The notes under the pieces are model-generated. The model saw nothing but the letters and a program-made list of their open reading frames with translations. It searched no databases and had not been told where the DNA came from. From Nanobdellota archaeon (GTDB lineage Archaea; Nanobdellota; Nanobdellia; Pacearchaeales; GW2011-AR1), in contig JAKADZ010000001.1 of NCBI GenBank assembly GCA_021818475.1, positions 72,562-136,561 of the forward strand: a DNA stretch of 64,000 bases. Reading direction: 5' to 3'. Position numbers and translations under genes: made by a program. How positions within the stretch are numbered: the stretch's first letter is position 1; each line of letters begins with the position of its first letter. Positions 1-64,000 of the stretch are shown here, one piece after another.

Positions 1-114
1 ATCTTTCCATGCCCAGTAGAATCCTCCTTTAACTTTTATTTTTTCAAAATTTATTCTGAATGCGCCGTCAGGTGTTTCTTCACTTTTCTCTTTATGTTTA
101 ATTTTATTATTCAT
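1..114 (-). CDS. hypothetical protein, N-terminal part only (runs off window start)
   Basis: An ATG at 114-112 (minus) opens the frame MNNKIKHKEKSEETPDGAFRINFEKIKVKGGFYWAWKD, which stays open to position 1. It lies 1 nt downstream of the stop of ORF 116..559. No family recognised. Confidence 0.3.
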   Translation of the reverse strand, partial: MNNKIKHKEKSEETPDGAFRINFEKIKVKGGFYWAWKD

Positions 115-115
115 T

Positions 116-559
116 TTATTTCTCTCCTTGTTTATGCCAGTCCCAGAATACTTTCATCTGATGGCTTCTCCAGTTTCCGTTCTCGCTTTTTAAAAATTCT
201 TTTTCTTTTTCCTTTGCAACAGGATGCGCTTCATTATCAGTGTTAAGCCCGTAAGTTTCAACTAAAAATCTTTCGACAGCTTCGTGAATGCATAGCGACC
301 TGAATTCTTTTAACTTATCTTTTTTATTGAAATATCTGTCTATGACAATTTTTCTTATTCTTCTGCTCCATTCTCCGACGTGAGGCTGTTTTTTTACAGT
401 AATTCTGTCGGAAATTCTGTGCCCGTAAAAATCAAAAGAAACTCTATCTTTTGTAAATTTTATATTTGTAACAGGAGACTTCATAAATTCTTTCATAAGC
501 TCGCGATGAGCATTTCTTGTTCTCTTTTTTACTCTCTCACTCTCTTTTATTTTTTTCAT
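116..559 (-). CDS. hypothetical protein
   Basis: 147-aa ORF in the track, K/E-rich, tightly packed with neighbouring minus-strand ORFs. No family recognised. Confidence 0.55.
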   Translation of the reverse strand: MKKIKESERVKKRTRNAHRELMKEFMKSPVTNIKFTKDRVSFDFYGHRISDRITVKKQPHVGEWSRRIRKIVIDRYFNKKDKLKEFRSLCIHEAVERFLVETYGLNTDNEAHPVAKEKEKEFLKSENGNWRSHQMKVFWDWHKQGEK

Positions 560-608
560 ATTAGGAAGAGGGGAGGGGAATTTTTAAATGTTAATTTTGA
601 ATTATTAG

Positions 609-971
609 TCAGAATAAAGATATTTTTAAGTAAATAGATAGAAGAATTACTCCAATTATTGAAAAAGACCCATACAAGTAATAACAAAATTGATAAAATT
701 TTGTTGGCAGACTCCATTTTGGAAAATATGCAATAACAGCAATTAGTCCAACAATGGAACCTATATTAAGATAACCTTGTATCAATAAGGGTAATGTTGT
801 CCAAACCGGATAAAATATTTGCCACAATAAAAGTGCATTAATAAAAATAGCAATCCGTCCAATATGTCCCTGTCTAAATTCTGCTATTCCAGCAATAAAT
901 ACTCCGATTAAACCCAATAAAAAAACTACTCTAGGAATATCCAGAATTAAATTTGGAAAAAGAGCTATCAT
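609..971 (-). CDS. small integral membrane protein
   Basis: 120-aa ORF made almost entirely of hydrophobic helices (about 4 TM segments). No family recognised. Confidence 0.55.
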   Translation of the reverse strand: MIALFPNLILDIPRVVFLLGLIGVFIAGIAEFRQGHIGRIAIFINALLLWQIFYPVWTTLPLLIQGYLNIGSIVGLIAVIAYFPKWSLPTKFYQFCYYLYGSFSIIGVILLSIYLKISLF

Positions 972-1003
972 CTTTTTTTTAAATTATTTCAACTTTAAAT
1001 AAT

Positions 1004-1441
1004 TTATTCTTCCATTACTCGCTTCGCGATATTTTCGATATCTTTATTTGTCCTTTTTCTTGTACATTCTTTTTTAATTTTTTCAAATTGAGAATCTAAT
1101 AAATCTGTGTCAACTCCTTCTTTTTGATACCAAACTCTAAGCATCGCTTCCCTTATTACAAAAGCAAAATTATGCTGATTTATCTTTTTTTGAAAAGAAT
1201 TTTTAAATACTACAAGATAAATTGCAAATCCACACACTATTATAAAAAGCATTATAGTGCGTATTGTTATATCTGAAATAAAATTAGATATTATCGAGAA
1301 TAAACCTATCATCGCCGAGAAAAGTATTGACATAATACTGATAAAAGAAGATAAACTTTCTTGATGGTTGGCTTTATCTAACTCTTGATGTTTTTTCCAA
1401 TAATCTATTTTTTTGTCTAAATCTTCTTTTTTCTGTTGCAT
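1004..1441 (-). CDS. hypothetical membrane protein
   Basis: 145-aa ORF with a charged N-terminus, two central hydrophobic helices (SILFSAMIGLFSII, IMLFIIVCGFAIYLVVF) and a charged C-terminus. Confidence 0.55.
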   Translation of the reverse strand: MQQKKEDLDKKIDYWKKHQELDKANHQESLSSFISIMSILFSAMIGLFSIISNFISDITIRTIMLFIIVCGFAIYLVVFKNSFQKKINQHNFAFVIREAMLRVWYQKEGVDTDLLDSQFEKIKKECTRKRTNKDIENIAKRVMEE

Positions 1442-1492
1442 TTTATTTTATTTTTCCATTAGACTTTTTAAGAATTATTGTGCTAACAAGAT

Positions 1493-1584
1493 CTATTCTT
1501 TCTTCATCCCCTTAATATGTAAATCGTGCATTCATTTGGCTCGAAGAGACGAATGACATTTGAACTTCATTCAAATCACGAACT
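1493..1584. repeat. hairpin module plus displaced diverged copy of the Lhr C-terminal codons
   Basis: Core hairpin TCATTTGGCTCGAAGAGACGAATGA at 1532-1556. A second hairpin (7-bp stem) lies at 1558-1576. Positions 1493-1531 (minus) read ATGCACGATTTACATATTAAGGGGATGAAGAAAGAATAG = MHDLHIKGMKKE*, which mirrors the real Lhr end MHELHLKGIKE*. Confidence 0.65.
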
Positions 1585-4161
1585 TCACTCTTTTATTCCT
1601 TTCAAATGAAGTTCGTGCATTCTTTTCAAGAATGCCTGTTTGTCTTCTATCTTTATCATGTCAGAATGCCCCTGCATTATAATTCCCAATGCAAACGGAC
1701 TTGGAAGTTCAGTATCCCTGATTTTTATCTTAACTCTTCCTTCTTTTATCCACTGCAGAACTAATTTCGCATTTTCAATATCCATTAAATCTTCAAGAAC
1801 TTCTCTTCTCGCTTCCCTTAAAATAGGAAATTCAGATGAGATTTTCTTAACTGCTGCAAGAACAAAATGAGATTTCATATTCTGTTTTCCTACTGATTTT
1901 TTCATTCCTCTGTAAGTTTTTAGAATCATCATAGACCTTGTCGCGCAATGTCTGAATCTCCTCGCCAAAACATCAGTTCTCTCAACAGCTTCTTTCAAAA
2001 CTTCCTCAAGATTTTCAGGTTTCAGAAAATTCATAACTTTCTCAATGTTCATTTTTTCTCCTGCGATGTAAAAACTGCTGTCATTAATTCCCATCTCAAC
2101 ATCTCTTCCTCCTGCCCTGCCAAGCAAAAATCCGATTGCTCTGGATAAAACATCGTTGACTCTTCTTCCATACATGCTGTGAAAAATCAGATAATTCTTT
2201 TCTGAATTGTATCTCTCAACCAATAAATTGCCTGAATGAGGAATCTCAAGATAATTATGCTGTTCATAAAAATAATTGTAAATTGAATCTGCTGTTGAAT
2301 TATCAACATAAAGATGTTCTTTTATCAGTTCGATTATCTCTGATTTTTTAACCTTATTTTTGAATCGGTCATTCATCAATGTTCTGAATTTATTAATTTC
2401 AATTGCAGAATCAAAACTAAGCGGAAGCATTTCGCTAAACCATGAAGGAATAGTCGGCGAGCGGTCAACAGCAGGCCTTACATAAACATTCATCCCCCTA
2501 GTGTAAAGATAAATATATTTCTTTCCTCCCAAAACAAAAACATCTCCTTTCTTCATTCTTTCCAAAAATCCCTCGTCAATTGCCCCAATAGGTTCATTGC
2601 TTGGAGACATTTTTACTGTGATAAAAGATTCTTCGGGGATTGTTCCGATATTTGTAAGGTAAAGAACCCTCGCCATTTTGCCTTTCTTGCCTATCTGTTT
2701 GGTTTTTTGGTCATACCATATTTTTGCATAAATATTATTTTTCTCAAGCGCATAATCCCCAGCAAGATAACTTATCACGTCATAAAAATCATTTCTTGTA
2801 AGATTTGAATAGCAATAGCTTTTTTTTACCAAAGAAAATAATTCCTCTGCATCCCATATTTTGTAAATAGACATTCCGAATATCTGCTGACTAAGAACAT
2901 CAAGGCAATTTTTCGGAAAATAAATTCTGTTTATCTTTTTTTCAATCATCTCTTTCTGGATTATACTGCATTCAACTAAATCATCCCTGTCCAGAATTAT
3001 GAATCTTCCCTTTGCTATCTCGTGAAGTTTATGCCCCGCCCTTCCCAATCTTTGCAAAGCTCTTGCACTTGATTTCGGACTTCCAAGCATTATGACCAAA
3101 TCAATAAATCCAATATCAATTCCCAGTTCCAAACTGGTTGAGCATACAACTACTTTCAGTTTTCCGTCTCTCAATTTTTCTTCAATCTCAAATCTATGCT
3201 CTTTGCTTAATGAAGAATGATGAGCTGCAATATTATCGTCGCCGTATTCGGTTGGAAATTTTTCTTTGAGATGATTGACTACCCTTTCTGTAGCTGAACG
3301 CGTATTTGTAAAAATCAAAGTTGTCTTATGTTCTTTTATCATAGAATCAATTAAATCGTACACACTGGTTCCGCCAAGGTCTCCACTGATTAAATCCCCG
3401 ACACCTATAACTTTTGTGTCAAGTTTTTTATCAAGTTTTACATTAGCAATTAAAACCTCCCTGTCATCAGATATCCCGACTAAATATTTTGCAACTTCTT
3501 CAAGAGGAGCAATTGTTGCGCTCAGTCCGATTTTAACCGGCCATACCTGGCTTACTTCATTAAGCCTTTCTAAAGTTAAACTCAGATAAACTCCCCTCTT
3601 ATTGTCTAAAGCGTGAATCTCGTCGACAATGCAAAATTCAGTCATTCTTAAATAATCAATAAATTTTTTTGTTGTTAATAAGATTGCAAGAGATTCGGGA
3701 GTTGTAACAAGAATGTGAGGGGATTTTCTTGCCATCTGATTTCTTTCTGCAACAGTTGTATCTCCAGTTCTGAGCCCGACTCTTATTTTCTGAAGTTTAA
3801 TCCCTTTTGCTTCTGCAAGTTTGTAAATATCCTCGAGAGGCTCAATTAAATTTTTGTGAATATCATTGCTCAATGCTTTTAATGGAGAAGTGTAAACCGC
3901 ATAAATGTGATCATCAAGCTGATTTTTTTCTGCAAGCATGACTAAATAATTAATAATTGCAAGAAATGCGGTAAGAGTCTTGCTGCTTCCTGTTGGCGCA
4001 GATATCAAAATATTTCTTCTTTCCCAGACATTCATTACTCCGTATTTTTGAGTGATTGAGAAATTTTTAAATTTTGAAAAGAACCATTCTCTGACGAGCG
4101 GATGCAGAATTCCAATTATTTCTTTGTCTTCTCTTGGCTCAGTTTCAAATATTTGTGTCAT
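1585..4161 (-). CDS. lhr: Lhr-type superfamily 2 ATP-dependent DNA helicase
   Basis: 858 aa. Helicase motifs APTGSSKT (I), DEIH (II), SAT (III) and QRLGRAGH (VI). The long C-terminal region is typical of Lhr-core proteins. Confidence 0.9.
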   Translation of the reverse strand: MTQIFETEPREDKEIIGILHPLVREWFFSKFKNFSITQKYGVMNVWERRNILISAPTGSSKTLTAFLAIINYLVMLAEKNQLDDHIYAVYTSPLKALSNDIHKNLIEPLEDIYKLAEAKGIKLQKIRVGLRTGDTTVAERNQMARKSPHILVTTPESLAILLTTKKFIDYLRMTEFCIVDEIHALDNKRGVYLSLTLERLNEVSQVWPVKIGLSATIAPLEEVAKYLVGISDDREVLIANVKLDKKLDTKVIGVGDLISGDLGGTSVYDLIDSMIKEHKTTLIFTNTRSATERVVNHLKEKFPTEYGDDNIAAHHSSLSKEHRFEIEEKLRDGKLKVVVCSTSLELGIDIGFIDLVIMLGSPKSSARALQRLGRAGHKLHEIAKGRFIILDRDDLVECSIIQKEMIEKKINRIYFPKNCLDVLSQQIFGMSIYKIWDAEELFSLVKKSYCYSNLTRNDFYDVISYLAGDYALEKNNIYAKIWYDQKTKQIGKKGKMARVLYLTNIGTIPEESFITVKMSPSNEPIGAIDEGFLERMKKGDVFVLGGKKYIYLYTRGMNVYVRPAVDRSPTIPSWFSEMLPLSFDSAIEINKFRTLMNDRFKNKVKKSEIIELIKEHLYVDNSTADSIYNYFYEQHNYLEIPHSGNLLVERYNSEKNYLIFHSMYGRRVNDVLSRAIGFLLGRAGGRDVEMGINDSSFYIAGEKMNIEKVMNFLKPENLEEVLKEAVERTDVLARRFRHCATRSMMILKTYRGMKKSVGKQNMKSHFVLAAVKKISSEFPILREARREVLEDLMDIENAKLVLQWIKEGRVKIKIRDTELPSPFALGIIMQGHSDMIKIEDKQAFLKRMHELHLKGIKE

Positions 4162-4190
4162 CTTGTATAATCTAGGAGTGATACTAAAGG

Positions 4191-4198
4191 TTTATAAA
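4191..4198 (+). promoter_or_regulatory. TATA box (TTTATAAA), possibly bidirectional between lhr and the ArsR-family gene
   Basis: The palindromic TTTATAAA lies 21 nt upstream of the second ATG (4220) of the ArsR ORF and 30 nt from the lhr ATG (4161, minus). The same box and spacing recur at many genes in this window. Confidence 0.4.
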
Positions 4199-4210
4199 TC
4201 TATATGAAAT

Positions 4211-4624
4211 ATGTTTCATATGAATAAAAAGACATACGAGATTAATCCTTACTTTAATCATAATAATTATAACATATTCTTTACAAATCTTGCTAACCCT
4301 CTTAAGATAGGAATAATACTTTCCTTAAGGATGAAAGAAAAAAATGTCAGCGAATTAGTCAAAGACTTAGGCGTTGAGCAAAGCAAACTTTCTCATGCAT
4401 TAAAATCTTTGAAAAGCTGTAATATTGTAAATATGAAACAAAATGGAAAAGAAAGAATTTATTCTTTAAACAGGGATACAATTCTTCCAATGTTAAGCCT
4501 TATCGACAAACATGCTAATATTCATTGTAAATGTTCATCCTGCATGAAAGGATGTGATATCAGCCATGAGCACAAATTCAGTGGGAAATTCGAGCGGAAG
4601 AAACCGGAGGTGTCGTCGCAATGA
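4211..4624 (+). CDS. ArsR/SmtB-family winged-helix transcriptional regulator with Cys/His-rich tail
   Basis: wHTH segment NVSELVKDLGVEQSKLSHALKSLKSCNIVNMKQNGKERIYSL and a metal-ligand-like tail HCKCSSCMKGCDISHEH. The start may be the ATG at 4220 (leaderless). The last ~17 codons come from repeat module 4571-4620. The stop overlaps the nifS ATG. Confidence 0.8.
   Translation: MFHMNKKTYEINPYFNHNNYNIFFTNLANPLKIGIILSLRMKEKNVSELVKDLGVEQSKLSHALKSLKSCNIVNMKQNGKERIYSLNRDTILPMLSLIDKHANIHCKCSSCMKGCDISHEHKFSGKFERKKPEVSSQ
4571..4620 (+). repeat. short form of the dispersed module (5' motif ACAAATTCAGTGGGAA + 3' motif AAGAAACCGGAGGTGTCGTCGCA)
   Basis: Near-identical ends to 27326-27375, and to the two ends of the long copies at 8167-8265 and 47524-47632. 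Contains GGAGGTG 9 nt upstream of the nifS ATG. Confidence 0.6.
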
Positions 4625-5772
4625 AAACAATATATTTTGACAACGCTGCAACGACAAGAGTCGACGATGAAGTTTTGAAAACAATGCTTCCTTATTTTAC
4701 TGAGAATTATGGAAATGCCTCTTCAATTCATTTCAAAGGCCAGGAAGCAAAAGATGCAATGGAAAAAAGCAGAAAGATAATCGCAAAAGCTTTGGGGGCA
4801 AAAACTGAAGAAATAATTTTTACTTCAGGGGGAACAGAATCAAATAATCTTGCATTGAAAGGATTATTCTTCTGGAATAAAGAAAATAACACGGGCAAAG
4901 ATCACATAATCACAACCAAAATCGAGCATGATTGTATTCTAAACACCTGCAAATGGCTGGAAAGACAGGGAGCAAAAGTAACTTATCTTGACGTTGACGA
5001 AGAAGGATTTGTCGATTTAAACCAGCTTGAAAAATCAATAACTGATAAAACAATTGTTGTTTCAATAATTCATGGGAATAATGAAATTGGGACAATACAG
5101 GACATGGAAAAAATTGGGAATATCTGCAGGAAGAAAGGAGTTTTATTCCATACTGATGCATGCCAAAGTTTCACAAAAACTTTCCTTGATGTTAAAAAAC
5201 AAAATCTTGATTTAGTAACATTAAATTCGCATAAAATACACGGGCCAAAAGGAGTCGGAGCGTTATATATTCGTGAAGGAATAAAAATAGTCCCTCTGAT
5301 GCATGGCGGAGGCCATGAAAGAAAAATAAGAAGCGGAACAGAAAATGTTTCCGGAATAGTCGGATTTGGAAAAGCAGTTGATATTGCAAATAAAAAAAAT
5401 GTTGAAAAAATGATTAAATTAAGAGATAAATTAATTGAAGGAATATTAAAAATCCCAAAAACAAGACTTAACGGGGCTAAAGAAAAAAGGCTCTGCAATA
5501 ATATAAATGTCTCTTTCAGCAACATAGAAGGAGAATCAATTAGTGGTTATCTGGAGACTCATGGCATCTGCACTTCTACAGGAAGTGCCTGTGCATCACA
5601 TTCATTGGAAACAAGTCATGTTTTGAAAGCAATCGGACTGCCTCCGGTTCAGTCAAACAGCACATTAAGAATCAGTATAAGCAAATATACCACCGAAGAA
5701 GAAGTTGATTATTTTTTAAAAGTTCTTCCTGGAATAGTTGAAAAATTAAGGAGGATGTCTCCAATAAAATGA
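4621..5772 (+). CDS. nifS: cysteine desulfurase (NifS/IscS type, class V aminotransferase)
   Basis: 383 aa. Motifs SGGTESNN, PLP-lysine context SHKIHGPKG and catalytic Cys loop STGSACAS. Confidence 0.92.
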   Translation: MKTIYFDNAATTRVDDEVLKTMLPYFTENYGNASSIHFKGQEAKDAMEKSRKIIAKALGAKTEEIIFTSGGTESNNLALKGLFFWNKENNTGKDHIITTKIEHDCILNTCKWLERQGAKVTYLDVDEEGFVDLNQLEKSITDKTIVVSIIHGNNEIGTIQDMEKIGNICRKKGVLFHTDACQSFTKTFLDVKKQNLDLVTLNSHKIHGPKGVGALYIREGIKIVPLMHGGGHERKIRSGTENVSGIVGFGKAVDIANKKNVEKMIKLRDKLIEGILKIPKTRLNGAKEKRLCNNINVSFSNIEGESISGYLETHGICTSTGSACASHSLETSHVLKAIGLPPVQSNSTLRISISKYTTEEEVDYFLKVLPGIVEKLRRMSPIK

Positions 5773-5824
5773 CACTTATTCATTCGCTAAATAAATTATC
5801 AAATGAGAGAATGAGCCCGATACA

Positions 5825-6064
5825 ATGAAAGAGTTAAGCAAATTAGTTCCTGGAGAAGAAGGAGTTATATCTGATATAACTTGTACTCGTGAACTTGCAA
5901 GCAGATTAATGACGATGGGAATTTATCGGGGAAATAAAATAACAATGCTTCGCGCTGCTCCTTTCGGAGGCCCACTCGAAGTTGACGTAGGATATAATGT
6001 GCTAATCAGAAAATCTGAGGCAAGATATGTTCAAGTAGAAAAATTGGAGGAAAATTTAAAATGA
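5825..6064 (+). CDS. feoA: FeoA-domain protein
   Basis: 79-aa SH3-like FeoA pattern (LVPGEEGVISDI...RLMTMGIYRGNKITMLR...GPLEVDV). No feoB in the window. Confidence 0.8.
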   Translation: MKELSKLVPGEEGVISDITCTRELASRLMTMGIYRGNKITMLRAAPFGGPLEVDVGYNVLIRKSEARYVQVEKLEENLK

Positions 6065-6345
6065 AAACAAAAACAAAAAAAGAAACAAAAACAAAAAAAC
6101 CAGTAAAAAAACCGGTTAAAAAAAGTGTAAAGAAGAAAGATGCAATTACTAAAAATATGATTTTTGCAGAATTGCTTGAAAAGCATCCTGAATCAGCAAA
6201 CACTTTATTTGAAAGTGGTCTGCATTGCATTGGTTGCGGAGGAGCAATGTATGAATCAATTGAGCAGGGCTGTATGGCCCACGGATTCTCAAAAAAGGAA
6301 ACTGATGAGTTGATTAAAAAATTAAACAAAGAAGAGAAAAAATGA
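6061..6345 (+). CDS. DUF1858 / hybrid-cluster-protein-associated redox disulfide domain protein with Lys-rich N-terminus
   Basis: The core ITKNMIFAELLEKHPESANTLFESGLHCIGCGGAMYESIEQGCMAHGF matches the DUF1858 CxxC pattern. The start overlaps the feoA stop (ATGA). Confidence 0.7.
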   Translation: MKTKTKKETKTKKPVKKPVKKSVKKKDAITKNMIFAELLEKHPESANTLFESGLHCIGCGGAMYESIEQGCMAHGFSKKETDELIKKLNKEEKK

Positions 6346-6863
6346 AAGAAATAACTAAAATATTGTCGGATGAACACAAAAATATTCTCATAGTAGTCGA
6401 AGCTTTATCCAATAAATGTAAAAAATTATCTAAAGAAGAAATTGACCGGGAGTTCTTCGGAGATGTTATAGATTTTATCAAAAATTATGCGGATAAATAT
6501 CATCATGCTAAAGAAGAAGACATTCTTTTCAGAGAATTCTGCAGGGAAGCAGAGGGAGGAAAGGTTCACTGCAATCCCGTAGAACAGATGCTTTATGAGC
6601 ATAATCTTGGAAGAGAATTCGTGAAGCAAATTGAGAAGGGACTTAAAGACAGCAATAAAAGTGAAATCAGTGAAGGGGCTGAGAGATATTCTCAATTGAT
6701 ACAGGAGCATATCTTCAAAGAAGACAATATACTTTATCCAATGACAGAAGAATATTTAGATGAGAACATTCAGAAGAAAATGCTTGATGAATTTAAGAAG
6801 ATTGAACAAAAAAGAAAAAAAGAAATAGAAAAATATCTAAATTTTGTGAGGTCTTTAAGATGA
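6342..6863 (+). CDS. hemerythrin-like (HHE cation-binding) domain protein
   Basis: Repeated His/Glu ligand pattern (SDEHKNIL, YHHAKEEDILF, YEHNLGREF, QEHIFKEDNILYP). Start/stop overlaps with both neighbours. Confidence 0.75.
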   Translation: MKEITKILSDEHKNILIVVEALSNKCKKLSKEEIDREFFGDVIDFIKNYADKYHHAKEEDILFREFCREAEGGKVHCNPVEQMLYEHNLGREFVKQIEKGLKDSNKSEISEGAERYSQLIQEHIFKEDNILYPMTEEYLDENIQKKMLDEFKKIEQKRKKEIEKYLNFVRSLR

Positions 6864-7255
6864 CATTAAATTATTCAAAAAAAGTTATACAAAACTTTCA
6901 GAACCCAAAAAACCTCGGAGAAATAAAAAATGCCGACGGAATCGGCAAAGTCGGAAATCCGGTCTGTGGTGATGTAATGTGGCTTTATATTAAGGTTGAA
7001 AAAAATGACAAAGGCAAGGAGATTATCAAAGATATAAAATTCAAAACATTCGGGTGTGCTGCTGCAATTGCAACTTCATCAATGATAACCCAGCTTGCAA
7101 AGGGAAAAACTATAGAAGAAGCTGAAAAAATTTCAAAAAGTGATGTGGCAGAATCTCTTCAGGGACTTCCCCCAATTAAAATGCATTGTTCTAATCTTTC
7201 AAGCGATGCTCTTAGGGCAGCAATAAAAGATTATAAAAGTAAAAAGAAGAAATAA
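6860..7255 (+). CDS. iscU: Fe-S cluster assembly scaffold (IscU/NifU N-terminal type)
   Basis: The three conserved Cys contexts are present: GNPVCGDVM, FGCAAAIATSS and MHCSNL. Confidence 0.9.
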   Translation: MTLNYSKKVIQNFQNPKNLGEIKNADGIGKVGNPVCGDVMWLYIKVEKNDKGKEIIKDIKFKTFGCAAAIATSSMITQLAKGKTIEEAEKISKSDVAESLQGLPPIKMHCSNLSSDALRAAIKDYKSKKKK

Positions 7256-7290
7256 ATAAATTTATATACGCTGATTTTAGGAATTTAGCA

Positions 7291-7764
7291 ATGGAAAATA
7301 AACATGTTGGTATGTTGGTGATTGGTATAGCAGTTATGGTCGCAGTTATAGTTATGATATTCAATTTTGCTCTCCAGGATATAGTAGGTGAAACATGTTC
7401 GATGGGGAAAACCTGTTCAATGTACAAAACAATTTCTGTCCAGACGGGGATAAGTTTAAGCATAGTGGGGATTTTATTGGTCACTGGAATTGTGCTGCTT
7501 TTTGTCAAACCAAAAGAGAAAATAGTAATAAAAACAATTAAAGAGAAAAAAAAGAAATTAAATCTTGACGGGCTTGAGAAGAATGAAAGAGAGATCATTA
7601 ATCTTCTTCAGAAAGAGAACGGGGCAATTTTTCAGAGCACCCTGATGGAAAAATTAGGAATTGGAAAAGTTGGCATAACAAGATTGCTTGATAAACTTGA
7701 AGCTAAACAGTTTATTGAAAGGAAAAGGCGCGGCATGAATAATATAGTTGTTCTTAAAAATTGA
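7291..7764 (+). CDS. membrane-anchored winged-helix (MarR/TrmB-like) DNA-binding protein
   Basis: Two N-terminal TM helices, then a C-terminal wHTH (EREIINLLQKENGAIFQSTLMEKLGIGKVGITRLLDKLEAKQFIERKRRG). Confidence 0.65.
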   Translation: MENKHVGMLVIGIAVMVAVIVMIFNFALQDIVGETCSMGKTCSMYKTISVQTGISLSIVGILLVTGIVLLFVKPKEKIVIKTIKEKKKKLNLDGLEKNEREIINLLQKENGAIFQSTLMEKLGIGKVGITRLLDKLEAKQFIERKRRGMNNIVVLKN

Positions 7765-7818
7765 TTATATTATATTTAGACTACTAATCTTAAAAATTCT
7801 AATCTCATTAATTCTATA

Positions 7819-8169
7819 ATGAGCAAGATTAGAAGCAGGCAAAGAGGAGCAAAACTGAATAAATCAAAACATTATAGGATTATTCTGGGAAAAAAAGAAA
7901 TAACTATTCCGGGGAAAAAATTAACTGATAAAGAGATTACTTTTTTTAGGGGAGAAAACAAATATTTTTGTGGCTACTTAAGACAACCTCATCTTTATTT
8001 TGGTAAATTCACCGGGCTTTGCGCTTTATGCGATTTTGGAGCTTGTGATTATCTGCATATTTTTAATTCATTACAAAATTCATGTCCTGTTTATCAACGG
8101 GAAGTTAAAGAAATGGAAGAATATGAGCGTGAAAGATTGGAACATGAAACAATTTATCGTCAGACTTGA
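7819..8169 (+). CDS. hypothetical Cys-containing protein
   Basis: 116-aa ORF with a basic N-terminus and a Cys cluster (CALCDFGACDYLH...SCP). No family recognised. The TGA stop abuts repeat module 8167-8445. Confidence 0.5.
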   Translation: MSKIRSRQRGAKLNKSKHYRIILGKKEITIPGKKLTDKEITFFRGENKYFCGYLRQPHLYFGKFTGLCALCDFGACDYLHIFNSLQNSCPVYQREVKEMEEYERERLEHETIYRQT

Positions 8170-8445
8170 CCCACTATTAAAGGGAAGGTCAGGCCGAGCA
8201 TTTGCACGAATGCAGAAAATATCAATCGCAATGAGTGCGGGTGCGAGTTTAAGAAACCGGAGGCGAGCGATTTCGCGAGTGCCGGAAATTTAGTTTTCTT
8301 TTACACGTTAGCTTTTCTTTCTGCATTTCTATGCAGAATGGGCGGGATTCCACTCGCACTTTTTCTAAAAGAAAAACCACGCAATGAGCGAGGTCGGGAG
8401 GTGTTGTCGCAGAAACTAGTTTCACCAAAGGGATATTAAAGATTT
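8167..8445. repeat. mosaic GC-enriched intergenic repeat (long module, copy 1)
   Basis: Positions 8174-8260 match 47531-47617 almost base for base (GGGAAGGTCAGGCCGAGCATTTGCACGAATGCAGAAAATATCAAT..AATGAGTGCGGGTGCGAG). Also present are GATTTCGCGAGTGCCGGAAAT (compare 47432-, 53083-), CAATGAGCGAGGTCG (compare 53116-) and a second GGAGGTGTTGTCGCA end. Confidence 0.7.
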
Positions 8446-8461
8446 TTTTTCTTGGGTTTTC

Positions 8462-17392: not shown

Positions 17393-19834
17393 ATGAAACT
17401 ATCAAAAAACAAATATTCTAAAATAAAAGAGATTGAAATGACAGGAAAATTATATACTAAACCGAAGGATTTGGAGAAAAAAATTTCTGACTGGGCTGAA
17501 CCATCTTTTTCTGAAGCAGGAATCAGTATTCTGAATTTAAGATATCTTACAAAAGATGAATCAGGAAAAGTTATTGAAACTCCAAAAGAAATGCTTTATC
17601 GTGTTGCTCATGTTGTAGGGCAGATTGATTCTGATTACGGAGACTTTAATCCCGATGAAACAGAAAAAGAATTTTACGATTTAATGGCGTCGGGAAAGTT
17701 TCTTCCCAATTCTCCGACGTTAAGAGGAGCAGGACTGAACATAAATTTATCTGCATGTTATGTTGTTCCGGTTGAAGACAGCAGAGAAGGAATTTTCAAA
17801 GAAGCATTATACGGAGCAGTGGAAATCCAGGCTCATGGCGGAGGAACAGGATTTAATTTTTCAAAATTAAGGGCAAAAGGATCGTTAATAAGCTCAACAA
17901 AGGGGCAGGCTTCTGGTCCTGTTTCATTTATGAAAGATTTTGATGTAATAATCGGCAGAACAATCGCACAGGGCGGAACACGGCAGGGAGCGAATATGGG
18001 AATCTTAAGGTATGACCATCCGGATATTGAACAATTTATTTCATGCAAAGAAAAAAAAGGAGAAATTTCAAATTTTAATATTTCCGTCGGAGTTACAGAA
18101 GACTTTATGAGAAAAGTTATTGCAGGAGAGGATTATGATATCATTGATCACAAAGGAAAAGTTGTAGGAAAGAAAAATGCAAAACAAATTTTTGATAAAA
18201 TTGTTAATAATGCATGGAAGAGAGGCGACCCGGGAATAATTTATCTTGACAGAATAAACAAGAGAAATCCCACTCCTGATCTTGGAGCAATAACCGGGAC
18301 AAATCCGTGCGGGGAGCAGCCGCTGCTTGATTTTGAAGCATGCAACCTGGGTTCAATCAATTTGAGGAGTTTCATCAAGGATAAACAAATAGACTGGGAA
18401 GGACTTGAGAAAGCAGTTTATTCTTCTGTCCACTTTTTGGATAATGTAATTGATGCAAATAAATTTCCGCTTGAAAAAACAGAAAAAGAAAAAAGAGAAC
18501 TCGAGGAAGTTTTAAGTCGCCATCTGACCGATGAAGAACTTATATCTTCCATAATAAAAGAATATTCCGTATCTCCGATAGAAAAAATAGTAAAGGGGAA
18601 CAGAAAAATAGGACTCGGAGTTATGGGTTTTGCAGATATGTTATCTTCTATGGAAATTGGATATGGTTCTGATGAATCTTTTGAACTTGCAGAAAAAGTG
18701 ATGGAATTTATTCATAAAAAATCACAGGAAGGTTCTGTCAGATTAGCAGAGACCAGAGGAACTTTCCCAAATTGGAAAGGAAGCATTTATGATCCTGAAA
18801 GCAAAAATTTCCTTGGAGAATTCTTGAAATTAAGAAATGCAAGTGTCAGCACAATTGCGCCGACAGGAACTATATCAACTGCCCTCGGAGTTTCTGGAGG
18901 AATAGAACCGCAGTTTTCAGTTGCTTACACAAGAAAATCTGTTTATGATGAAAATGGAATTGCGAAAATAGAAAGTTTCATAGTTGACAGAGAATTTGAA
19001 AAACTTGCAAGAAGGGAGGGATTTTTCAGCCAGGAGTTATTGGACCAAATCAGTGAGAACAAAGGTTCATTATTGGGAGTAAGAAAACCAAAAAATGTTT
19101 CTGCAAAAAGATGGGCGGAGATAAAAGATTTATTTTTAGTTGCTAATGATTTATCTTATGATGAGCATATCAGAATGCAGGATGATTTTCAAAAGCATGT
19201 TGATAATGCAATCAGCAAGACAATAAATCTCCCAGAAGATGTCGATGAGGAAACTGTAAGAGGAGCATATTTAATGACTTTGGAAACAGCAGTAAAAGGG
19301 ATAACTGTTTACAGGGACAATTCAATAGAAAACCAAACTCTTTCTGCAAAGAGACAAGTCCAGCTAGAAAATGGAGAACGCCCTTCAGTTATCGGAACAA
19401 CAATAAAACAAAAAACTCCTTTTGGAAATGCATTCATAACCTTAAATGTTTTCAAGGATGATCCAACAACACCTTATGAAGCATTTATTACAATAGGAAA
19501 AGGCGGAAAAGATATCGACGCTATTGCAGAAGGTTATGGAAGGATGGTTTCATTATCATTCAAGAGAGGAGTTAAGATAGAAGAATTAGCAGAACAATTG
19601 CAGGGGATTAACGGGGAAAGTGTTGCAGGTTTAGGCCCGAACAAAGTCAGTTCCATTCCGGATGCATTCGGCAAAGGATTGATTGAAGCATATTCTCAGA
19701 TAAATAATACAAAAACGAAATTGAAATCTTCTGAACTATCCGGAAATTTTTGTCCTACCTGCGGTTCGAAAATGATAATGGTTGAGGGCTGTCAGAAATG
19801 TTCAAATCCTTCATGTGGTTATGCTAAATGCTAA
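17393..19834 (+). CDS. nrdJ: class II (adenosylcobalamin-dependent) ribonucleotide reductase
   Basis: Active-site context TNPCGEQPL, plus STIAPTGT and the C-terminal Cys-rich Zn-finger tail CPTCGSKMIMVEGCQKCSNPSCGYAKC. The track ORF starts at TTG 17357. The ATGs at 17393 and 17438 are more plausible starts. Confidence 0.92.
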   Translation: MKLSKNKYSKIKEIEMTGKLYTKPKDLEKKISDWAEPSFSEAGISILNLRYLTKDESGKVIETPKEMLYRVAHVVGQIDSDYGDFNPDETEKEFYDLMASGKFLPNSPTLRGAGLNINLSACYVVPVEDSREGIFKEALYGAVEIQAHGGGTGFNFSKLRAKGSLISSTKGQASGPVSFMKDFDVIIGRTIAQGGTRQGANMGILRYDHPDIEQFISCKEKKGEISNFNISVGVTEDFMRKVIAGEDYDIIDHKGKVVGKKNAKQIFDKIVNNAWKRGDPGIIYLDRINKRNPTPDLGAITGTNPCGEQPLLDFEACNLGSINLRSFIKDKQIDWEGLEKAVYSSVHFLDNVIDANKFPLEKTEKEKRELEEVLSRHLTDEELISSIIKEYSVSPIEKIVKGNRKIGLGVMGFADMLSSMEIGYGSDESFELAEKVMEFIHKKSQEGSVRLAETRGTFPNWKGSIYDPESKNFLGEFLKLRNASVSTIAPTGTISTALGVSGGIEPQFSVAYTRKSVYDENGIAKIESFIVDREFEKLARREGFFSQELLDQISENKGSLLGVRKPKNVSAKRWAEIKDLFLVANDLSYDEHIRMQDDFQKHVDNAISKTINLPEDVDEETVRGAYLMTLETAVKGITVYRDNSIENQTLSAKRQVQLENGERPSVIGTTIKQKTPFGNAFITLNVFKDDPTTPYEAFITIGKGGKDIDAIAEGYGRMVSLSFKRGVKIEELAEQLQGINGESVAGLGPNKVSSIPDAFGKGLIEAYSQINNTKTKLKSSELSGNFCPTCGSKMIMVEGCQKCSNPSCGYAKC

Positions 19835-19840
19835 AATAAA

Positions 19841-20398
19841 ATGACAATTCTTTCTGATTCAGAAATTCTAAAACAAATGAAACTTGGGAATATAGTAATA
19901 AATCCCTTCTACAGAGAATGTCTCGGAAGCAATAGTTATGATGTTCATCTTGGAAAATTTCTCACATTCTATTTGGATGAGATTCTTGATGCAAAAAAAG
20001 ATAATCCAACGAAAACAATTTTAATTCCAGAAGAAGGATTTGTTTTAGAACCAGATCATTTTTATCTTGCATCTACAATGGAATATACCGAGACTCACGG
20101 ATTCGTTCCTTTTTTGGATGGGAAGAGCAGCACAGGTAGATTGGGAACTTCAATTCATGAAACTGCAGGAAAAGGAGACGAGGGATTTAAAGGATACTGG
20201 ACTCTGGAGATGAGAGTGGGACATAAAGTAAGAATTTATTCCGGAATGCCCATCGGGCAGATAATTTATCAGAAGATTGTGGGTGAAGTCTTAAATCATT
20301 ACGATAAAAAATCAAATTCAAAATATTCAAATCAGGGAGAAAAACCAGTTGCTTCAATGATGTGGAAAAATTTTGGCAAAGATCCTATTTGGAGATAA
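19841..20398 (+). CDS. dcd: dCTP deaminase (dUTPase superfamily)
   Basis: 185 aa. N-terminal ILSDSEILK, NSYDVHLG, GKSSTGRLG and the EGFKGYWTLEM pattern are typical of Dcd. Confidence 0.9.
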   Translation: MTILSDSEILKQMKLGNIVINPFYRECLGSNSYDVHLGKFLTFYLDEILDAKKDNPTKTILIPEEGFVLEPDHFYLASTMEYTETHGFVPFLDGKSSTGRLGTSIHETAGKGDEGFKGYWTLEMRVGHKVRIYSGMPIGQIIYQKIVGEVLNHYDKKSNSKYSNQGEKPVASMMWKNFGKDPIWR

Positions 20399-20417
20399 TA
20401 TATTTTAAAAATAAAGA

Positions 20418-20888
20418 TTAAAATCTTCTATAACTCAAAAAAGAATAACCTGTTTTTTTAGTTTCATTAATTAAATTCCATTCATTCCAATTAACCTCGG
20501 GGAAAAAAGTGTCTCCTTCATAATTTTGATGGACTCTTGTTATTTCCAATCTATTTGAAATGGGTAAGAATAATCTGTAAATTGTTTCTCCTCCTATGAT
20601 ATAAGCCTCTTCATCTTCAGTGAAGTTTAATGCTTCTTCTATTGTTTTTGCAATATAAATTTCATGAAAATTATTTAAAGTATTTGTTATAACAATATTT
20701 TTTCTTTGTGGAAGAGGTTTCCCTAATTTTTTTATTATTGATTCAAAAGTTTTTCTTCCCATAATTACTGGATGATTTAAGGTTAAATCTTTAAAATGTT
20801 TCATATCTTCAGTAATATCCCACGGAATTTCTCCCTTATTTCCGATTATATTATTTTTAGAAATAGCCGCAATTATTGTTAAACCCAT
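20418..20888 (-). CDS. folA: dihydrofolate reductase
   Basis: IAAISKNNIIGNKGEIPWDITEDMKHFKDLT, VIMGRKTFESI and IIGGETIY. The ATG at 20888 lies 1 nt after the thyA stop. The track's longer ORF starts at a TTG inside thyA. Confidence 0.88.
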   Translation of the reverse strand: MGLTIIAAISKNNIIGNKGEIPWDITEDMKHFKDLTLNHPVIMGRKTFESIIKKLGKPLPQRKNIVITNTLNNFHEIYIAKTIEEALNFTEDEEAYIIGGETIYRLFLPISNRLEITRVHQNYEGDTFFPEVNWNEWNLINETKKTGYSFLSYRRF

Positions 20889-20889
20889 T

Positions 20890-21756
20890 TCACACTGCAA
20901 TATCAAGTTTTATAGAGGGATGACTTTGATAATCTTTCAGTGTAGTATCTTTATATTTCCAATCAAAAATTGAATTAAATCTTTCTGTTTCTATCGAAGG
21001 TAAATCCAAAGGTTTTCTACTTAATTGTTGCTTTGCTCCTTCAAGATGATTTTTATAAACATGAACATCGCCTAGGAATCCAATTAATTTTCCTTCTTTA
21101 AATCCAGATTCTTTTGCTAATAGATGTAATAACAATCCATAACTTGCAATGTTAAATGGCAATCCAAGCATTGTATCGACAGAGCGCTGATTCCATAATA
21201 AATTTAATTTGTCTTTAATAACTGTAACTTGAAACCCATAATGGCAGGGAGGAAGAGCCATCTCTGAAATTTTCTCGGGGTTCCATGCAGAAACAATCAT
21301 CCTTCTATCGTTGGGATTTTTCTTTAAGGTGTTTACAACTTTTTCTAACTGATCAACTCCTTTACCTTCATAATTTGAATCAAAACTATCATAATCCGCA
21401 TTCCAATGTCTCCACTGAAAACCATAAATCGACCCTAAATCTCTTTCTTCTTTCATTTTTATTTTTGATTCTTCATCATTTCCATAAGGAACTTTTTTTG
21501 GATTGCACCATTCATCCCAAATATGATTTTCTCTTTCCTGAAGCCAGGCTTTATCCGTAAGTCCTTTGATAAAAAACTCTAGCTCGCTTGCAATTCCCTT
21601 AAAAAACATTTTTTTGGTTGTTAATAATGGAAAGCCTCCTGACATGTCATGTTCAAACATAACTCCTGCAATTGCAATAGTATCAATACCAGTTCTGTTT
21701 TCTTTCCATTCCCCTTTTGTTAAGATATTATCAAGAATTTCTAGATAAGCCTCCAT
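20890..21756 (-). CDS. thyA: thymidylate synthase (ThyA type)
   Basis: 288 aa. Motifs RTGIDT, catalytic Cys context LPPCHYGFQ, RSVD and the C-terminal IAV. Confidence 0.95.
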   Translation of the reverse strand: MEAYLEILDNILTKGEWKENRTGIDTIAIAGVMFEHDMSGGFPLLTTKKMFFKGIASELEFFIKGLTDKAWLQERENHIWDEWCNPKKVPYGNDEESKIKMKEERDLGSIYGFQWRHWNADYDSFDSNYEGKGVDQLEKVVNTLKKNPNDRRMIVSAWNPEKISEMALPPCHYGFQVTVIKDKLNLLWNQRSVDTMLGLPFNIASYGLLLHLLAKESGFKEGKLIGFLGDVHVYKNHLEGAKQQLSRKPLDLPSIETERFNSIFDWKYKDTTLKDYQSHPSIKLDIAV

Positions 21757-21814
21757 AATTACAATTATTTATTCTAATTTTTAAACATTTATGGGATAGA
21801 TAGCATTCATAACT

Positions 21815-21822
21815 TTTATAAA
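21815..21822 (+). promoter_or_regulatory. TATA box for thioredoxin gene
   Basis: TTTATAAA lies 21 nt upstream of the ATG at 21844. Confidence 0.45.
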
Positions 21823-21843
21823 ACCTGGTGTCTCTAAATAGTG

Positions 21844-22167
21844 ATGGTAGAGAGTGTAGAAGAATTAAACTCGAAAGACTTCGATGAATTTGCAAAAAAA
21901 GGATTAGTATTCATAGATTTCTTTGCCGAATGGTGTATGCCCTGTGTAATGATGGGACCGGTAGTTGAAGAAGTCAGCGAGAGTTTTAAGGGAAAAATAA
22001 AATTCGGAAAAGTTAACATCGGAGAAAATGAATCCTTGTCAAAAAAATTTAATATATCTTCAATACCTAATTTTGTTCTCTTGAAAGATGGAAAAGTTAT
22101 TGAGCAATTTGTCGGGGCAATGGATGAAGAAGAATTAAAAGATAAATTAAGAAAATTTGCAAAATGA
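21844..22167 (+). CDS. trxA: thioredoxin
   Basis: Thioredoxin fold pattern with active site WCMPC (C-M-P-C), plus FGKVNIGENESLSKKFNISSIPNFVLLKDGK. Confidence 0.9.
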   Translation: MVESVEELNSKDFDEFAKKGLVFIDFFAEWCMPCVMMGPVVEEVSESFKGKIKFGKVNIGENESLSKKFNISSIPNFVLLKDGKVIEQFVGAMDEEELKDKLRKFAK

Positions 22168-22340
22168 CATTAACTGAAAAATTAATTTCGAAACCTGCTT
22201 TCAGAATCGGAGCTGCATTAACTCTCGCAGGAATTTTATCTTTCAGCATTGCAACATGTATTAATACAGTTTACAGATTAGAAAATCAGATAGATAATTA
22301 TTTGGAAAGCATGTACTTAAACAATCTCGAAAATAAATAG
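22164..22340 (+). CDS. possible 58-aa single-pass membrane protein (below ORF-track cutoff)
   Basis: The ATG at 22164 overlaps the trx stop (ATGA). It encodes MTLTEKLISKPAFRIGAALTLAGILSFSIATCINTVYRLENQIDNYLESMYLNNLENK*, which has one hydrophobic helix. I translated it by hand. Confidence 0.35.
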   Translation: MTLTEKLISKPAFRIGAALTLAGILSFSIATCINTVYRLENQIDNYLESMYLNNLENK

Positions 22341-22345
22341 AATAT

Positions 22346-22353
22346 TTTATAAA
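22346..22353 (+). promoter_or_regulatory. TATA box positioned for the first (fragmentary) tRNA-Lys 5' copy
   Basis: TTTATAAA lies 24 nt upstream of 22378. There is no comparable box in front of the intact tRNA at 22540. Confidence 0.45.
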
Positions 22354-22377
22354 TTAAATTTTTCTACATTTAATAAA

Positions 22378-22539
22378 GGCTCCGTAGCTCACTGGGTTTC
22401 TTTAAAAAAGAAACTACAATGGTAGAAATGCTTAAAACGCATTCATTCGCTACTTCGCCAAAAGAAAAGGCTCCGTAGCTCAGCCTGGTTAAACTCAAAA
22501 CAGGAAGTTTTGGTAAGAACCATTCAGCTACATTACAAT
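22378..22539 (+). repeat. two extra 5' fragments of tRNA-Lys separated by filler containing a degenerate CGAATG hairpin module
   Basis: GGCTCCGTAGCTCA at 22378 and GGCTCCGTAGCTCAGCCTGGTTA at 22469 are identical to the first 14 and 23 nt of the intact tRNA at 22540. The upstream flank motif CTACAT..A.AAT is also duplicated. The module TCATTCGCTACTTCGCCAAAAGA lies at 22443-22465. Confidence 0.7.
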
Positions 22540-22614
22540 GGCTCCGTAGCTCAGCCTGGTTAGAGCACTGGACTTTTAATCCAGGTGTCGGGGGTTCAAA
22601 TCCCCTCGGGGCCA
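22540..22614 (+). tRNA. tRNA-Lys (anticodon TTT)
   Basis: Hand-folded cloverleaf: acceptor GGCTCCG/CGGGGCC (one G-U), D stem GCTC/GAGC, anticodon stem CTGGA/TCCAG, loop CTTTTAA, T arm GGGGG-TTCAAAT-CCCCT. CCA is not encoded. Confidence 0.9.
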
Positions 22615-22625
22615 TGAAGGATTGA

Positions 22626-23471
22626 ATGGACTCGAGTGAGAAATTTCCTATTTCGACCTCGGGACCACATAAAAAATATAAAATGATAATTGAATTTTTA
22701 TTAACAATATTAATCGTAGGAATAGTTACTTCAGGATTAAATATAAAATTCGACAGGTTTTTTGCAATATTATTATTGATTTTTCTTTTTGGATTTACAA
22801 TTTTTGATGCGGTTAATATTTTCCTCTGGATTATTATGTTGGGTTCATTAATGATTTTGATTAAGAATAAAGAGAAAATTTCTGAACTTCCAAAAAATAT
22901 GAAAATAAGACTGTTTGTTTTGGTTCCATTTTTAACGTTGCTGGCTTCGCTTTTAGGGAGTTATATGTTTAGTGTATCACCTCAATCTGTCTTGATGACA
23001 GTTTTGGGTATTCTGGCCGCATTGTACGGGTTAAGATTAATCTTTATACATTTCAAAGAGCAGGAGCTTCAATTTGAAAAGGGGCATCCGAAAATAACAA
23101 AAGGGTGTGGATTTTTTGGGCCTATTGTAAGCGGGTTATCCATTGGATTTATCGGAACATCTCTTAAATCATTGAAAATTCCTTTCGCAATCAAAATAGG
23201 AAAAATGAATTCAAAACAGGTTTATTTAGGTAATGCAATAACTGCCTTTTTTGCATCATCATTCGCAATTATCTTTCATTTTTTACTGAAACCAATCGCC
23301 CCAAATATATTTTACCAGCAGATGTTACTGGGTATGGCACTTTGGACAGGAATGCATTATACCTCAGAACTCACAGACATTTTTTTCAAGAATAAATGGA
23401 AAAAGATTTTTCAAATTTTAATAGGAATTATTTTAATGGTAGTTTCAATTAAAATTTTTATGTCATTTTAA
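22626..23471 (+). CDS. polytopic membrane protein (possibly TauE/SafE-like permease)
   Basis: 281 aa with about 8 hydrophobic helices. The family assignment is only by general resemblance. Confidence 0.65.
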   Translation: MDSSEKFPISTSGPHKKYKMIIEFLLTILIVGIVTSGLNIKFDRFFAILLLIFLFGFTIFDAVNIFLWIIMLGSLMILIKNKEKISELPKNMKIRLFVLVPFLTLLASLLGSYMFSVSPQSVLMTVLGILAALYGLRLIFIHFKEQELQFEKGHPKITKGCGFFGPIVSGLSIGFIGTSLKSLKIPFAIKIGKMNSKQVYLGNAITAFFASSFAIIFHFLLKPIAPNIFYQQMLLGMALWTGMHYTSELTDIFFKNKWKKIFQILIGIILMVVSIKIFMSF

Positions 23472-23578
23472 TTGGAAAAATTTCTTTTCTGAGCTCGCAC
23501 CCGAAACATTTAAAAACTAACTTTTGCTGTTTTTTATTATTCCAAAGTTGTTAAAGTTTAGACCTGTCTTTAACATAA

Positions 23579-23586
23579 ATTATAAA
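23579..23586 (+). promoter_or_regulatory. TATA-like box for the rpoH-rpoB-rpoA operon
   Basis: ATTATAAA lies 20 nt upstream of the rpoH ATG (23607). Confidence 0.4.
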
Positions 23587-23606
23587 AACAACTCACCTAC
23601 TAAAAG

Positions 23607-23801
23607 ATGCATATTCTTCAACCAAAACACATAAAAATGAGTGAAAAAGAAGCAGAGGAACTTCTAAAAAATTTAAATATTGCTAAAGCACAATTACCAA
23701 AAATTCTTTCAACTGATACTGGCCTTCCTGAAGGATGTGCCGTCGGTGATGTAATTAAAATAGAACGGAAAACAGGTGTCTATTACCGGGTTGTTGTATA
23801 A
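23607..23801 (+). CDS. rpoH: DNA-directed RNA polymerase subunit H (Rpo5/Rpb5 C-terminal domain)
   Basis: 64 aa. HILQPKHIKMSEKEAEELLKNLNI...LPKI...D......GDVIKIER....G..YYRVV is the RpoH pattern. It sits at the head of the rpoB/rpoA genes. Confidence 0.9.
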   Translation: MHILQPKHIKMSEKEAEELLKNLNIAKAQLPKILSTDTGLPEGCAVGDVIKIERKTGVYYRVVV

Positions 23802-23852
23802 TGACAGAAACAGAAATTTCAGCACAAATAAAAATTCAGGGGAATTTTCATA

Positions 23853-26800
23853 ATGGAAAAAAATAATCATCTTATAGTAAAGAAATATCTCGAAGACCAT
23901 TCACTTGTCGAATCAAATATAATCTCTTTTAATGAATTCATTGAACACCGAATGCAGGAGCTTGTTGAAGAAGTTTCTGAACAAATTACAAATGAAGAAT
24001 TTGAAATAACTTTGGGAAAAGTCAAGGTAGAAAAACCAAAAGTAATTGAAGCTGATGGAAGTTCATCATTAATTCTCCCATACGAAGCGAGATTAAGAAA
24101 CTTAACTTATTCTGCACCTGTCACACTTGAAATCACAATTAAAAGAGGAGACCAGGTGGATTCAGACGTAGTAGAAATTGGAAGAATTCCTGTGATGGTA
24201 AAGAGCAAGGTATGTAATACTTTTGGAATGTCACAGCAGGAATTAGTTGATTCTTACAATGACCCATTGGATCCCGGGGGATACTTTATTATCAATGGAA
24301 ATGAAAGAGTAATGGTTATGGCAGAGGACCTCGCTGAAAACCAGCCTTTCATAGAAAATAACAGCAAGGGAAATTTAAATTTAAGATTATTCTCACTAAA
24401 AGGAACTTACAGAATTCCGATAACAATTTCAGAAAGCAAAGAAGGAATGATTGACTTGTCATTCAGCAGATTCAAAGACCTGCCGGCAGTTGTTGTTCTA
24501 AAAGCTCTCGGGCTGACAAAAGAATCCGACATTGCAAAATACATCGGAAAAGAAACAGATTCTGTAATTGTTAATTTATACGAATTTGTAAATCTTGCAA
24601 CAAAAGAAGACGCTATGATGTTCATTGCAGAAAAAACAGGACTGCAGGGGACAAAAAAAGAAATTCTCGACAGAGTAAAGCAGAGAATCGATTCTTATCT
24701 TCTTCCTCACATCGGCCAGAAAAAAGAAGACAGAATGAACAAAGCCGTAACAATCTGTAAACTAATAAAACAATTCTTAATTGCAAAAGAAAATCCGGAG
24801 CTTAAAACAGACAAAGACCATTATTCAAATAAAAGGGTAAGACTTTCAGGAGATCTTCTTGCAAATCTTTTCAAAGTTAATCTCGGAATTTTAATAAGAG
24901 ACATACAGTATTCTATTCAAAAATCATCAAAGAGAAAGAAATTCTTTTCTTTGAAAGTAATCGCAAAATCAACATTATTCTCTCACAGAATTGAATCAGC
25001 AATTGCAACAGGAAGCTGGACAGGGGAAAGAACAGGAGTAACCCAGAATATGGATAAAACAAATTATCTTGCAATGATTTCTCAGCTTCAGAGGGTTTCA
25101 AGTATGCTTGCTTCTGACCAGGAAAATTTCCCTGCAAGAACACTGCACCCAACTCATTATGGAAGATTCTGTCCGATAGAAACACCTGAAGGAACTGAAA
25201 TCGGTCTCAGAAAAAATCTTTCAATATTAAGCAAAATTTCTACAAGAGTTGAACTTGATGGAACAAAATTCATAAAAGATTTGGAATTAATCGGACTTGA
25301 CCCAGAGGGATTTGAAGGAGCAGATGTATTATTCAACGGAAGATTTATCGGTTCAGTAAAAAACAGAGAAGATTTCGTGAAGAAAATAAAAGAAAAAAGA
25401 AGAGCAGGAGACTTGCCTGTTCAGATGAGTATAAGAAATGACCAGGGATTTAATAATGTATTAATTTCAACAGAACCCGGAAGAGTTTTACGTCCTTTGA
25501 TTATTGCAGATAATGGAGTTTCAAGATTAAAAAACGAACACAAGTTACAGATTGAACAAAATGAATTAAAATGGAATGATTTGTTAAACAAAGGAATCAT
25601 AGAATATCTAGACGCTGCTGAAGAGGAAAATGCTTTAGTCTCTTTATATGAAGGAGAATTAACTCCTGAACACACTCACCTTGAAATCGACAGCATGGAT
25701 TTATTCGGAGTTGTAACAAGTTTAGTTCCATATGGAAATCACGATCAGAGTTCAAGACTTAACAGAGGAAGCAAGACTCAAAAACAGTCATTGGGAATTT
25801 ATTCTGCAAATTATTTATGCAGACTTGATACAGATGTTTCAATATTACAATATCCACAAAGACCTTTGGTAAGGAGTTTTGTTTATGATACATTAAACAC
25901 TTATCCTGCAGGACAGAATTTAGTCGTCGCTGTAATGACTTATGAAGGTTACAATATGGAAGATGCTCTTGTATTGAACAAGGGTAGCGTTCAAAGAGGA
26001 GTCGGAAGAAGTTTCTATTTCCGCCCATACTCTGCATTAGAAATGAATTATGCCGGGGGATTAAAGGATGAAATAGTAGTACCCGAAAAAGATGCATCAG
26101 GTTACAGAACAGAAACAAGTTACAAATTCCTTGAAGGAGATGGAGTTGTTTACCCTGAAGCACAGGTTAATGAAGGGGAAGTTTTAATCGGAAAAATGTC
26201 TCCTCCAAAATTCCTTTCAGAACAAAGAGAAATTTCAATCAGAACAAAAAAAGAAACAAGCGTTACAATGAGGCAGGAAGAGAAAGGAACTGTCGACGGC
26301 GTTTTCATTACAGAAGATTCAGAGGGAAATAAAATTATTCAGGTCAGAACAAGAGACCAAAGAATACCCGAACTTGGAGATAAATTCGCCACATCACACG
26401 GACAGAAGGGAGTTGTTGGTATGATAATCCCCCAGGAAGATATACCGTTCACATCAAGAGGAGTTCATCCTGATGTAATATTCAACCCTCATGGTTTGCC
26501 TTCGAGAATGACTGTCGGTTATTTATTAGAATTACTTGCAGGAAAAGTTGCAAGTTTAAGCGGCGAACCGGTAGATGGAACATCATTCTCAGGAACAAAC
26601 AAGAAAGAATTGGAAGAAAATTTAAAAGAACTTGGTTTCAGATATGACGGAAAAGAAACAATGTATAACGGGATTACAGGGGAAAGAATGACTGTAAAAA
26701 TCTTCGTCGGAAATTTATATTATCAAAAATTGAAATATATGGTAGGCAACAAGATGCACGGACGTGCTTCAGGTAAAGTTGCATTATTAACAAGACAGCC

Positions 26801-27107
26801 AATTGAAGGAAGAGCAAGAGGAGGAGCATTAAGATTAGGGGAGATGGAACAGGAAGCACTGGTTGCTCACGGAGCTTCTTTATTGCTGAAAGAAAGATAC
26901 GATTCAGATAAAGTTGTCCTTCCAATCTGCACTAAATGCGGAAGCATAGGAATCGACGACAATATTTCAAATAAATTAGTATGTCCAATGTGCGGCAGCG
27001 AAGATATCGAACCAGTGGAAATGTCTTATGCATTCAAGTTGCTGCTTGAAGAATTGCAGGGCTTGCATATTCACACATCATTCGGACTAAAAAATAAATA
27101 TGAATAA
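23853..27107 (+). CDS. rpoB: DNA-directed RNA polymerase subunit B (unsplit)
   Basis: 1084 aa. Conserved blocks include GDKFATSHGQKGV, HGLPSRMTVG and LGEMEQEAL, plus a C-terminal Zn ribbon CTKCGS...CPMCGS. Confidence 0.97.
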   Translation: MEKNNHLIVKKYLEDHSLVESNIISFNEFIEHRMQELVEEVSEQITNEEFEITLGKVKVEKPKVIEADGSSSLILPYEARLRNLTYSAPVTLEITIKRGDQVDSDVVEIGRIPVMVKSKVCNTFGMSQQELVDSYNDPLDPGGYFIINGNERVMVMAEDLAENQPFIENNSKGNLNLRLFSLKGTYRIPITISESKEGMIDLSFSRFKDLPAVVVLKALGLTKESDIAKYIGKETDSVIVNLYEFVNLATKEDAMMFIAEKTGLQGTKKEILDRVKQRIDSYLLPHIGQKKEDRMNKAVTICKLIKQFLIAKENPELKTDKDHYSNKRVRLSGDLLANLFKVNLGILIRDIQYSIQKSSKRKKFFSLKVIAKSTLFSHRIESAIATGSWTGERTGVTQNMDKTNYLAMISQLQRVSSMLASDQENFPARTLHPTHYGRFCPIETPEGTEIGLRKNLSILSKISTRVELDGTKFIKDLELIGLDPEGFEGADVLFNGRFIGSVKNREDFVKKIKEKRRAGDLPVQMSIRNDQGFNNVLISTEPGRVLRPLIIADNGVSRLKNEHKLQIEQNELKWNDLLNKGIIEYLDAAEEENALVSLYEGELTPEHTHLEIDSMDLFGVVTSLVPYGNHDQSSRLNRGSKTQKQSLGIYSANYLCRLDTDVSILQYPQRPLVRSFVYDTLNTYPAGQNLVVAVMTYEGYNMEDALVLNKGSVQRGVGRSFYFRPYSALEMNYAGGLKDEIVVPEKDASGYRTETSYKFLEGDGVVYPEAQVNEGEVLIGKMSPPKFLSEQREISIRTKKETSVTMRQEEKGTVDGVFITEDSEGNKIIQVRTRDQRIPELGDKFATSHGQKGVVGMIIPQEDIPFTSRGVHPDVIFNPHGLPSRMTVGYLLELLAGKVASLSGEPVDGTSFSGTNKKELEENLKELGFRYDGKETMYNGITGERMTVKIFVGNLYYQKLKYMVGNKMHGRASGKVALLTRQPIEGRARGGALRLGEMEQEALVAHGASLLLKERYDSDKVVLPICTKCGSIGIDDNISNKLVCPMCGSEDIEPVEMSYAFKLLLEELQGLHIHTSFGLKNKYE

Positions 27108-27306
27108 AATGGGAAAAATAATAATGGAAAGTTTAATAGTAGAAAACGAAGAAAACAGATTAGCAAAACTATCTAATATTGTACAAGATTTTGAATTTTC
27201 AAAGAAATCTGGAATAGTTTTGCAAGAGCCAAAAAACGCAATACCTCTTACATTGCCTGACTATTTACCAACTAAACCAGAAGACAATTTAATTAATTAC
27301 GAATAA
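27100..27306 (+). CDS. hypothetical 68-aa ORF between rpoB and rpoA
   Basis: The ATG overlaps the rpoB stop by 8 nt. No family recognised. Its position inside the otherwise tightly coupled rpoB-rpoA junction is unusual. Confidence 0.35.
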   Translation: MNKMGKIIMESLIVENEENRLAKLSNIVQDFEFSKKSGIVLQEPKNAIPLTLPDYLPTKPEDNLINYE

Positions 27307-27325
27307 AATGAAAATCAGTCATGAA

Positions 27326-27375
27326 CAACAAATTCAGTGGGAAGTTGATGCACAAGAAACCGGAGGTGTCTTAGC
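27326..27375 (+). repeat. short form of the dispersed module directly upstream of rpoA
   Basis: CAACAAATTCAGTGGGAAGTTGATGCACAAGAAACCGGAGGTGTCTTAGCA matches 4571-4620 at both ends and differs only in the central ~11 nt. GGAGGTG lies 8 nt upstream of the rpoA ATG. Confidence 0.6.
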
Positions 27376-30300
27376 ATGGTAATAGAAACAAAACCAGTCA
27401 AGAAAAGTGTAAGCGAAATAAGATTCGCTCTTCTTAGTCCTGACAACATCAAAAAAATTTCAGTTGCAAAAATAGTAACTCCCGAATTATATAACATTGA
27501 TGGTTATCCTGTCGACGGAGGTTTGATGGATTTAAGACTTGGAGCAATTGATCCAGGTGTAAGATGTAGAACTTGCGGAGGAAGATTAAAAGAATGTCTT
27601 GGCCATCCAGGCAGTATTGACCTTGCTCGTCCGGTGATTCACCTAAAATATGTTCCATTGATTGAATTAGGACTAAGATGTTTCTGTAAAGAATGCGGAA
27701 AATTATTGCTTTCTGACAAGGATTTGGAAAAATATTCAATGAGCGAGAGAGCAAAGAAAGCAAAAGATGCAAAGAAATGCCCTCATTGCGGTGCTGTTCA
27801 TGAAAAAATAAAACTTGATAAGCCGACAAGTTTCTTCGTCGGAAAAACAAGGCTTTTCCCAACTGAAATAAGAGAGATGCTTGTAAATATTCCAAATGAA
27901 GAACTGAAGAAGATAGGAATAAATACGACTACATGCCGTCCTGAATGGGCAATCCTTACAATGCTACTTGTTCCACCTGTAACAATTCGTCCTTCAATTA
28001 TTTTAGAATCAGGAGAAAGAAGTGAAGATGATTTGACTCACAAACTTTCAGACATAATCAGAGCAAATCAGAGACTTTGGGAAAACCTTAATGCAGGAGC
28101 TCCTGAAGTTATTATAGAAGACCTATGGGATTTATTGCAGTTCCACGTAACAACATTCTTTGATAACAGCGTCGCTAAAATTCCTCCTGCAAGACATAGA
28201 AGCGGACAGCCATTAAAAACAATAATGGAAAGAATCAAAGGTAAAGAAGGAAGAATAAGAAAGAATCTCGCAGGTAAAAGAGTAAACTATTCTGCAAGAA
28301 CAGTTATTTCTCCAGATCCGCAGATAGCAATAAATGAAGTCGGAATTCCTTTTGAAATTGCAAAAGTAGTAACTGTTGCAGAAGGAGTTACTGATTTAAA
28401 TATTGAAAAATTAAAGAAATTAATTCAAAAGGCAGATGAATATCCGGGAGCAAATTATATTATAAGACCCGACGGAAAAAGAAAAAAGATTACTGCTGAT
28501 TTGAAAGAAGAAATAATTAATGAAATAACACCCGGCTACAAAGTTGAAAGACATCTGCAGGACGGGGATGTTGTATTGTTTAACCGTCATCCTTCTCTTC
28601 ACAGAGGAAGTTTGATGGCCCACTTCGTTCGTGTATTGCCCGGAAGAACTTTCCGACTTCACCCCGCAGTTGCTGCGCCATACAACGCTGACTTCGACGG
28701 AGATGAAATGAATATTCACTCACCGCAGACAGAAGAAGCAAGAGCAGAAGCGAAGATTCTTTTGGATGTAAAAAGAAATTTATTCTCTCCAAAAAATAAC
28801 ACCAACTTAATCGGATGTATTGGAGATGCCATAACTGGAAATTACCTATTAGGAACAGAAGAATTTTCAAGAGATTATGCAAATCAGATTTTGTTCAAAT
28901 CTGAAATTAACAAGCAAATAACAAAGAAAACTGTAAGTGGGGCAGAAATTTTCTCAGCAATACTTCCAAAAATAAATTTCTCAAACGACTACATTCAGAT
29001 AAAAGATGGCGAGGTTACAAAAGGAATAATCAACAAAACATTATTCGGAAGTGAAGATGGGGAATTGATAAAAGAACTTGAAAAACAAATTGGAATAAAT
29101 GAAACATTTGAAATAATAAAGAAAGCGTTCACTCTCGGAATAAAATATTTATCAGACAAGGGAATCACAATCTCATTAGAAGATTTAGATCTTGATCAGA
29201 GTGTTATTGACGCGGGTGAAGAAGTAATTAAGAAAGCAGAAAAGAAAACAGAAGAAATAATTGAACAGTATAAGAAAGGAGAACTTGAGAGAATTCCGGG
29301 AAAGACCGACGAGGAATCAAGAGAAATAAGAATTCTTCAGACATTAAATGAAGTAAGAACAAAGATCGGGGAAATCGTCAAGGAGAAATTCCCTAAAGAT
29401 AATCCTGTTAATGATATGATTCAGTCAGGAGGCGGAGGAAATATACTGAATATTACTCAGATGGCTTCTTGCGTCGGACAGCAGGCTTTATGGGGCAGAA
29501 GAATTGATATTGGTTATGACAAAAGAACATTATCTTTCTTCCACAAAGGAGATCTATCTCCTCATTCAAGAGGATTTATAAGAAGTTCATTCATTAAAGG
29601 ACTTCGCCCTGATGAATTTTTCTTCGGAGCAGTTACAGGAAGAGACTCACTCATGGATACAGCATTAAGAACTCCAAAATCAGGATATTTATACAGAAGA
29701 CTTGCAAATGCACTGCAGGATTTGAGAGTGGAATATGACGGAACAGTAAGAGACAGCAACAATAATATAATACAGTATAAATATGGCGACGACGGAGTTG
29801 ATGTTTCAAAACTTCATATGAATGAACAGGTTGCTCCAGGAGAATCAATAGGAATCGTTACTGCACAGTCTTTCGGGGAACCATCAACACAAATGGCTCT
29901 TAACGTATTCCACTTCGCAGGAGTTCAGGAAATGCAGGTCACCAGCGGTCTTCCAAGATTAATTGAAATTTTCGACGCAAGAAAAAAACCTTCTTCACCA
30001 AAGATGGATATTTACTTGAAGAAAGAATATAACAACGAGAAAGATGCAAAAGTTTTCGCTGAAAAAATAAAAGAAGTAACATTAAAAGAAATTGCCTCAG
30101 AAATCAATTTGAATTTTAGTGATAAAACAATAACTATTGTAATAGATAAAGAAGGACTGAAACAAACACACAGTTCAATCAAAACAGTGGTAGAAAAATT
30201 GAATGACCTGGGATTCAGAGCAAAGGAAAAAGAAGATTCAATTTTGTTAAATGCGTCTGAATTTTCATTCAAAGAAATTTATCAGCTTAAAGAAAAATTA

Positions 30301-30873
30301 AAGAAAACAATAATTTCAGGAATAAAGGGAATCAAACAGATTTTGATTGTCAAGAAAGATAAAGATTTCATTGTCATGACTCTTGGAACAAATCTCAAGA
30401 AGATAATAGAACTTAAGGAAGTTGATACCGAGAGAGTTATTTCAAATGACTTCTATGAAGTTGCAGATATTTTCGGAATTGAAGTTGCAAGACAGCTGAT
30501 AATGGATGAAATTTACAACGTCATAAACACTCAGGGTCTTGATATAAATGAAAGACACCTAAAGTTAGTTTCAGATGCAATGACAAATACAGGAGAAGTA
30601 AAAGGAGTAACAAGAATGGGAATTATAACTCAAAAATCTTCAATACTTGCAAGAGCAACTTTCGAAACTCCGGGAAAACAATTTATTAATGCTACAATAA
30701 AAGGAAGCAAGGACAGATTGATAAGTGTAGTTGAAAATATCATGCTTAATCAGCCAATTCCCGTCGGAACAGGACTTCCAGGTCTTCTTGTAAAAGTAAT
30801 AGGACCGTTGACAAAAAAAGAATCAGAGAAGAAAACTGCAAAGAGCGAAGTAGTTGAGGAAACGAACAAATAG
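27376..30873 (+). CDS. rpoA: DNA-directed RNA polymerase subunit A, A' and A'' portions fused in one ORF
   Basis: 1165 aa, continuous. It contains the Zn motif CRTCGGRLKECLGH, the catalytic NADFDGDEMN, the bridge-helix region GAVTGRDSLMDTALRTPKSGYLYRRL (all A' features), and then the trigger-loop region GEPSTQMALNVFHFAGV...GLPRLIEIFDARK (normally the N-terminus of A''). Confidence 0.95.
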   Translation: MVIETKPVKKSVSEIRFALLSPDNIKKISVAKIVTPELYNIDGYPVDGGLMDLRLGAIDPGVRCRTCGGRLKECLGHPGSIDLARPVIHLKYVPLIELGLRCFCKECGKLLLSDKDLEKYSMSERAKKAKDAKKCPHCGAVHEKIKLDKPTSFFVGKTRLFPTEIREMLVNIPNEELKKIGINTTTCRPEWAILTMLLVPPVTIRPSIILESGERSEDDLTHKLSDIIRANQRLWENLNAGAPEVIIEDLWDLLQFHVTTFFDNSVAKIPPARHRSGQPLKTIMERIKGKEGRIRKNLAGKRVNYSARTVISPDPQIAINEVGIPFEIAKVVTVAEGVTDLNIEKLKKLIQKADEYPGANYIIRPDGKRKKITADLKEEIINEITPGYKVERHLQDGDVVLFNRHPSLHRGSLMAHFVRVLPGRTFRLHPAVAAPYNADFDGDEMNIHSPQTEEARAEAKILLDVKRNLFSPKNNTNLIGCIGDAITGNYLLGTEEFSRDYANQILFKSEINKQITKKTVSGAEIFSAILPKINFSNDYIQIKDGEVTKGIINKTLFGSEDGELIKELEKQIGINETFEIIKKAFTLGIKYLSDKGITISLEDLDLDQSVIDAGEEVIKKAEKKTEEIIEQYKKGELERIPGKTDEESREIRILQTLNEVRTKIGEIVKEKFPKDNPVNDMIQSGGGGNILNITQMASCVGQQALWGRRIDIGYDKRTLSFFHKGDLSPHSRGFIRSSFIKGLRPDEFFFGAVTGRDSLMDTALRTPKSGYLYRRLANALQDLRVEYDGTVRDSNNNIIQYKYGDDGVDVSKLHMNEQVAPGESIGIVTAQSFGEPSTQMALNVFHFAGVQEMQVTSGLPRLIEIFDARKKPSSPKMDIYLKKEYNNEKDAKVFAEKIKEVTLKEIASEINLNFSDKTITIVIDKEGLKQTHSSIKTVVEKLNDLGFRAKEKEDSILLNASEFSFKEIYQLKEKLKKTIISGIKGIKQILIVKKDKDFIVMTLGTNLKKIIELKEVDTERVISNDFYEVADIFGIEVARQLIMDEIYNVINTQGLDINERHLKLVSDAMTNTGEVKGVTRMGIITQKSSILARATFETPGKQFINATIKGSKDRLISVVENIMLNQPIPVGTGLPGLLVKVIGPLTKKESEKKTAKSEVVEETNK

Positions 30874-30888
30874 AGGAATATATAAAAC

Positions 30889-30896
30889 TTTATAAA
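30889..30896 (+). promoter_or_regulatory. TATA box for nusA-like gene
   Basis: TTTATAAA lies 22 nt upstream of the ATG at 30919. Confidence 0.45.
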
Positions 30897-30918
30897 ACGA
30901 ATCATTCTTCAAATTAAA

Positions 30919-31335
30919 ATGGTGAACACACTAGATATACAGGATATAATGCATTTGAATTTGTTTAGTCAGGTGACCCGAATAAACACAAGGTTCTGCA
31001 TGAAATATAATAATGCAATAATTTTTTGCGTTCCAAAAAGTTTTTTGAATAAAGCCGTCGGAGAAGGCGGAAAAAATCTAAAAAGGTTAAGCGAGACTTT
31101 CGGAAAAAAAGTAAGAATAATTGCATTGCCGAGGGGAATTCAGGATGCAAAAGGATTTATTCAGACAATTATCAAACCTCTGACATTCAAAGATTTCGAA
31201 ATAAAAGGGAATGAGATAATAATCACTGCAGGAATTCAGAACAAAGCAGCATTAATAGGAAGAGAAAAAAGAAGACTTATCGAACTCCAAAGAATTGTTC
31301 AGGATTATTTTGGAAAAGAACTGAAAATAATTTAA
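30919..31335 (+). CDS. nusA: archaeal NusA-like KH-domain protein
   Basis: 138 aa with two KH-like GxxG contexts (GEGGKNLKRL, ALIGREKRRL). It occupies the conserved position between rpoA and rps12. Confidence 0.85.
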   Translation: MVNTLDIQDIMHLNLFSQVTRINTRFCMKYNNAIIFCVPKSFLNKAVGEGGKNLKRLSETFGKKVRIIALPRGIQDAKGFIQTIIKPLTFKDFEIKGNEIIITAGIQNKAALIGREKRRLIELQRIVQDYFGKELKII

Positions 31336-31345
31336 CTCGGAAAGT

Positions 31346-31353
31346 TTTATAAA
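31346..31353 (+). promoter_or_regulatory. TATA box for rps12-rps7
   Basis: TTTATAAA lies 21 nt upstream of the ATG at 31375. Confidence 0.45.
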
Positions 31354-31374
31354 TCAATTTTATCATTTGTTAAT

Positions 31375-31797
31375 ATGGGATTAAAGACAGCAAAAAAATT
31401 AATGGGCAACAGAAAAAAAGCCCGATGGAAAGACAAGAATTATATTGCGAAAACTCTTAATTTGTACGCTAAAGCCGATCCTCTTGAAGGAGCAAATCAG
31501 GCTAAGGCAATTGTTCTGCAGAAAGTTCAGAAGGAAGCAAAACAGCCAAATTCAGCAATGAGAAAATGCTGCAAAGTTCAGCTTACAAAAAACGGAAAAT
31601 CTGTAACTGCATTCATTCCAGGAAATCTCGCTCAAAGATTCATTGAAGAACACGACGAAGTTTTAATTCAGAGAATCGGCGGAAAGCAGGGACGTTCAAA
31701 AGGAGATATTCCCGGAGTTCGATTCCAGGTTATTCAAGTAAATGATCAGCCATTGGAAAGATTAGTCCACGGCAAGATTGAAAAGGGAAGAAGATAA
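31375..31797 (+). CDS. rps12: 30S ribosomal protein uS12
   Basis: 140 aa. Conserved PNSAMRK and [15 protein letters not shown] blocks. Confidence 0.95.
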
Positions 31798-32405
31798 TGG
31801 CAGAGAATAATTACAATTTTAAAATATTTGACTTGTATGATATTTCACAAATTGAAGTAAAAGATTTGGGATTGAAACCTGTGATAAATCTTCAGCCAAA
31901 ATTAGTTCTTAATTCTCACGGAAGAAACGTCCAGAAATTCGGCGCAGTAAAAGTAAATATTATTGAGAGGTTAATGAACAGAATCGGAATTGCAGGACAC
32001 AGAGGAAAAAAACATAAGATAGAAAAAGGAAGCGCAGCAGGAAAATATTCTAAGAATATGAAAATAATTCTTGAAGCATTCAAATTAATAGAGAAGAAAA
32101 CAGGAAAAAATCCGGTAGAAGTTTTGGTAAGAGCAATAGAAAATTCAGCACCAAGAGATGAGATTACGGTTATTGAATATGGGGGAGCAAGATACCCTCA
32201 GGCAGTGGATGTTTCTCCGATAAGAAGAGTAAATCTTTCTCTAAGATGGATGATTCAGGGAGCATCAGACAAAGCATTCAACAAGAAAAAAACTTTGACA
32301 GAAGGAATTGCCGAAGAGATAATGCTTGCAGCAGACAACAGCGGAGATAGTTTCGCCTGCAGAAAGAAAAACGAATCTGAAAAGCAAGCCGACTCAGCAC
32401 GATAA
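31797..32405 (+). CDS. rps7: 30S ribosomal protein uS7
   Basis: 202 aa with the archaeal uS7 pattern (NIIERLMNRI, VLVRAIENSAPRDE, YGGARYPQAVDVSP.RR). The start overlaps the rps12 stop. Confidence 0.95.
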   Translation: MAENNYNFKIFDLYDISQIEVKDLGLKPVINLQPKLVLNSHGRNVQKFGAVKVNIIERLMNRIGIAGHRGKKHKIEKGSAAGKYSKNMKIILEAFKLIEKKTGKNPVEVLVRAIENSAPRDEITVIEYGGARYPQAVDVSPIRRVNLSLRWMIQGASDKAFNKKKTLTEGIAEEIMLAADNSGDSFACRKKNESEKQADSAR

Positions 32406-32640
32406 ATTTAACAAACTTTTTGAGTTTTGTTGAAAAAATTAATTTTGTTTTTATAAATGTTCAATATATCATCACCTCAGAATTTTCTCTCTTAAAAAAT
32501 TTTTGCAAAATTATGTCCTTTGATAAAAGAACTTTCCCAGTTAAAATAAAAAGATATTCTGATTTTATAAGATCTTGGTATAATAAAAAATATTTTTCTA
32601 ATATAATAATCCTTAAAAATAAATTAATTATTTTCTAAAT

Positions 32641-32961
32641 ATGAAAAAAACTAGATTTGAACAAATTAAAAGAGATTATCTTAAAGGAAGAAAACGACTT
32701 GAGAATATTGCTGTTGGAAGTTTAGTTTGGGAAGAAGTTGGTCATGGGGGCTGGGATATGGATTATCATCCTGCAGTTGTCAAATCTGTAAATGTTGATG
32801 AAGATTATATTGAGGTACTTGACGTCAGTGATAGGAATCAGGAAAAAAGATATACTTCTTTTTTAACTAGAGAAGAAATGGTAGCAAAAGGATTTTCAGA
32901 AGAATCTATTGAAGAGGATTATAAAAAATATGCAGAAGTTATTAAGACTTTAAAAAAATAA
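32641..32961 (+). CDS. hypothetical protein
   Basis: 106-aa ORF and first gene of the insert between rps7 and aEF-2. No family recognised. Confidence 0.5.
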   Translation: MKKTRFEQIKRDYLKGRKRLENIAVGSLVWEEVGHGGWDMDYHPAVVKSVNVDEDYIEVLDVSDRNQEKRYTSFLTREEMVAKGFSEESIEEDYKKYAEVIKTLKK

Positions 32962-32962
32962 A

Positions 32963-33187
32963 ATGACAATTGAATATAACGAGTATCAGCGTTCAGAAGA
33001 TTGTGCAAAAGAAATTTATTCTGATTTAAAAAAATTACCCTTGGAAATAAGAGAACACTTGCAATTAATGGTCCAGGAATCTCCAATCGCCGTCAGAGAA
33101 ATGCCCATTAATGAAGCAATAAAAAGATGCACTAAAAGAAGAAGCCCGTTTTTAGATGTTTCAGATTTAGTCGAACTGGACGATTAA
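32963..33187 (+). CDS. hypothetical protein
   Basis: 74-aa ORF, 1 nt after the preceding stop. No family recognised. Confidence 0.45.
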   Translation: MTIEYNEYQRSEDCAKEIYSDLKKLPLEIREHLQLMVQESPIAVREMPINEAIKRCTKRRSPFLDVSDLVELDD

Positions 33188-33233
33188 TTCTTCGAAGAAA
33201 CATTTAAATAGAAAATTTAATATCTTTATAGTA

Positions 33234-34133
33234 ATGAAAAAAGAGGGGGCATTCGCAGTTTTAATTATATTCCTAATTATTATTTTCTCTGAAGGAATAT
33301 CCGCAACATCTTATTGCATTAATCCTGTTGTTTCAGATATAAGCCCAAGTTCAATAGGAATAGACCAGGAATTCACCGTCGGTATTTTGCTTGACAACTG
33401 CGGAGATCAGGCGCCGCAGAATATAACCTTTGAATTAAAAGACATAAGCCCGGAGATAACAGTTAAAGAACCATTAGTCAGGAATTTAACAGAAATAGGT
33501 TCATTGGGAGACAGGTTTCTTCTTTATCACATGAAAACTTCAAATCAGATAATTCCGGGAGATTATTATATAAATTATAAGCTTGAATATTCCGGCGGAG
33601 ACGGAATTATTTACCCAAAAGAAGGAAGTTTCGTTGTTACAGTAACCGGAAATAAAGCAGAATTAAGCATAGCCTCTTCAAAAACAAATCCTGTAATGCC
33701 ATTGCAGGGCCAGGCAGTTGAATTAACATTAAGAATTGAAAATTATGGAAAGGGAACTGCAAATTCAATAAGAGTTTTATTAAATCATAATTTTTCAGGT
33801 TCAAGAGAAGCATTTATCGGAACACTCTCTCCTGATGAAGACGGTCCGGCAGTTTTCACTTTTATTCCCAAAAAAAATGGAGACTATATAATCCCGGTAA
33901 AAATTTTTTATCAGGACGATTTTGGGCAAAAAGAATTTGATACAAGTGTTGAAGTCTATGTTTCAGAAGCAGATTCAGGATGGCTTTACATATTATTTGG
34001 GGCAATAATCATTCTCATAATAGGAACACTGATTTTCTATTTATTCAAGATAAAAAGAACCAAAGAAAAAATAATACATCAGCTTCTGAGGGGAAGTCAT
34101 CCCGAAAAGAAAAAAATTTTGAAGAGAAAATGA
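33234..34133 (+). CDS. secreted, C-terminally anchored protein with two CARDB-like beta-sandwich domains
   Basis: Signal peptide (AFAVLIIFLIIIFSEGISA), two similar ~110-aa modules, a C-terminal TM helix (WLYILFGAIIILIIGTLIFYLF) and a basic tail. It lies immediately upstream of the ABC permease. Confidence 0.75.
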   Translation: MKKEGAFAVLIIFLIIIFSEGISATSYCINPVVSDISPSSIGIDQEFTVGILLDNCGDQAPQNITFELKDISPEITVKEPLVRNLTEIGSLGDRFLLYHMKTSNQIIPGDYYINYKLEYSGGDGIIYPKEGSFVVTVTGNKAELSIASSKTNPVMPLQGQAVELTLRIENYGKGTANSIRVLLNHNFSGSREAFIGTLSPDEDGPAVFTFIPKKNGDYIIPVKIFYQDDFGQKEFDTSVEVYVSEADSGWLYILFGAIIILIIGTLIFYLFKIKRTKEKIIHQLLRGSHPEKKKILKRK

Positions 34134-34134
34134 A

Positions 34135-35349
34135 ATGTTTAAAGATGTTAAAGTCGGATTCCTCACTGCAAAAAGTTCTGTAAAAAGAGGGAATAAAAAA
34201 ACAACTATATTCATAATTTTCGTTCTTTCTCTGATTTTCCTTAATCTAATTTTTTTGCCTTCACTGATAAACGGAATGATGAAATTATTTGTGGGATTTG
34301 TGCAGGATTATGCATATGGTGATGTTGTAATAGAACCTGCAGACGGGAATGTTTATATTAATGATGCAGATAATATTCTCACAAAAATAAGAAGCCTGAA
34401 TGATGTGGAAGCTGCTGCAAAAAGGCTGACGGTAGGGGCGTCGCTGGCGTATGAACAAAAAGAAGTGGGAGTCACGATTTTGGGGGTTGTTCCGTCGGAT
34501 GAAGAAAAAGTTTCATTATATCCTTATATTGTTAAAGAAGGAGATTTTTTGGGGGACTTATCCAGAAATGAAATTATAGTGGGGGCGATGATTGCAGGAA
34601 CCGGTCCGGGTTCAGAAATTTATGATAATCTGGGAGAAGTAAAAATCGGGTCACTTATTAATGCCACTTACGGGAATAATTTAAAAAAAATCTATAAGGT
34701 AAAGGGAATTCAGGAAGGAACTTTTGAATTGACTGATTTAAATGCCTTGGTTAGTTTTAAGGAACTGGAATCTGTTTTGGGAATTGAAGGAGAGCATAAA
34801 GCAAGCTCTATTGTGATAAGAGTTCAAAAAGCAGGCGAAGAAGCCGACGTGAAAAGTCAGATTTTAGGAATGGGAATCAAGGATAAAGTTTTCACGTGGC
34901 AGGAAAAAGCAGAAGTGCTTATAAAACAAGCAACTCAAAGTATGAGCACCCTTGATATAGTGTCAAAAATAGTCAGTCTAATTATCGGAGCTTCTCTTAT
35001 TTTTATTGTAAATTATATTAATACTTTAAACAGAAAAAAAGAAATCGGAATACTAAAAGCAGTTGGAGTGAGTCCTGCTTCAGTAATTATTTCTTATATT
35101 TTTATAAGCCTGTTTTATGTAATGATGGGAATAATATTAGGATTGGTTCTGTTTTTATTTTTGACTTTATATTTGCAGACAAACCCAATCACATTCTATG
35201 GTTCACTGAAAATTTACCCTGTTCTTGAACTTAGCCTGTTAATGCAGAGTATATTAATTATGATAACTATGTCATTGATTGCAGGCTTCCTGCCTTCATG
35301 GTTAGTCACAAAGGAGAGCATACTTGATGCAATCTGGAGCAGAGAATGA
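34135..35349 (+). CDS. ABC transporter permease, FtsX/MacB-like
   Basis: 404 aa. It has an N-terminal TM helix, a large extracytoplasmic domain, then three C-terminal TM helices with the FtsX-type segment (KKEIGILKAVGVSPASV). Confidence 0.88.
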   Translation: MFKDVKVGFLTAKSSVKRGNKKTTIFIIFVLSLIFLNLIFLPSLINGMMKLFVGFVQDYAYGDVVIEPADGNVYINDADNILTKIRSLNDVEAAAKRLTVGASLAYEQKEVGVTILGVVPSDEEKVSLYPYIVKEGDFLGDLSRNEIIVGAMIAGTGPGSEIYDNLGEVKIGSLINATYGNNLKKIYKVKGIQEGTFELTDLNALVSFKELESVLGIEGEHKASSIVIRVQKAGEEADVKSQILGMGIKDKVFTWQEKAEVLIKQATQSMSTLDIVSKIVSLIIGASLIFIVNYINTLNRKKEIGILKAVGVSPASVIISYIFISLFYVMMGIILGLVLFLFLTLYLQTNPITFYGSLKIYPVLELSLLMQSILIMITMSLIAGFLPSWLVTKESILDAIWSRE

Positions 35350-36047
35350 AATCAGAAGAACCAATAATCAAAATCAGAAATTTAAAGAGGCATTATAAAA
35401 CCGGAAAAGTAATTGTAAAAGCATTAAACGGAGTTTCATTTGATGTAAGAGAAGGTGAATTTTTGGCGATTATGGGGCCAAGCGGAAGCGGTAAAACAAC
35501 GCTGCTGAGGATTCTTGGGCTGATAGATAAACCCACAAGCGGACAATACACAATAAAAAATTTGGACGTAGTCAACCTGCCCGAAGAAGAAAAAATTTTT
35601 TACAGGCTGACGCAGCTGGGCTATGTATTCCAGGATTATGCGCTGGTCAATGAGATGAGTGCAATTGAAAATGTTTACATTATCTCCCTCATGGAAGATC
35701 TCTCAAAAGAACAATCACAGGAAACTGCAAAATTAGCCTTAGAAAGAGTCGGGCTAGGGGATAAATTAGACAGAATTCCTGATCAGCTTTCAGGAGGGGA
35801 AAAACAAAGAGTTGCAGTAGCAAGAGCAATTTCAAAAACACCAAAAATATTATTTGCCGACGAGCCTTGTGCAAACCTTGACACAAAAACCTCAAGACAG
35901 ATGCTTGAAATTTTCAAGATGCTGAATGAAAAATACGGCCAGACAATAGTAATGGTTACTCATGAAGACTGGCATACAGAATTTGTTTCGAGGATTATTA
36001 ATCTGAAAGACGGAAGGATAACAAGTGATAAAAAAGTATACAAGTGA
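35346..36047 (+). CDS. ABC transporter ATP-binding protein (MacB/LolD-type)
   Basis: Walker A GPSGSGKTT, Q-loop, signature LSGGEKQRV, Walker B ILFADEP and H-loop VTHE. Confidence 0.95.
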   Translation: MKSEEPIIKIRNLKRHYKTGKVIVKALNGVSFDVREGEFLAIMGPSGSGKTTLLRILGLIDKPTSGQYTIKNLDVVNLPEEEKIFYRLTQLGYVFQDYALVNEMSAIENVYIISLMEDLSKEQSQETAKLALERVGLGDKLDRIPDQLSGGEKQRVAVARAISKTPKILFADEPCANLDTKTSRQMLEIFKMLNEKYGQTIVMVTHEDWHTEFVSRIINLKDGRITSDKKVYK

Positions 36048-36114
36048 AATATATTCCCAAAAAAAATTTTCAAAACCTTTTTAAACTATTTTTCTTAAAA
36101 CTATTTATACGAAT

Positions 36115-38307
36115 ATGGCAGAAAAAGAAACACAATTGCAGAAAATTCAGAGACTCAATTCTAGTCCGAAGAATATCAGAAATATAGCGACAAGCGCGCA
36201 CATTCACCACGGCAAGACTGCATTAACAGATAATCTTCTTGCAGCATCTGGTTATATGGCTGCAAAAAATGCAGGAAACCTTGAAGAAGGAATGGCAACA
36301 TGGCAGCACTCAGATGAACAGGAAAGATTAATGACTGTCGACGCTGCTAACGTTTCTATGGTTCACGATTTTCAGGGTGAACAGTATTTAATTAATTTAA
36401 TTGATACCCCAGGTCACGTCGATTTCGGAGGAAATGTTACAAGGGCTATGAGAGCTATCGACGGAACAATCGTTTTGGTATGCGCTGTCGAGGGAATAAT
36501 GCCCCAGACAGAGACAGTTATCAAACAGGCATTGAGAGAAAGAGTTCAGCCGGTTTTATTTATCAATAAAGTTGACAGATTAATCAAAGAAATGAAACTG
36601 ACTCCAGAAAGCATGCAGCAAAGATTTGTAAAAATCATCAATGAATTTAATGATTTAATTGCAAAAATTGCAGAACCTGAATTTAAAGAAAAATGGCTTG
36701 TTAATATTAATGATGGAAGTGTTGCATTCGGAAGTGCGAAAGAAAACTGGGCATTGTCAGTTCCGTTTATGAAAAAAAATGGAATTACTTTCAAAGATAT
36801 TTTTACATTAGTTGAAATGAACGACGCTGACAGAAAAGAATGGACATGGAAAAATGCGCCGTTATATGAAGTTCTTTTGGATATGGCAGTAAAACATTTA
36901 CCTAATCCTTTAGAAGCACAGAAATACAGAATTCCAAAAATCTGGAAAGGAGATTTAGATTCTGAATTCGGGAAAGATTTAATGAACTGCAATCCAAACG
37001 GAAAAATTGGTTTTGTCATCACAAGAATTGTAATCGACCCTCGTTCAGGAAAAGAAATTTCAGCAGGAAGATTATTCTCTGGAACATTAAGAAATGGTAT
37101 GGATGTTCATCTTAACTTGGCAAACAAAGAACAAAAAGTTCAGCAGATATTTGTATACAATGGAGTAAAGCCCGAACAGATTGATGAAATCGGTCCTGGA
37201 AATGTATTAGCAATTTCAGGAGTTACAGGAGAAGCTGGAGAAACTGTAACAGTAGGTCCTGAAACTCCTTTCGAAGAATTGAAACATATTTTTGAACCGG
37301 TAGTTACAAAGTCAATTGAAGTAAAAAAGATGATGGACTTGCCAAAGCTCGTCGAGATTTTGAAACAGGTCGCAAAAGAAGACCCTTCTGTTAAAGTTGA
37401 AATTAATGAACAGACAGGAGAATCTTTAATTTCAGGAATGGGGGAACTTCATCTGGAAATTATTGAAAACAGAATTAAAACCGAGAAAGGACTTGATGTA
37501 AAAACTTCAGCACCTATCGTAGTATACAGGGAAACAGTCAATAAAGAATCACCTTCTGTCGAGGGAAGAAGTCCAAACAAACACAATAGTTTCTTTATTT
37601 CAGTCGAGCCTTTGGAAGATGATGTTTATGAAGCAATCAAAAGCGGAGAAATTCCCGAGGGAAGAGTCAAGAAAAAGAGCGGAGAACTTGCAACAAAATT
37701 CTCAAGATTCCCCGAATGGGATAACGAAACTGTAAAGAGCATCAGGGATATTTACAAAGGAAATGTTTTCTTCGACAAAACAAAAGGAGAAGTTCACATC
37801 GGTGAAGTTATCGAAATGGTATTGGACGCTTTCGAAATGGTTATTGACAAAGGACCATTGGCAAGAGAACCATGCACCAAGATGAAAGTTTCTCTTATGG
37901 ATATCAGACTTCACGAAGATGCAATTCACAGAGGTCCTGCTCAGGTTTACCCTGCAGTAAGGGAAGCAATGACTGAAGCAATGAAACAGGGGGACGCTTG
38001 TCTGCTTGAACCGGTCCAGATTCACCTAATTGAAGTTCCCGACAGATTTATGAACACAATCACAAGACTAGTCGGAGGCAAGAGAGGACAAATGCTTGAA
38101 GTATCTCAGGAAGGAGATGAAACACAAATAAGAGCAAAGATTCCCGTCGCTGAAATGATTGGATGGAGCAATGACTTGCGTTCTGCAACAGAAGGAAGAG
38201 GAGTTTCATCACTGGCAGATCAGTTATTCGAAAAAGTTCCTCGTTCTTTGACTGATGAAATCGTTAGAAAGATCAGAGAAAGAAAAGGTTTAGCCGAAAA
38301 CCAGTAA
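36115..38307 (+). CDS. fusA: translation elongation factor 2 (aEF-2)
   Basis: 730 aa. G1 AHIHHGKT, G3 DTPGH, NKVDR and the diphthamide-region HEDAIHRG. Confidence 0.97.
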   Translation: MAEKETQLQKIQRLNSSPKNIRNIATSAHIHHGKTALTDNLLAASGYMAAKNAGNLEEGMATWQHSDEQERLMTVDAANVSMVHDFQGEQYLINLIDTPGHVDFGGNVTRAMRAIDGTIVLVCAVEGIMPQTETVIKQALRERVQPVLFINKVDRLIKEMKLTPESMQQRFVKIINEFNDLIAKIAEPEFKEKWLVNINDGSVAFGSAKENWALSVPFMKKNGITFKDIFTLVEMNDADRKEWTWKNAPLYEVLLDMAVKHLPNPLEAQKYRIPKIWKGDLDSEFGKDLMNCNPNGKIGFVITRIVIDPRSGKEISAGRLFSGTLRNGMDVHLNLANKEQKVQQIFVYNGVKPEQIDEIGPGNVLAISGVTGEAGETVTVGPETPFEELKHIFEPVVTKSIEVKKMMDLPKLVEILKQVAKEDPSVKVEINEQTGESLISGMGELHLEIIENRIKTEKGLDVKTSAPIVVYRETVNKESPSVEGRSPNKHNSFFISVEPLEDDVYEAIKSGEIPEGRVKKKSGELATKFSRFPEWDNETVKSIRDIYKGNVFFDKTKGEVHIGEVIEMVLDAFEMVIDKGPLAREPCTKMKVSLMDIRLHEDAIHRGPAQVYPAVREAMTEAMKQGDACLLEPVQIHLIEVPDRFMNTITRLVGGKRGQMLEVSQEGDETQIRAKIPVAEMIGWSNDLRSATEGRGVSSLADQLFEKVPRSLTDEIVRKIRERKGLAENQ

Positions 38308-38362
38308 GGCTAAATCATTCATTCGTCAAAGCCAAATGAAAGGACTTGCTGAGAATCAGTAA
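38289..38362. repeat. stop-spanning hairpin, CGAATG-type hairpin module and displaced synonymous copy of the aEF-2 C-terminal codons
   Basis: TTTAGCC (38289-38295) pairs with GGCTAAA (38308-38314) across the stop codon. The core TCATTCGTCAAAGCCAAATGA lies at 38319-38339. Positions 38339-38362, AAAGGACTTGCTGAGAATCAGTAA, encode KGLAENQ*, identical to the real C-terminus. Confidence 0.7.
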
Positions 38363-38378
38363 AATTTCTAAATAAAAA

Positions 38379-38630
38379 ATGACAACCAAAGGATTACTCC
38401 AACTTTGTGAAATAAATCTTGAAAAATTAAGAAAAGGTGAACTTTCCTCAGAAGATTTTTATGAAATTTACAGAGAACATATTAAAAATCACGAAAGTGA
38501 AATTGAAAGATTAAGTGAAGAAAATGAAAAATACCGAAGAGGAGCAAAATATCTAAAACAAGAAATTAAAAAAATAAAAACAGAACTCTCTGATTTAGAA
38601 TTTAATTATACAAGTTTGTTTGAGAATTAG
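38379..38630 (+). CDS. hypothetical coiled-coil protein
   Basis: 83-aa ORF, K/E-rich with heptad-like sequence. No family recognised. Confidence 0.45.
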   Translation: MTTKGLLQLCEINLEKLRKGELSSEDFYEIYREHIKNHESEIERLSEENEKYRRGAKYLKQEIKKIKTELSDLEFNYTSLFEN

Positions 38631-38664
38631 TAATCTCCGACGAAAAAATTAATTTTTATTTGAA

Positions 38665-38952
38665 TTAATCGTAATCAGAAATTTTATAATCACAAATTTC
38701 ACATCGGTAAACTGTTATTTCAGAACAGTCTCCAAGTTTTATTGTTCCATCATATGCCATACTTTTAACCCCGCATTTTTCACAGAATCTTTTCCCATTT
38801 GGAGTTTTAGGCATTGAATTACGAAGTTCTTCTTCGAGTTTTGAAATTTCCCCTCGGTATAATGAAATTTTTGGATTAATCTCTTCAGATAAAATTTTGT
38901 ATATCTCTCCTTTTTTTCTGAATTTTTCTTTTTGTCTTTCAGTTAATGCCAT
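38665..38952 (-). CDS. hypothetical zinc-ribbon protein
   Basis: 95 aa with an N-terminal coiled segment and C-terminal CEKCG...CEIC (CxxC-N22-CxxC). Confidence 0.55.
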   Translation of the reverse strand: MALTERQKEKFRKKGEIYKILSEEINPKISLYRGEISKLEEELRNSMPKTPNGKRFCEKCGVKSMAYDGTIKLGDCSEITVYRCEICDYKISDYD

Positions 38953-39070
38953 GTTAAGTTTTTTCTCCTCGGTTTTCTACCATGCTAGGTTCTTTTTTCA
39001 AAAGAACCCGCTTTTTAAAGATGATTATTCTCCGAGGGAATATCGTCTAGTTTTTTCAATAACCAAAACA

Positions 39071-39078
39071 TTTATAAA
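39071..39078 (+). promoter_or_regulatory. TATA box for aEF-1alpha gene
   Basis: TTTATAAA lies 21 nt upstream of the ATG at 39100. Confidence 0.5.
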
Positions 39079-39099
39079 TAATATTTTTTAATAACTTTT

Positions 39100-40386
39100 A
39101 TGGCTAAAGAAAAACCAAACATGAATGTTGTCTTCGTAGGACACGTTGACGCTGGAAAGTCAACTACAGTCGGAAGACTTATGTTCGATTCTGGAATTGT
39201 TTCTGAACAGGAAATGAAGAAATTGAAAGAGGAAGCTGAAAAGCTTGGAAAAGCTGGTTTTGAATTCGCTTACGTTATGGATAAGGTTAAGGAAGAAAGA
39301 GAGAGAGGAGTTACAATCGATTTAGCTTACAAGAAAATTATGACTCAAAAGTTCCAGGTTACAATCATCGACGCACCAGGTCACAGAGACTTTGTCAAGA
39401 ACATGATTACAGGAGCTTCACAGGCTGATGCTGCTTTCCTTGTAGTTGCTGCTACAACAGGAGTAGAACCTCAGACAAAAGAACACCTGTGGCTTTTAAG
39501 AACAATGGGAGTAAAGAATATCGCTGTTATAATCAATAAGATGGACGCCGTTAATTACGACGAAGCAAAATACAACAAAGTAAAAGAAGATGTTTCTGCT
39601 CTATTAAAAACAGTTGGAGTTAATGTTGAAAAAACAAACTTCATCGCTGCTTCAGGACAACAGGGAGACAATGTTGCCAAGAGATCTGACAAAATGGGCT
39701 GGTACAAAGGACCAACAGTAGTTGAACAGATTGACTTATTCCCTGCTCCAGAATTACCAACTAATCTTCCAATGAGAATGCCAGTTCAGGATGTTTATGA
39801 AATTACAGGAATTGGAACTGTTCCGGTTGGAAAAGTAGAAACAGGAGTTATGAAAGTTGGACAGAAAGTTATGGTATTACCAGGAAGAACTGGAAAAGGA
39901 GTTGCTGGTGAAATCAAGACAATTGAAATGCACCATGAAGCAATGCCAGAAGCACTTGCTGGAGATAATGTTGGAGTAAACGTAAGAGGAATTGGAAAGA
40001 AAGACCTTGCAAGAGGAGATGTTATCTGCGATGCATCTGCACCAATCCCAGTTGTCGACGAATTTATTGGAATAATTACAGTAATAAATCACCCAACCGT
40101 TTTAGCTAAGGGTTACACACCAGTATTCCATGTTCATACTGCTCAGGTTCCATGCCAGTTCGTAGAGTTAATCGCTAAAATCAACCCTGCAACAATGGAA
40201 GTTCTTCAGGCAAATCCAGACTTCCTTAAGAATGGGGACACTGCAAGAGTAAGAATAAAACCTCAGGGAAACTTGTGCCTTGAAACTCAGAAAGATAATC
40301 CTTACATGTCAAAATTCGCAGTAAGAGATGCAGGTCAGACTGTTGCTGCTGGATTATGCACAGAAATTGTTAAGAAAAAACAGTAA
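39100..40386 (+). CDS. tuf: translation elongation factor 1-alpha (aEF-1alpha / EF-Tu family)
   Basis: 428 aa. G1 [10 protein letters not shown]3 DAPGH and NKMD. Its GC content and codon usage look typical of a highly expressed gene. Confidence 0.97.
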
Positions 40387-40438
40387 GCTTTCTTGTTTAG
40401 ATATAAATTCTTTTAAAGATAAATAATTCTTATTTAAT

Positions 40439-40693
40439 ATGTTCCAGAGACATTGCTTATCTGAAATAGAACAATTAAGGCAGATAGTTTTAACATCAGT
40501 CAGGGAAAAAGATGAATATAGCATGAATTTTGGTTTAAACAGGTTATCTCTTCTTTATTTAAACGAATTCCTTCTTTATTCTAAAGAAATCGATGAAACT
40601 TTGTTAACAACAGATAAGGATAAAATTAGAGGAAAAATGTCATCTATGATGGACGACTGGAGATGGTTAATTGAAGTAAGAGGGGAAAACTGA
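40439..40693 (+). CDS. hypothetical protein
   Basis: 84-aa ORF. Its stop overlaps the next ATG (TGATG). No family recognised. Confidence 0.5.
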   Translation: MFQRHCLSEIEQLRQIVLTSVREKDEYSMNFGLNRLSLLYLNEFLLYSKEIDETLLTTDKDKIRGKMSSMMDDWRWLIEVRGEN

Positions 40694-41079
40694 TGGAATT
40701 TGAACGTTTAAACCGGGAAGTAATTTACTGGGAAAAAGGGCCTGAAGGAGAAATAAAAAAAATGAAAGTATTCCATCATCTGCCCTATGAAGAAGACATA
40801 TTTAAAATAGATAGCAGAATTGTTAATATGACGTTAGAAGGATGTCAAAAGGAAGAATTAATCGGAGAAATGAATAATTTACGTAGATTGTTGTTTAATT
40901 CCTATCTTGAATTTTCCGATTATATCCTGTATCTTGGAGAAATAAAAGATCATGCACATTCAAAAGATAAAAAACAAGTCGATGAAGTTTTAAAATTTTT
41001 TACAAGGAAATATAGTATCTGCGGAAGAGAAATGGACAATATTCTTAAAGCAATGGAATCTCTCGGATTCAGAGCGTAA
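40693..41079 (+). CDS. hypothetical protein
   Basis: 128-aa ORF, translationally coupled to the preceding ORF. No family recognised. Confidence 0.55.
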   Translation: MEFERLNREVIYWEKGPEGEIKKMKVFHHLPYEEDIFKIDSRIVNMTLEGCQKEELIGEMNNLRRLLFNSYLEFSDYILYLGEIKDHAHSKDKKQVDEVLKFFTRKYSICGREMDNILKAMESLGFRA

Positions 41080-41130
41080 TATATATTTTTTCTCATAAAA
41101 ATTTTTAAACTAAAATATTTTTCTCCAAAT

Positions 41131-41271
41131 ATGGAAGAAAATAAAAAAGAGTGCCTGTTTTTGGTTTCAATAACCGGGAATAATATTCATTTTGAAGTTC
41201 CTGTAAACAGCCTTGGGGATTTTGAAAACCTCGACGACATTCTGAGAAGACTGAAAAAAAAGTTGTCTTAA
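41131..41271 (+). CDS. possible 46-aa ORF (below track cutoff)
   Basis: Hand translation: MEENKKECLFLVSITGNNIHFEVPVNSLGDFENLDDILRRLKKKLS*. The stop lies 1 nt before the ATG of the next ORF. Confidence 0.3.
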   Translation: MEENKKECLFLVSITGNNIHFEVPVNSLGDFENLDDILRRLKKKLS

Positions 41272-41272
41272 G

Positions 41273-41656
41273 ATGTTAAGAGAATTGCCTGCAAGACAAA
41301 TTGAAGGAGATGATTTCAGGAGAATCTTTTCCGGAGATAACCTGCGTCTTTATGTCTGGTATCTCTCAGGAAACTATAGGAATGAAGAAGATATAATGGG
41401 ATTTCAGCTGTGTTTTGAAGAGGGAGATCAAATTGTTCATCTAAAAAAATCGCTAATCTGGAAAAAAAGAGGGGGTTATATTCTTGAGGATGATGACGAA
41501 CCAACAGGGAGTTTTGACCAGGATTCAGTATTAATTTCATTATCTCAAAACAGATTAAATAATCAGGAACTTGCAGAAAAATTTTCGAATTCAGGGAAAA
41601 ATATCGACGAGAAAATCAGAGATTTTGTTTTTAAAAAAATTGAAGAATATGAATAG
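41273..41656 (+). CDS. hypothetical protein
   Basis: 127-aa ORF. No family recognised. Confidence 0.55.
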   Translation: MLRELPARQIEGDDFRRIFSGDNLRLYVWYLSGNYRNEEDIMGFQLCFEEGDQIVHLKKSLIWKKRGGYILEDDDEPTGSFDQDSVLISLSQNRLNNQELAEKFSNSGKNIDEKIRDFVFKKIEEYE

Positions 41657-41695
41657 AAATATATTATAACCTCTTTTTCACAAATCAGGAGAAGG

Positions 41696-41859
41696 CTCTC
41701 AAAGGGAAAACATATTAAAGAAAATTTTAGGTGTTCTCATCAGCCTTGAGCAGTCTCTTAAAGGGAAAACATATTAAAGAAAACCGATTAGGTGTTCTCA
41801 TCAGCCTTGAGCAGTCTCTTAAAGGGAAAACATATTAAAGAAAACCGATTAGGTGTTCT
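41696..41859 (+). repeat. tandem repeat, about 2.7 copies of a 59-61-nt unit
   Basis: The unit is CTCTTAAAGGGAAAACATATTAAAGAAAACCGATTAGGTGTTCTCATCAGCCTTGAGCAGT, with copies starting at 41696, 41755 and 41816. Copies 2 and 3 are identical over their shared length, and copy 1 differs in the AAATTTTAGG segment. Confidence 0.9.
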
Positions 41860-42082
41860 TTAGTTGAACAAACGCGTTAAATTTTTTTTATGAATTATTT
41901 TTTCCTATTGGAGAAATCTGACGAAGTCAATTTCATAGCAATTTATAACCAAAATTTCTAAAAAAATTTTTGCAAATCATTTTGTATTGAAATTTTTCCG
42001 GTGAAGGGAGAACAAAGAAATCAGAATGATAAATACAATAAACAATAATAATCCTTAAATACTAATCATTAATAATTTTTTT

Positions 42083-42643
42083 ATGCTAAGAAAAGAGATG
42101 ACAAAAGTCGAGATTGAAAAAGAATTATCTGGCAAAGGAGATTACGTTTTAATAGACAATATGACAAGATTTCTTAAGGAAAATCTTCCTCTTGATATAA
42201 AAAGATTTGTCTACCTTAAATTAGTCGAGGTCTATGAAAGGAGAAAAATGTTTGCTGATGCAGGTGCAGTTTATGACAAATTAATTGAACTCTCTCTTAC
42301 TCCAACAGATAAAGTTAATTACAGAACAAAAGCAACTGAGTGCTATATCAAATCAGGATTTTATGACAAAGCAGATTTATCGATGAAAAATCTTTCAGGT
42401 GAAGCAAAACTTTCTGAAAAAGCAAAGATAAATTCTTCGATGAAAGATTTTTACAAATCCCAGGCGGAACAGTATGAAAAAGAAAAAAGAAGAGCAAGAG
42501 CAATACAAACCTATCAAAAACTCCTGACATTAAATCTTCTTGACGTCGAGAAAGATGAAATAAACAAAAAACTACTCACCCTTTACAAAGAAACAGGAAT
42601 GATAAGAGAGTTCATGGATATGCGAAAAAAATTAGGTTTGTAA
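42083..42643 (+). CDS. hypothetical helical-repeat (TPR-like) protein
   Basis: 186-aa ORF with repeated helix-pair pattern (YLKLVEVYERRKMFADAGAVYDKLIEL, ATECYIKSGFYDKA, AIQTYQKLLTLN). The family call is weak. Confidence 0.55.
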   Translation: MLRKEMTKVEIEKELSGKGDYVLIDNMTRFLKENLPLDIKRFVYLKLVEVYERRKMFADAGAVYDKLIELSLTPTDKVNYRTKATECYIKSGFYDKADLSMKNLSGEAKLSEKAKINSSMKDFYKSQAEQYEKEKRRARAIQTYQKLLTLNLLDVEKDEINKKLLTLYKETGMIREFMDMRKKLGL

Positions 42644-42676
42644 ATAATTTAAAAAATTTATTCAGTTCTTATAATC

Positions 42677-42922
42677 ATGGCAATTGAAAAAATTCTTTCA
42701 AATGAAATAAATTATGATTTCATATTTCCGAGAGTAAAATTGAGAGTTCATTGTTCTTGCGGAAAAGATTACACAATCCGCCAGAAACTTAATTCAAGAC
42801 ATGGCAATAACACTGCAGAAACTCATGGTTACAAATGTCGGGAATGCAAAGAAACCTCTTATATTCAATACACTGGGACAGGAGCAAAAATTGTAACTGA
42901 TGAAATCCTTAATAAAGAATAA
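42677..42922 (+). CDS. hypothetical zinc-finger protein
   Basis: 81 aa with CSC...H...C.EC Cys/His spacing. No family recognised. Confidence 0.5.
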   Translation: MAIEKILSNEINYDFIFPRVKLRVHCSCGKDYTIRQKLNSRHGNNTAETHGYKCRECKETSYIQYTGTGAKIVTDEILNKE

Positions 42923-43091
42923 GTTTAAAAATCCCTTTTCTATAATAGTTTTGTAGAAATATCTATTGATTAGATTATATCACTTTCACATTCACATTTC
43001 CTTTTGGAAAAGTAGAACTACAGAGAGGTTGTAACTGTAGATATTTCTTGAAATCATAGATTTCAAATTAAATAAACAGGAAAATAAAAAC

Positions 43092-44264
43092 ATGGCAAAA
43101 ATAAGCCCGGTATCAATAAAATATATGATACATGCAAATTTTTCAGCAGAGGGAGCTTTGGAAAAACCCGACGTAATCGGAGCTATCTTCGGTCAGACAG
43201 AAGGTCTTTTGGGAGCAGAACTCGAGATGAGAGAATTGCAAAAAGAAGGTAAAATCGGAAGAATTGAAGTGGACTTGCATAAAGAAGGAAAAAATACTGT
43301 AGGAGTCGTTAAAATTCCCACAGCTCTTGACCAGTCTGAAACAACTTTAATCGCCGCTGCAATTGAAACTATCGAAAGAATAGGCCCTTGTGATTCCCAG
43401 ATAACTGTCGAAAGAATCGAAGATGTCAGAGGAAGCAAAAGGGATTACATAATTGAAAGGGCAAAAAAGTTGATGAGTGAGATTCACGGAACAACCGATT
43501 CAAGAGAAATATCTGCTGAGATTAAGGAATCTGCAAAGATTGCCGGAATCAGAGAATACGGAGATAACAAACTTCCTTGCGGAGACATTTCCGGAAAGGA
43601 ATTAATTGTTGTTGAAGGAAGAGCAGATGTTGTAAACCTTTTAAGAAACGGGGTCAATAACGTCATAGGAATGAACGGAACAAAACTTCCTGATGAAATC
43701 AGAGAATTGGGTAAGGAAAAAGAAATTACTCTTTTCGTAGACGGAGACAGAGGAGGAAAACTCATCGCCCAGAACGTTACTGAAAACGCAAATGTAACAT
43801 ATATCGCCACAGCTCCAGACGGAAAAGAAGTTGAAGAGCTTACTGGCAAAGAAATTTTAATGAATTTGAGAAAAAAAGTCCCGGTAAAGGACTTTTTTTC
43901 AGGTTTTTCAGAAAAGAAAAAATCATACTCAACTGAATCAAAAGAAGAAAGAACAGAAAAAAAAGCAGAAGAACCATTTGATTTGACTGCTGAAAAAAAA
44001 GAAAAATTGAAAAAAATTTCAAAACAAAATGAAGGAAACGGAAAAGCAATAATTCTCGACAGCAATTTAAATGAAATAAAAAGCGTTTCAGTCAAAACAT
44101 TGGTCAGCACACTAAAAAGATTCAGAACAAAGATAACCGCATTAGTTATTGACGGAACCGCAACAACACCAATAATAATTTCTGCTGAGGAAGTTTCATG
44201 CAAGGTTATCGTAGCAAAGAACTTCGGAACAACTGACACAAATATTAAATTATTAAGCTTGTAA
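43092..44264 (+). CDS. dnaG: archaeal DnaG-type primase (TOPRIM domain)
   Basis: N-terminus IKYMIHANFSAEGALEKPDVIGAIFGQTEGLLG is characteristic of archaeal DnaG. The TOPRIM block is LIVVEGRADVVNL...LFVDGDRGG. Confidence 0.9.
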   Translation: MAKISPVSIKYMIHANFSAEGALEKPDVIGAIFGQTEGLLGAELEMRELQKEGKIGRIEVDLHKEGKNTVGVVKIPTALDQSETTLIAAAIETIERIGPCDSQITVERIEDVRGSKRDYIIERAKKLMSEIHGTTDSREISAEIKESAKIAGIREYGDNKLPCGDISGKELIVVEGRADVVNLLRNGVNNVIGMNGTKLPDEIRELGKEKEITLFVDGDRGGKLIAQNVTENANVTYIATAPDGKEVEELTGKEILMNLRKKVPVKDFFSGFSEKKKSYSTESKEERTEKKAEEPFDLTAEKKEKLKKISKQNEGNGKAIILDSNLNEIKSVSVKTLVSTLKRFRTKITALVIDGTATTPIIISAEEVSCKVIVAKNFGTTDTNIKLLSL

Positions 44265-44271
44265 AAAAGTA

Positions 44272-44550
44272 TTATTTGTATTTATATAAACCAAAACTAT
44301 AACTTATTTCATCAATGAAATCTCCAAACATTTCATGTTGAGTATGAATCACAGCTAAATCCGAATCGTAGTTTCTGGCAATTTTTTCAATTCTCTTTCT
44401 CAATTTTCGTTTAATACTTGAATCAAAAATTCCCTGGACAGGATTAAGTTTTACTTCTCCGACGAATTCAAGTTCTTTAAAATCCAGATTGAGTAATTTC
44501 GCATTTTCTAAAGAAAGTATTATACAGGTTCCCAAATCTCTTTGTCCCAT
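44272..44550 (-). CDS. hypothetical protein
   Basis: 92-aa ORF. No family recognised. Confidence 0.5.
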   Translation of the reverse strand: MGQRDLGTCIILSLENAKLLNLDFKELEFVGEVKLNPVQGIFDSSIKRKLRKRIEKIARNYDSDLAVIHTQHEMFGDFIDEISYSFGLYKYK

Positions 44551-44600
44551 AGAAAATAAAATTAAGGATGATTTATAAGTTTTAGTTTATTTAACTAGTT

Positions 44601-45419
44601 ATGATTATGACAAAATCAGATTCGAACATTAATTTTGGCCCTTCGGGCCTCGGTCCTGTTAAAGATGCAATTTCAAATCTTGAAATGTATCATCAGCTCG
44701 GATTAAAAGCATGTGAAGTGGCTTTCACTTATGGTATATACATTAAGGAAAAAGAAGATGCAATAAAGATAGGAAAAAAAGCAGAAGAGCTCGGAATAAA
44801 ATTAAGTATTCATGCCCCTTACTGGATTAACTTAAATTCTAAAGAGAAAAAGAAAGTCGAAGAAAGCAAAAAAAGAATTTTAGACTGCTGCAAAATTGGA
44901 ACATTAATGAAAGCTTATCGGGTTGTATTTCACACAGGATTTTATTCCGGGATGGATAAGGAAGAAGCTTATGAAAATATTAAAAAAAGAATTTTGGAAA
45001 TCCAGGAAGGAATGAAAAAAGAAAAATACACTCCAAAATTAGCTCCGGAAATAATGGGAAAAGTAAATGTTTTTGGAAGTGTGGAAGAAATTTCGAGACT
45101 TTCAAAAGAAACCGGCTGCTCTTTCTGCATAGATTTCGCACACATTCTTGCAAGGTACAAAAGTTATCGCATAAAAGAGACACTTAGTGAATTTAAAGAA
45201 GCAAAAGAATTGCACATTCATTTTTCCGGAATTGAATATGGAGAAAAGGGAGAAAAAAACCATAAGAAAACCCCTGAAAAAGACCTGAAAACTCTCATAT
45301 CTGAACTGCCAAAAAATAAAGATATTGTAATCATAAATGAATCACCTTATCCGGTAGAAGATTCTGTTCTTGGATTAGCAATAAGCAGGCGTGACCACAC
45401 TCTTAAAGGGAAAACATAA
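44601..45419 (+). CDS. nfo: AP endonuclease family 2 / endonuclease IV-like TIM-barrel protein
   Basis: SIHAPYWINLNS, VVFHTG and FCIDFAHI match the metal-ligand blocks of endonuclease IV-like enzymes. The last ~6 codons (HTLKGKT*) lie within repeat copy 45400-45447. Confidence 0.65.
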   Translation: MIMTKSDSNINFGPSGLGPVKDAISNLEMYHQLGLKACEVAFTYGIYIKEKEDAIKIGKKAEELGIKLSIHAPYWINLNSKEKKKVEESKKRILDCCKIGTLMKAYRVVFHTGFYSGMDKEEAYENIKKRILEIQEGMKKEKYTPKLAPEIMGKVNVFGSVEEISRLSKETGCSFCIDFAHILARYKSYRIKETLSEFKEAKELHIHFSGIEYGEKGEKNHKKTPEKDLKTLISELPKNKDIVIINESPYPVEDSVLGLAISRRDHTLKGKT

Positions 45420-45447
45420 TAAAGAAAACCGGTTAGATGTTCTTTAC
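45400..45447 (+). repeat. solo copy of the 41696-type unit
   Basis: CTCTTAAAGGGAAAACATAATAAAGAAAACCGGTTAGATGTTCTTTA matches the first ~45 nt of the tandem unit, including the terminal GTTCTTTA seen in the last tandem copy. Confidence 0.65.
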
Positions 45448-45548
45448 CGTAGACAGAAGTAGTTTTACTCAAAAAATAAATAACATGTCCCCGCTTGTTA
45501 CTTACAATTAGTAATGTAAAAGTAGGAAATATATGTTGTCACCATAAA

Positions 45549-45556
45549 GTTTATAA
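45549..45556 (+). promoter_or_regulatory. TATA box for the S-layer-like gene
   Basis: TTTATAAA lies 55 nt upstream of the ATG at 45612. This is one of the few genes here with a predicted 5' leader. Confidence 0.45.
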
Positions 45557-45579
45557 ATGATTTTCCTCTTGAATTTTTA

Positions 45580-45598
45580 CAGAAGACAAAGTCTTCTG
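45580..45598 (+). promoter_or_regulatory. perfect 8-bp stem / 3-nt loop hairpin in the predicted 5' leader
   Basis: CAGAAGAC-AAA-GTCTTCTG, read directly. It lies between the TATA box and the ATG of the S-layer-like gene. Confidence 0.5.
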
Positions 45599-45611
45599 CA
45601 ATTAAAATAAA

Positions 45612-46769
45612 ATGAATACAAAGATGAATACAAAAAGAACTTTGGTTTCTTTTTTGTTAGTTGCAAGTGTTTTGTTGTTGGCTAGCGCAGTTAGTGCTGC
45701 TACATATGACCCAACTTCATTGACTGTAAAAGTTAATGGTGACCAGGTCACTCCATTGGCAACAACTGACTTAGGTGCTGTTACTGCAGGAAATACCTTA
45801 ACTGTTGAAGTTAAGTTTAATGCTACAGATAACACTAACCTTAAGGTTAAAGCAACACTTGAAGGATATAGCAATGATGTTGTTGTTAGCAGTCCATCAT
45901 TCGATGTTGAAAATGGGCAGACTTACACACAAACTTTAACATTGACTGTTCCTTCAGACTTTGCAAGTGACTCAGTAACTGGCGATTTCCCATTGACTAT
46001 ACAAGTAGGCGATGAAGATCAGGTTGCTGTAGGAACTTTGCATGTTCAAAAACCATCTTACGATGTTGCTATTAAGTCAATAATGGCTGATAGTACATTC
46101 TCTGCTGGACAATCTGTTCCAGTTCAGGTTCTATTAAAGAACGATGGTTACAATGACTTAAGTGACTTGTATTTGACTGTTGGAATCCCTGAATTGAACA
46201 TCCAAAAGACTGTTTATGTAGGAGATTTGGTTAACGTTGAAAACGTTGACACAGACAACAAGGCTACTGCAAGTGCTACAGTTTACTTAGACATCCCATA
46301 CGATGCTAAAGCTGGAGCAGATACACTTTCAGTTATTGCAAGTAATGACGACACAAAAACTACTGCAACACAGGCTGTAACAATAACAAACAGTATACCT
46401 GATATCGCTATGAAATCAGGAAATGATTTAGTATTGCTTAACCCTACAAACCAGTTAAAGGTTTATACAGTTGCATACAATTCAAATACTGAATCTGTTG
46501 TTGTACCTGCTGCTTCAAGTAAGACAGTTTCAATAGACACTCCAACAAGCGGTGACTACAAATTTGACGTTACTGTTTCAGAAGGAACTACTGTTTTGGA
46601 TACTGTTAACTTCAGCGGTTCAGCTCAATCAACTATGGACTTAACAAGCCCGGTTTTCGTATTGACAGTTATACTGGCAATCGTTTTCTTGGTTTTGTTG
46701 GTTGTATTGGTTGTTTTGATAACAAAGAAACCACAAAAAACTGAAGAGTTCGGTGAAAGTTATTACTAA
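45612..46769 (+). CDS. S-layer-like / major surface protein candidate (signal peptide, beta-rich ectodomain, C-terminal TM anchor)
   Basis: Signal peptide LVSFLLVASVLLLASAVSA. The ectodomain is T/V/S/D-rich with a CARDB-like segment. The C-terminal TM helix is VFVLTVILAIVFLVLLVVLVVLI, followed by KKPQK. Its composition differs from neighbours in the way expected for a highly expressed gene, and T-rich tracts follow the stop. Confidence 0.75.
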   Translation: MNTKMNTKRTLVSFLLVASVLLLASAVSAATYDPTSLTVKVNGDQVTPLATTDLGAVTAGNTLTVEVKFNATDNTNLKVKATLEGYSNDVVVSSPSFDVENGQTYTQTLTLTVPSDFASDSVTGDFPLTIQVGDEDQVAVGTLHVQKPSYDVAIKSIMADSTFSAGQSVPVQVLLKNDGYNDLSDLYLTVGIPELNIQKTVYVGDLVNVENVDTDNKATASATVYLDIPYDAKAGADTLSVIASNDDTKTTATQAVTITNSIPDIAMKSGNDLVLLNPTNQLKVYTVAYNSNTESVVVPAASSKTVSIDTPTSGDYKFDVTVSEGTTVLDTVNFSGSAQSTMDLTSPVFVLTVILAIVFLVLLVVLVVLITKKPQKTEEFGESYY

Positions 46770-46876
46770 ATAAGTAAATAATTTTTATTTTATTTTTATT
46801 TTATTTTTATACTCTTCAAAAAGAGGTGATAATTTTTTATATAAATATTTAAAAAATATTTTCTCTTTAAAAAATT

Positions 46877-47293
46877 ATGAATGGATATGATGACATTGAT
46901 AGATTAGGATTAATTCTAAGCTTAAACACAGTTAGGCATTACATTAAAAATAAAACCAGTCCGATAACAAAAACCACACAATTTTATATCGATGAAACAA
47001 GCCAATTTTTCAGAACATTAAAAGAGAATGCTATGGGTTGCCTATATCCCCGAAAGAGAACTATAGACTTTGCTTCTGGATACATCTTCGCAGATAAATT
47101 CAGGGAAATAAATGACATAATTTCTCCGATTATAGATCCAAATTCAAGAGAAGAATTTTTAAGAAGAGTAAGAAAAATAAGGGGGATTGAAAAACAATTA
47201 ATAGAATTAAAAGAAAACACAAAAGATTTTTATGAAACTGCAAATGCAGAGGAATTAGCAGAAATTTGCAAAAAAATAGGTTTAATATTATGA
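46877..47293 (+). CDS. hypothetical protein
   Basis: 138-aa ORF. No family recognised. Confidence 0.5.
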   Translation: MNGYDDIDRLGLILSLNTVRHYIKNKTSPITKTTQFYIDETSQFFRTLKENAMGCLYPRKRTIDFASGYIFADKFREINDIISPIIDPNSREEFLRRVRKIRGIEKQLIELKENTKDFYETANAEELAEICKKIGLIL

Positions 47294-47307
47294 TTTTATC
47301 AACCAGT

Positions 47308-47632
47308 CTTTTTTTTCTTTATCGCCCTTTTTTGAAATATAATAATTAATCAATTTTATCTAAAACCCGCATTAAAAATTTTCCCCATTAATAATTTTCA
47401 TCGGAAATTTTTCCTCAACGAAAGTGAGTGATTTCGCGAATGCCAGAAATATTAAATGCAATGAGCTGGGTCGCGAATTAGGAAAAATTTCATTTATCTC
47501 AAAAAATTCTTATCAGGCATGACCACAAATTTAGTGGGAAGGTCAGGCCGAGCATTTGCACGAATGCAGAAAATATCAATGGTAATGAGTGCGGGTGCGA
47601 GTTAACGAAACCGGAAGTGTCGTCGCATTTTT
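47308..47632 (+). repeat. composite GC-enriched intergenic repeat (module B followed by long module A, copy 2)
   Basis: Positions 47308-47515 align with 52975-53195 (for example GATTTCGCGAATGCCAGAAATATTAAATGCAATGAGCTGGGTCGCGAAT versus ...CCAAAAATATTAAATGCAATGAGCGAGGTCGCAAAT). Positions 47524-47632 align with 8167-8265. The repeat fills the whole spacer between ORF 46877..47293 and smc. Confidence 0.7.
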
Positions 47633-47657
47633 TGCACTTTTCCTCCGGATGTATCGT

Positions 47658-50534
47658 TCACTTTTTTTCCTGATTATCAAGTTTCAAACTTACAACTTTC
47701 GAAATTCCCTCAGACATGCTTATTCCGTAAAGATTTGTAGAGTTAGCCATTACTTCATCATTGTGTGTGATAACTATATACTGTCCTTTCTGCATATATT
47801 TTTTCAAAAGTTCCCCCAGTCTTTCTGAATTTCTTTTATCCAAAGCAGCATCAATTTCATCAAAAACATAAAAAGGATATGGTTTAAGTTCCTGAATCGC
47901 AAAAATTAAAGACAAAGCAACAAGAGTTTGCTCTCCTCCTGAAAGGGATTTAACATCAAAATATTTCCCGTGTCCTGTTTTGACAGTTATATTAACTCCC
48001 CCATTAAACGGCTCTTTCTGATCTTCCAGGTCAAGGGAAACAGTCCCCTTCTGGCTAAGCTGGGAGAAATTTCTGGAGAAAATTTCATTAAGCGAATTAA
48101 GGGTCTGCAAAAATGTTTTCTTCTTCTTAATATCAATCTCATGGATTATCTTCAAAATTCCATCTTTCTCCTTGGCGATAGTATCAGTTTTTTCTTTAAT
48201 GGAATCGTATTCTTTTTTTATCTCATCATAAACTTCAAGGGAACGAAGATTAACACTCCCAATCTGTGAAAGCATTTCCTGAGTCCTGATTAATTTTTCA
48301 GAAAGTATTTCCTTACTGGCTTTGATTATTTCCACATTAGGGAAGTCAAGCATTTCAGTCTCAAAATTCTCAATCTCTGCATTTATTTTGGCGGATTCAA
48401 TTTTCAGATTGTTAAATTCGCTTTCAAAATTATAAATTGTATTTTGTTTCTTTGAAATTTCTATTTCAGAATCACGGATATTTCTCTGCAGTGAATCTCT
48501 TTCTAAGATCATTTTCTTGAATTTTTCAGTAAGCTCAAATTCCTGTTTTTTCTTTTTTTCAAGGGCACTTTCTTTTTCAGTCATTCCTTTTTTAACTTCT
48601 CCAAGTTCAGAAGCCAGATCTTCCTCTTCCCTGAAAATCTGTTTGAGGGAAATTCTTGAGCGCTCAAGTTCTCGGGCTTTAAAGGAGATTTCAGAATCAA
48701 CATTCTCCTGATTTCTTAAAGACATTTCCTGAACTTCAATCCTCGCAGTCTCATATTTCTGCTCAATGTTAGAATTTTCATCAAACGAGCTCCCAAGAGT
48801 TTTTTCTCTCTTATTTAATTCAGCAAGCTCTCCCTTAAGGTAATCAATTTTCTCCTGCAAAACTTTCATCTGATTTTGTTTATCATGAATGCTTGAAATT
48901 TTCATAAGGTCTGAATTTCCTCTGGCGATGTCGGTATTAAGCTGTTCAATTTCCTGATTCAGGATATTTTTTTTGTTATAAATTTCATTAATTTCTTTGT
49001 CGGAATTTTCAACTTCTTTTTCAAGAGCTTCTATTTTTTCATGAATCTCCCCGTGGATAGAATCAATATGTTCTTTGGTAATCCTGCTTTTGCAAAGGGG
49101 ACAGATATCCATTTTTGAAATTTTTTCAATAGTTTTTTTCTCTTTGTCAATTTCAATTTCATTTGCCCCTGACAATTTTTCTAGGGAGATTTCTCTTTTA
49201 ATAAGGCTCTCAAGAAGATTTTTCTTTTCTGAAATTGAACTTTTCAGGATGTCAATTTTTTCCGGAGTCATTTTGGCATCTGAAAGCTCCTGGGATACGG
49301 ACTTAATTTGTTTAAGCAAAAAATCAGATTCATTAAGATAAGAATTCATCGTATTATTTTTATCCTGAATTCTTTCTTTAAGAGATTTTAATTCAGATTT
49401 TATCGTATAAAATTTCTTTCTCTGTTCCTCTAGTTTTTCAAGTTCACGTTTTTTCGTCTCAATGTCTTTTTGATTTTTTATAACTGAAGGCGCGCCTTTT
49501 TGCATTTCTTTTATCTGCAGTTCGAGATTACGGATAGTTTCCTGAACATCAACTTTCTGTTTGGATAATGAATTAATTTTATTCTCATGACTTTCTCTTC
49601 GGACATTCATACCTGCCAAATCAGCCCTTAAATCTGCAATTTCTTTATTCAGTCTTTCCTGCTCTAATCCTGTTGATTTCTGGATAGTGGAATTTATCGT
49701 AGATATTTTAGATTCAAGATTTTCTATTGAAGTTCTTATTTCCAGAATTATCTTTTTTTCTTTTTCAATTTCCTTTGTCTTGTTTGAAATTTTTGAATTA
49801 ATTTCCTCGGAAATTTTTTTCTTCTGGGCGATATCAGAATAAATAATGCTTGCTTTGAACTTTTTTACATCTGACTCTAATTTCTTGAATTTCAAAGCCT
49901 GCTGTCTTTCTTTTTCAAGATTATTAAGATAAATTGTTCTCTCACGAAGAATTGCCAGCACATCTTTCAGTTTTTCCTCGGTTTTTTCAAGTTCGCTGAG
50001 AGATTTTTCTTTCCTCATTTCATATACAGAAATTCCTGAAACTTCCTCGATAACTTTCCTTCTTTCTTCAGGCTGCATTCTTACAAAATTCTGAATTTCT
50101 CCCTGAAGGACTATGTTAAATCCGTTTGGATCAATCCCTCCCTGAGCAAGCAGAGATAAAACATCCTGCCTGGTTTTGGTTTCGGAATTTATTCTGTAAA
50201 TGCTCTGTCCGTTTCTTCTTACAATTCTTTTTATCAAAATTTCATCACTTTCAACAGAAAAAGTTCTGTCAGAATTGTCAAGAACAATTTCAACAATTGC
50301 TTCTTTTGCAGGCGCAGCAGCCTTGCTTCCGAGAAAAATTAAATTGCCCGCCTTTGCAGCCCTCATTGATTTTATGCTGAGTCTTCCGAGAACAAAACAT
50401 AATGCATCAGATACATTGCTTTTGCCGCTTCCATTTGCTCCGACAATAACATTTATTCCTGAAGAAAGAGGGATTTCTGTTTTTCTAACAAAACTTTTGA
50501 AACCATGCATCACCAATTTTTTTATATAAATCAT
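47658..50534 (-). CDS. smc: chromosome segregation protein SMC
   Basis: N-terminal IKKLVMHGFKSF and Walker A GANGSGKSN, long coiled coils, a hinge region, and C-terminal LSGGEQTLVALSLIFAIQ plus Walker B FYVFDEIDAALD. The track ORF has 5 extra N-terminal codons (start 50549). Confidence 0.93.
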   Translation of the reverse strand: MIYIKKLVMHGFKSFVRKTEIPLSSGINVIVGANGSGKSNVSDALCFVLGRLSIKSMRAAKAGNLIFLGSKAAAPAKEAIVEIVLDNSDRTFSVESDEILIKRIVRRNGQSIYRINSETKTRQDVLSLLAQGGIDPNGFNIVLQGEIQNFVRMQPEERRKVIEEVSGISVYEMRKEKSLSELEKTEEKLKDVLAILRERTIYLNNLEKERQQALKFKKLESDVKKFKASIIYSDIAQKKKISEEINSKISNKTKEIEKEKKIILEIRTSIENLESKISTINSTIQKSTGLEQERLNKEIADLRADLAGMNVRRESHENKINSLSKQKVDVQETIRNLELQIKEMQKGAPSVIKNQKDIETKKRELEKLEEQRKKFYTIKSELKSLKERIQDKNNTMNSYLNESDFLLKQIKSVSQELSDAKMTPEKIDILKSSISEKKNLLESLIKREISLEKLSGANEIEIDKEKKTIEKISKMDICPLCKSRITKEHIDSIHGEIHEKIEALEKEVENSDKEINEIYNKKNILNQEIEQLNTDIARGNSDLMKISSIHDKQNQMKVLQEKIDYLKGELAELNKREKTLGSSFDENSNIEQKYETARIEVQEMSLRNQENVDSEISFKARELERSRISLKQIFREEEDLASELGEVKKGMTEKESALEKKKKQEFELTEKFKKMILERDSLQRNIRDSEIEISKKQNTIYNFESEFNNLKIESAKINAEIENFETEMLDFPNVEIIKASKEILSEKLIRTQEMLSQIGSVNLRSLEVYDEIKKEYDSIKEKTDTIAKEKDGILKIIHEIDIKKKKTFLQTLNSLNEIFSRNFSQLSQKGTVSLDLEDQKEPFNGGVNITVKTGHGKYFDVKSLSGGEQTLVALSLIFAIQELKPYPFYVFDEIDAALDKRNSERLGELLKKYMQKGQYIVITHNDEVMANSTNLYGISMSEGISKVVSLKLDNQEKK

Positions 50535-50579
50535 AATAACAAGAGACAAAAGATATTTTTAAAGTTTAATGGGATGATT

Positions 50580-50849
50580 TTATCTTAATCTTAAGCCTAA
50601 TATGAATATAATTGCACAACAAATAAAATTTAAACCGGTTACAATTCTAACCAAAACATCCTGTAATATGAACAAGGAATATAAAAACACAATCACCGAA
50701 CTTAAAGTCCAGATAAAATAAGAAGTGAGGTTCGCGCTTTTTTTCTTATGGATTAACAAATCTTTCATTGTGGGAAGATATCCAATAGTAGCAATAATCC
50801 CCGTGCTCGCATATGCAATCATCAACAATTTTAATAATAATTCAACCAT
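50580..50849 (-). CDS. 3-TM PQ-loop / SemiSWEET-like small membrane protein
   Basis: 89 aa with three helices. IGYLPTMKDLLIHKKKSANLTSYFIW resembles the PQ-loop motif region. Medium-low certainty. Confidence 0.5.
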   Translation of the reverse strand: MVELLLKLLMIAYASTGIIATIGYLPTMKDLLIHKKKSANLTSYFIWTLSSVIVFLYSLFILQDVLVRIVTGLNFICCAIIFILGLRLR

Positions 50850-50873
50850 AAATCAGATAAGATTTTTGAGTTT

Positions 50874-51176
50874 TTAAGTATTAATAGAACCATACAATAA
50901 TTCAATTGCTTCAATTGCTTCAATTGTGTGGAATTCACCGCCATTTCGATAAAAAGTTTTTCCATCTGAATAAGTTACAGAATCTACTCTTTCAAAAAGA
51001 TGTTCAGCCCCAGATAATATTTCCCCTGTCATTGGTCTTAAACAAGGTTTATTCAATGTATAACCGATACAATCCCCTGATCCTAAATCTCTACGGATTT
51101 CTCTACAACTTTTTACATTTTGTATTATAAACAAACAAGTTTCTTTCCAATTTGTTAGATCTAATTTGATTGCCAT
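50874..51176 (-). CDS. hypothetical protein
   Basis: 100-aa ORF directly abutting the rnhB stop. No family recognised. Confidence 0.5.
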   Translation of the reverse strand: MAIKLDLTNWKETCLFIIQNVKSCREIRRDLGSGDCIGYTLNKPCLRPMTGEILSGAEHLFERVDSVTYSDGKTFYRNGGEFHTIEAIEAIELLYGSINT

Positions 51177-51848
51177 TTAAGCAGCTTCCAGTTTTTGTTG
51201 TTCAGCTACAGAGCACGCTTCTCTCCATGTGCTCCAGGTTTTTCTGAATATTCCGTCATCTTTGTGATTTTTCAGATTTTTCTCTAAAAATTTTTTCGTA
51301 TTAGGATCTGAACAATAACCAGAACCAATTTCACTGCCATATTGTTCCCTTAATTTATCCATTTCTGTTTCTCTGACGCACTTTGCAAGAATTGATGCTG
51401 CAGAGACAGCAACGTATTTGACATCTGCCTTGTGTTCACAGACTATTTCAAGATTTGAAAGATTGTCTATTTTTGTCATGAAAAAATCTCTCCATTTTTC
51501 TATATTTACTGAAGGGCAATCAACGATTACTTTTATTTTGTTAAATCCTTTATTTATCTTATTTACAACATCCGCCATTTTCATAGCTTCCAGAGAATTC
51601 AGATTTATTCCGTCATGATTCTTGCCGTCAATTTCATTAGGGTAAGCTAATACAATTTCAAAAGTTTCAGCGACGTCTTTTATCTGTTCAGAAAGAAATT
51701 CTCTCCGTTTTTGGGTTAATTGTTTGGAGTCTTTTACGCCTAATTTTTTTAATTTCTTCTCGACATTTTCATCAATCAGGCATCCTGCTAAGACCATCGG
51801 CCCTATAACCGGCCCTCTTCCAGCGTCATCAATTCCTAATATTAGCAT
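51177..51848 (-). CDS. rnhB: ribonuclease HII
   Basis: N-terminal GIDDAGRGPVIGPMV (catalytic DxG...), DSK, and the ASILAK block. Confidence 0.93.
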   Translation of the reverse strand: MLILGIDDAGRGPVIGPMVLAGCLIDENVEKKLKKLGVKDSKQLTQKRREFLSEQIKDVAETFEIVLAYPNEIDGKNHDGINLNSLEAMKMADVVNKINKGFNKIKVIVDCPSVNIEKWRDFFMTKIDNLSNLEIVCEHKADVKYVAVSAASILAKCVRETEMDKLREQYGSEIGSGYCSDPNTKKFLEKNLKNHKDDGIFRKTWSTWREACSVAEQQKLEAA

Positions 51849-51882
51849 AGAACTCAGACATTTGCAACGTTTATAAATTTAA

Positions 51883-52353
51883 TTAGAAAGGAATCTTATA
51901 TTCTTCTTCAGGAAGTTCCATTTTTTCGAATCCAAAAAAAGCTCTAACTTCATTGTTTGGGAATACTATTGAATTTTCATATGAATAACCTTCAGTAAGT
52001 CTATGATAAATAAGATCTCTAAATGCAGTATCATATTGATATTTATATTTCGGGGTTCGAATATCTAAATCTCTGTCCAAACCATTAACAATTCTCTCTA
52101 AAGCTTTTTCAAATAATTTCCTTTTCCCACGATTATGCAAAGAATAGAGATGAGAATACCACTCGGGGTTATGGGAATCAGCTACCCTGATTTTATGATC
52201 ATGATGAGTTTGAACCGGGGCAGGAGTCAAGACAACACTAAGTCTTTTAGAAGATAACTCTTCATATAAAAATTTACTTTCCTGAATAAAAAATTCTCTG
52301 ATAGAATCCGGCAAATAAGAAAGTCTTTTTTCCGGAGCCCAAACCTCTTTCAT
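51883..52353 (-). CDS. hypothetical protein
   Basis: 156-aa ORF. No family recognised. Confidence 0.55.
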   Translation of the reverse strand: MKEVWAPEKRLSYLPDSIREFFIQESKFLYEELSSKRLSVVLTPAPVQTHHDHKIRVADSHNPEWYSHLYSLHNRGKRKLFEKALERIVNGLDRDLDIRTPKYKYQYDTAFRDLIYHRLTEGYSYENSIVFPNNEVRAFFGFEKMELPEEEYKIPF

Positions 52354-52447
52354 TTCAAGGAACAGAATCGGCTATTTTTAAGGATTTATTCAGTCATAAA
52401 ATGATATTTTTTATTGCAGTTTTTCACGGAATTTCCTAAAAAGAAAC

Positions 52448-52455
52448 CTATAAAA
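52448..52455 (+). promoter_or_regulatory. TATA-like box for the tRNA pair
   Basis: CTATAAAA lies 24 nt upstream of the tRNA-iMet 5' end (52480). Confidence 0.45.
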
Positions 52456-52479
52456 GGAGAAATATCTCTTCAATATTAT

Positions 52480-52597
52480 AGCGGGGTGGAGCAGCCTGGA
52501 GTGCTCGTCGGGCCCATAAGCAAATCCGTAGGTTTGTATTCCTACGCTGTCGCATAGGAAACCCGAAGGTCGTGTGGTTCAAATCCCACCCCCGCTA
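52480..52597 (+). tRNA. initiator tRNA-Met (anticodon CAT) with ~42-nt intron at the canonical 37/38 position
   Basis: Acceptor AGCGGGG/CCCCGCT (A1:U72) and anticodon stem TCGGG/CCCGA (three G-C pairs 29-31:39-41) are initiator hallmarks. The loop is CCCATA, followed by the intron at ~52519-52560, which contains its own hairpin CGTAGG/CCTACG. The T arm has one extra nucleotide (GTGTGG versus CCCAC). Confidence 0.85.
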
Positions 52598-52617
52598 TTC
52601 CATAAAATGGAAATTAG

Positions 52618-52688
52618 CCCCTCATAGCATAGTGGTAATGCAGTCGGCTGTAGACCGGCGTATCCAAGTTCGATTCTTGGTGAGGGGA
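52618..52688 (+). tRNA. tRNA-Tyr (anticodon GTA)
   Basis: Acceptor CCCCTCA/TGAGGGG with the archaeal/eukaryal C1:G72 identity pair, D stem GCAT/ATGC, anticodon stem GTCGG/CCGGC, loop CTGTAGA, T arm CCAAG-TTCGATT-CTTGG, discriminator A. Confidence 0.92.
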
Positions 52689-52960
52689 TATAATTCGGTT
52701 AAGCGAAGCGAAATCGAATTCATTAAAGAATCGAACGTAGTTTCATTTGGCTCGAAGAGACGAATGAGAGGGAACGAGCGAAGCGAAGTGAACTCCGATT
52801 CTTGGTGAGGGGACTTTTATATTCCGCAAATAGAAAATAATTCCCTGTTGGGCGGGCGAGAGTTTTCGCGATGGTAAGGTCAGTGTTAAGTGGGCGGGGG
52901 CTCGAGCTGGTGAGGGGACTTTATTATTTCACGAATAGAAAAATAATTCCGTTCTGTGCA
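52689..52960 (+). repeat. two inserts, each followed by a repeated tRNA-Tyr 3' end plus original downstream flank
   Basis: CGATTCTTGGTGAGGGGA at 52796-52813 is identical to the tRNA 3' end, and TGGTGAGGGGA recurs at 52908-52918. Both are followed by a similar ~45-nt flank (CTTT.AT.ATT.C.CG.AAATAGAAAA.TAATTCC). Insert 1 (52689-52794) carries the core TCATTTGGCTCGAAGAGACGAATGA (52743-52767) and an inverted copy of the T-arm (AAGAATCGAAC). Insert 2 (52851-52907) is GC-rich. Confidence 0.75.
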
Positions 52961-52974
52961 GGAGAGAATTTTAA

Positions 52975-53251
52975 CTTTTTTCTTTATCACCTCTTTTTGA
53001 AAGGTGTTTATAAATTTTAATAACCTTCGGAGATTTACTCCTTTAACAACTTTTATCGGAAATTTTTTCTTTCCGAAGGTGAACGATTTCGCGAATGCCA
53101 AAAATATTAAATGCAATGAGCGAGGTCGCAAATCAGAAAAAATTTTATTTATCTTAAAAATTTCTGAAAGAAATTTTTGCATTTTTTTCTATTAGTATGA
53201 GAAGAAATAAATGAGTGAGGTTACGATTTAAGAAAACCGATTAAGTGTTCT
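52975..53251 (+). repeat. composite intergenic repeat (module B copy 2 plus truncated module A 3' end)
   Basis: Aligns with 47308-47515. The following AATGAGTGAGGTTACGATTTAAGAAAACCGATTAAGTGTTCT parallels AATGAGTGCGGGTGCGAGTTTAAGAAACCGGAGG of the long module and the AAGAAAACCGATTAGGTGTTCT of the 41696 tandem unit. Confidence 0.65.
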
Positions 53252-53388
53252 CCACTAACGAAATATTTAAAAAAGAAAATTACAGAATAAAATTATAAAG
53301 AGGGGAAAATGAAGGAATTAAAAGAAAAAGAAGAAGAGGAAGAAGAGGAAATTTTTGACGACGTCATTGACGACCTCGAACTTGACAG

Positions 53389-54291
53389 TTAACGTATTCC
53401 CAGCGTTATTTTATTGTTTTCTTTATTTATCTCGCTGAAGTTTGTTTCTATAACTAGGTTTATATTATTCACATTTAACTGAGCAACCCAGATATTGCTT
53501 ATATGCAAAGAAATCCCGTTGCCAATTTCAACAGGATTAATATCTATCTTTCGGATAAGATTATTATCTGCATATATTGCAACATCAGAAGAATTTGCAT
53601 CGGCAAGCCCGACATTTAATATATTCATATCGAGATTAAGGAATCTGCCGCTCATGGTAGCAGAAGCATTTTCAAATATTAAATCAGGATAACTGGGAAT
53701 TGAGTATAAATCATTAAGCAGTTTCAGTGTATCATCCCCTATGGTCTGGTCGCAGTTACTGACATTATACATTATATTTGCAGGGTTCACCGAATGGTTA
53801 AATCCCAAAACATGGAGAAGTTCGTGAATCGCGATATTTGGTTTGGGGCAATCAGAATTTCGTATAAGCAAAATTTCCCCTGAAGTAATTATATTAAAAT
53901 TTCCTGCAACAATTATCTGTTTTGGCCCCCCTTCTCCTGCAACGAACATCCCATTTTCAATTTGATTTCTGTCTTCACATGTAACAGTTATTTCTTCATT
54001 ATTATCAACGGGATAAAAGACCAAAGGAGTAAGATTCTCCATTATTGTAAATGCATTTTCCATGTCATTTTGCTTCTGAAGAGGACAGGTGCTTGAAATT
54101 CTGTAAGAAATGTCAGGGCTTGAAAACCTCATGTTTGGGTAATACTGCATAACCGAACTGCCATCGATGCTGAAGTTGGTATTATTGTATTTTACCTCAA
54201 AACTTACCGGATTTGTTGGAAGCATGTAAAAAAATAAACTTGCAAAAATAATCAGCAAAAATGCCCCGACAAAAATCAACCTCCAATTCAT
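53389..54291 (-). CDS. secreted metzincin-type zinc metalloprotease with C-terminal CARDB-like domain
   Basis: N-terminal signal/anchor (WRLIFVGAFLLIIFASLFFY), the zinc motif HELLHVLGFNH (HExxHxxGxxH), and a C-terminal beta-sandwich-like segment. Confidence 0.8.
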   Translation of the reverse strand: MNWRLIFVGAFLLIIFASLFFYMLPTNPVSFEVKYNNTNFSIDGSSVMQYYPNMRFSSPDISYRISSTCPLQKQNDMENAFTIMENLTPLVFYPVDNNEEITVTCEDRNQIENGMFVAGEGGPKQIIVAGNFNIITSGEILLIRNSDCPKPNIAIHELLHVLGFNHSVNPANIMYNVSNCDQTIGDDTLKLLNDLYSIPSYPDLIFENASATMSGRFLNLDMNILNVGLADANSSDVAIYADNNLIRKIDINPVEIGNGISLHISNIWVAQLNVNNINLVIETNFSEINKENNKITLGIR

Positions 54292-54364
54292 AAGTTAAAT
54301 TATAATTCGTCTTTTATAAATTATGCGTTAAAAAAATAAAAAAAAGAAATAGCTGAAAACCGGT

Positions 54365-54520
54365 TTACCAGTCCTCGTCATCAGATGATGAAGTTTCTTC
54401 TTCCTCTTCGTCTTCATTCCCGTCTTCGTCTTCTGATTCTTCATCTTCTTCGTATTCATCTTCAGATGAAGTTTCTTCGTCTTCGTATTCTTCATTTGCG
54501 TCTTTTTTGTTTTTTGCCAT
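54365..54520 (-). CDS. possible 51-aa extremely acidic protein (below track cutoff)
   Basis: Hand translation of the minus strand: MAKNKKDANEEYEDEETSSEDEYEEDEESEDEDGNEDEEEEETSSSDDEDW*. It is on the same strand as, and upstream of, the metalloprotease gene. The plus-strand track ORF 54385..54591 is its mirror image. Confidence 0.4.
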   Translation of the reverse strand: MAKNKKDANEEYEDEETSSEDEYEEDEESEDEDGNEDEEEEETSSSDDEDW

Positions 54521-54641
54521 TTGAAATAAATTACCTCATAATTTATTTGAAGTTTGAGAAGAAAAATCCTTTTTTAAAGCTTTTGATTTAGATTTTGAAA
54601 GATGTAAGTAGTTTTTTATACCGGAAATTCATAAAAGAAAT

Positions 54642-55283
54642 ATGATATTGAATTTCCTTACAAATATATTTGATCTAATGACCAATGCTGACAAGATTTT
54701 AACTTTAATTCTTCAGCAGTATGGAGTTTTAATTTATCCGTTTATTTTCTTATTTATTTTTATAGAAACAGGTTTAGTGGTAACTCCTCTTATTCCGGGG
54801 GATTCACTTCTCTTCATATCAGGAACCTTAGCAGCAAAAAATTTGATAGATGGTTATCTGGTTTTTGTTTTAGCAGCCTTAGCTGCAGTAATAGGGGATA
54901 GTGTAAATTATGGAATAGGAAATTTCCTTGGCAAAAAAGCATATAATTGGAAGTGGATTAAAAAAGAATATCTTGAAAGAACGCAGGAATTTTATAATAA
55001 ACATGGAAAGAAAACAATAATCCTGGCGAGATTTGTTCCGATAATAAGAACCATTGCTCCGTTTGTCGCAGGAGTTGGAAAAATGAAATATAGGGAATTT
55101 TTTAGTTTTAATGTAATCGGCGGAATTTTGTGGACAGCAATCTTTATTTCAGCAGGATTTTTCTTCGGAAACATTCCATTTATTCAGGAGCACCTTTCAA
55201 TAGTTGTCTTTTTAATAATAGCAGTCTCTCTAATTCCCGTATTAATTGAATATTTAAAACATAGAAAGAAAAAAAATCAATAA
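54642..55283 (+). CDS. dedA: DedA-family (VTT domain) membrane protein
   Basis: 213 aa. Characteristic PLIPGDSLLF, FLGKK and ILARFVPIIRTIAPFVAGV blocks. Confidence 0.88.
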   Translation: MILNFLTNIFDLMTNADKILTLILQQYGVLIYPFIFLFIFIETGLVVTPLIPGDSLLFISGTLAAKNLIDGYLVFVLAALAAVIGDSVNYGIGNFLGKKAYNWKWIKKEYLERTQEFYNKHGKKTIILARFVPIIRTIAPFVAGVGKMKYREFFSFNVIGGILWTAIFISAGFFFGNIPFIQEHLSIVVFLIIAVSLIPVLIEYLKHRKKKNQ

Positions 55284-56230
55284 GATTCTGTTTCTAAGAA
55301 AATCTTTTTATCAACAGAATATACAAATTTTCCTTCAGAATAATCTATTGATATAATGCTGCCTTCCGGAATGCTGTTATGCATTTCAAATTCATAATTG
55401 GAATCAGAAACCAATCTGTCAAGGTTATTCTGAATATTTCTTGCTCCCCATAATTTTGGATTTCCCATTTGGATAATTTTTCCCTGTGCTTTCTCGCTAA
55501 TTCCAATCTGATAATGTTTAAGCTCATCATTAATGATGTCTATATTTTTCCATAAAATTTCAAAAAGATCAGAATCATTTAAGGGGTTGAATGTAACAAA
55601 ATCAACAATTCTTCCAAGAAAAGCTTCTCCAATGCCCTGTTCCCGTAATATTGAAATAATTCTTCTCTTCTCAATTTCCGAAGTTGATATTTGTAAATCA
55701 GTAAAACCAATTTCTCTTCCTCCGGTTTCAGACGCTTTATTTCCGGTATTGCTTGTAAAATACATAAAACCTTTGAATGGAATTTGCAAACCATCATGAC
55801 TGGTTAAAAAAGAATCCCCGAGGAAATTAGTCAATGACTGGCATATGCTTGGATGAACCTTGTCTATTTCATCGAATAAGATTATTGACTCTGGATTTTT
55901 TCTTATGAATTTCTGTAGTATTCCCCCGTTAGGATCATATCCAACATAACTGGGAGGAGCGCCAAATAATTCCCTAGCAGTATGTTCCTGCCCATATTCA
56001 GAACCCTGTAAAGTAAGAAGAGGAATTTTCAGTTCTTCCGCAATAAATGTGACAGAACTTGTCTTGCCTACTCCAGATGGACCAAGAAGGTAATAACTTG
56101 AAATCCTGTTTTTAGGCATTCCCCTGTGTTTTATATTTATGAATGGTCGGATTATTTGTTTTACCGCATCTTTCTGACCGATGACTTCTTCATTTAAAAC
56201 TTCCTCTAAAACATCAAAAGCAGATTCCAA
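55277..56230 (-). CDS. stand-alone Clp/Hsp100 NBD2-like AAA+ ATPase
   Basis: VIGQKDAVKQI, Walker A GPSGVGKT, YVGYDPNGG, Walker B ILFDEIDKVHP and sensor-1 TSN reproduce the ClpA/ClpB D2 module order. The only in-frame start is a TTG, and the frame is reachable by a -1 shift from ORF 56206..56568. Confidence 0.85.
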   Translation of the reverse strand: MESAFDVLEEVLNEEVIGQKDAVKQIIRPFINIKHRGMPKNRISSYYLLGPSGVGKTSSVTFIAEELKIPLLTLQGSEYGQEHTARELFGAPPSYVGYDPNGGILQKFIRKNPESIILFDEIDKVHPSICQSLTNFLGDSFLTSHDGLQIPFKGFMYFTSNTGNKASETGGREIGFTDLQISTSEIEKRRIISILREQGIGEAFLGRIVDFVTFNPLNDSDLFEILWKNIDIINDELKHYQIGISEKAQGKIIQMGNPKLWGARNIQNNLDRLVSDSNYEFEMHNSIPEGSIISIDYSEGKFVYSVDKKIFLETESY

Positions 56231-56568
56231 AGCAATTTGTTCAATGGAAATTTTTTTCTCCTCCTCTTTTTTTCTCCTGTCTTAATTGGTTCCGGTCTTT
56301 CAAAATTAAAATTGGTATTAACTCTCCTGCGGATTTTATTGAATTCAAGTTCAGGATTTAAACTTACAATCCGGCTATAAAGATTAATCATAGAATGATA
56401 AGTAAGTTCATAAGAAGGGCAATGTGAAAACCAGGAAACAACTTGCGGAATGTATTTGATTTCATTTAAAATCTGCTCGATGGAAAATTTTTCAAGTTTC
56501 TCGGCAATTTCTTCCTTCGAAAATCTTTTTATCTCAACCAATAAAGGATTGATTGTATTCTCATTCAT
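56206..56568 (-). CDS. hypothetical protein, likely the N-terminal domain of the AAA+ ATPase (frameshift-linked)
   Basis: 120-aa ORF overlapping the ATPase ORF by 25 nt. The overlap region contains A AAA AAG in the zero frame. No family recognised. Confidence 0.55.
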   Translation of the reverse strand: MNENTINPLLVEIKRFSKEEIAEKLEKFSIEQILNEIKYIPQVVSWFSHCPSYELTYHSMINLYSRIVSLNPELEFNKIRRRVNTNFNFERPEPIKTGEKKRRRKKFPLNKLLWNLLLMF

Positions 56569-56621
56569 TATCAGGGGGAGATAACTGAGATATATTTAAA
56601 GATATATGTGCTTATGGATAA

Positions 56622-57488
56622 TCAGGCCCTTATTCTTCCTTCCTGCCAGTCCTTCAGAATCAGTCTTGCAGTCTTGTCTTCATCGACGAGATTTCCTTTT
56701 TTCAAAATTCCTTTTTTTCTTCCAAGTTTTTCTATCAGTTCCTCTGAATTTCCCTTTGCAGAAATTCCGTAAAATTTTTCTATCAAAGCAGAAAATTCTT
56801 TCATTAAATCATTGACGGCAATTTCAGGATTTTTAATCTGGCTGTATGATCTCGCCCCGACTTTTGTATGTCGCGAAATAGCTGCCAAATTTGAACTAGA
56901 GTATTCCTTTGAAGAAATAACTCCCGGACTGTCCAGCAAAACTATTTCCGAAGTAAGATTTGCCTTTTGAATCCCTCTTGTAAATCCTGCATCGGCACCT
57001 GTTCCTGCAATCGGTTTCCCGACGAGAAGATTGATTATCGAACTCTTTCCGGTGTTTGGATATCCAACAATCCCAACTGTGACCTTTCCAAGTTTTTTAT
57101 CAACTTTGTCTTTCACATTATAAGAAGTGATTTTAATTTTGTTCCTCAGCTCTTTCCCCCCTTTTCTATCAGGGCATGACACAAAAACTCTCGGAGAGAG
57201 GGAAATCATTTGTTTGTCAATTTTCTTCATGTCAATCAGGTCAGACTTGTTAAAAACGTAAATTATTTTTTTCCCTGATTCAATAATCTTCTTTTCAAGC
57301 TCCGGATTTCTTGTTTCATTGATAAATCTTGCATCCAAAACTTCAAGAATTATATCAGACATCTGGATAATTTTATCAGCAAGTTCGGGATATTTCGGCC
57401 TTTCCTTTTTCATATTCCCCAATTTAGTTGAACGGGAAACCATTGAAGATGCGTGTTTTTTTCCATATGAAAATTTTTGTCTTTGCAT
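56622..57488 (-). CDS. circularly permuted GTPase of the YlqF/RbgA (ribosome biogenesis) family
   Basis: Motif order is G4 NKSD, then G1 GYPNTGKSS, then G3 DSPG. The track ORF extends to 57527, but a TTTATAAA box at 57510-57517 lies 21 nt upstream of the ATG at 57488 (MQRQKF...), which favours that start. Confidence 0.88.
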   Translation of the reverse strand: MQRQKFSYGKKHASSMVSRSTKLGNMKKERPKYPELADKIIQMSDIILEVLDARFINETRNPELEKKIIESGKKIIYVFNKSDLIDMKKIDKQMISLSPRVFVSCPDRKGGKELRNKIKITSYNVKDKVDKKLGKVTVGIVGYPNTGKSSIINLLVGKPIAGTGADAGFTRGIQKANLTSEIVLLDSPGVISSKEYSSSNLAAISRHTKVGARSYSQIKNPEIAVNDLMKEFSALIEKFYGISAKGNSEELIEKLGRKKGILKKGNLVDEDKTARLILKDWQEGRIRA

Positions 57489-57570
57489 GATAATCATAAG
57501 AATCGCGGGTTTATAAAATTTAGACAATCGATTAATTTAAATATTATTTTTTCCGAATATATTTATTAGA

Positions 57571-60500
57571 ATGTTAAAAGAGGGTGAAGAGGTTAAAATT
57601 AATGAAAAGTTCTGTTCAGAACCCCCAAAAATCTTAAGCCTGAAAAAAATATTTTTTCTGATTTTTACAGTTTTTTTTATTTCGATAATAAATGCTGCAG
57701 GGTATATCCCGACTAATTACACCACTTTTATTTTGCATAATGAATCAGATTCTTTATTTACAAACTACAAAATTATGCAAAATACTTCAGTCGATGCAGG
57801 CTTATCTACAGAGTCACTTTCTTTGGCAACAAATGGGAACACGTATTGTTTTGCAACAGAATGGATTTCTCCAAGTTATCCATTGGCAGGATTATTCAAC
57901 GGAACATGGACATTTAATATGTATTCAAACTGTTCAAAAAATTTAGCGAATAATCAGTATTATACTTTAGCGAGAATTGTCAAAGTAAACAGCACCGGTG
58001 AATATAATGTAACAAACACGACGACAAATGGAGTCGCATGTGCAACAGGTGCCCCAGTATTAAAAAGCTGGACATATTTGGTCCCGTATAACGAAAGTTT
58101 AAATTTAACCGCAGGAGAAAGAGTTGGAGTTCAATTTTGTATCAGAATTGCAGGGGGTGCAGCCGCAACAACAAGAATGCAATGGGAAGATAATTTCCCG
58201 TCGAGCGTCAATATCCCTGTTCAGCTTTTTGACAATCAGCCTCCATTGGTAAATGTTTCTTCCCCTATATTAAATTACAGATATCCAAACGGAACTATTT
58301 TAGTAAATTTCTCGGCGATAGACACAACAACCGCAATCTCGAGTTTATGGTTTAACAACGGAACAAATAATATAACTTACACTTCCCCGGTTTATATCAC
58401 TCTTGCAGCAGGCAATAAAAGTCTCTTTTTTTATGCAAATGATTCTGTCAACAACTTAAATTACACTCAGGTAAATTTCACAATAAATCAGGCGCCAAAT
58501 CTTTCTGCGATATATGCATACCCAAGTCCGATAAAAGGAGGGAATACAATCACAATCAATGCAACTGTGTCAGATTTAAACAATGATTCGCTGTCCTTTT
58601 ATTGCACTGAACTTAATCAGTCACCTATTTCTGCAAACAGTTATTGTACAGGAGGAAATACCAATATGGCATCACCTTACAATTTATCATGCACTTATGC
58701 AACTACAGCAGACAGTTCAACCCATACTGTTTATTGCAGAGCATTTGACGGACTGGCATATTCATCAACTGTTAATACTACTTACACAACTAATTCCACA
58801 GTATTAACAACCTCCGTAATAAGTGTGGCGGGAGACACTGCGCCAAGTTATATTGATAATGTAAATGACGGAAGAACAGACATTTTGGTTTCAGGACAGA
58901 ATGGAATGAGCTGCAGATGGAGCCCAAATGATTTATCATATTCTTCAATGAGCAATGACTGCACAATTTCTGGAAGTATTGCAAATTGTTCAGTAACGGG
59001 AATATCACAGGGATTTAACACTGAACATGTTTCGTGTATGGATTCGTTAGGAAATGAGCAGAATGCAAATCAGAATCTTGATATCTCTTTTTACCTAGAT
59101 TACACTGCCCCGACAACAAGCGACAATTCCAGTTCAGCAGTACATCTCCCCGGATATTCTGCAATGATTTTAGAATCAGATAATGTAGACCCGGATCCAA
59201 AGACATATTACTGTGTTGATACAACCAACACTTGTACACCGACAAATGCTATTGATAACGGCAGTTCAGTTACCTTTAATACAAGAGGAACAAATTACCT
59301 GAGATATTATTCAGTGGATTTTGCAGGCAACACCCAATCAGTGCAGAGCAAAACAATCAGCATCAATCAGCTTCCAACTTTTATTTCAGCAGGAGATAAT
59401 GCAGATACAATTCAGGGAGGAACTCAGGTAAGTGTCTATACAGTTTCATCAGATAATGATACAGGACAAACCCTTAGTTTATTTGTCTGCAAATCAAGCG
59501 GAGCAAATTCTTCAGGATGCGCAGGAGCAACATACTGCAATTCAACAGGAACAGTAAACCCGGGATGCAGTTTCTATTCCGAAAATGATTCTGCAACTCA
59601 TAATTGGTATGTTTACATCTACGATTCATTGGGGGAAGCAGCATCAAATAATCCAATGACAGGAAGTTACACAACTGATTCAACAGCTCCGGTTATAACT
59701 ATTACAAGCCCGTCAGCAAATCAGATAATTCCTGGAAACTCTGCAACTTTTACAATGGTTGTAAACGAGCCATTAAGCTGGGCGGCATATTCAATAGACG
59801 GAAATCAGAATGTAACAATGACCAACATATCCGCATTCACCTGGACTCAGACAAATACAAGCATATCCAATAAAAACAATTACACCGTCACGTTTTATGC
59901 AAATGACAGTTATAATAATCTCGCGCAATCAACAATAAATTTCACCATAGATTCAACGAGAACAGACACAACTCCTCCGGTAATTACAATCTTAAGTCCG
60001 GTAAATAATACTTATTACACAACCTCAACAATTTTACTGAATATAACAACAGATGAAGCATTATCCTGGGCAGGATATAAATTAGATTCAGGAGCACTTA
60101 CTAATTTAGGGAATGTCTCAAGTATAGAATGGAATGGAACAATAACCACAACAGAAGGAGCACATAATATCACATTTTATGCAAATGATTCTTCAAGCAA
60201 CAAAAATCAGGCAAATGAAACAGTTCCTTTTTATGTTGATTTAACAAACCCCCAGATAAATTCTTTTTCATGTACAACTCCTGTAAATGACAGCGCCAAT
60301 GTAAATTGCTCAGCTTCAGTTTCAGATTCAGTCGGACTTGGATATGCAATAATAAATTATAATTCAACAGGAGCATGGCAGAATTCATCACAAATAAATC
60401 TTGCAGGAACATCTTCTTCATTTAATTATACAATTTCTGCGGGTAATACAACTCCAGGAAGCTTCGGAGTTAATTTATATCTTTTTGACAATGCAGGAAA

Positions 60501-63012
60501 TCAAAATTTAAGTGCTGCAACAGTGAATGTGTTAGATGACATGGCCCCGGGAATTTATAATATAACTTATCTGCCGAATACAACCGCAGGATTAGACCCC
60601 GGGATTCCTGTAAATATTAATGCAACAATTCTGGAGAATTACAATATCTCTTCTGTTTCTCTTATGTGGATGAATTTAAGCGACGGAGTCTGGCAGACAG
60701 TTCAGATGACAAATAATTCTGCGATACCAAATCAGCAGACCTCAAATATAATTTACAATGCAACATTTATCCCGCAAAATGGCACATACATTTTCAGGAT
60801 TAACGCAACAGATTCTGCAGGAAATAATAATTTATCTTCAAATTACACATTAGATGTTGAGAATGATACAAGTTACTGGAATTCAAGCAGTATACCTGCT
60901 ATAAAATCAATAGTCTACAATGACAGGAATACGACGAACAACCTCGGACTCTTATATCTGAATAATACGGGAGATACGACCCTGATATTTAATGTTTCTC
61001 TCAATTCTTCGTCGATAGGGAGCAGATTAAATATTAATTATACAGGAAATCAGAATGCAAGTTATACTCTTGCACCAAATCAGAATATAACTCTGACTGT
61101 TCTTGCAGATACAACAGGATTGACATCAAATTTATATCCTTATGGAATAACAATAAATTCTCAGGCAGGAACAACGGATTATTCTAACCAGTTAAATATC
61201 CAAACCTCATCAGGACCTTATCTTTCAACATCGATAACACAGTATTCACCCAGCGTTACGAGAGGCCAAACTGATGTGGAATTAGTGGCAGGCGTTTCTA
61301 ATTTCGGAAGCCAGGATGCATCAGGAGTTTCATTAAGCTGGACTCTCCCATCAGGATTTACACTTACTTCAGGTAGCCTTTCAAGAACATTCGCATCAAT
61401 TCCAGTAGGTTCAACATTCACAGACACAATTAAAGTGTCGGTTTCAGACAGCATAACTGATGCACAGGTAAATTTAAGCGCTGCAGCATTAGCATCTGAT
61501 GGAACTAATTCAACTGATTCAAAAATAATTTCAATATCAAACCCGATAATTCAGACCCAGACAGTAACAGTAGGTGGCGGGGGAGTAGTAAGCGGAGGAG
61601 GGCTGATAAATGCAGTTGTTGCGCCGACGGTATATAGTCAGGAAGTAGAAGTTGTCAGGGGAACAGAAAATACATTTAAGGTGGAAGTTCAAAATAATTA
61701 TGTCGGAACAACATTGGGAAATATTTCATTAAACATTGCTGGGTTCCCAAGCCAATACGTCTCCATTTCTCCTGACTCAACATCAAATCTTTCTTATGGG
61801 GATAAAAAAGTTTTCACGGTAAAAGTTTCTGCACCGTCTTACTCCGGTTATGAAATTCATGACTTAGTTGCAAGTATTTCCGGGACTATGAGTAATGCAA
61901 ATTTTACAAAGAGTTATTCTGAGACACAGAATATAAAATTGACAATACAGCAGGTTTCAAAAACAGATGCAGAAGCAAAATTGCAGCAGGCAGTTCAGGC
62001 TATTCAGGATATGAAAGGAAAAAATTTTACAACTTCCTCTGTTGAAGAAATGCTTACAAATGCACAATACTGGCTTAACACTGCAAAAATTTATCAGGGT
62101 TCAACGAATTTTTCAGATGCTATAATCAAGCAAAAACAGACCGCATTTCAGGCAGATGATTTGCTAAGAAGAGATATTGCCGCGCTGTATGACCCAAAAA
62201 GTAATTATCTTCTTGTCGGCGGAGTTATATTCGGTTCAAATAATTATAATAATCAGAGCTCATTGAGAAGTTTGATGAATGGCAATGCAGTTTTTGCAAG
62301 CACTTCAGTGGAAGATATAATTGATTTAGGGGTAGCTGCATTTGAAAGGGGAGATTATTCATCTGCAATGTCAAGAGCAGAACAGGCAAGAGATCTTCTG
62401 ATATTAGAAAGGAAAGGCAATTTGCTGTTTTTCATTTATACTTACTGGGAATTTTTGCTTCTCGGATTAATATTATTCTCCGCAGTTGGGGCAGTCGGGT
62501 ATAGGAAATATCAAAAGGTAAGAATAGCAGACAGGATAAAAAGTTTGGAAGAAAGAGAAGAAACTATTGATAAGAAAAAAGCAGATGCGGAAAGACAATA
62601 TTTCGCAGGAAAAATTTCTGAATCAGAGCACAGATTATCTCAGATGCAGTATGATGAAGAACTTGCAAAAATAAAAAAATTAAGGGGAACTCTTGCAAAT
62701 AAGAGGATAAAATTAATTATTCCTGCAAAAGTGAGTGAAGATTTAGACAGGGAAACTAAAACAGTAGAAAATGAAATAAAAAAGATACAGGAAAAATATT
62801 ACAAAGATAAAACTCTATCCGGAAATGAATACAAAACACAGTTTGAGGGATTAAATGAAAGGCTTGCAGAAATAGAAGATGAAAGAATGAAACTGCATTT
62901 ATCAAAAAACAAAGAAAAAAAATCATTCTTTCCAAAAAGGAGAAATAAAAAAGAAGAAGAAATAAAAAAGAAGATTGAACAAATCTTGAAGGAGAAAAAT
63001 GAAAAGAAATAA
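57571..63012 (+). CDS. giant (1813 aa) surface protein: N-terminal signal anchor, many beta-sandwich modules with very dense N-x-S/T sequons, helical module, TM helix, K/E-rich cytoplasmic tail
   Basis: Single uninterrupted ORF. N-terminal hydrophobic segment IFFLIFTVFFISIINAA, repeated ~100-aa N/T/S-rich modules, TM helix YWEFLLLGLILFSAVGAVGY near residue 1620, then a charged tail. Confidence 0.9.
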   Translation: MLKEGEEVKINEKFCSEPPKILSLKKIFFLIFTVFFISIINAAGYIPTNYTTFILHNESDSLFTNYKIMQNTSVDAGLSTESLSLATNGNTYCFATEWISPSYPLAGLFNGTWTFNMYSNCSKNLANNQYYTLARIVKVNSTGEYNVTNTTTNGVACATGAPVLKSWTYLVPYNESLNLTAGERVGVQFCIRIAGGAAATTRMQWEDNFPSSVNIPVQLFDNQPPLVNVSSPILNYRYPNGTILVNFSAIDTTTAISSLWFNNGTNNITYTSPVYITLAAGNKSLFFYANDSVNNLNYTQVNFTINQAPNLSAIYAYPSPIKGGNTITINATVSDLNNDSLSFYCTELNQSPISANSYCTGGNTNMASPYNLSCTYATTADSSTHTVYCRAFDGLAYSSTVNTTYTTNSTVLTTSVISVAGDTAPSYIDNVNDGRTDILVSGQNGMSCRWSPNDLSYSSMSNDCTISGSIANCSVTGISQGFNTEHVSCMDSLGNEQNANQNLDISFYLDYTAPTTSDNSSSAVHLPGYSAMILESDNVDPDPKTYYCVDTTNTCTPTNAIDNGSSVTFNTRGTNYLRYYSVDFAGNTQSVQSKTISINQLPTFISAGDNADTIQGGTQVSVYTVSSDNDTGQTLSLFVCKSSGANSSGCAGATYCNSTGTVNPGCSFYSENDSATHNWYVYIYDSLGEAASNNPMTGSYTTDSTAPVITITSPSANQIIPGNSATFTMVVNEPLSWAAYSIDGNQNVTMTNISAFTWTQTNTSISNKNNYTVTFYANDSYNNLAQSTINFTIDSTRTDTTPPVITILSPVNNTYYTTSTILLNITTDEALSWAGYKLDSGALTNLGNVSSIEWNGTITTTEGAHNITFYANDSSSNKNQANETVPFYVDLTNPQINSFSCTTPVNDSANVNCSASVSDSVGLGYAIINYNSTGAWQNSSQINLAGTSSSFNYTISAGNTTPGSFGVNLYLFDNAGNQNLSAATVNVLDDMAPGIYNITYLPNTTAGLDPGIPVNINATILENYNISSVSLMWMNLSDGVWQTVQMTNNSAIPNQQTSNIIYNATFIPQNGTYIFRINATDSAGNNNLSSNYTLDVENDTSYWNSSSIPAIKSIVYNDRNTTNNLGLLYLNNTGDTTLIFNVSLNSSSIGSRLNINYTGNQNASYTLAPNQNITLTVLADTTGLTSNLYPYGITINSQAGTTDYSNQLNIQTSSGPYLSTSITQYSPSVTRGQTDVELVAGVSNFGSQDASGVSLSWTLPSGFTLTSGSLSRTFASIPVGSTFTDTIKVSVSDSITDAQVNLSAAALASDGTNSTDSKIISISNPIIQTQTVTVGGGGVVSGGGLINAVVAPTVYSQEVEVVRGTENTFKVEVQNNYVGTTLGNISLNIAGFPSQYVSISPDSTSNLSYGDKKVFTVKVSAPSYSGYEIHDLVASISGTMSNANFTKSYSETQNIKLTIQQVSKTDAEAKLQQAVQAIQDMKGKNFTTSSVEEMLTNAQYWLNTAKIYQGSTNFSDAIIKQKQTAFQADDLLRRDIAALYDPKSNYLLVGGVIFGSNNYNNQSSLRSLMNGNAVFASTSVEDIIDLGVAAFERGDYSSAMSRAEQARDLLILERKGNLLFFIYTYWEFLLLGLILFSAVGAVGYRKYQKVRIADRIKSLEEREETIDKKKADAERQYFAGKISESEHRLSQMQYDEELAKIKKLRGTLANKRIKLIIPAKVSEDLDRETKTVENEIKKIQEKYYKDKTLSGNEYKTQFEGLNERLAEIEDERMKLHLSKNKEKKSFFPKRRNKKEEEIKKKIEQILKEKNEKK

Positions 63013-63916
63013 AAAAATAATCCTTCTGATTGGAATAAGTTTATTCTTCATTTTTCTGGGGCAGATAAATCTGGGAAATTGTTTTTCCGAGAATTCAACT
63101 GGAAATTATACCCGTACAGAAGTGTTAATCGAATTGAATAAATCAGTTGAACTGATAAATGAAATGAAAGAGAATAATTTTTCAGTAGGTTATGTAAATG
63201 ACACTCTTACCGATGCGCTCATGATTTTAAAACAGGTCGATTATGCAGAAATACTCCGAGGAAATGTAAATGCAACAAATATTGAAAAATTTAATGCGCA
63301 GAATGCATTAAGCTTGATAGATTGGGAAGATTTAACTTATAATGATGTTATAAATTACACCGAGGAAATACAATCTAGAAGAGACCAGGCATTTGAAATT
63401 TATGATTCTCTTACTATTATAAAAATAGAGATTGAAAAATATAAGAGTCAGGGGATAAATATGAATGAATCAATAAATATTTTCAATCAGGCAAATGATT
63501 CATTTTATGGAGACAGGTATGGCGAAGCAGAGAATTTAATAAATCAGGCAAGACAAAGTATAGACACCACAGTGTCAGGTTCTTCTTCCGCAGGACAATT
63601 CAAAAAATATGCAGTTGCAGTTGTTGAAAAAGATTGGTATTATATTTTGGGAATATTGATAATTGCAGGATTTGCAGCGTATGTATTAAGCAGAAGAGTA
63701 AGGAAGAAAAAGCTTGAAAAAAAAATAAAAGATATGAAAGCAGAACTTGATGCACTTTCTAATCTGGAAAAAAAAGCCCAGACAGAACGGTTTAAAGAAA
63801 ATAAAATATCCGAATTAACTTACAGAATACGGATGAAAAAATATCAGGAAAGAACAAACTGGATAAAAGAGGAAATCCCCGTATTAGAATCAAGATTAAA
63901 AAAATTTAAAAGATAA
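62999..63916 (+). CDS. secreted/anchored protein paralogous to the C-terminal module of the giant protein
   Basis: Signal peptide (IILLIGISLFFIFLGQINLGNC), a helical ectodomain, TM helix WYYILGILIIAGFAAYVL and a K/E-rich tail. It shares strings with the giant protein (MKxxNF, GDxYxxAxxxxxQAR, KISExxxR). Overlaps the upstream stop by 14 nt. Confidence 0.75.
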   Translation: MKRNKKIILLIGISLFFIFLGQINLGNCFSENSTGNYTRTEVLIELNKSVELINEMKENNFSVGYVNDTLTDALMILKQVDYAEILRGNVNATNIEKFNAQNALSLIDWEDLTYNDVINYTEEIQSRRDQAFEIYDSLTIIKIEIEKYKSQGINMNESINIFNQANDSFYGDRYGEAENLINQARQSIDTTVSGSSSAGQFKKYAVAVVEKDWYYILGILIIAGFAAYVLSRRVRKKKLEKKIKDMKAELDALSNLEKKAQTERFKENKISELTYRIRMKKYQERTNWIKEEIPVLESRLKKFKR

Positions 63917-63935
63917 AGAAACTTTAAAATAAAAG

Positions 63936-64000
63936 ATGAGTAAAAAAAAGAAGGTGGAAAAAACTGATATTAAGTTTGATAAGCCGGTAGTGTGGACTCC
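63936..64000 (+). CDS. hypothetical protein, N-terminal part only (runs off window end)
   Basis: The ATG at 63936 opens MSKKKKVEKTDIKFDKPVVWT..., which stays open to the window end. Confidence 0.3.
   Translation, partial: MSKKKKVEKTDIKFDKPVVWT

What the first reader, a model, noticed from the sequence alone, without database searches (positions are those of the whole stretch)
1493..1617. Lhr helicase 3' end shows the same pattern: triple hairpin followed by a displaced, conservatively diverged C-terminus
Seen directly, reading the minus strand:
- The gene ends ATG CAC GAA CTT CAT TTG AAA GGA ATA AAA GAG TGA (MHELHLKGIKE*).
- Downstream, 1531-1493 reads ATG CAC GAT TTA CAT ATT AAG GGG ATG AAG AAA GAA TAG (MHDLHIKGMKKE*). 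The changes are synonymous (L, K, G, K) or conservative (E/D, L/I, I/M).
- The 53-nt spacer contributes to three consecutive stem-loops. The first is an 11-bp inverted repeat that pairs codons inside the gene (1607-1617) with the stop codon plus 8 downstream nt (1577-1587). The second has a 7-bp stem (1558-1576). The third is the core TCATTTGGCTCGAAGAGACGAATGA (1532-1556), which is identical to the copy at 52743-52767.

Inference: this is the same insertion or replacement process as at aEF-2. Two unrelated protein genes showing it makes coincidence unlikely.
Basis: partly seen in the sequence, partly recalled or inferred. Interest (0 to 1): 0.75.

Follow-up and report, generated by a model that had tools for sequence, protein, structure and literature searches.

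The report
Tiny hairpin cassette replacing gene tails
The end of this archaeal helicase gene carries a small non-coding hairpin insert of about 90 bases that supplies its own copy of the gene's last codons and pushes the original ending downstream, and it belongs to an apparently undescribed family of very small mobile inserts at gene and tRNA ends in DPANN archaea.

Summary
The Lhr-type helicase gene (1585-4161, minus) ends MHELHLKGIKE*. Fifty-three nucleotides holding three hairpins follow, then a second tail, MHDLHIKGMKKE*. The 25-nt core hairpin recurs identically behind tRNA-Tyr (52743-52767). Variants sit behind aEF-2 (38319-38339) and a NifS-type gene (5780-5806), each between two copies of the gene or tRNA end.

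The organism is a Pacearchaeota (DPANN) archaeon. About 70 related Lhr genes have empty sites. One distant relative, seen in two samples, carries a homologous insert at the same position.

At aEF-2, three genomes share a near-identical in-use tail plus a homologous hairpin, although their aEF-2 genes are saturated at synonymous sites. The similarity starts sharply at the tail. One genome holds an array of four aEF-2 tails.

Best reading: a 50-90 nt non-coding cassette (own gene tail, stop codon, hairpins) integrates site-specifically and displaces the native tail. It works like the attL/attR sites of integrative elements but has no integrase of its own. The enzyme is unknown.

Rivals are a MITE with unusually long target duplications, and deletion scars of larger elements. 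I rate it a new variant of a known kind, of moderately high interest.

The parts
1585..4161 (-). Lhr-type helicase gene (858 aa), the host gene of the cassette
   Evidence: ORF list; domains DEAD, Helicase_C, WHD_Lhr and DEAD_assoc; homologues named Lhr-like helicase in Pacearchaeota
1585..1620 (-). T1: the tail in use (MHELHLKGIKE*), read as the cassette-borne copy of the gene end
   Evidence: Sequence; one codon shorter than the tails of the closest relatives; by analogy with aEF-2 and NifS, where the in-use copy is the incoming one
1577..1617 (-). Hairpin 1: 11-bp perfect stem pairing the codons CACGAACTTCA with TGA plus 8 nt (TGAAGTTCGTG); it encloses the stop codon
   Evidence: Inverted repeat I3; folds; the 3' arm is conserved in the homologous insert of L129/L205
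1558..1576 (-). Hairpin 2: ATTTGAA-TGAAG-TTCAAAT
   Evidence: Folds. Taken with the 3' arm of hairpin 1, it is 29/32 identical to L129, against 0.57 identity at third codon positions of the two Lhr genes
1532..1556 (-). Core hairpin TCATTCGTC-TCTTCGA-GCCAAATGA (read on the gene's sense strand), the family-defining element
   Evidence: Identical copy at 52743-52767 and none in shuffles; stem extension covaries across copies, 48 pairs against 8.0 +/- 2.9 in shuffles
1493..1531 (-). T2: displaced tail (MHDLHIKGMKKE*), read as the native gene end
   Evidence: Sequence; same length as the tails of the closest relatives, and its first 22 nt are nearly identical to L120; score 43 against 8.0 +/- 3.7 in shuffles
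5749..5828 (+). Second family member: NifS-type gene tail T1 (5749-5772, RRMSPIK*), 7-nt spacer, looser core (5780-5806), displaced tail T2 (5805-5828, ERMSPIQ*) whose TGA overlaps the ATG of the next gene (FeoA)
   Evidence: All 15 relatives have an empty site and the Ser-Pro codons AG[CT] CC[GA], as in T2; T1 has TCT CCA
38284..38362 (+). Third family member: aEF-2 tail T1 (38284-38307), GGCTAAA arm pairing with TTTAGCC in T1 (38308-38314), short core (38319-38339), displaced tail T2 (38339-38362); both tails read KGLAENQ*
   Evidence: T1 differs by 1-2 of 24 nt from the in-use or cassette tails of L202 and L200, with a sharp similarity boundary at the tail
52618..52813 (+). Fourth family member: tRNA-Tyr(GTA) 52618-52688, inverted copy of its T-arm (52726-52736), core in the opposite orientation (52743-52767), exact 18-nt copy of the tRNA 3' end (52796-52813)
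   Evidence: a homologous arrangement sits at tRNA-Tyr in L031

Best explanation
The 89 bases from 1620 down to 1532 on the minus strand form a miniature, non-coding, site-specific insertion cassette. They comprise the in-use tail, the stop codon, two gene-specific hairpins and the family core hairpin. The cassette carries its own copy of the target gene's last codons. When it integrates at the left edge of that stretch (here the 10-nt identity GAATGCACGA), its own tail and stop codon complete the helicase reading frame, and the native tail is pushed downstream of the hairpins.

This works like the attL/attR arrangement left by integrative elements that target the 3' ends of genes. The difference is that the whole mobile unit is only about 50-90 nt and encodes nothing, so it must be moved in trans.

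**Shown**
- The insertion is polymorphic.
- The core is a selected hairpin with several copies per genome.
- At aEF-2 the tail travels with the hairpin between genomes, and the similarity starts sharply at the tail.
- At NifS the displaced copy is the native one.

**Inferred**
- The Lhr cassette works the same way.
- Integration goes through short-homology or site-specific recombination, possibly of an excised small circle or single-stranded form.
- New target specificities arise when a hairpin sitting after a stop codon is excised aberrantly together with the adjacent tail.

**Unknown**
- The enzyme.
- Whether the hairpins also act at the RNA level, for example as a substitute 3' end structure.
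For: 1. **Empty sites.** About 70 Lhr relatives run straight from the stop codon into unrelated DNA. For NifS, 15 of 15 relatives are empty. For aEF-2, L199, L201, L203 and L204 are empty.
2. **Same site, homologous insert, in a distant lineage.** L129/L205 have the Lhr tail, an arm complementary to the HELH codons, hairpin 2, a core with compensatory stem changes (TCA..TGA to AAA..TTT) and then a second tail. The non-coding arm plus hairpin 2 is 29/32 identical to the window, although third codon positions of the two genes are only 0.57 identical.
3. **The tail travels with the insert.** The aEF-2 tails in front of the hairpin differ by 1-2 of 24 nt among the window, L202 and the third tail of L200. 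Host genes are 0.43-0.47 identical at third positions, and native or displaced tails differ by 3-7 nt. Window-versus-L202 identity per 24-nt block is 22, 23, 16, 10, 16 and then 23 in the tail. In L200 this tail sits in non-genic context.
4. **Both copies evolved as coding sequence.** All tail differences at aEF-2 are synonymous: 6 in the window, 4 in L202 and 1-3 in L200, with none non-synonymous inside the shared stretch. I estimate P at about 1e-5 if one copy had drifted freely.
5. **The NifS displaced copy is native.** It keeps the relatives' Ser/Pro codons, and the in-use copy does not.
6. **A foreign in-use tail.** L129's in-use tail (HTKNIK) resembles a native tail of another lineage (L206, empty site), while its displaced tail resembles its own subclade.
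7. **The hairpin is selected.** Stem extension gives 48 Watson-Crick pairs against 8.0 +/- 2.9 in shuffles (0/5000). DPANN copies average 2.14 extension pairs against 0.16 in chance matches from other organisms.
8. **Successive integrations.** The array of four aEF-2 tails in L200 looks like repeated integration at one site.
9. **A known parallel.** Integrative elements and casposons of Thaumarchaeota use the 3' ends of protein genes, including ef-2, and tRNA genes, and element sequence reconstitutes the reading frame (PMC6563490).
Against: - No integrase, transposase or Cas1 is present in the cassette or anywhere in the 64-kb window. No viral contig carries the core, the aEF-2 tail pattern or the tRNA-Tyr end.
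- One core family with at least four different target-specific tails in one genome is not what a classical integrase with a single att specificity produces.
- For Lhr itself, the in-use tails of the window and L129 are only about 67% identical, although the hairpins are 91% identical. So 'the tail travels with the cassette' is demonstrated at aEF-2 and only argued for Lhr (variable crossover point, fast-evolving tail).
- Some copies look like duplications made in place. L117 has a 31-nt repeat that runs past the stop codon and differs only by damaging changes. L056 has an exact 36-nt repeat including 20 nt beyond the tRNA. Copies at gene starts have exact 10-22 nt flanking repeats.
- The identity shared by the two aEF-2 junctions is only 5 nt (AAAGG).
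- A 55-bp double-stranded circle is physically implausible, so the intermediate is unknown.
Confidence: 0.55

Rival explanations
1. A MITE-type non-autonomous transposon. The core hairpin is a pair of abutted terminal inverted repeats. An unknown transposase inserts it with staggered cuts that duplicate 10-40 bp of target. Insertions survive only where the duplication spans a stop or start codon, so the gene stays intact. The two copies then diverge in place.
For: - Exact or near-exact flanking repeats of variable length occur at several copies: L116 15 nt, L067 16 nt, L038 22 nt with one mismatch, L056 36 nt, and the window tRNA-Tyr 18 nt.
- L117's second copy shows only damaging differences and its repeat extends past the stop codon.
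- In L054 the 21-nt core is flanked directly by the two tail copies.
- There are several copies per genome, two of them identical in this window.
- 12 of 14 copies at gene starts are flanked by AAATGA on both sides.
Against: - Duplications made in place cannot explain synonymous-only divergence of the two aEF-2 tails in three genomes.
- They cannot explain near-identity of the in-use tail across genomes whose aEF-2 genes are saturated at synonymous sites, with a sharp boundary at the tail.
- In six gene-end copies the similarity of the two tails stops exactly at the stop codon, as expected for coding homology rather than a staggered cut.
- The repeat length is not fixed.
- The inserted segment's left end is not an inverted repeat of its right end.
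- No transposase was found.
Confidence: 0.22
2. Deletion scars of ordinary, larger integrated elements (viruses or plasmids with tyrosine integrases) that once sat at these gene ends. Internal deletion left attL and attR a few tens of nucleotides apart. The hairpin is a leftover of the element ends, such as a terminator or an integrase-binding site.
For: - aEF-2 and tRNA 3' ends are known integration targets in archaea, and element sequence can reconstitute the reading frame (PMC6563490).
- The L200 array includes a 442-nt unit with a 124-aa ORF between tails.
- The region downstream of aEF-2 is a variable island in relatives, with HicAB, small ORFs or pyruvate kinase.
- tRNA-Tyr in the window carries a further, unrelated GC-rich insert with its own duplicated flank.
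Against: - Random deletions would not repeatedly leave the same 21-25 nt hairpin at four different targets in one genome and in about 25 contigs of other genomes, with covarying stems.
- The hairpin abuts the displaced tail at the same nucleotide in three genomes.
- No larger element bounded by the two halves of the insert was seen in about 0.9 Mb of DPANN loci.
- Viral contigs lack the core and the tail patterns.
Confidence: 0.15
3. Not mobile at all. On this view it is a host-selected RNA structure at gene boundaries, such as an mRNA 3' end stabiliser, a translational-coupling hairpin, or an intron-like element removed by the tRNA splicing endonuclease. It would have arisen locally by small duplication-inversion events through template switching, with both tails kept because both are used.
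For: - The inserts contain inverted copies of the adjacent target: the Lhr arm, GGCTAAA at aEF-2, and the T-arm copy at tRNA-Tyr.
- In copies at gene starts the loop carries AGGAG and the 3' arm carries the start codon. 14 of 18 of these copies have an in-frame mini-ORF of 11-18 codons ending in the ATGA that starts the real gene, which is a translational-coupling design.
- One core lies inside a tRNA-Glu intron, paired to the anticodon.
- The minimum-energy fold of the tRNA-Tyr region pairs the acceptor 5' strand with the second 3' end.
Against: - The core has opposite orientations relative to transcription at tRNA and protein genes.
- No bulge-helix-bulge motif could be drawn at the protein-gene sites by inspection.
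- There is no Rfam match.
- The patchy distribution and the cross-genome identity of cassette and tail, against a saturated host background, indicate transfer rather than local origin.
- L129's hairpin 2 cannot be derived from its own tails.
Confidence: 0.07

Closest known systems
Integrative elements of archaea that insert into the 3'-distal part of protein-coding or tRNA genes (attL/attR; e.g. the Thaumarchaeota iMGEs in PMC6563490)
   Same: - Direct repeats of the gene end flank the insert.
- Element-derived sequence with its own stop codon reconstitutes the reading frame.
- ef-2 and tRNA genes are used as targets.
- Orthologous sites are empty in relatives.
- Tandem re-use of one site occurs, as in the L200 array.
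   Different: - The unit is 50-90 nt and has no gene, so no integrase.
- One hairpin family occurs with many different target tails.
- The identity shared by the two junctions can be as short as 5 nt.
MITEs and other small palindromic insertion elements (Correia elements, Rickettsia palindromic elements, REP/BIME)
   Same: - Tiny, non-coding and hairpin-forming.
- Many copies per genome.
- Located at gene boundaries.
- Tolerated because gene function is preserved.
- Dependent on an enzyme supplied in trans.
   Different: - The flanking repeats are long, of variable length and, at protein-gene ends, diverged only at synonymous or conservative positions.
- At aEF-2 the upstream repeat is carried between genomes.
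- The two ends of the inserted segment are not inverted repeats of each other.
Casposons (Cas1-dependent transposons)
   Same: Preferred targets are the 3' end of the ef-2 gene and tRNA genes. Tandem insertions give a repeat-insert-repeat layout (PMC6563490, PMC6614799).
   Different: - No Cas1 or PolB is present.
- The repeats are not the fixed 14-15 bp target duplications (figure from my own knowledge).
- The repeats are not identical copies made on insertion.
Cis-mobilisable elements (CIMEs) and other att-flanked, integrase-less derivatives of integrative elements in bacteria (from my own knowledge)
   Same: They are att-flanked units without their own recombinase and are mobilised in trans.
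   Different: They are kilobase-sized and keep a single att specificity. No hairpin core shared across different targets is known for them.

Membership tests
Site-specific integrative element (integrase type, attL/attR) | Direct repeats of the target flank the insert at the 3' end of a gene or tRNA | tested here: met
   Lhr 36/39-nt tails with a 10-nt identical left edge; aEF-2, NifS and tRNA-Tyr likewise
Site-specific integrative element (integrase type, attL/attR) | The copy next to the gene body is element-borne and reconstitutes the gene, and the distal copy is native | tested here: met
   aEF-2: the in-use tail is shared across genomes with a sharp boundary. NifS: the distal copy keeps the native codons. 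For Lhr itself this is only suggestive
Site-specific integrative element (integrase type, attL/attR) | Orthologous empty sites exist in related genomes | tested here: met
Site-specific integrative element (integrase type, attL/attR) | The element encodes its integrase | tested here: not met
   The insert is 53 nt and non-coding; there is no recombinase domain in any window ORF tested
MITE (non-autonomous DNA transposon) | Small, non-coding, multi-copy | tested here: met
   4 copies in 64 kb and several per MAG
MITE (non-autonomous DNA transposon) | Terminal inverted repeats at both ends of the inserted segment | tested here: inconclusive
   The core is an inverted repeat and in L054 it is the whole insert. 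In the Lhr, aEF-2 and NifS copies, extra gene-specific sequence lies on one side only
MITE (non-autonomous DNA transposon) | Target-site duplication of fixed length, made on insertion (identical at birth) | tested here: not met
   Lengths range from 10 to 39 nt; differences at aEF-2 are synonymous only; the upstream copy is shared between genomes
Casposon | Cas1 casposase (and usually PolB) inside the element, with terminal inverted repeats and a 14-15 bp duplication | tested here: not met
   No ORF in the insert and none of these domains in the window; repeat lengths differ
Archaeal bulge-helix-bulge intron | Two 3-nt bulges separated by a 4-bp helix at the exon-intron junctions, with splicing that restores the product | tested here: inconclusive
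   No such motif was seen by inspection at Lhr or aEF-2, and the core orientation differs between tRNA and protein sites. A core does lie in a tRNA-Glu intron. Splicing cannot be tested with these tools
Diversity-generating retroelement (template and variable repeats at a gene's 3' end) | A reverse transcriptase nearby, and differences confined to adenines of the template | tested here: not met
   No reverse transcriptase domain in the window ORFs tested; differences are at third codon positions of all base types
Described RNA families (Rfam 15) | A match at or near the gathering score | tested here: not met
   Only two tRNAs reach threshold in the window; the best match at 1400-1700 has E = 0.48

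The most novel reading that the evidence does not exclude
These may be the smallest site-specific mobile elements yet seen: 50-90 nt non-coding 'tail-swap' cassettes of DPANN archaea. On this reading they home to the ends of essential genes (aEF-2, Lhr, NifS, tRNAs) by carrying a synonymously diverged copy of the gene end next to a conserved hairpin. An as yet unknown hairpin-recognising recombinase, or the host's own recombination system, would move them in trans. They gain new targets by picking up the neighbouring tail, and they build repeat-insert-repeat arrays at aEF-2.
Probability: 0.35. Interest if true: 0.85.

Novelty: new variant of a known kind. Interest (0 to 1): 0.68.

Why it matters
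- **Mobility without mobility genes.** If the reading is right, DPANN archaea, which have very small genomes and almost no characterised mobile elements, host a family of ultra-small cassettes. These spread between genomes and sit in the ends of essential genes at no cost, because they bring a replacement ending. That would extend 'integration into a gene end with reconstitution of the gene' down to units with no genes at all, and it raises the question of which enzyme moves them.
- **Annotation.** The C-terminus in use may be foreign. Short pseudo-ends, mini-ORFs and duplicated tRNA ends near gene boundaries in these genomes then have an explanation.
- **Markers.** The cassettes give sensitive markers of recent gene flow among lineages whose genes are saturated at synonymous sites.
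- **Integration hotspot.** The recurrent use of the aEF-2 end and of tRNA ends, which are the casposon targets, and the repeat-insert-repeat arrays make this a useful comparison for ideas on how such hotspots and arrays arise.

Tried and rejected
- **A 51-kb integrated element bounded by the two identical cores (1532 and 52743).** Rejected. The interval holds aEF-2, aEF-1alpha, RNA polymerase and ribosomal protein genes, and each core has its own local duplicated target.
- **Known RNA family.** None.
- **C/D-box sRNA, K-turn, integron attC, XerA/dif-type site.** Considered by eye. The defining boxes or a fixed spacer are absent; loop length varies from 3 to 13 nt.
- **DGR.** No reverse transcriptase and no adenine-specific pattern.
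- **Recoding of the in-use tail to pair with the downstream arm.** Rejected for aEF-2. L202 has the same tail sequence without that arm.
- **Mosaic test of the Lhr 3' region against relatives.** Uninformative. Even the closest relatives are only about 60% identical at third codon positions.
- **A third Lhr tail bounding a larger element downstream of 1493.** None found.
- **Element-borne copies in viral contigs.** The core search gave 3 high-GC chance hits. The aEF-2 tail pattern and the tRNA-Tyr end gave 0 hits.
- **ORFs next to the tails.** Pfam and PHROG searches of the small ORFs (window 38379-38630, 38680-38952, 1004-1441, 609-971, 116-559; L200 ORF124) found nothing mobile.
- **Literature.** Nothing on the motif, on DPANN MITEs or on Pacearchaeota mobile elements describes this.
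- **Technical failures.** One literature query failed on syntax. One look-up returned no DNA.


Full report
**1. What is at the site**

On the minus strand, ORF 1585-4161 (858 aa) is an Lhr-type helicase with DEAD, Helicase_C, WHD_Lhr and DEAD_assoc domains. It ends ATG CAC GAA CTT CAT TTG AAA GGA ATA AAA GAG TGA. Fifty-three nucleotides follow, and then 1531-1493 reads ATG CAC GAT TTA CAT ATT AAG GGG ATG AAG AAA GAA TAG.

The spacer holds three hairpins:
- an 11-bp perfect inverted repeat that pairs CACGAACTTCA inside the gene with TGA plus 8 nt (1607-1617 / 1577-1587);
- a 7-8 bp hairpin at 1558-1576;
- the 25-nt core at 1532-1556.

The core occurs a second time, identically, at 52743-52767, and never in shuffled sequence. 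I call the tail in use T1 and the downstream copy T2.

**2. More than chance, and not an artefact**

- T2 scores 43 (BLOSUM62) against T1. Best scores in 1000 shuffles of the downstream 300 nt average 8.0 +/- 3.7, with a maximum of 28.
- I scanned every window ORF of at least 100 aa for a downstream copy of its last seven residues. The three best hits are aEF-2 (KGLAENQ*/KGLAENQ*), Lhr, and a NifS-type cysteine desulfurase (RRMSPIK*/ERMSPIQ*). These are exactly the three genes followed by the core family.
- The region folds better than shuffles on both strands (z -3.0 to -4.4).
- The identical Lhr protein lies on eight contigs, and the one retrieved has the same arrangement. The relative's version was assembled identically from two samples.
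- Both tails lie inside the natural variation of 120 Lhr homologues.

**3. Organism and family**

The closest Lhr and aEF-2 homologues come from Pacearchaeota, Nanoarchaeota and 'Woesearchaeota' MAGs, and the window has 34% G+C.

Twenty-five are DPANN contigs, and one more (L100) is labelled Omnitrophota but has the same architecture. In these 26 loci the stem continues into the 'loop', with many different base pairs. Across 24 distinct copies I counted 48 Watson-Crick pairs against 8.0 +/- 2.9 in shuffles (0/5000). DPANN copies average 2.14 extension pairs, against 0.16 for hits in other organisms, which are therefore chance matches. L129 shows a compensatory change in the outer stem, TCA..TGA to AAA..TTT.

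The copies fall into three contexts:

- **Behind protein genes, with a displaced and conservatively different tail.** Examples are L054 (AKVLAELL*/AKIVAELL*), L071 (KQEALGKWF*/KQETISKWF*) and L085. Usually a short arm complementary to the in-use tail makes a hairpin around the stop codon.
- **Behind tRNAs.** These have an exact copy of the tRNA 3' end and an inverted copy of the T-arm.
- **At gene starts.** The loop carries AGGAG and the ATG in the 3' arm starts a real ORF.
  - In 14 of 18 such copies, a mini-ORF of 11-18 codons runs in frame into the ATGA that starts the gene.
  - In 12 of those 14, the mini-ORF itself starts in AAATGA, the same sequence as the core end.

The window holds four members: Lhr, NifS (5749-5828), aEF-2 (38284-38362) and tRNA-Tyr (52618-52813). 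No integrase, transposase, Cas1 or reverse transcriptase domain was found in the window ORFs searched against Pfam. Rfam has no match.

**4. The insertion is polymorphic**

- **Lhr.** Of 80 related loci from metagenomes, about 70 have a readable gene end, and all but one run from the stop codon straight into unrelated DNA.
- **The exception, L129.** It was found again in another sample as L205. It has the Lhr tail, the arm GTGAAGTTCCTG, the hairpin ATTTGAAC-AAA-GTTCAAAT, a core, and a second tail MHELHVKGI* at the same position.
- **The two genes are far apart.** Third codon positions are 0.57 identical, and several lineages without the insert are closer to the window than L129 is. Yet the non-coding arm plus hairpin 2 is 29/32 identical.
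- **The displaced tails are still readable.** In both genomes they can still be read as Lhr ends.

Together these points argue for recent, independent arrival of related cassettes at the same site, not for one ancient insertion.

- **Which tail is foreign in L129.** Its in-use tail (HTKNIK) resembles the native tail of another lineage with an empty site (L206). Its displaced tail (VKGI) resembles the tails of its own subclade.
- **NifS.** All 15 relatives have empty sites.

**5. Which copy is native**

- **NifS.** All 15 relatives end ...ATG AG[CT] CC[GA] ATA AAA TGA. The displaced copy keeps AGC CCG, and its TGA still overlaps the start codon of the next gene. The in-use copy has TCT CCA. So the displaced copy is the native end.
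- **Lhr.** The displaced tail has the length of the relatives' tails, and its first 22 nt nearly match L120. The in-use tail is one codon shorter. This is suggestive only.

**6. The aEF-2 comparison decides the mechanism class**

I retrieved six related aEF-2 3' ends. Four are empty. L202 and L200 are filled.

- **L202.** AAAGGTTTAGCTGAAAACCAGTAA, a 31-nt hairpin, then (G)AAGGATTAGCAGAGAACCAATAA.
- **L200.** It carries four tails, all (K/E)GLAENQ*, separated by 54 nt, by 442 nt containing an unannotatable 124-aa ORF, and by 27 nt.
- **The hairpins are related.** The 27-nt and 31-nt inserts and the window's insert are diverged versions of one hairpin. They share the loop-proximal GTC/GCC with a T.C mismatch, and they abut the next tail at the same nucleotide.
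- **The tail in front of this hairpin is almost the same in all three genomes.** It differs by 1-2 of 24 nt. The host genes are 0.43-0.47 identical at third positions, and native or displaced tails differ by 3-7 nt.
- **The boundary is sharp.** Identity between the window and L202 per 24-nt block is 22, 23, 16, 10, 16, then 23 in the tail. In L200 the same tail sits in non-genic context.
- **All differences are synonymous.** This holds between the paired tails in the three genomes.

If one copy had drifted freely after a duplication in place, I estimate about 60% of differences would be non-synonymous, so twelve synonymous out of twelve has P of about 1e-5. The tail therefore belongs to the mobile unit, which at aEF-2 is only 51-55 nt long. 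The tail has been under coding selection, as expected if it serves as the gene end whenever the cassette is integrated.

**7. Model**

The best-supported reading is a miniature integrative cassette made of its own tail, a stop codon, optional gene-specific hairpins and the core hairpin. It recombines at the left edge of the tail (GAATGCACGA for Lhr, AAAGG for aEF-2, AAATGA for copies at gene starts), takes over the gene end and displaces the native one. Functionally this is the attL/attR logic of integrative elements, which in Thaumarchaeota also use the 3' ends of protein genes including ef-2, and tRNA genes, and can supply a new stop codon (PMC6563490).

Several steps are inferred, not shown:
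- that the Lhr cassette carries its tail in the same way;
- the nature of the intermediate;
- how one hairpin family comes to have many target-specific tails.

For the last point I propose that a hairpin sitting just after a stop codon is occasionally excised together with the neighbouring tail.

Some copies do look like duplications made in place: L117, L056 and several copies at gene starts. So birth by duplication and spread by integration may both occur. The enzyme is unknown.

**8. Rivals**

- **A MITE with long, variable target duplications.** It explains the exact repeats, but not the aEF-2 data.
- **Deletion scars of larger elements.** They fit the hotspot and the L200 array, but not the recurrence of one covarying hairpin at many targets.
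- **A purely host-selected RNA structure or intron.** It fits the translational-coupling design at gene starts and a core inside a tRNA-Glu intron. It does not fit the opposite orientations at tRNA and protein sites, or the cross-genome identity.

**9. Novelty**

I found no description in the held literature: not by motif, not under DPANN MITEs, and not under Pacearchaeota mobile elements. The principle, integration into a gene end with reconstitution, is known. What appears new is the tiny gene-less unit, the shared hairpin across many targets, and its occurrence in DPANN. I therefore rate it a new variant of a known kind, with a real chance (about one in three) that it is a distinct class once the enzyme is known.

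Noticed in passing
window 52850-52907, with flanks 52804-52845 and 52909-52951: A second, unrelated GC-rich insert of about 60 nt (GGGCGGGCGAGAGTTTTCGCGATGGTAAGGTCAGTGT...) lies behind tRNA-Tyr, between two copies about 42 nt long and about 85% identical of the tRNA end plus trailer. A related sequence (…TTTCGCGGAAGTAAGGTCAGTGTCATGTAAGCG…) lies between NifS and the next gene in L120. It may be another small insert family or a small RNA.
   Followed up: partly
window 52471-52588: An apparent tRNA with anticodon CAT (Met or Ile2) and an intron of about 40 nt after the anticodon loop (AGCGGGG...GGGCCCATAA[intron]...GGTTCAAATCCCACCCCCGCTA). Neither ARAGORN nor Rfam reported it.
   Followed up: no
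L056, about 7800-7960 (minus strand): A core-type hairpin (TCATTTGGGACGAAGTCACGAATGA) lies inside the intron of a tRNA-Glu(UUC). Its first three bases are anticodon-loop positions 35-37, so it forms the anticodon-intron helix. The neighbouring tRNA, which carries a cassette, also has an intron. ARAGORN missed both tRNAs.
   Followed up: partly
L200 1655-2273: An array of four aEF-2 tails, all encoding (K/E)GLAENQ* and differing at synonymous positions. They are separated by 54 nt, by 442 nt with a 124-aa ORF on the opposite strand (no Pfam or PHROG match), and by 27 nt.
   Followed up: yes
L035, L041, L058, L008, L038, L067, L075, L100, L108, L116 (positions): Copies of the family at gene starts consist of a mini-ORF (for example MKANQRFSFIR...AK*), the core hairpin with AGGAG in the apical part, and the real start codon in the 3' arm. 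The 34-nt left part ATGAAAGCAAATCAAAGATTTTCATTCATTCGTC is identical in front of three different genes in three MAGs. L038 and L044 have tandem or nested copies.
   Followed up: partly
window 38363-39099; L199, L203, L204 downstream of aEF-2: The stretch between aEF-2 and aEF-1alpha is a variable island. The window has two small unannotatable ORFs, L199 has pyruvate kinase, L204 has HicA/HicB, and L203 has unknown ORFs. L206 has HicA and a restriction-modification gene downstream of Lhr. This is consistent with integration hotspots at these gene ends.
   Followed up: partly
window 609-1441: Two small membrane-protein ORFs (145 and 120 aa) lie between the displaced Lhr tail and the ORF (116-559) that directly follows Lhr in relatives L119, L123 and L125. 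That is about 0.9 kb extra next to the cassette. No third Lhr tail bounds it.
   Followed up: partly
window 52610-52830: The minimum-energy fold of tRNA-Tyr plus cassette pairs the acceptor 5' strand with the second (displaced) 3' end, and pairs the first T-arm with its inverted copy. A read-through transcript could therefore fold as a tRNA interrupted in the T-arm. The z-score is only -1.7.
   Followed up: no
L201 about 1-330; P0126: Upstream of the 324-aa aEF-2 fragment in L201 the reading frame changes, so there may be an insertion or intein in aEF-2. P0126 has an aberrant aEF-2 tail (…REEKDLLKTNKN), but its DNA could not be retrieved.
   Followed up: no

What the first reader, a model, noticed from the sequence alone, without database searches (positions are those of the whole stretch)
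22346..22614. tRNA-Lys 5' end is reiterated three times, and the promoter sits in front of a fragment rather than the intact gene
Seen directly:
- GGCTCCGTAGCTCA occurs at 22378, 22469 and 22540, extending to 14, 23 and 75 nt of tRNA identity respectively. Only the last is a complete tRNA-Lys(UUU).
- Part of the upstream flank (CTACAT..A.AAT) is also duplicated in front of copies 1 and 3.
- The only TATA box (TTTATAAA, 22346-22353) lies 24 nt upstream of fragment 1. This is the spacing seen at the other tRNA promoter (52448) and at leaderless genes.
- The filler between fragments 1 and 2 contains a degenerate member of the hairpin family (TCATTCGCTACTTCGCCAAAAGA, 22443-22465).

Inference:
- The functional tRNA has been pushed about 160 nt away from its ancestral promoter by two 5'-side insertions that regenerated the tRNA 5' end.
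- The mature tRNA must then be cut out of a long leader by RNase P.
- This mirrors the 3'-side events at tRNA-Tyr.
Basis: partly seen in the sequence, partly recalled or inferred. Interest (0 to 1): 0.7.

Follow-up and report, generated by a model that had tools for sequence, protein, structure and literature searches.

The report
Mobile mini-elements inserted in tRNA-Lys
The repeated starts of this archaeal lysine tRNA gene are footprints of tiny, intron-related mobile DNA pieces that insert into tRNA genes, copy the gene's end as they insert, and leave the intact tRNA far from its promoter.

Summary
GGCTCCGTAGCTCA occurs three times (14, 23 and 75 nt of tRNA identity), and the only TATA box lies 24 nt before the outermost fragment. 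The locus is identical in two independent metagenome assemblies.

It is not a one-off. The organism is a Pacearchaeota/Woesearchaeota-like DPANN archaeon.
- In 80 related genomes, about 25 syntenic tRNA-Lys genes carry 5' fragments ending at nt 12-14 or 22-23. About 15 carry 3' fragments.
- The promoter always sits before the distal copy.
- The window's first insert (62-nt body) is 85-97% identical to inserts in tRNA-Thr(CGU), Thr(GGU), Lys(CUU) and Ala(GGC) genes. It always follows ..GTAGCTCA and is always flanked by the target's own first 14 nt. The duplications are therefore made at insertion, like target-site duplications, and are not carried att sites.
- Related inserts match canonical anticodon-loop introns of other tRNA-Lys genes (z up to 16). 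They differ in a short 3' segment that pairs with the flanking exon.

The window's tRNA-Lys carries three such mini-elements: A, B and a decayed 3' one. Each leader module folds into a closed hairpin domain.

Expression by read-through followed by RNase P-type cleavage is inferred, not shown. The insertion mechanism is unknown.

The parts
22346..22353 (+). TATA box (TTTATAAA), the ancestral tRNA-Lys promoter, now 24 nt upstream of the outermost fragment
   Evidence: Sequence. Across the clade the same motif lies 21-29 nt before tRNA +1 in empty sites and 22-30 nt before distal fragments in filled sites.
22378..22391 (+). Copy 1 of tRNA nt 1-14; left target duplication of element A, at the original position of the tRNA start
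   Evidence: empty/filled comparison in relatives.
22392..22453 (+). Element A body (62 nt): hairpin GGGTTTCTTT/AAAGAAAC, mini-hairpin CTAC-AATG-GTAG, hairpin AATGC-TTAAAAC-GCATT, then CATTC-GCTAC (GCTAC complementary to tRNA nt 7-11)
   Evidence: It is 85-97% identical to copies inserted after nt 14 of tRNA-Thr(CGU), Thr(GGU), Lys(CUU), Ala(GGC) and other Lys(UUU) genes. Fold.
22454..22468 (+). Element A tail (TTCGCC, a degenerate complement of tRNA nt 6-1, followed by AAAAGAAAA); unpaired linker in the predicted fold
   Evidence: Tails are variable in length and A/C-rich in all family members. Complementarity to the element's own target: permutation p = 0.002.
22469..22491 (+). Copy 2 of tRNA nt 1-23; its first 14 nt are the right duplication of element A, and the whole is the left duplication of element B
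22492..22539 (+). Element B (48 nt): apical hairpin CAAAAC/GTTTTG (22496-22512), AACCA and AGCTAC segments complementary to the D-loop and nt 7-12 of the fragment, then the tail ATTACAAT
   Evidence: Same architecture in 13 relatives, with apical stems that differ between relatives (no formal covariation test succeeded). A family B body also occurs in a tRNA-Lys(CUU) gene (L087).
22540..22614 (+). Intact tRNA-Lys(UUU), without encoded CCA
   Evidence: ARAGORN; Rfam RF00005, 71 bits.
22615..22656 (+). 3'-side element D (42 nt, TGAAGGATTGAATGGACTCGAGTGAGAAATTTCCTATTTCGA); contains a degenerate inverted copy of the tRNA 3' end (TGGACTCGAGTGAG, compare reverse complement of nt 73-61)
   Evidence: Homologous inserts follow tRNA-Lys(UUU) and Lys(CUU) genes in L090, L091, L093 and L087. 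Their inverted segment and distal repeat follow each target's own 3' end.
22657..22667 (+). Distal copy of the tRNA 3' end (CCTCGGGaCCA, 10/11), at the original position of the tRNA 3' end, upstream of the TauE-like gene (probable start 22683)
52480..52597 (+). tRNA-iMet(CAU) with a 42-nt intron, promoter 24 nt upstream; forms a two-tRNA unit with tRNA-Tyr
52618..52918 (+). tRNA-Tyr (52618-52688) followed by 3'-side inserts that carry an inverted T-arm segment (AAGAATCGAAC, 52726-52736) and two copies of the tRNA 3' end (52796-52813 and 52908-52918)

Best explanation
The triple tRNA 5' end is the footprint of small non-coding mobile elements related to archaeal tRNA introns.

What the sequences show:
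- Element A (77 nt with its tail) inserted after tRNA position 14, just downstream of GTAGCTCA.
- Element B (48 nt) inserted after position 22/23.
- Each insertion duplicated the tRNA from +1 to the insertion point. An intact tRNA was regenerated downstream, and a fragment stayed behind at the old promoter.
- A third, older element sits at the 3' end with an 11-nt duplication.
- Near its 3' end each element carries a short stretch complementary to the exon sequence just upstream of its insertion site. Homologous bodies sitting as canonical anticodon-loop introns carry AAGAG or AAAAG there instead.

What is inferred:
- The elements bring no promoter, so the tRNA is transcribed from the ancestral TATA box as a precursor with a 161-nt leader.
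- Each leader module (fragment plus element) folds into a closed hairpin domain that sequesters the decoy fragment. An unpaired A-rich linker follows, and an RNase P-type activity cuts at the true +1.

Unknown: the enzymology of insertion.
For: Recurrence. The syntenic tRNA-Lys upstream of rpoH-rpoB is found in about 66 of 80 related genomes. About 25 have 5' fragments with breakpoints at nt 12-14 or 22-23, and about 15 have 3' fragments.

Empty versus filled sites. L078 differs from its sisters L025/L031 by exactly 71 nt bounded by 23-nt direct repeats.

Promoter position. The TATA box lies before the distal copy in 19 of 25 filled loci. None lies near the full tRNA in 24 of 25.

Mobility.
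- The same family A body occurs in five different tRNA species.
- The repeated 14-mers are target-specific: GCCTGCGTAGCTCA, GCCTCAGTAGCTCA, GACTCCGTAGCTCA, GAGCCTGTAGCTCA.
- The window copy is 97% identical to one in tRNA-Thr(CGU).

Relation to introns.
- L041/L077 inserts match the introns of L028, L047, L065 and L072 (z 7-16).
- The L054 insert matches the L036 intron (z 11.6).
- The L019 insert matches its own intron (z 8.7).
- L007/L093 combine the 5' half of that type with the 3' half of the window type.

Structure. All 20 leaders tested fold with the fragment paired to the 3' part of the insert, followed by an unpaired tail; z is -2 to -5.6 in 17 of 20.

Distal copies are not functional tRNA 5' ends. 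Several carry tRNA-incompatible changes: L088 A9G, L029 G1A, L023 G1U plus C6U.

5' processing must exist. tRNA-Tyr lies 20 nt behind tRNA-iMet with no promoter of its own.
Against: - No transposase, integrase, reverse transcriptase or autonomous copy was found in the window or in viral contigs.
- The duplication length is not fixed (11, 14, 18 or 23 nt), unlike a classical transposase.
- One edge of every duplication coincides with a mature tRNA end. This may be a mechanism or a selection filter.
- Family B has almost no sequence of its own. In L029/L020 it looks like an inverted copy of the tRNA itself, so B may arise by a different route.
- Movement of B between Lys(UUU) and Lys(CUU) could be gene conversion between paralogues.
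- No transcript data exist: the transcription start, read-through and RNase P cleavage are all inferred.
- Whether this lineage has RNase P was not tested.
- No empty-site allele of this species was found.
Confidence: 0.62

Rival explanations
1. Integrase scars. Integrative elements carrying a tRNA-derived attP recombined with the tRNA gene, as viruses and plasmids of other archaea do. The short inserts are what is left after internal deletion.
For: - In L065 the 3' end of tRNA-Lys is followed by two toxin-antitoxin cassettes (ParE-like; RHH plus PemK/MazF). Each ends with a copy of the tRNA 3' end (13 and 21 nt), as expected for serial site-specific integration.
- Breakpoints lie in the D-loop and T-loop, which are typical integrase sublocations (my own knowledge).
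Against: - The same family A body sits in five different tRNAs. The proximal acceptor strand is always the target's own, which a carried attP cannot give.
- Inserts have a conserved small size and structure in many lineages, rather than random deletion remnants.
- No integrase was found in the window, and no viral contig carries the fragment.
Confidence: 0.12
2. Self-templated fold-back rearrangement. Replication template switching or hairpin-primed repair at tRNA stem-loops produced direct-inverted-direct copies of the tRNA's own end, with no mobile element involved.
For: - The L029 and L020 family B inserts align colinearly with the reverse complement of their own tRNA nt 44-1, including the anticodon loop (AGATTAAAA; z = 7).
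- All families contain a degenerate inverted copy of the target: A, p = 0.002; D and the T-loop family.
- Stability is the same on both strands, as for DNA palindromes.
- Tandem amplification is seen in L027, L033 and L043.
Against: - It cannot explain a 62-nt body that is 85-97% conserved across different tRNA genes, nor its homology to canonical introns.
- For most inserts the similarity to an inverted tRNA is not above shuffled controls.
Confidence: 0.15
3. Exon-duplicated intron. The promoter-proximal fragment is the real 5' exon of a leaderless transcript. Everything up to position 14 of the full copy is removed by the splicing endonuclease, so no RNase P is needed.
For: - Promoter spacing (mode 23 nt) implies near-leaderless tRNA transcription, as in RNase P-free Nanoarchaeum equitans (PMC10100707).
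- The minimum-free-energy fold of 22378-22614, and of 14 of 21 relatives, uses the distal fragment for the acceptor and D stems.
- For insertions after nt 14 the self-complementary AGCU followed by CA could form the 4-bp helix and both 3-nt bulges of a bulge-helix-bulge motif. In the GAGGGG-type inserts a flanking helix with CUCCGU can be drawn (reading of sequences).
- The bodies are homologous to real introns.
Against: - No acceptable bulge-helix-bulge can be drawn for the window's element A (CUGGGUUUC start), nor for any family B junction, and the outer helix is absent.
- Distal copies carry changes incompatible with a tRNA.
- The window has two stacked inserts.
- The tRNA-iMet/tRNA-Tyr pair needs a 5'-processing enzyme anyway.
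Confidence: 0.08

Closest known systems
Transposed non-canonical tRNA introns of Thermoproteales (Fujishima et al. 2010, as cited in PMC4390854) and archaeal bulge-helix-bulge introns in general
   Same: - Short non-coding sequences with near-identical copies in different tRNA genes.
- Homologous bodies occur here as ordinary anticodon-loop introns.
- A 3' segment pairs with the upstream exon.
   Different: - Here the copies at positions 14 and 23 do not interrupt the gene. They come with a duplication of the tRNA 5' part, so an intact tRNA follows.
- No convincing bulge-helix-bulge motif was found at these junctions.
- Splicing is not required and not shown.
tRNA gene fragments left by integrative elements (SSV- and pNOB8-type integrases; Thermococcaceae examples in PMC9897764; Caldiarchaeum tRNA-Thr fragment model described in PMC4390854)
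   Same: - Partial direct copies of a tRNA end flank inserted DNA.
- The intact gene is regenerated.
- L065 shows such cassette-type insertions at the same tRNA.
   Different: - Inserts are 42-127 nt and non-coding.
- They are often on the 5' side, between promoter and gene.
- The duplications are target-specific rather than carried on the element.
- No recombinase gene is associated.
[quoted passage not shown]
   Same: - Small non-autonomous elements present in many copies.
- Flanked by target duplications; 14 nt in family A.
- tRNA genes are the targets.
   Different: - No terminal inverted repeats belonging to the element itself.
- The duplication length varies by family (11-23 nt).
- One edge always lies at a tRNA terminus.
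- An inverted copy of the target lies inside the insert.
Leaderless tRNA genes with fixed promoter placement in Nanoarchaeum equitans (PMC10100707)
   Same: A fixed TATA-to-tRNA distance in empty sites of this clade (mode 23 nt between TATA end and +1).
   Different: - Here a two-tRNA unit without an internal promoter exists (tRNA-iMet/tRNA-Tyr).
- Many tRNA-Lys genes have 66-191 nt leaders, so a 5'-processing activity is implied.

Membership tests
Integrase-generated att scars at tRNA genes | Direct repeat of a tRNA end flanking the inserted DNA, with the intact tRNA regenerated | tested here: met
Integrase-generated att scars at tRNA genes | The repeat is carried by the element (attP), so one element type brings the same tRNA-derived sequence wherever it integrates | tested here: not met
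   The family A body occurs in five tRNA species, and both repeat copies match each target.
Integrase-generated att scars at tRNA genes | The element encodes, or is a remnant encoding, a site-specific recombinase | tested here: not met
   Inserts are 42-77 nt. No recombinase appeared among the 44 window proteins scanned with Pfam. The L065 cassettes hold only toxin-antitoxin genes.
MITE / DNA transposon | Multiple similar copies at different loci, flanked by target-site duplications | tested here: met
MITE / DNA transposon | Terminal inverted repeats belonging to the element, and a fixed duplication length | tested here: not met
   Only target-derived inverted segments are present. Duplication lengths are 11, 14, 18 and 23 nt.
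Archaeal bulge-helix-bulge tRNA intron | Sequence interrupts the mature tRNA and must be removed | tested here: not met
   An uninterrupted 75-nt tRNA follows the inserts.
Archaeal bulge-helix-bulge tRNA intron | Bulge-helix-bulge motif (4-bp helix between two 3-nt bulges, with flanking helices) at both junctions | tested here: inconclusive
   Inspected by hand on the sequences. An AGCU/AGCU helix with CA bulges is possible at nt 14, but the flanking helices are absent in the window's A and in all B junctions. No dedicated motif search was run.
Archaeal bulge-helix-bulge tRNA intron | Homology to known canonical introns | tested here: met
   z 7-16 for the L041, L077, L054 and L019 inserts against canonical introns. 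The window's A is linked only through the chimeric L007/L093 and a z = 6 partial match.
Split or permuted tRNA gene | The fragment is a necessary piece of a tRNA whose other piece lies elsewhere, with complementary leader and trailer forming a splice motif | tested here: not met
   The fragments duplicate the 5' end of an intact adjacent tRNA. Distal copies decay. Rfam finds nothing else in the region.
SINE-like retroposon (target-primed reverse transcription) | Variable A-rich 3' tail next to a target duplication of variable length | tested here: met
   Tails of 5-33 nt, A/C-rich, lie directly before the proximal copy in families A and B.
SINE-like retroposon (target-primed reverse transcription) | A reverse transcriptase/endonuclease partner and an RNA intermediate | not testable with these tools

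The most novel reading that the evidence does not exclude
These are mobile archaeal tRNA introns caught in the act. Intron-like RNAs choose a new site by pairing a short 3' guide with the exon: CUUUU in the anticodon loop, or GUAGC in the D-arm. They become fixed in DNA through an RNA-templated or transcript-end-defined step. That step would explain why every duplication ends exactly at a mature tRNA terminus and why the tails are A-rich. If so, this would be a first mechanistic handle on how archaeal tRNA introns spread, and possibly a first retroposon-like process in archaea.
Probability: 0.2. Interest if true: 0.9.

Novelty: new variant of a known kind. Interest (0 to 1): 0.74.

Why it matters
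How archaeal tRNA introns are gained and moved, and how tRNA genes become fragmented, are long-standing open questions.

Here the same small sequence modules are seen in three states within one clade:
- as ordinary anticodon-loop introns;
- as insertions at the D-loop edges, with duplication of the tRNA 5' end;
- as mirror-image insertions at the 3' end.

Filled and empty sites occur in close relatives. That makes the question testable: the elements, their target rule (a short exon-complementary segment) and their footprints are defined. Complete DPANN genomes and transcriptomes could reveal the enzyme responsible.

It also matters for annotation. tRNA fragments and long structured leaders will be common in these genomes. 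It bears as well on whether these reduced archaea, whose promoters otherwise sit as in RNase P-free Nanoarchaeum, still need 5' leader removal.

Tried and rejected
- Known RNA families. Rfam at gathering and at E<=10 found only the tRNAs; nothing matched inside the inserts.
- Whole insert as an inverted copy of the tRNA. Local alignment against shuffles and an nhmmer profile of the clade's tRNA-Lys were at noise level, except for L029/L020 and a weak trend in family B. I kept this only as a rival for family B.
- Short complement to the fragment. Individually it is weak (p 0.02-0.7). It is significant only as target-specific complementarity across family A.
- RNAalifold on a MAFFT alignment of family B failed because the alignment is not structure-aware. 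I used single-sequence folds instead.
- Strand asymmetry of folding energy, to separate RNA-level from DNA-level structure, showed no difference.
- Viral contig scans for the tRNA 5' end and for both halves of element A found only an unrelated phage tRNA-Met, or nothing.
- An empty-site allele of this species in metagenomes gave 0 hits.
- Pfam scans of 44 window proteins found no integrase, transposase, reverse transcriptase, splicing endonuclease or RNase P subunit.
- Integron attC sites. The L065 cassette ends are not hairpins, and the archaeal integron paper reports no link to tRNA.
- Similarity between the tRNA-Tyr 3' inserts and the tRNA-Lys 3' inserts is not significant; only the architecture is shared.
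- Loci without a detected tRNA do not hide decayed copies.
- Literature searches found no description of such elements.

Full report
**1. The observation**

The 14-mer GGCTCCGTAGCTCA occurs at 22378, 22469 and 22540 and nowhere else in the window, even with two mismatches. None of 100 shuffles reached three hits. Identity to the tRNA extends 14, 23 and 75 nt.

Only 22540-22614 is a tRNA, namely tRNA-Lys(UUU) (ARAGORN; Rfam 71 bits).

TTTATAAA at 22346-22353 lies 24 nt before the first fragment. No TATA-like motif lies within 60 nt of the intact gene.

The whole 400-nt region is identical in two independent metagenome contigs, so it is not an assembly artefact.

A 42-nt insert lies directly after the tRNA (22615-22656). 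It is followed by CCTCGGGaCCA (22657-22667), a 10/11 copy of the tRNA 3' end.

**2. The organism and the locus**

- RpoB places the window among Pacearchaeota/Woesearchaeota-like DPANN archaea (GTDB Nanoarchaeota).
- Local gene order is ribonucleotide reductase, dCTP deaminase, DHFR and ThyA (reverse strand), thioredoxin, a 58-aa ORF, tRNA-Lys, a TauE-like membrane protein, rpoH, rpoB, rpoA.
- A tRNA-Lys upstream of rpoH-rpoB is found in about 66 of 80 related genomes.

**3. The pattern recurs across the clade**

- About 25 of these loci carry one or more partial copies of the tRNA 5' end, 58-191 nt upstream. The breakpoints cluster at nt 12-14 or 22-23, which are the two edges of the D-loop.
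- About 15 loci carry a copy of the 3' end (usually 18 nt, starting in the T-loop) 46-256 nt downstream.
- On an RpoB tree the distribution is patchy.
- L078 differs from its sisters L025/L031 by exactly 71 nt bounded by 23-nt direct repeats. The flank of L078's distal fragment is orthologous to the normal promoter flank of the sisters.
- Tandem amplification of fragment plus insert occurs in L027, L033 and L043.

**4. Promoters**

- In empty sites the TATA box (TTTATAAA or TTTTTAAA) ends 21-29 nt (mode 23) before tRNA +1 in 27 of 39 loci.
- In filled sites the same motif lies 22-30 nt before the distal fragment in 19 of 25 loci. It is never near the full tRNA; the apparent exception, L073, has its fragment upstream of the promoter.
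- The ancestral state is therefore near-leaderless transcription. This resembles the fixed promoter placement of RNase P-free Nanoarchaeum equitans (PMC10100707).
- The inserts bring no promoter.
- In the window, tRNA-Tyr lies 20 nt behind an intron-bearing tRNA-iMet (52480-52597) and has no TATA box of its own. Some 5'-processing activity must therefore exist.
- Whether it is RNase P could not be tested. A review reports RNase P proteins in all archaeal genomes it examined (PMC6380272).

**5. The inserts are mobile elements**

A metagenome scan with the conserved 3' part of the window's first insert returned ten loci. In them the same body sits in several different genes:
- tRNA-Thr(GGU);
- tRNA-Thr(CGU), in two contigs, one of which has two inserts;
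- tRNA-Lys(CUU), in two contigs;
- tRNA-Ala(GGC), with two inserts;
- tRNA-Lys(UUU).

The consensus body is CGGGTTTCTTTAGAAAAGAAACTACnATGGTAGAAATGCTTAAAAYGCATTSATTCGCTAC.

In every case it lies directly after ..GTAGCTCA (position 14). It is flanked on both sides by that tRNA's own first 14 nt, and the promoter lies before the distal copy. The window copy is 97% identical to the one in tRNA-Thr(CGU) and 85-92% identical to the others.

Because the acceptor sequences differ between targets, and both copies always match the target, the duplication must be produced at insertion. An element-borne attachment site cannot explain this. That argues against the classical integrase model for this family.

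A family B body of the L078/L027 type also occurs after 23 nt of a tRNA-Lys(CUU) gene (L087).

The window's 3' insert has homologues behind tRNA-Lys(UUU) and tRNA-Lys(CUU) genes. Their repeats follow each target.

**6. Relation to introns**

Several D-loop inserts are clearly homologous to ordinary anticodon-loop introns of tRNA-Lys genes in other lineages:
- L041/L077 inserts match the introns of L028 (z = 16), L047, L065 and L072;
- the L054 insert matches the L036 intron (z = 11.6);
- the L019 insert matches its own intron (z = 8.7).

The bodies correspond but the 3' ends differ.
- Introns end in AAGAG or AAAAG. This pairs with the exon's CUUUU in the anticodon loop, forming the central helix of the splice motif.
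- D-loop inserts end in (GA)GCUAC, which pairs with the exon's GUAGC(UC).
- In both contexts the insertion point lies two to three nucleotides downstream of the paired exon stretch.

The window's element A belongs to a subtype (A1) linked to these through L007/L093. Those two combine the 5' half of the intron-like subtype with the 3' half of the window subtype.

**7. Structure of the leaders**

- Each leader module, folded alone, gives the same architecture in all 20 cases tested.
- The tRNA fragment pairs with the 3' part of the insert. Family B has one internal hairpin and family A has two or three. An unpaired A/C-rich tail of 5-33 nt leads into the tRNA (z -2 to -5.6 in 17 of 20).
- The six nucleotides after GCTAC are more complementary to the element's own target (3.1 of 6) than to other targets (2.4 of 6; permutation p = 0.002).
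- In L023 and L029, mutations in the fragment are matched in its partner.
- Stability is equal on both strands. Whether the constraint acts on RNA or on DNA is therefore open.
- Distal copies carry changes that a tRNA would not tolerate in several loci (L088 A9G, L029 G1A, L023 G1U plus C6U). This argues that they are not functional 5' exons.

**8. What I conclude for the window**

The tRNA-Lys gene carries three mini-elements:
- A: 22392-22468, with duplication of nt 1-14;
- B: 22492-22539, with duplication of nt 1-23;
- a decayed 3' element: 22615-22656, with duplication of nt 63-73.

The order A-distal, B-proximal is the same in L077 and L087. It fits either order of insertion.

The leader contains no run of five or more T, so read-through from 22346 is plausible. 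The mature 5' end would then be made by an RNase P-type cut after ..CAUUACAAU. These expression steps are inferred.

**9. Rivals**

- Integrase scars. These are real in the clade at the 3' end: in L065, two toxin-antitoxin cassettes each end with a copy of the tRNA 3' end. They do not fit the target-specific repeats of family A.
- Fold-back rearrangement of the tRNA's own sequence. This fits family B in L029/L020 and the inverted target segments. It does not fit the conserved, intron-related body of family A.
- A spliced, exon-duplicated intron. This is attractive because of the promoter geometry and the self-complementary AGCU at position 9-12. However, I could draw no acceptable splice motif for the window's junctions.

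**10. Unexplained**

- In all four insert families one edge of the duplication coincides, within 0-3 nt, with a mature tRNA end. The lengths differ (11, 14, 18, 23 nt).
- A fixed-stagger transposase does not predict this. Either selection keeps only insertions that regenerate the gene, or a step defined by the transcript or tRNA ends is involved.
- The variable A/C-rich tails next to the proximal copy recall retroposon tails.
- No enzyme candidate was found in the window.

**11. Novelty**

My literature searches found reports of tRNA fragments from integrated elements, of intron transposition in Thermoproteales, and of split and permuted tRNAs. They found no report of small intron-related elements that insert at D-loop or T-loop edges with duplication of the tRNA end.

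I rate this a new variant of known kinds, with a real chance of bearing on how archaeal tRNA introns move.

Noticed in passing
window 52480-52597: tRNA-iMet(CAU) with a 42-nt intron, and C rather than U at position 33. ARAGORN and Rfam both miss it. Its TATA box lies at 52448-52455, 24 nt upstream, and tRNA-Tyr follows after a 20-nt hairpin spacer.
   Followed up: yes
window 8177-8420, 47378-47620, 53033-53165, 4572-4620, 27328-27376: An intergenic repeat family of 80-130 nt, 83-93% identical between copies. Modules include GAGCGATTTCGCGAATGC..AAATGCAATGAGCGAGGTCGCGA and GGGAAGGTCAGGCCGAGCATTTGCACGAATGC..GAAACCGGAGGTGTCGTCGCA. One module also lies inside the tRNA-Lys 3' insert of L050. Nature unknown (small RNA or MITE).
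   Followed up: partly
L065 2531-3856: Two toxin-antitoxin cassettes follow tRNA-Lys: a ParE-like toxin with an upstream partner, and RHH plus PemK/MazF. Each ends with a partial copy of the tRNA 3' end (13 and 21 nt). This looks like a small cassette array anchored on the tRNA.
   Followed up: yes
window 41668-41848 and 45372-45432: Three tandem 59-61-nt units (two of them identical), plus a fourth 72%-identical copy 3.6 kb away. All share CTCTTAAAGGGAAAACATATTAAAGAAAACCG.
   Followed up: no
window 12151-15890 (minus strand): A PemK/MazF toxin with an antitoxin lies next to a 543-aa protein carrying a Peptidase_S74 (phage tail-fibre chaperone) domain and a 485-aa protein of unknown function. 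This may be a virus-derived region.
   Followed up: no
L024 and L030, upstream of tRNA-Lys: The promoter lies 45-47 nt from the tRNA instead of about 23 nt. The extra space is filled by a short hairpin (TCTCAATATATTTGAGAT) with no tRNA fragment.
   Followed up: no
L024 15054-15249: A body resembling element A (GGGGTTCTTTAGAAAAGAACCTACAATGGTAGA..) lies next to a 42-nt sequence that is repeated about 108 nt upstream and is not a tRNA fragment. The locus ends there, so the target could not be identified.
   Followed up: no
L025 and L031, downstream of tRNA-Lys: Both keep the body of the T-loop-type 3' insert but lack its distal tRNA 3' fragment (a 26-nt deletion relative to L078). The fragment can therefore be lost while the insert stays.
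   Followed up: partly
L092 (tRNA-Ala): Two different family A bodies are each followed by the identical 15-nt tail AGTCTCGCAAACAAT plus the 14-nt fragment. This suggests either a 29-nt duplication at the second insertion, or exchange of bodies between copies.
   Followed up: no

What the first reader, a model, noticed from the sequence alone, without database searches (positions are those of the whole stretch)
38284..38362. aEF-2 C-terminus is present twice, differing only by synonymous changes, with a hairpin module in between
Seen directly:
- The gene ends AAA GGT TTA GCC GAA AAC CAG TAA (KGLAENQ*, 38284-38307).
- Thirty-one nt later, 38339-38362 reads AAA GGA CTT GCT GAG AAT CAG TAA, which encodes the same KGLAENQ*.
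- The two copies differ at 6 nucleotides in 5 codons, and all 6 differences are synonymous.
- Between them lie a 7-bp inverted repeat that pairs the last codons with the sequence just after the stop (TTTAGCC 38289-95 / GGCTAAA 38308-14) and the hairpin core TCATTCGTCAAAGCCAAATGA (38319-39).

Inference: neutral decay of an in-situ duplicate would not leave only synonymous differences. The two ends therefore probably evolved under selection in different lineages and were brought together by insertion or recombination. In that case the incoming DNA supplied a replacement gene end, as integrative elements do at tRNA or gene 3' ends. However, the intervening element here is only about 30 nt. The same architecture recurs at three other loci in this window.
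Basis: partly seen in the sequence, partly recalled or inferred. Interest (0 to 1): 0.8.

Follow-up and report, generated by a model that had tools for sequence, protein, structure and literature searches.

The report
Hairpin insertion element duplicating gene ends
A roughly 55-base insertion carrying a conserved hairpin and a re-coded copy of the gene's last codons sits at the end of the essential aEF-2 gene of a DPANN (Pacearchaeota-like) archaeon, and it belongs to an apparently undescribed family of tiny elements that enter tRNA genes, gene ends and even reading frames without breaking them.

Summary
aEF-2 (36115-38307) ends KGLAENQ*, and 38339-38362 encodes it again with 6 differences, all synonymous. 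Independent assemblies are identical here.

Seven relatives (89-94% aa) have a single gene end and no hairpin. Copy 2 plus its downstream flank matches their native ends. So copy 2 is the displaced native end, and copy 1 plus the hairpin (38284-38338) is the insertion.

The hairpin, "hp1" (TCATTTGGCT-loop-GACGAATGA on the strand opposite aEF-2), defines a family:
- There are 5 copies in this window, at aEF-2, Lhr, NifS, tRNA-Tyr and tRNA-Lys.
- There are dozens more in Pacearchaeota/Woesearchaeota contigs and none in viral contigs.
- Architecture: target copy X1, a second hairpin, hp1, target copy X2.
- Young copies have identical 21-37-nt duplications, which indicates in-situ target duplication.
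- Others sit in frame inside ORFs (DnaG, Elp3), read as THSSxSQM, or provide start codons.
- hp1 always keeps a T·G mismatch and is 96-100% conserved where flanks are 68% identical.

No Rfam family, BHB intron, terminator or transposase was found.

At aEF-2, copy 1 looks foreign or rapidly re-coded; this is not settled. The insertion enzyme is unknown.

The parts
36115..38307 (+). aEF-2 gene (730 aa), now ending in the inserted copy X1.
   Evidence: ORF list; Pfam domains EF-G/EFTU on the same protein; 120 homologues all end RKGL[AS]ENQ.
38284..38315 (+). X1: the re-coded replacement gene end (KGLAENQ* plus GGCTAAAT). It is part of the inserted DNA.
   Evidence: Absent as a second copy in 7 relatives. 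Differs from the closest relative L034 at 7/24 nt and is nearest to L105.
38287..38316 (+). hp2: 9-bp hairpin GGUUUAGCC / GGCUAAAUC with the last codons and the stop codon in its loop. It lies wholly inside X1.
   Evidence: RNA fold of 38284-38342: -13.7 kcal/mol, z -4.1. Four of the six synonymous changes create its pairs (read from the sequence).
38319..38339 (-). hp1: the conserved family hairpin TCATTTGGCTTTGACGAATGA, read on the minus strand. With flanks its consensus is STT|hp1|RTG.
   Evidence: Fold of the minus strand -5.2 kcal/mol, z -6.8. The T.G mismatch is invariant in 64/64 copies.
38339..38373 (+). X2: the displaced native aEF-2 end (KGLAENQ* plus AATTTCTAAAT), now untranslated.
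   Evidence: 1-2 nt from the gene ends of L005, L103 and L004, and its flank resembles that of L004.
1493..1620 (-). Same architecture at the Lhr helicase gene end: X1 1585-1620 (MHELHLKGIKE*), inverted-repeat hairpins 1557-1584, hp1 1532-1556, X2 1493-1531 (MHDLHIKGMKKE*).
   Evidence: Relatives have single ends. Both versions look like natural Lhr C-termini.
5752..5828 (+). Same architecture at the NifS-like gene end: X1 5752-5772 (RMSPIK*), hp1 5780-5806 (conserved strand is minus), X2 5808-5828 (RMSPIQ*). The TGA of X2 overlaps the ATG of a FeoA-like ORF.
   Evidence: Relative L102 ends AGG ATG AGC CCG ATA AAA TGA with no hp1.
22378..22615 (+). tRNA-Lys (22539-22615) preceded by two partial copies of its 5' part (22378-, 22469-22491). 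Each copy is followed by a hairpin and an hp1-like hairpin; the degenerate hp1 is at 22443-22465.
52618..52920 (+). tRNA-Tyr (52618-52688), then an inverted copy of its T-loop (52728-52736), hp1 (52743-52767), the conserved second hairpin 'P3' (52768-52795), a copy of the tRNA from T-loop to 3' end (52796-52813), and a third partial copy (~52903-52920).

Best explanation
The aEF-2 duplicate marks the insertion of a very small, non-autonomous hairpin element. The family appears specific to Pacearchaeota/Woesearchaeota-type DPANN archaea.

Shown:
- About 55 nt (38284-38338) were inserted 21 nt upstream of the aEF-2 stop codon.
- The insert consists of X1 (the last seven codons, the stop and about 8 nt of trailer), which folds into a hairpin around the stop codon (hp2), followed by the conserved hairpin hp1.
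- The original gene end (X2) now lies untranslated directly after hp1.
- The protein is unchanged because X1 encodes the same residues.

Inferred about the family:
- De novo insertion happens next to an S-T-T motif on the hp1 strand. It duplicates 12-37 nt of target, so that an intact copy of the gene end, tRNA end or reading frame always remains.
- hp1 is open in one reading frame (THSSxSQM). It also carries ATGA, a start and a stop codon that overlap. This is why copies are tolerated inside ORFs and at gene starts.

Inferred for the aEF-2 copy:
- The cassette X1+hp1 did not arise from this genome's own gene end in the recent past.
- It most likely evolved as the working gene end in another Pacearchaeota lineage that carried the element, and entered this lineage as a unit. 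The route would be recombination or the element's own, unknown, integration machinery. The right-hand junction falls exactly at the start of the native copy.

The enzyme is unknown. The invariant T.G mismatch and the sequence conservation of the stem point to a protein that recognises hp1 on one strand.
For: That it is an insertion:
- Empty sites in 7 relatives.
- X2 matches the native ends, while X1 is atypically divergent and changes its nearest neighbour exactly at its start.
- Independent assemblies are identical.

That there is a family:
- The motif is about 50-fold over chance in the window.
- In the GTDB scan, 9 of 28 exact hits are in DPANN MAGs. The remainder fits the roughly 22 random hits I estimated by hand from the database size.
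- About 40 of 63 metagenome loci are low-GC and DPANN-like.

Flank duplication:
- Mean alignment score 13.0 against 8.1 in mismatched controls; 15 of 44 copies exceed the 95th percentile of the control.
- Identical duplications of 34-37 nt in L052, L014 and L041, and of 21 nt in L008 and L092.

In-frame copies:
- The window's own DnaG is the empty site for a 45-nt (15-aa) insertion in L065, L087 and L058.
- Elp3 of L073 has extra residues at the element relative to PDB 5l7j.

Constraint on hp1:
- 96-100% identity where flanks are 68% identical.
- The T.G mismatch is present in 64/64 copies.
- The flank consensus is STT / RTG.

The NifS locus shows the same polarity: X2 matches the relative's codons, while X1 uses TCT for AGC.
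Against: - No transposase, integrase, Cas1 or reverse transcriptase among about 40 window ORFs, and no copy in viral contigs. Mobility is therefore inferred only from presence/absence and from identical young duplications.
- No donor genome carrying hp1 at its aEF-2 end was found.
- Four of the six synonymous changes build hp2, so local adaptive re-coding could mimic foreign origin.
- At Lhr the upstream copy, not the downstream one, is slightly closer to relatives.
- Orthologous in-ORF copies with strongly conserved hp1 could mean hp1 has a host function rather than being merely selfish.
- The nearest-neighbour argument rests on only 24 nt.
Confidence: 0.6

Rival explanations
1. Purely local origin. 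hp1 inserted with an ordinary in-situ target duplication of about 35 nt, as in the young copies. The upstream, translated copy was then rapidly re-coded under selection, either to form the hp2 hairpin or to lower repeat identity and so stop slippage deletion. The downstream copy happened to stay unchanged. No foreign gene end is involved.
For: - Identical duplications in young family members (L052, L014, L041).
- The duplication at aEF-2 extends past the stop codon, as a target duplication would (sequence).
- Four of the six changes create hp2 pairs (and the sequence).
- In DnaG, hp2 is also built from a target copy plus an adjacent inverted repeat.
Against: - The insertion is absent from relatives at 94% aa identity. 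Yet X1 differs from X2 in 5 of 7 codons, against about 30-35% between orthologues, and X2, which should be neutral, shows no decay.
- Two changes lie in the hairpin loop and are not explained by pairing.
- At NifS the upstream copy has Ser TCT where the native copy has AGC. That is three nucleotide changes through non-Ser intermediates.
- X1 is closest to the natural allele of a distant lineage, L105.
Confidence: 0.27
2. Scar of a larger integrative element, such as a provirus, plasmid or casposon-like element, that integrated into the 3' end of aEF-2 bringing its own gene end. Its body was later deleted, leaving hp1 as a 'solo' end.
For: - Casposons are reported to target the 3'-distal region of aEF-2 and the 3' ends of tRNA genes and to make target duplications (PMC4046053).
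- The window shows stacked partial tRNA copies of the kind integrative elements leave.
Against: - Every one of about 40 copies in many genomes is small and has the same compact architecture. No pair of hp1 copies bracketing element genes was seen; the pairs in L054, L014 and L041 have other explanations.
- No hits in viral contigs.
- No Cas1, PolB or integrase in the window.
- Copies inside ORFs and inside a tRNA intron do not fit att-site scars.
Confidence: 0.06
3. hp1 and hp2 form a host cis-acting RNA/DNA module (3'-end stabiliser, translation-coupling signal or protein-binding site). It is kept for its function, and the 'duplicate' is a by-product.
For: - hp1 is 96-100% conserved at orthologous sites where flanks are 68% identical.
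- Variants hold a Shine-Dalgarno sequence in the loop and the start codon in the stem at rpS14 and rpL14.
- A stop/start ATGA is built into the stem.
Against: - Presence/absence among close relatives at aEF-2, NifS, Lhr and DnaG.
- It occurs in both orientations with respect to transcription, and inside ORFs, tRNA trailers and a tRNA intron.
- On the aEF-2 mRNA strand hp1 barely folds (-0.1 kcal/mol).
- No terminator-like site.
- A function for hp1 would not explain the duplicated gene end.
Confidence: 0.05
4. The insert is an archaeal bulge-helix-bulge (BHB) intron removed from the mRNA by the tRNA-splicing endonuclease.
For: - These genomes are rich in BHB introns (window tRNA at 52472-52597).
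- In L014 and L041 a canonical 81-nt tRNA-Glu intron contains an hp1+hp2 unit.
Against: - A BHB scan that recovers the tRNA-Glu intron finds no comparable motif that would excise the insert at aEF-2, NifS or Lhr. At tRNA-Tyr the only candidate has weak 3-bp flanking helices.
- X1 makes splicing unnecessary.
- In-ORF copies stay in frame (lengths 23 or 26 nt, 45 nt in total), as expected if they are translated.
Confidence: 0.02

Closest known systems
Rickettsia palindromic elements (RPEs) and other intragenic MITEs (review PMC10969869)
   Same: - Small, non-coding and multicopy.
- Palindromic.
- Found inside protein-coding genes in frame, so that they are translated as a short peptide insert, and also in RNA genes.
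- No transposase of their own.
   Different: - This element is 5-6 times smaller (hp1 is 21-27 nt; the whole insert is 45-100 nt, against about 100-150 nt).
- It is archaeal.
- It is flanked by unusually long target duplications (12-37 nt).
- It often sits at gene ends with a re-coded replacement end.
- It has a single conserved hairpin with an invariant T.G mismatch rather than terminal inverted repeats.
Casposons and CRISPR spacer integration (Cas1-family integrases; PMC4046053)
   Same: - Preferred targets are the 3' end of aEF-2 and the 3' ends of tRNA genes.
- Insertion leaves the target gene intact and duplicates target sequence.
- Repeated insertion gives 'repeat-insert-repeat' stacks, as at tRNA-Tyr and tRNA-Lys.
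- From my own knowledge: the longest duplications here (34-37 nt) are of the length of CRISPR repeats rather than of ordinary transposon duplications.
   Different: - No Cas1, PolB or terminal inverted repeats were found.
- The element is tens of nucleotides long, not kilobases.
- From my own knowledge: casposon duplications are 14-15 bp.
- Here the tRNA target is the T-loop, not the last 4-7 nt.
- Copies also lie inside ORFs.
Integrative elements whose attP carries the 3' part of a tRNA or protein gene; free-standing homing-endonuclease insertions that replace a gene's C-terminus (own knowledge, e.g. fungal mitochondrial atp6)
   Same: - The incoming DNA supplies a working gene end.
- The native end is displaced downstream as an untranslated remnant.
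- The two ends differ as orthologues do.
   Different: - There is no recombinase or endonuclease gene and no element body.
- The same hairpin serves many different targets, each with its own matching duplicate.
REP/BIME elements with RAYT transposases; IS200/IS605-derived palindromic elements (PMC3733652)
   Same: - A 20-40-nt imperfect hairpin.
- High copy number.
- Strand-specific conserved mismatch.
- Conserved nucleotides at the foot of the stem, suggesting recognition as a single-stranded hairpin.
   Different: - No GTAG or CGTC tag.
- Not restricted to intergenic DNA.
- It makes target duplications, which IS200/IS605 elements do not.
- No Y1 transposase was found in the window.

Membership tests
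MITE (miniature inverted-repeat transposable element) | Small (<300 bp), non-coding, multicopy | tested here: met
   The insert is 45-100 nt. There are 5 copies in 64 kb, 43-44 non-redundant copies in 433 kb of related contigs, and 0-2 in shuffles.
MITE (miniature inverted-repeat transposable element) | Target-site duplication flanking the element | tested here: met
   Flank alignment scores lie above the control. Identical 21-37-nt duplications occur in young copies. The length is far outside the usual 2-15 bp.
MITE (miniature inverted-repeat transposable element) | Terminal inverted repeats at the two ends of the element | tested here: not met
   The only conserved palindrome (hp1) is internal and lies at one side. 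The other side is a variable hairpin or a target-derived inverted repeat.
MITE (miniature inverted-repeat transposable element) | A related autonomous IS that supplies the transposase | tested here: not met
   No transposase or integrase domain in about 40 window ORFs. The rest of the genome could not be examined.
Archaeal BHB intron | Bulge-helix-bulge motif placing both splice sites so that excision restores the gene | tested here: not met
   The scanner recovers the tRNA-Glu intron of L014 (h=6, h'=6) but nothing comparable at aEF-2, NifS, Lhr or the tRNA-trailer copies.
Casposon | Cas1 (casposase) and PolB genes bounded by terminal inverted repeats | tested here: not met
   No such genes in the window. 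The element is tens of nucleotides long.
Casposon | Site preference for the aEF-2 3' end or tRNA 3' ends, with target duplication | tested here: met
   aEF-2, tRNA-Tyr and many tRNA loci. The literature feature comes from PMC4046053. This is a resemblance only.
REP / RAYT system | Extragenic palindromes with a GTAG or CGTC head and an associated Y1 transposase | tested here: not met
   The flank consensus is STT...RTG. Copies lie inside ORFs. No Y1 transposase was found.
Diversity-generating retroelement (VR/TR pair at a gene's 3' end) | Differences confined to adenines of the template repeat, with a reverse transcriptase nearby | tested here: not met
   The differences are T/A, TA/CT, C/T, A/G and C/T, and all are synonymous. 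No RT was found in the window.
Intrinsic-terminator-like 3' hairpin | GC-rich stem followed by a T run | tested here: not met
   0 terminator-like sites in 38100-38700.
Any Rfam family | Match to a curated covariance model | tested here: not met
   Only two tRNAs at gathering threshold in the whole window. Nothing at E<=10 around the tRNA-Tyr element.

The most novel reading that the evidence does not exclude
hp1 elements are a new class of homing mini-elements with three properties:
1. A host- or element-encoded enzyme recognises the single-stranded hp1 hairpin.
2. Short inverted repeats next to hp1 act as guides by base-pairing with the target. They co-vary with the target: AATCGAAC for T-loop TTCGATT, ATTTGAAC for TTCAAAT, and the repeats that build hp2 in ORFs.
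3. The element moves together with a re-coded 'rescue' copy of the essential sequence it interrupts.

This would be a natural counterpart of synthetic home-and-rescue gene drives. It may use a Cas1-like integrase with a long (about 21 or 36 nt) ruler.
Probability: 0.15. Interest if true: 0.95.

Novelty: new variant of a known kind. Interest (0 to 1): 0.75.

Why it matters
- It would show how tiny mobile elements colonise the most conserved, essential genes of minimal archaeal genomes (aEF-2, tRNAs, DnaG, Elp3, ribosomal protein genes) at no cost. They do so by duplicating or replacing the interrupted end and by being readable in frame.
- It offers a testable case of a natural 'rescue-carrying' insertion and of very long target duplications. 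Both bear on how Cas1-type and hairpin-recognising integrases evolved.
- There is a practical side. These elements create 15-aa inserts in universal proteins, pseudo gene ends, pseudo tRNA halves and spurious mini-ORFs. They can therefore mislead annotation, indel-based phylogenetic markers and tRNA prediction in DPANN MAGs.
- Because the empty and filled alleles encode the same protein, the elements are also neutral markers of recombination between lineages.

Tried and rejected
- **Assembly artefact:** rejected. Independent assemblies are identical.
- **BHB intron:** I wrote a scanner and validated it on the L014 tRNA-Glu intron. It finds no motif that would excise the inserts.
- **Known RNA family:** none.
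- **Terminator:** none.
- **DGR:** the differences are not adenine-specific.
- **Viral or plasmid origin:** 0 hits in viral contigs with two patterns.
- **Solo remnant of a larger element:** I looked for pairs of hp1 copies kilobases apart. In L054 they are identical translation-start hairpins of rpS14 and rpL14. In L014 and L041 the second copy lies in a tRNA-Glu intron.
- **Mobility gene in the window:** none (Pfam on about 40 ORFs).
- **Donor allele with hp1 at aEF-2:** 7 relatives checked, none has it. L105 merely shares X1-like codons.
- **Literature:** six searches found no description of this element.
the hits at 8199 and 47553 belong to a different repeat and are not part of the family.
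- **A failed call:** the fold of the 80-nt and 133-nt repeats failed on a length limit and was not repeated.
Full report
**1. The observation.**
The aEF-2 ORF (36115-38307, +) ends AAA GGT TTA GCC GAA AAC CAG TAA. Positions 38339-38362 read AAA GGA CTT GCT GAG AAT CAG TAA. The peptide and stop are the same, with 6 nt differences in 5 codons, all synonymous.

Between the copies lie GGCTAAAUC and the hairpin core TCATTCGTCAAAGCCAAATGA. GGCTAAAUC pairs with GGUUUAGCC of the first copy, giving 9 bp with the stop codon in the loop. The two-hairpin region folds at -13.7 kcal/mol (z -4.1).

The similarity continues beyond the stop codon (TAA-GGCTAAAT against TAA-AATTTCTAAAT). The repeated unit is therefore about 32-35 nt: X1 = 38284-38315 and X2 = 38339-38373.

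The same protein lies on 8 contigs. Two contigs from different samples are identical across the region, so this is not a misassembly.

**2. It is an insertion, and the downstream copy is the native end.**
The organism is a Pacearchaeota-type DPANN archaeon (about 34% GC). RKGL[AS]ENQ is invariant in 120 homologues.

Seven relatives with 89-94% identical aEF-2 have a single end and no hairpin: L034, L003, L004/L035, L005, L103/L104 and L105.

| Copy | Distance to relatives' gene ends (24 nt) |
|---|---|
| X2 | 1-2 nt from L005, L103, L004; flank AATTTCT resembles ATTTCT of L004 |
| X1 | 7 nt from the closest relative L034; 3 nt from L105, the most distant relative examined |

The 120 nt just upstream of X1 are 85% identical to L034 and 76% to L105. 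The ancestry signal therefore changes at the start of X1.

Orthologues at this distance differ in only 30-35% of synonymous codons. X1 and X2 differ in 5 of 7 codons, while X2, which should be free to decay, is pristine.

**3. The hairpin defines a family.**
On the strand opposite aEF-2 the core reads TCATTTGGCT-loop-GACGAATGA ("hp1").

- A loose search allowing either base at the mismatch position found 64 copies in 433 kb of low-GC contigs, against 0-2 in shuffles. All 64 had the same T.G combination (C.A on the other strand), never a Watson-Crick pair.
- As RNA, only the T.G strand folds well.
- The conserved unit extends to S-T-T | hp1 | R-T-G.
- In the GTDB scan, 9 of 28 exact hits were in Woese-/Pace-/Nanoarchaeota MAGs. 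The remainder fits the roughly 22 random hits I estimated by hand from the database size.
- About 40 of 63 metagenome loci are low-GC and DPANN-like.
- Viral contigs gave nothing. No Rfam family matches.

**4. Window copies.**
Besides aEF-2 there are four more:

- **Lhr helicase end (1493-1620, minus strand).** X1 encodes MHELHLKGIKE* and is followed by inverted copies of itself, then hp1, then X2 encoding MHDLHIKGMKKE*. Both look like natural Lhr termini.
- **NifS-like end (5752-5828).** X1 is AGG ATG TCT CCA ATA AAA TGA. After hp1 comes X2, AGA ATG AGC CCG ATA CAA TGA, whose TGA overlaps the ATG of FeoA. Relative L102 ends AGG ATG AGC CCG ATA AAA TGA with no hp1. X2 is therefore native and X1 is re-coded, including Ser AGC to TCT.
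- **tRNA-Tyr.** The tRNA is followed by an inverted copy of its T-loop, hp1, a conserved second hairpin, and a copy of the tRNA from T-loop to 3' end. A third partial copy lies further downstream.
- **tRNA-Lys.** Two copies of its 5' part lie upstream, each with hairpins.

A scan of 248 stop-to-stop segments found duplicated ends only at aEF-2 and NifS, both beside an hp1.

**5. Anatomy across genomes.**
Read with TCATTCG...CAAATGA on top, the arrangement is X1, a second hairpin (hp2), hp1, X2. Flank similarity is well above mismatched controls (mean score 13.0 against 8.1; 15 of 44 copies above the 95th percentile of the control).

- **Young copies** carry identical duplications: L052 (a protein gene end, 34-36 nt), L014 and L041 (tRNA from T-loop through 20 nt of trailer, 35-37 nt), and L008 and L092 (21 nt). 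The basic event therefore duplicates the target in place.
- **tRNA copies** carry an inverted repeat that co-varies with the host T-loop. Their second hairpin has a stem with compensatory changes (GGC/GCC, GAG/CTC, AAG/CTT, AGT/GCT) around a conserved GA...GUGA loop.
- **Protein-gene copies** build hp2 from X1 plus a short inverted repeat of it.

**6. Copies inside reading frames.**
In at least nine loci, one frame runs through hp1 as [T/A]HSSxSQM[K/R]. In these loci hp1 is 23 or 26 nt long.

- The window's own DnaG is the empty site for a 45-nt (15-aa) insertion present in L065, L087 and L058.
- An Elp3 has the extra residues REVGFNP-THSSKSQM-REIGFN relative to a solved Elp3 structure.
- At other loci the ATG in the 3' arm is the start codon (L010, L015, rpL14 and rpS14 in L054). 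In the remaining frame its TGA stops the upstream ORF.
- hp1 is 96-100% identical between orthologous insertions whose flanks are only 68% identical. It is therefore under constraint or is being homogenised.
- An hp1+hp2 unit also lies inside a canonical BHB intron of tRNA-Glu.

**7. What it is not.**
- No BHB motif would excise the inserts.
- There is no terminator.
- There is no adenine-specific mutagenesis.
- There is no transposase, integrase, Cas1 or RT in the window.
- No larger element bounded by hp1 was seen.

**8. Interpretation.**
Shown: an insertion of X1+hp1 in front of the native end, and membership in a multicopy, lineage-restricted family that makes long target duplications and is compatible with coding.

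Inferred: the aEF-2 cassette entered as a unit from a lineage where X1 had long served as the gene end. This inference rests on three points:
- the excess divergence of X1;
- the nearest-neighbour switch at the start of X1, together with the X1-like natural allele in L105;
- the parallel NifS case.

The main rival is local duplication followed by selection-driven re-coding. It is supported by the fact that four of the six changes create hp2. I put the odds at roughly 2:1 for import.

The enzyme and strand-transfer chemistry are unknown. The invariant mismatch, the conserved foot of the stem and the target-complementary repeats suggest recognition of a single-stranded hairpin, with base-pairing to the target.

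**9. Comparison with known systems.**
- It behaves like Rickettsia palindromic elements in being translated in frame (PMC10969869).
- It resembles casposons and att-carrying integrative elements in targeting the aEF-2 and tRNA 3' ends while preserving them (PMC4046053).
- It resembles REP or IS200/IS605-type hairpins in having a strand-specific stem.
- It fails defining features of each: there are no terminal inverted repeats, no Cas1/PolB, no GTAG head and no BHB motif.
- Six full-text searches found no description of it.

I file it as a new variant of small non-autonomous insertion elements.

Noticed in passing
window 52472-52597 (+): An intron-containing tRNA (anticodon CAT, about 45-nt intron after the anticodon loop). 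ARAGORN does not report it, and Rfam sees only its 3' half.
   Followed up: partly
window 8182-8261 and 47536-47615: An 80-nt GC-rich repeat (95% identical) containing CATTTGCACGAATG. There is no Rfam match. It may be a small RNA or another element.
   Followed up: partly
window 47378-47510 and 53033-53165: A 133-nt repeat (83% identical) in intergenic DNA, with shared motifs such as GATTTCGCGAATGCC and GCAATGAGC..GGTCGC. Its function is unknown.
   Followed up: no
window 41668-41860; 45372-45446; 53226-53252: A 61-nt unit repeated three times in tandem after the gene ending at 41656. Single related copies lie at the end of the gene 44601-45419 and near 53226.
   Followed up: no
window 4572-4620 and 27328-27376; L102 downstream of nifS: A conserved leader-like motif, ACAAATTCAGTGGGAA...AAGAAACCGGAGGTGTC, directly upstream of start codons of unrelated genes and also present in a relative. 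It may be a shared translation-initiation or regulatory region.
   Followed up: no
window 52803-52866 and 52908-52972: The trailer after the second tRNA-Tyr 3' copy is itself repeated (80% identical) after a third partial copy. This suggests successive insertions stacked at one tRNA.
   Followed up: partly
L054 1985-2019 and 4037-4071: An identical 35-nt hp1 variant sits at the starts of both rpS14 and rpL14 in one ribosomal-protein operon. Its loop holds a Shine-Dalgarno sequence (GGAG) and its 3' arm holds the ATG.
   Followed up: partly
L014 7816-7968 (also L041 near 2116): tRNA-Glu(UUC) has an 81-nt canonical BHB intron whose 5' splice site lies inside an hp1 (TCA|TTTGG...) followed by a typical hp2. 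The element has either invaded a tRNA intron or seeded one.
   Followed up: partly
proteins P0059, P0065 (aEF-2 homologues): Two Pacearchaeota aEF-2 homologues are about 1200 aa long and carry intein/LAGLIDADG domains. The same gene therefore also hosts classical homing elements.
   Followed up: no
window 32641-36047: Four genes, including an FtsX/ABC transporter pair, lie between rpS7 and aEF-2. In the relatives L003, L004 and L005, S7 is separated from aEF-2 by at most one small ORF.
   Followed up: no

What the first reader, a model, noticed from the sequence alone, without database searches (positions are those of the whole stretch)
47294..47657. Whole intergenic spacer built from repeat modules that recur at 8167-8445 and 52975-53251
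Seen directly:
- Positions 47308-47515 (module B) align over about 200 nt with 52975-53195.
- Positions 47524-47632 (module A) align with 8167-8265, including a block of about 60 nt that is identical.
- In both B-containing loci, B is followed by an A-type 3' end, which suggests a composite unit of about 280-330 nt.
- The modules are visibly GC-richer than their surroundings.
- Module A contains GCATTTGCACGAATGC (47552-47567, also 8198-8213). This is a compact version of the CATTTG...CGAATG hairpin found at the duplicated gene termini.
- Recurrent sub-motifs are GATTTCGCGA[AG]TGCC, CAATGAG[CT]G.GG and AAGAAACCGGAGG.
- No ORF with a start codon spans the modules.

Inference: this is a family of non-autonomous mobile or recombinogenic elements, or of structured RNAs, that has not been characterised as far as I can tell.
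Basis: partly seen in the sequence, partly recalled or inferred. Interest (0 to 1): 0.65.

Follow-up and report, generated by a model that had tools for sequence, protein, structure and literature searches.

The report
Nested hairpin repeats in archaeal spacers
The 364-base spacer is an insertion found only in this lineage of a tiny DPANN archaeon; it is built from two nested kinds of short repeat, a 64-base one-strand hairpin and a 65-base "gene-end" unit, which recur at gene and tRNA ends, also in related species, and match no described RNA or mobile-element family.

Summary
47531-47615 matches 8177-8261 at 93-95%, and 47378-47510 matches 53033-53165 at 83-86%.

There are two nested units:
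- **HE**, a ~64-nt hairpin element: CGA, a 10-bp stem with three conserved U.G wobbles, GA ... GA, stem, GAG.
- **Core**, a ~65-nt unit that sits at the stop codons of co-oriented genes.

Module A is a core with an HE at a fixed internal position. Module B is an AT-rich leader plus an HE, copied from the unit downstream of tRNA-Tyr.

The HE stem is kept by compensatory changes: 6 of 11 pairs, and 0 of 500 shuffles reach the observed score. It folds on one strand only.

Filled and empty sites show clean insertions with no target duplication, and relatives have 0-35 nt where this spacer lies.

About 21 copies lie in ~84 kb of this genome, all on one strand. HEs also occur in related Pacearchaeota, mostly inside duplicated tRNA-gene ends. 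There is no Rfam hit, no true metagenome or viral hit, and no transposase in the sequence I could reach.

Most likely these are non-autonomous elements that spread through a single-stranded form and are tolerated in 3' UTRs. The main rival is a functional small-RNA or 3'-UTR module. The mechanism is unproven.

The parts
47308..47417 (+). Module B1 leader: AT-rich, with a TATA-like stretch and a small hairpin (ATCGGAAA..). Copy of 52975-53072.
   Evidence: (D4)
47418..47484 (+). Hairpin element (HE), the B1 copy. Arms at 47428-47437 and 47465-47474, each flanked by GA.
   Evidence: covariance model R1 71.9 bits; structural scan; alignment A2
47510..47541 (+). Core 5' box (TTATCAGGCATGACCACAAATTTAGTGGGAAG) of module A.
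   Evidence: nhmmer core profile; exact coordinates
47542..47608 (+). HE nested inside the core (module A). Arms at 47552-47561 (GCATTTGCAC) and 47589-47598 (GTGCGGGTGC).
   Evidence: R1 74.7 bits
47601..47633 (+). Core 3' box (GTTAACGAAACCGGAAGTGTCGTCGCA) followed by a T6 run.
   Evidence: The same box followed by a long oligo-T run is seen in two other module A copies of this genome.
8152..8187 (+). Core 5' box of the locus-A copy. It overlaps the stop codon of ORF 7819-8169.
8188..8254 (+). HE nested in that core, at the same internal position as at 47542.
   Evidence: R1 75.7 bits; fold -16.7 kcal/mol, z -2.5
8264..8400 (+). Second HE, with a long loop, inserted into the core 3' box. It splits AAGAAACCGGAGG (8251-8263) from GTGTTGTCGCAG (8401-8412).
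   Evidence: (19.9 bits)
52850..52913 (+). HE downstream of tRNA-Tyr, followed by a copy of the tRNA 3' acceptor strand (GGTGAGGGGA at 52909-52918).
   Evidence: R1 52.9 bits
52975..53139 (+). Module B2: leader (52975-53072) plus HE (53073-53139). Its HE and 5' flank are homologous to the HE units linked to tRNA-Tyr in L085 and L087.
   Evidence: (68.6 bits)
53190..53254 (+). Degraded module A: weak 5' box, the 3' half of an HE, and the 3' box AAGAAAACCGATTAAGTGTTCTC.
4551..4622 (+). Short core without HE. It forms the C-terminal tail of the ArsR-type gene and the SD plus start of the cysteine desulfurase gene at 4621.
27309..27379 (+). Short core between an inserted small ORF and the start of rpoA'. 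Absent from the same junction in relatives.
41672..41863 (+). Three tandem short cores with a 61-nt period. Other assemblies of the species have two units.
   Evidence: (D1)
45375..45447 (+). Short core that replaces the last codons of the AP-endonuclease-type gene. The displaced original gene end lies at 45461-45479.

Best explanation
The spacer 47294-47657 is an insertion specific to this lineage. It is made of two nested families of small, ORF-less repeats from a Pacearchaeota-type (DPANN) archaeon.

**Family 1: the hairpin element (HE), about 64 nt.** Its form is C-GA, a 10-bp stem with three conserved U.G (T.G) wobbles, GA, a short irregular helix and an AU-rich loop of variable length, GA, the other stem arm, then GA-G. 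The hairpin forms on one strand only.

**Family 2: the core, about 65 nt.** Its 5' box is ATCAGnCnTGAnCA..GGGAA and its 3' box is AAGAAA(A)CCG..GGTGTyGTCGCA. It lands on or just after the stop codon of a gene in the same orientation. It supplies stop codons, and in some copies a Shine-Dalgarno region or an oligo-T run.

**Composites.** Module A is a core carrying an HE at a fixed internal site, and it propagates as a unit. Module B is a leader plus an HE, duplicated from the unit downstream of tRNA-Tyr.

**Shown:** the copies, the nesting, the covarying strand-specific hairpin, the clean filled and empty sites without target duplication, the restriction to one clade, and the position and strand bias.

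**Inferred:** these are non-autonomous elements that spread through a single-stranded intermediate, either single-stranded DNA as in REP or IS200/IS605-type systems, or a transcript. A factor encoded elsewhere would supply the enzyme. The elements would survive only where the compact genome tolerates them, namely 3' UTRs and redundant copies of tRNA ends. Once inserted they become part of the 3' UTR or tRNA trailer of the neighbouring gene.
For: **Copies**
- Searches give six HEs and about ten cores in the window.
- Searches give two more module A copies, two short cores and a partial core in about 19 kb of flanking contigs of the same genome.

**Structure**
- In the helix that holds the 10-bp stem and its closing C-G pair, 97% of cells pair and 6 of 11 pairs carry compensatory changes.
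- 31 cells are changed on both sides, against 10.8 +/- 2.5 in shuffles (0 of 500 reach this). Slid controls give 7 or fewer.
- RNAalifold predicts the same stem on its own.
- One U.G pair is invariant (13 of 13) and its neighbour is U.G in 12 of 13.
- In four of five copies the opposite strand folds 6-9 kcal/mol worse.

**Insertion**
- The SMC stop codon lies 0-35 nt from the next gene in L085, L087 and L088, against 364 nt here.
- In L006 and L031 the rpoB/rpoA' junction has no spacer.
- An HE splits the core 3' box at 8264-8400.
- In L089 an HE sits cleanly between AGAAAAA and CAGAGTGAG at the end of a tRNA-deacylase gene. L091 has the uninterrupted sequence there.
- A core replaces the last codons of the AP-endonuclease gene, and the old gene end is displaced downstream.
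- L090 holds two collapsed units, CGAG-NNN-CGAG.
- The number of tandem core units differs between assemblies of the same species, three against two.

**Distribution**
- The covariance model finds HEs in L085, L087, L089 and L090, and more weakly in L012 and L016. The other 80 loci searched give nothing stronger than one marginal match (L046, E 0.94).
- A full module A is present in L089.

**Orientation and position**
- All roughly 21 copies are on the window's + strand, although 21 of 58 genes are on the - strand.
- 10 of 12 core loci overlap, or lie within about 20 nt of, the stop codon of a co-oriented gene.
Against: - No transposase, integrase or HUH enzyme turned up in the 30 window ORFs scanned, or by tblastn with the IS200-type protein of L085. 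Only about 84 kb of this genome could be examined.
- The HE is a single hairpin with no paired ends. It has no terminal inverted repeats and no consistent target motif that I could define.
- The HE next to tRNA-Tyr is kept at the same locus in three species whose SMC proteins are only 80% identical. The two GA.AG motifs and the wobble triplet are nearly invariant. This looks more like a selected RNA than decaying selfish DNA.
- Twelve of 17 HEs are co-oriented with local transcription. In this genome all are.
- No movement was observed directly. Every insertion is inferred by comparing species.
Confidence: 0.45

Rival explanations
1. The HE, and module A as a whole, is a functional structured RNA module rather than a selfish element. 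Two forms are possible: a small RNA made from tRNA-linked or its own transcripts, or a portable 3'-UTR cassette of stop codons, protective hairpin and oligo-T terminator. Such a cassette could bind a protein or stabilise the upstream mRNA. Copies would arise by ordinary duplication and recombination and be kept by selection.
For: - Covariation with conserved U.G wobbles and two nearly invariant tandem GA motifs, on one strand only.
- The tRNA-Tyr-linked HE is retained at the same locus in the window, L085 and L087 despite 80% SMC identity.
- Module A is conserved between the window species and L089, with compensatory stem changes.
- Every copy in this genome is co-oriented with, and directly downstream of, a gene or tRNA.
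- Two module A copies end in the same oligo-T run, and the copy in the finding ends in T6.
- Small-RNA genes directly downstream of tRNA genes, and mobile C/D-box sRNAs, are documented in Nanoarchaeum equitans (PMC3491384, read).
Against: - Five of 17 HEs in relatives are antisense to the adjacent tRNA.
- HEs interrupt other repeats and a protein-coding 3' end.
- Presence varies between close species, and collapsed remnants exist.
- No consistent promoter distance was seen.
- No Rfam family, C/D boxes, H/ACA features or standard K-turn could be recognised (and by inspection).
- Short cores lack any supported fold.
Confidence: 0.3
2. The modules are scars of site-specific recombination. They would be leftover attachment-site junctions from repeated integration and loss of plasmids or viruses that target tRNA genes and gene 3' ends. 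The hairpin would be part of a recombinase site, and the duplicated gene ends would be the usual att repeats.
For: - Copies of the tRNA-Tyr 3' end at 52804-52813 and 52909-52918.
- Copies of the tRNA-Lys 5' end at 22375 and 22466.
- HEs flanked by T-loop and acceptor fragments of the neighbouring tRNA in L085, L087, L089, L090, L016 and L012, in either orientation.
- A duplicated GAATAAAATG around the small ORF inserted at rpoB/rpoA'.
- Integration of mobile elements into archaeal tRNA genes, leaving tRNA fragments, is documented (PMC3293823, abstract read).
Against: - No integrase gene is nearby.
- The tRNA fragments are interrupted by the HE rather than contiguous, as an att repeat would be.
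- HEs also sit in non-tRNA contexts with no duplicated flank.
- A double-stranded recombinase site would not need wobble-preserving covariation on one strand.
- The pattern scans of viral contigs found nothing.
Confidence: 0.12
3. The modules are coding sequence: a repeated Cys-rich peptide or C-terminal tail module. Examples are ..HEHKFSGK..KKPEVSS and ..SICTNAENINRNECGCE.., possibly read through an in-frame TGA at 8167-8169.
For: - In one frame the copies give similar peptides.
- Two cores are in frame with the upstream gene and form its tail.
- ORF 7819-8169 would continue to 8441 if the TGA were read through.
Against: - Copies differ by 1-nt and other non-triplet indels.
- The copy at 27309 is frame-shifted.
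- The 22 differences between B1 and B2 fall in all three positions of a triplet register (7, 3 and 12), and they follow base-pairing rather than codons.
- Loops vary from about 25 to 110 nt.
- Tandem copies carry in-frame stops.
Confidence: 0.03

Closest known systems
REP / REPIN elements of bacteria (mobilised by RAYT, a Y1 HUH transposase)
   Same: - Short ORF-less imperfect hairpins.
- Many copies in extragenic DNA, typically just after genes.
- The structure is kept by compensatory change and is restricted to one lineage.
- No target duplication.
- Become part of 3' UTRs.
   Different: - Archaeal host.
- About 64 nt with a long variable loop.
- Conserved CGA/GAG flanks instead of GTAG.
- Never seen as inverted doublets; all copies are on one strand.
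- No RAYT-like gene found in the sequence available.
IS200/IS605-derived miniature elements (PATEs) and single-strand 'peel and paste' transposition
   Same: - A strand-specific hairpin with mismatches or wobbles.
- Insertion without target duplication.
- A strong strand bias among copies.
- An IS200-type gene exists in a related genome (L085 16060-16494).
   Different: - One hairpin only, rather than a left-end and right-end pair.
- No conserved 4-5-nt target could be defined.
- The end hairpins of the L085 IS200 copy are unrelated in sequence.
- No TnpA homologue in the window.
Small RNA genes linked to tRNA genes, and 'mobile' C/D-box sRNAs of Nanoarchaeum equitans (PMC3491384)
   Same: - Small structured RNAs placed directly downstream of tRNA genes in a DPANN-type archaeon.
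- Copies scattered next to rearranged genes.
   Different: - The HE has no C, D, C' or D' boxes and no guide-spacing rule.
- It gives no Rfam C/D hit above noise.
Rickettsia palindromic elements and Neisseria Correia elements
   Same: - Tiny repeats in reduced or compact genomes.
- They insert into gene ends and RNA genes and alter C-termini or UTRs.
- They can bring expression signals.
   Different: - Those are symmetric palindromes or carry terminal inverted repeats and target duplications.
- The elements here are asymmetric, nested and oriented.
tRNA-gene disruption by integrating elements in archaea (Caldiarchaeum model, PMC3293823)
   Same: - Fragments of a tRNA gene end lie beside the intact gene.
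- The pattern varies between close relatives.
   Different: - No recombinase-bearing element is present.
- The fragments are only tens of bases apart.
- Each fragment is interrupted by the 64-nt hairpin.

Membership tests
Any Rfam family | Match to a curated covariance model | tested here: not met
   Only tRNAs reach gathering scores in the window and in six loci. Permissive searches over the three loci give only noise, E >= 0.5 and far below the cut-offs.
REP/REPIN | Short imperfect palindrome, extragenic, many copies | tested here: met
   About eight HEs in roughly 84 kb. All are intergenic or at gene ends, and the stem is supported by covariation.
REP/REPIN | Conserved 5' GTAG and inverted-doublet (REPIN) arrangement | tested here: not met
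   The flanks are CGA/GAG. All copies in this genome share one orientation and none forms an inverted pair.
REP/REPIN | RAYT (Y1 HUH) gene in the same genome | not testable with these tools
   None was found in about 84 kb. The rest of the genome could not be fetched.
MITE (DDE-transposon derived) | Terminal inverted repeats | tested here: not met
   The arms differ systematically (TTT against GGG, and GA against GA), so as duplex DNA they are poor inverted repeats. Core ends show no inverted repeat.
MITE (DDE-transposon derived) | Target-site duplication | tested here: not met
   Filled and empty pairs show 0-1 nt of ambiguity for the HE in L089 against L091, and none at the split core 3' box.
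IS200/IS605-type miniature element | Different subterminal hairpins at the left and right ends, and a fixed short target 5' of the element | tested here: not met
   There is a single hairpin, and the 5' flanks vary (..ATTC..AGGC..GGGGG..AAAAA). The hairpins of the L085 IS200 copy are unrelated.
IS200/IS605-type miniature element | No target duplication; strand-biased copies | tested here: met
   no duplication; all copies on one strand. The direction of replication could not be inferred from skew.
Archaeal C/D-box sRNA | C (RUGAUGA) and D (CUGA) boxes with internal C'/D' and 12-nt guides | tested here: not met
   No such boxes in alignment A2. The only resemblance is AAUGA. The 10-nt 'guides' pair with each other.
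Archaeal H/ACA sRNA | Pseudouridylation pocket and ACA 3' of the lower stem | tested here: not met
   The 10-bp stem is continuous, followed by GAG and variable bases. There is no ACA.
K-turn (L7Ae site) | Tandem G.A pairs next to a 3-nt bulge and a Watson-Crick C-stem | tested here: inconclusive
   Tandem GA/AG steps flank both ends of the stem, but by inspection no 3-nt bulge with a closing C-stem pair is present.
Archaeal bulge-helix-bulge intron | Two 3-nt bulges separated by a 4-bp helix at the boundaries | tested here: not met
   The unpaired CGA and GAG lie opposite each other below an uninterrupted 10-bp stem. This was judged by inspection only.
CRISPR array (for the tandem units at 41672-41863) | Identical repeats separated by unique spacers | tested here: not met
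   The whole 61-nt unit repeats, including the would-be spacer.

The most novel reading that the evidence does not exclude
The HE is a previously undescribed kind of archaeal element. It is a strand-specific 64-nt hairpin whose 10-bp wobble-rich stem is bracketed by two tandem G.A motifs. Two readings are open, and they are not mutually exclusive:
- It is the recognition structure of a new single-strand mobilisation system that homes to tRNA T-loop or D-loop DNA and to gene ends in DPANN archaea.
- It is a new protein-binding RNA module that these reduced genomes move around as a ready-made 3' end (stop codons, hairpin, terminator).

Either reading would tie together the duplicated tRNA and gene termini seen throughout this clade.
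Probability: 0.25. Interest if true: 0.75.

Novelty: new variant of a known kind. Interest (0 to 1): 0.58.

Why it matters
**Why it is unexpected.** DPANN archaea have some of the smallest and most compact cellular genomes. They are not known for proliferating repeats: none of the 12 top-ranked DPANN papers returned by my full-text search contains the MITE or REP search terms.

**What is seen here.** A Pacearchaeota lineage carries about one tiny repeat per 4 kb. These repeats:
- rewrite gene C-termini;
- supply ribosome-binding sites to essential genes (rpoA' and a cysteine desulfurase);
- sit in 3' UTRs;
- mark rearranged tRNA-gene ends.

**Why it would matter if confirmed.**
- If mobile, it would show how reduced symbiont genomes still turn over their gene ends without a visible transposase.
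- If functional, it would add a structured RNA family to a group with almost no characterised non-coding RNA.
- The covariance model built here gives a direct way to survey either case.

Tried and rejected
1. **Protein-coding reading of the modules.** Rejected because of frameshifts, non-triplet indels and base-pair covariation.
2. **Local hairpin GCATTTGCACGAATGC.** Replaced by the long-range stem.
3. **Whole short cores or whole modules as stable folds.** z-scores lie between -1.4 and +1.5, so there is no support.
4. **C/D-box, H/ACA, standard K-turn and bulge-helix-bulge intron.** Features absent by inspection of A2.
5. **Core as a tRNA-like relic.** The acceptor-like pairing of 5-6 of 7 positions is not conserved in L089, and Rfam gives no tRNA signal.
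6. **Archaeal origin-recognition boxes** (because of TTCAGTGGGAA). Rejected because copies are dispersed and share one orientation.
7. **Integron attC or diversity-generating retroelement targets.** No integrase or reverse transcriptase is nearby, housekeeping genes are involved, and I saw no sign of adenine-specific variation (not formally tested).
8. **Link to the IS200-type element of L085.** Its end hairpins are unrelated and it has no homologue in the window.
9. **Public DNA scans.**
   - The metagenome scan with a sub-unit pattern gave one chance hit, inside a bacterial gene.
   - Four viral-contig scans gave nothing.
10. **GC-skew analysis to infer replication direction.** Skew follows gene orientation and is uninformative.
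11. **Homologue search with the 138-aa neighbour gene.** It found only itself.
12. **A loose structural regex scan.** It gave many false hits in GA-rich coding DNA, so only model-based hits are counted.
Full report
**Organism and setting**

The window has 34% G+C and carries an archaeal gene order: rpoB, a fused rpoA', S12/S7, EF-2 and EF-1alpha. The closest RpoA' sequences in the GTDB species set are 87-89% identical. They come from MAGs labelled Nanoarchaeota, Pacearchaeota or Woesearchaeota. The host is therefore a DPANN archaeon of the Pacearchaeota type.

The same species was assembled independently in several ENA and Logan samples. These contigs are 99.7-100% identical across the finding. 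The spacer is not an assembly artefact.

**Observation check**

The repeats are real.
- 47531-47615 matches 8177-8261 at 93% over 85 nt (D8), and at 95% over 80 nt with E 1e-31.
- 47378-47510 matches 53033-53165 at 83% over 133 nt (D4), and at 86% over 111 nt with E 1e-21.
- A 27-nt match links 47311-47337 with 52976-53002.
- The quoted motifs are at the stated coordinates.
- The modules reach 0.40 G+C, against 0.23-0.25 just upstream.

**Anatomy: two nested units**

The two "modules" are composites.

*The shared GC-rich part.* The GC-rich part of A and the heart of B are homologous. I call this unit the hairpin element (HE).

*The core.* Profile searches revealed a second unit, the core. It has a 5' box ATCAGnCnTGAnCA...GGGAA and a 3' box AAGAAA(A)CCG..GGTGTyGTCGCA.
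- It occurs without an HE at 4551-4622, 27309-27379, 41672-41863 (three tandem copies) and 45375-45447.
- It occurs with an HE at one fixed internal position at 8152-8263 and 47510-47633. That combination is module A.
- A degraded copy lies at 53190-53254.

*The second HE at locus 8152-8412.* This HE (8264-8400) splits the core 3' box into AAGAAACCGGAGG and GTGTTGTCGCAG.

*Module B.* It is an AT-rich leader with a small hairpin, followed by an HE. B1 (47308-47515) duplicates B2 (52975-53182). In both loci a core follows.

*The finding itself.* The 364-nt spacer reads: leader, HE, linker, core 5' box, HE, core 3' box, T6.

**The hairpin**

I aligned thirteen HEs from the window and three related genomes (A2). 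They support this form:
- a closing C-G pair;
- a tandem G.A/A.G step;
- a 10-bp stem;
- a second tandem G.A/A.G step;
- a short irregular helix (AU, UA, a bulged A, GC, CG) that holds in most copies;
- an AU-rich loop of variable length.

Counts for the stem helix:
- 97% of cells pair.
- 6 of 11 pairs show changes on both sides.
- 31 doubly changed cells are observed, against 10.8 +/- 2.5 in column shuffles (0 of 500 reach this).
- Partners slid by 1-3 columns give 7 or fewer such cells.

RNAalifold predicts the same stem and closing pair without my input.

Two wobble positions are essentially fixed: U.G in 13 of 13 and in 12 of 13 copies. On the opposite strand these would be C.A mismatches. 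In line with this, four of five copies fold into the model stem at -12 to -17 kcal/mol (z of -2.2 to -2.5 for three of the four), while their complements are 6-9 kcal/mol weaker. The exception is B1, whose palindromic TTCGCGAA allows an alternative fold on either strand.

The selected form is therefore single-stranded and strand-specific. It is either a transcript or single-stranded DNA.

**Evidence that these are insertions**

1. In three relatives with 80-82% identical SMC proteins, the SMC stop codon lies 0-35 nt from the neighbouring gene. Here the gap is 364 nt.
2. In L006 and L031, rpoB and rpoA' are joined by GAATAAAATG with no spacer. The window has about 266 nt inserted: a small ORF flanked by a duplicated GAATAAAATG, then a core that ends in the SD and ATG of rpoA'.
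3. The AP-endonuclease-type gene has lost its last five codons to a core. The old end, AGTTTTACTCAAAAAATAA, survives 40 nt downstream.
4. In L089 an HE lies between AGAAAAA and CAGAGTGAG at the end of a tRNA-deacylase gene. L091 has the uninterrupted sequence there. Only 0-1 nt is ambiguous, so there is no target duplication.
5. An HE interrupts a core 3' box (above).
6. L090 holds two collapsed units, CGAG-NNN-CGAG, next to a full HE in the same context.
7. The tandem core array has three units in the window and two in other assemblies of the species.

**Distribution**

A covariance model of the HE (R1) finds six copies in the window, all on the + strand. It finds two more module A copies in about 19 kb of flanking contigs of the same genome. 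The core profile adds two short cores and a partial one there.

Across 1.43 Mb from 86 related loci, HEs appear in L085, L087, L089 and L090. Weaker hits appear in L016 and L012, next to tRNA-Lys. The other 80 loci give nothing stronger than one marginal match (L046, E 0.94).

L089 carries a complete module A about 75-80% identical to the window copies, with compensatory stem changes (GCAUUUGCAC/GUGCGGGUGC against GAAUUUUCAC/GUGGGGGUUC). L085 has a short core at a site that is not orthologous to any window copy.

Other searches gave nothing:
- A degenerate sub-unit pattern found only a chance match in JGI metagenomes.
- Four patterns found nothing in viral contigs.
- Rfam gives no hit.
- None of the 12 top-ranked DPANN papers returned by a full-text search contains the MITE or REP search terms.

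**Context**

*Cores.* In this genome, 10 of 12 core loci overlap, or lie within about 20 nt of, the stop codon of a gene in the same orientation. Two cores end as the ribosome-binding site of the next gene. Two module A copies end in the same CTTTTTTTATTTTTTATT run, which looks like an archaeal terminator. The copy in the finding ends in T6.

*Strand.* All of the roughly 21 copies are on the + strand, although 21 of 58 genes are on the - strand. Co-orientation with genes alone does not explain this. GC skew follows gene orientation and did not reveal the direction of replication.

*tRNA ends.* In relatives and at 52850, HEs sit inside duplicated fragments of the adjacent tRNA gene.
- The usual layout is T-loop piece, HE, 3' acceptor strand. 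This holds for tRNA-Tyr, tRNA-Met and an intron-rich tRNA.
- In L012 the HE lies in the D-arm of a tRNA-Lys 5' fragment.
- The HE can be in either orientation relative to the fragment. This argues for insertion at the DNA level rather than a feature of the tRNA transcript.
- The HE unit next to tRNA-Tyr is kept at the same locus in the window (B2), L085 and L087.

**Mechanism**

*What is shown:*
- a nested, oriented, clade-restricted repeat system;
- a hairpin maintained by selection on one strand;
- clean insertions without target duplication.

*What I infer, at 0.45:* these are non-autonomous elements that spread through a single-stranded intermediate, in the manner of REP/RAYT or IS200/IS605 systems. 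The enzyme would be encoded elsewhere. The elements would persist only where a compact genome tolerates them.

*Arguments against this inference:*
- No candidate enzyme turned up in 30 scanned ORFs or by tblastn.
- The hairpin is single, with no paired ends.
- No target motif could be defined.
- The retention of one HE at the same locus across species looks like function.

*The main rival, at 0.30:* a functional RNA module. This could be a tRNA-linked small RNA, or a portable 3'-UTR cassette of stop codons, hairpin and terminator. There is a precedent in the tRNA-linked and "mobile" C/D-box sRNAs of Nanoarchaeum equitans (PMC3491384).

*Other rivals:*
- A recombination-scar reading, at 0.12. 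It explains the duplicated tRNA ends (compare PMC3293823) but not the one-strand covariation.
- A coding reading, which is excluded for practical purposes.

The two leading readings are not mutually exclusive.

**Comparison with known families, and novelty**

The elements work most like REP or miniature IS200/IS605-type elements. They fail the defining tests of each family:
- no GTAG motif and no inverted doublets;
- no left-end and right-end hairpin pair;
- no terminal inverted repeats and no target duplication;
- no RAYT or TnpA found.

They also fail the tests for C/D, H/ACA, bulge-helix-bulge introns and CRISPR.

I file them as a new variant of a known kind, namely small structured non-autonomous repeats. 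Four features are unusual:
- the wobble-rich stem bracketed by two tandem GA steps;
- the nesting of the HE inside a second unit associated with gene ends;
- the total strand bias;
- the association with duplicated tRNA-gene ends in DPANN archaea.

**Limits**

- Only about 84 kb of this genome, and 20-kb pieces of relatives, could be read.
- The covariance-model E-values are rough.
- The structure was derived from the same sequences on which pairs were counted. The slid-partner control and RNAalifold agree with it.
- The K-turn and bulge-helix-bulge judgements are by inspection only.
- No expression or population data were available.

Noticed in passing
window 52480-52597: tRNA-Met gene with a canonical-position intron of about 42 nt. 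ARAGORN and Rfam both miss it. The orthologue in L087 (9152-9229) has no intron, and L089 (8088-8207) has one.
   Followed up: partly
window 52804-52813 and 52909-52918 (gene end at 52679-52688): Two extra copies of the 3' acceptor strand of tRNA-Tyr (GGTGAGGGGA) downstream of the gene. The first is a contiguous T-loop plus acceptor fragment. The second follows a hairpin element.
   Followed up: partly
window 22375-22400 and 22466-22491: Two partial copies of the 5' end of tRNA-Lys lie upstream of the intact gene (22539-22615). In L012 the equivalent fragment is interrupted by a hairpin element.
   Followed up: partly
window 27108-27375: About 266 nt are inserted between rpoB and rpoA', where relatives have overlapping stop and start signals. 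The insert holds a 65-aa ORF (27109-27306) flanked by a duplicated GAATAAAATG. Other lineages (L005, L008) carry different small Cys-rich ORFs at the same junction.
   Followed up: partly
window 41668-41863: A tandem array of 61-nt core units varies in copy number: three units in the window and two in ENA contigs of the same species.
   Followed up: yes
window 53309-53392: A 27-aa, highly acidic microprotein gene (MKELKEKEEEEEEEIFDDVIDDLELDS) with a strong SD. It is conserved at the same position in L085 and L087.
   Followed up: no
window 1531-1556 and 52742-52767; L094 13010-12960 (-): A 26-nt identical block, CATTTGGCTCGAAGAGACGAATGA. A similar block lies downstream of another tRNA in the same genome. 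It looks like a variant or decayed hairpin element, but the model does not detect it.
   Followed up: partly
window 7819-8441: ORF 7819-8169 (a Cys-rich small protein) would continue in frame through a single TGA for another 90 codons across module A. This is most simply a by-product of the insertion and not recoding.
   Followed up: partly
L089 5340-5640 (-): A GC-rich tRNA-like gene with several insertions and a repeated CTCAACCCGAAGGG motif. It is not called by ARAGORN. A hairpin element plus a copy of its 3' end lies directly downstream.
   Followed up: no
L085 15950-16530: An IS200-type Y1 transposase gene with its own end hairpins (ATACCCTGTGGTCTTGCCACAGGGATAA and ATACCCTAAGGTCTTGCCTTAGGGAG). 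These are unrelated to the hairpin element.
   Followed up: yes
window 12151-12495; L085 13121-13468 and 21606-22379: Toxin-antitoxin genes (PemK/MazF, HicA/HicB) are scattered through these small genomes, at places that differ between relatives.
   Followed up: no
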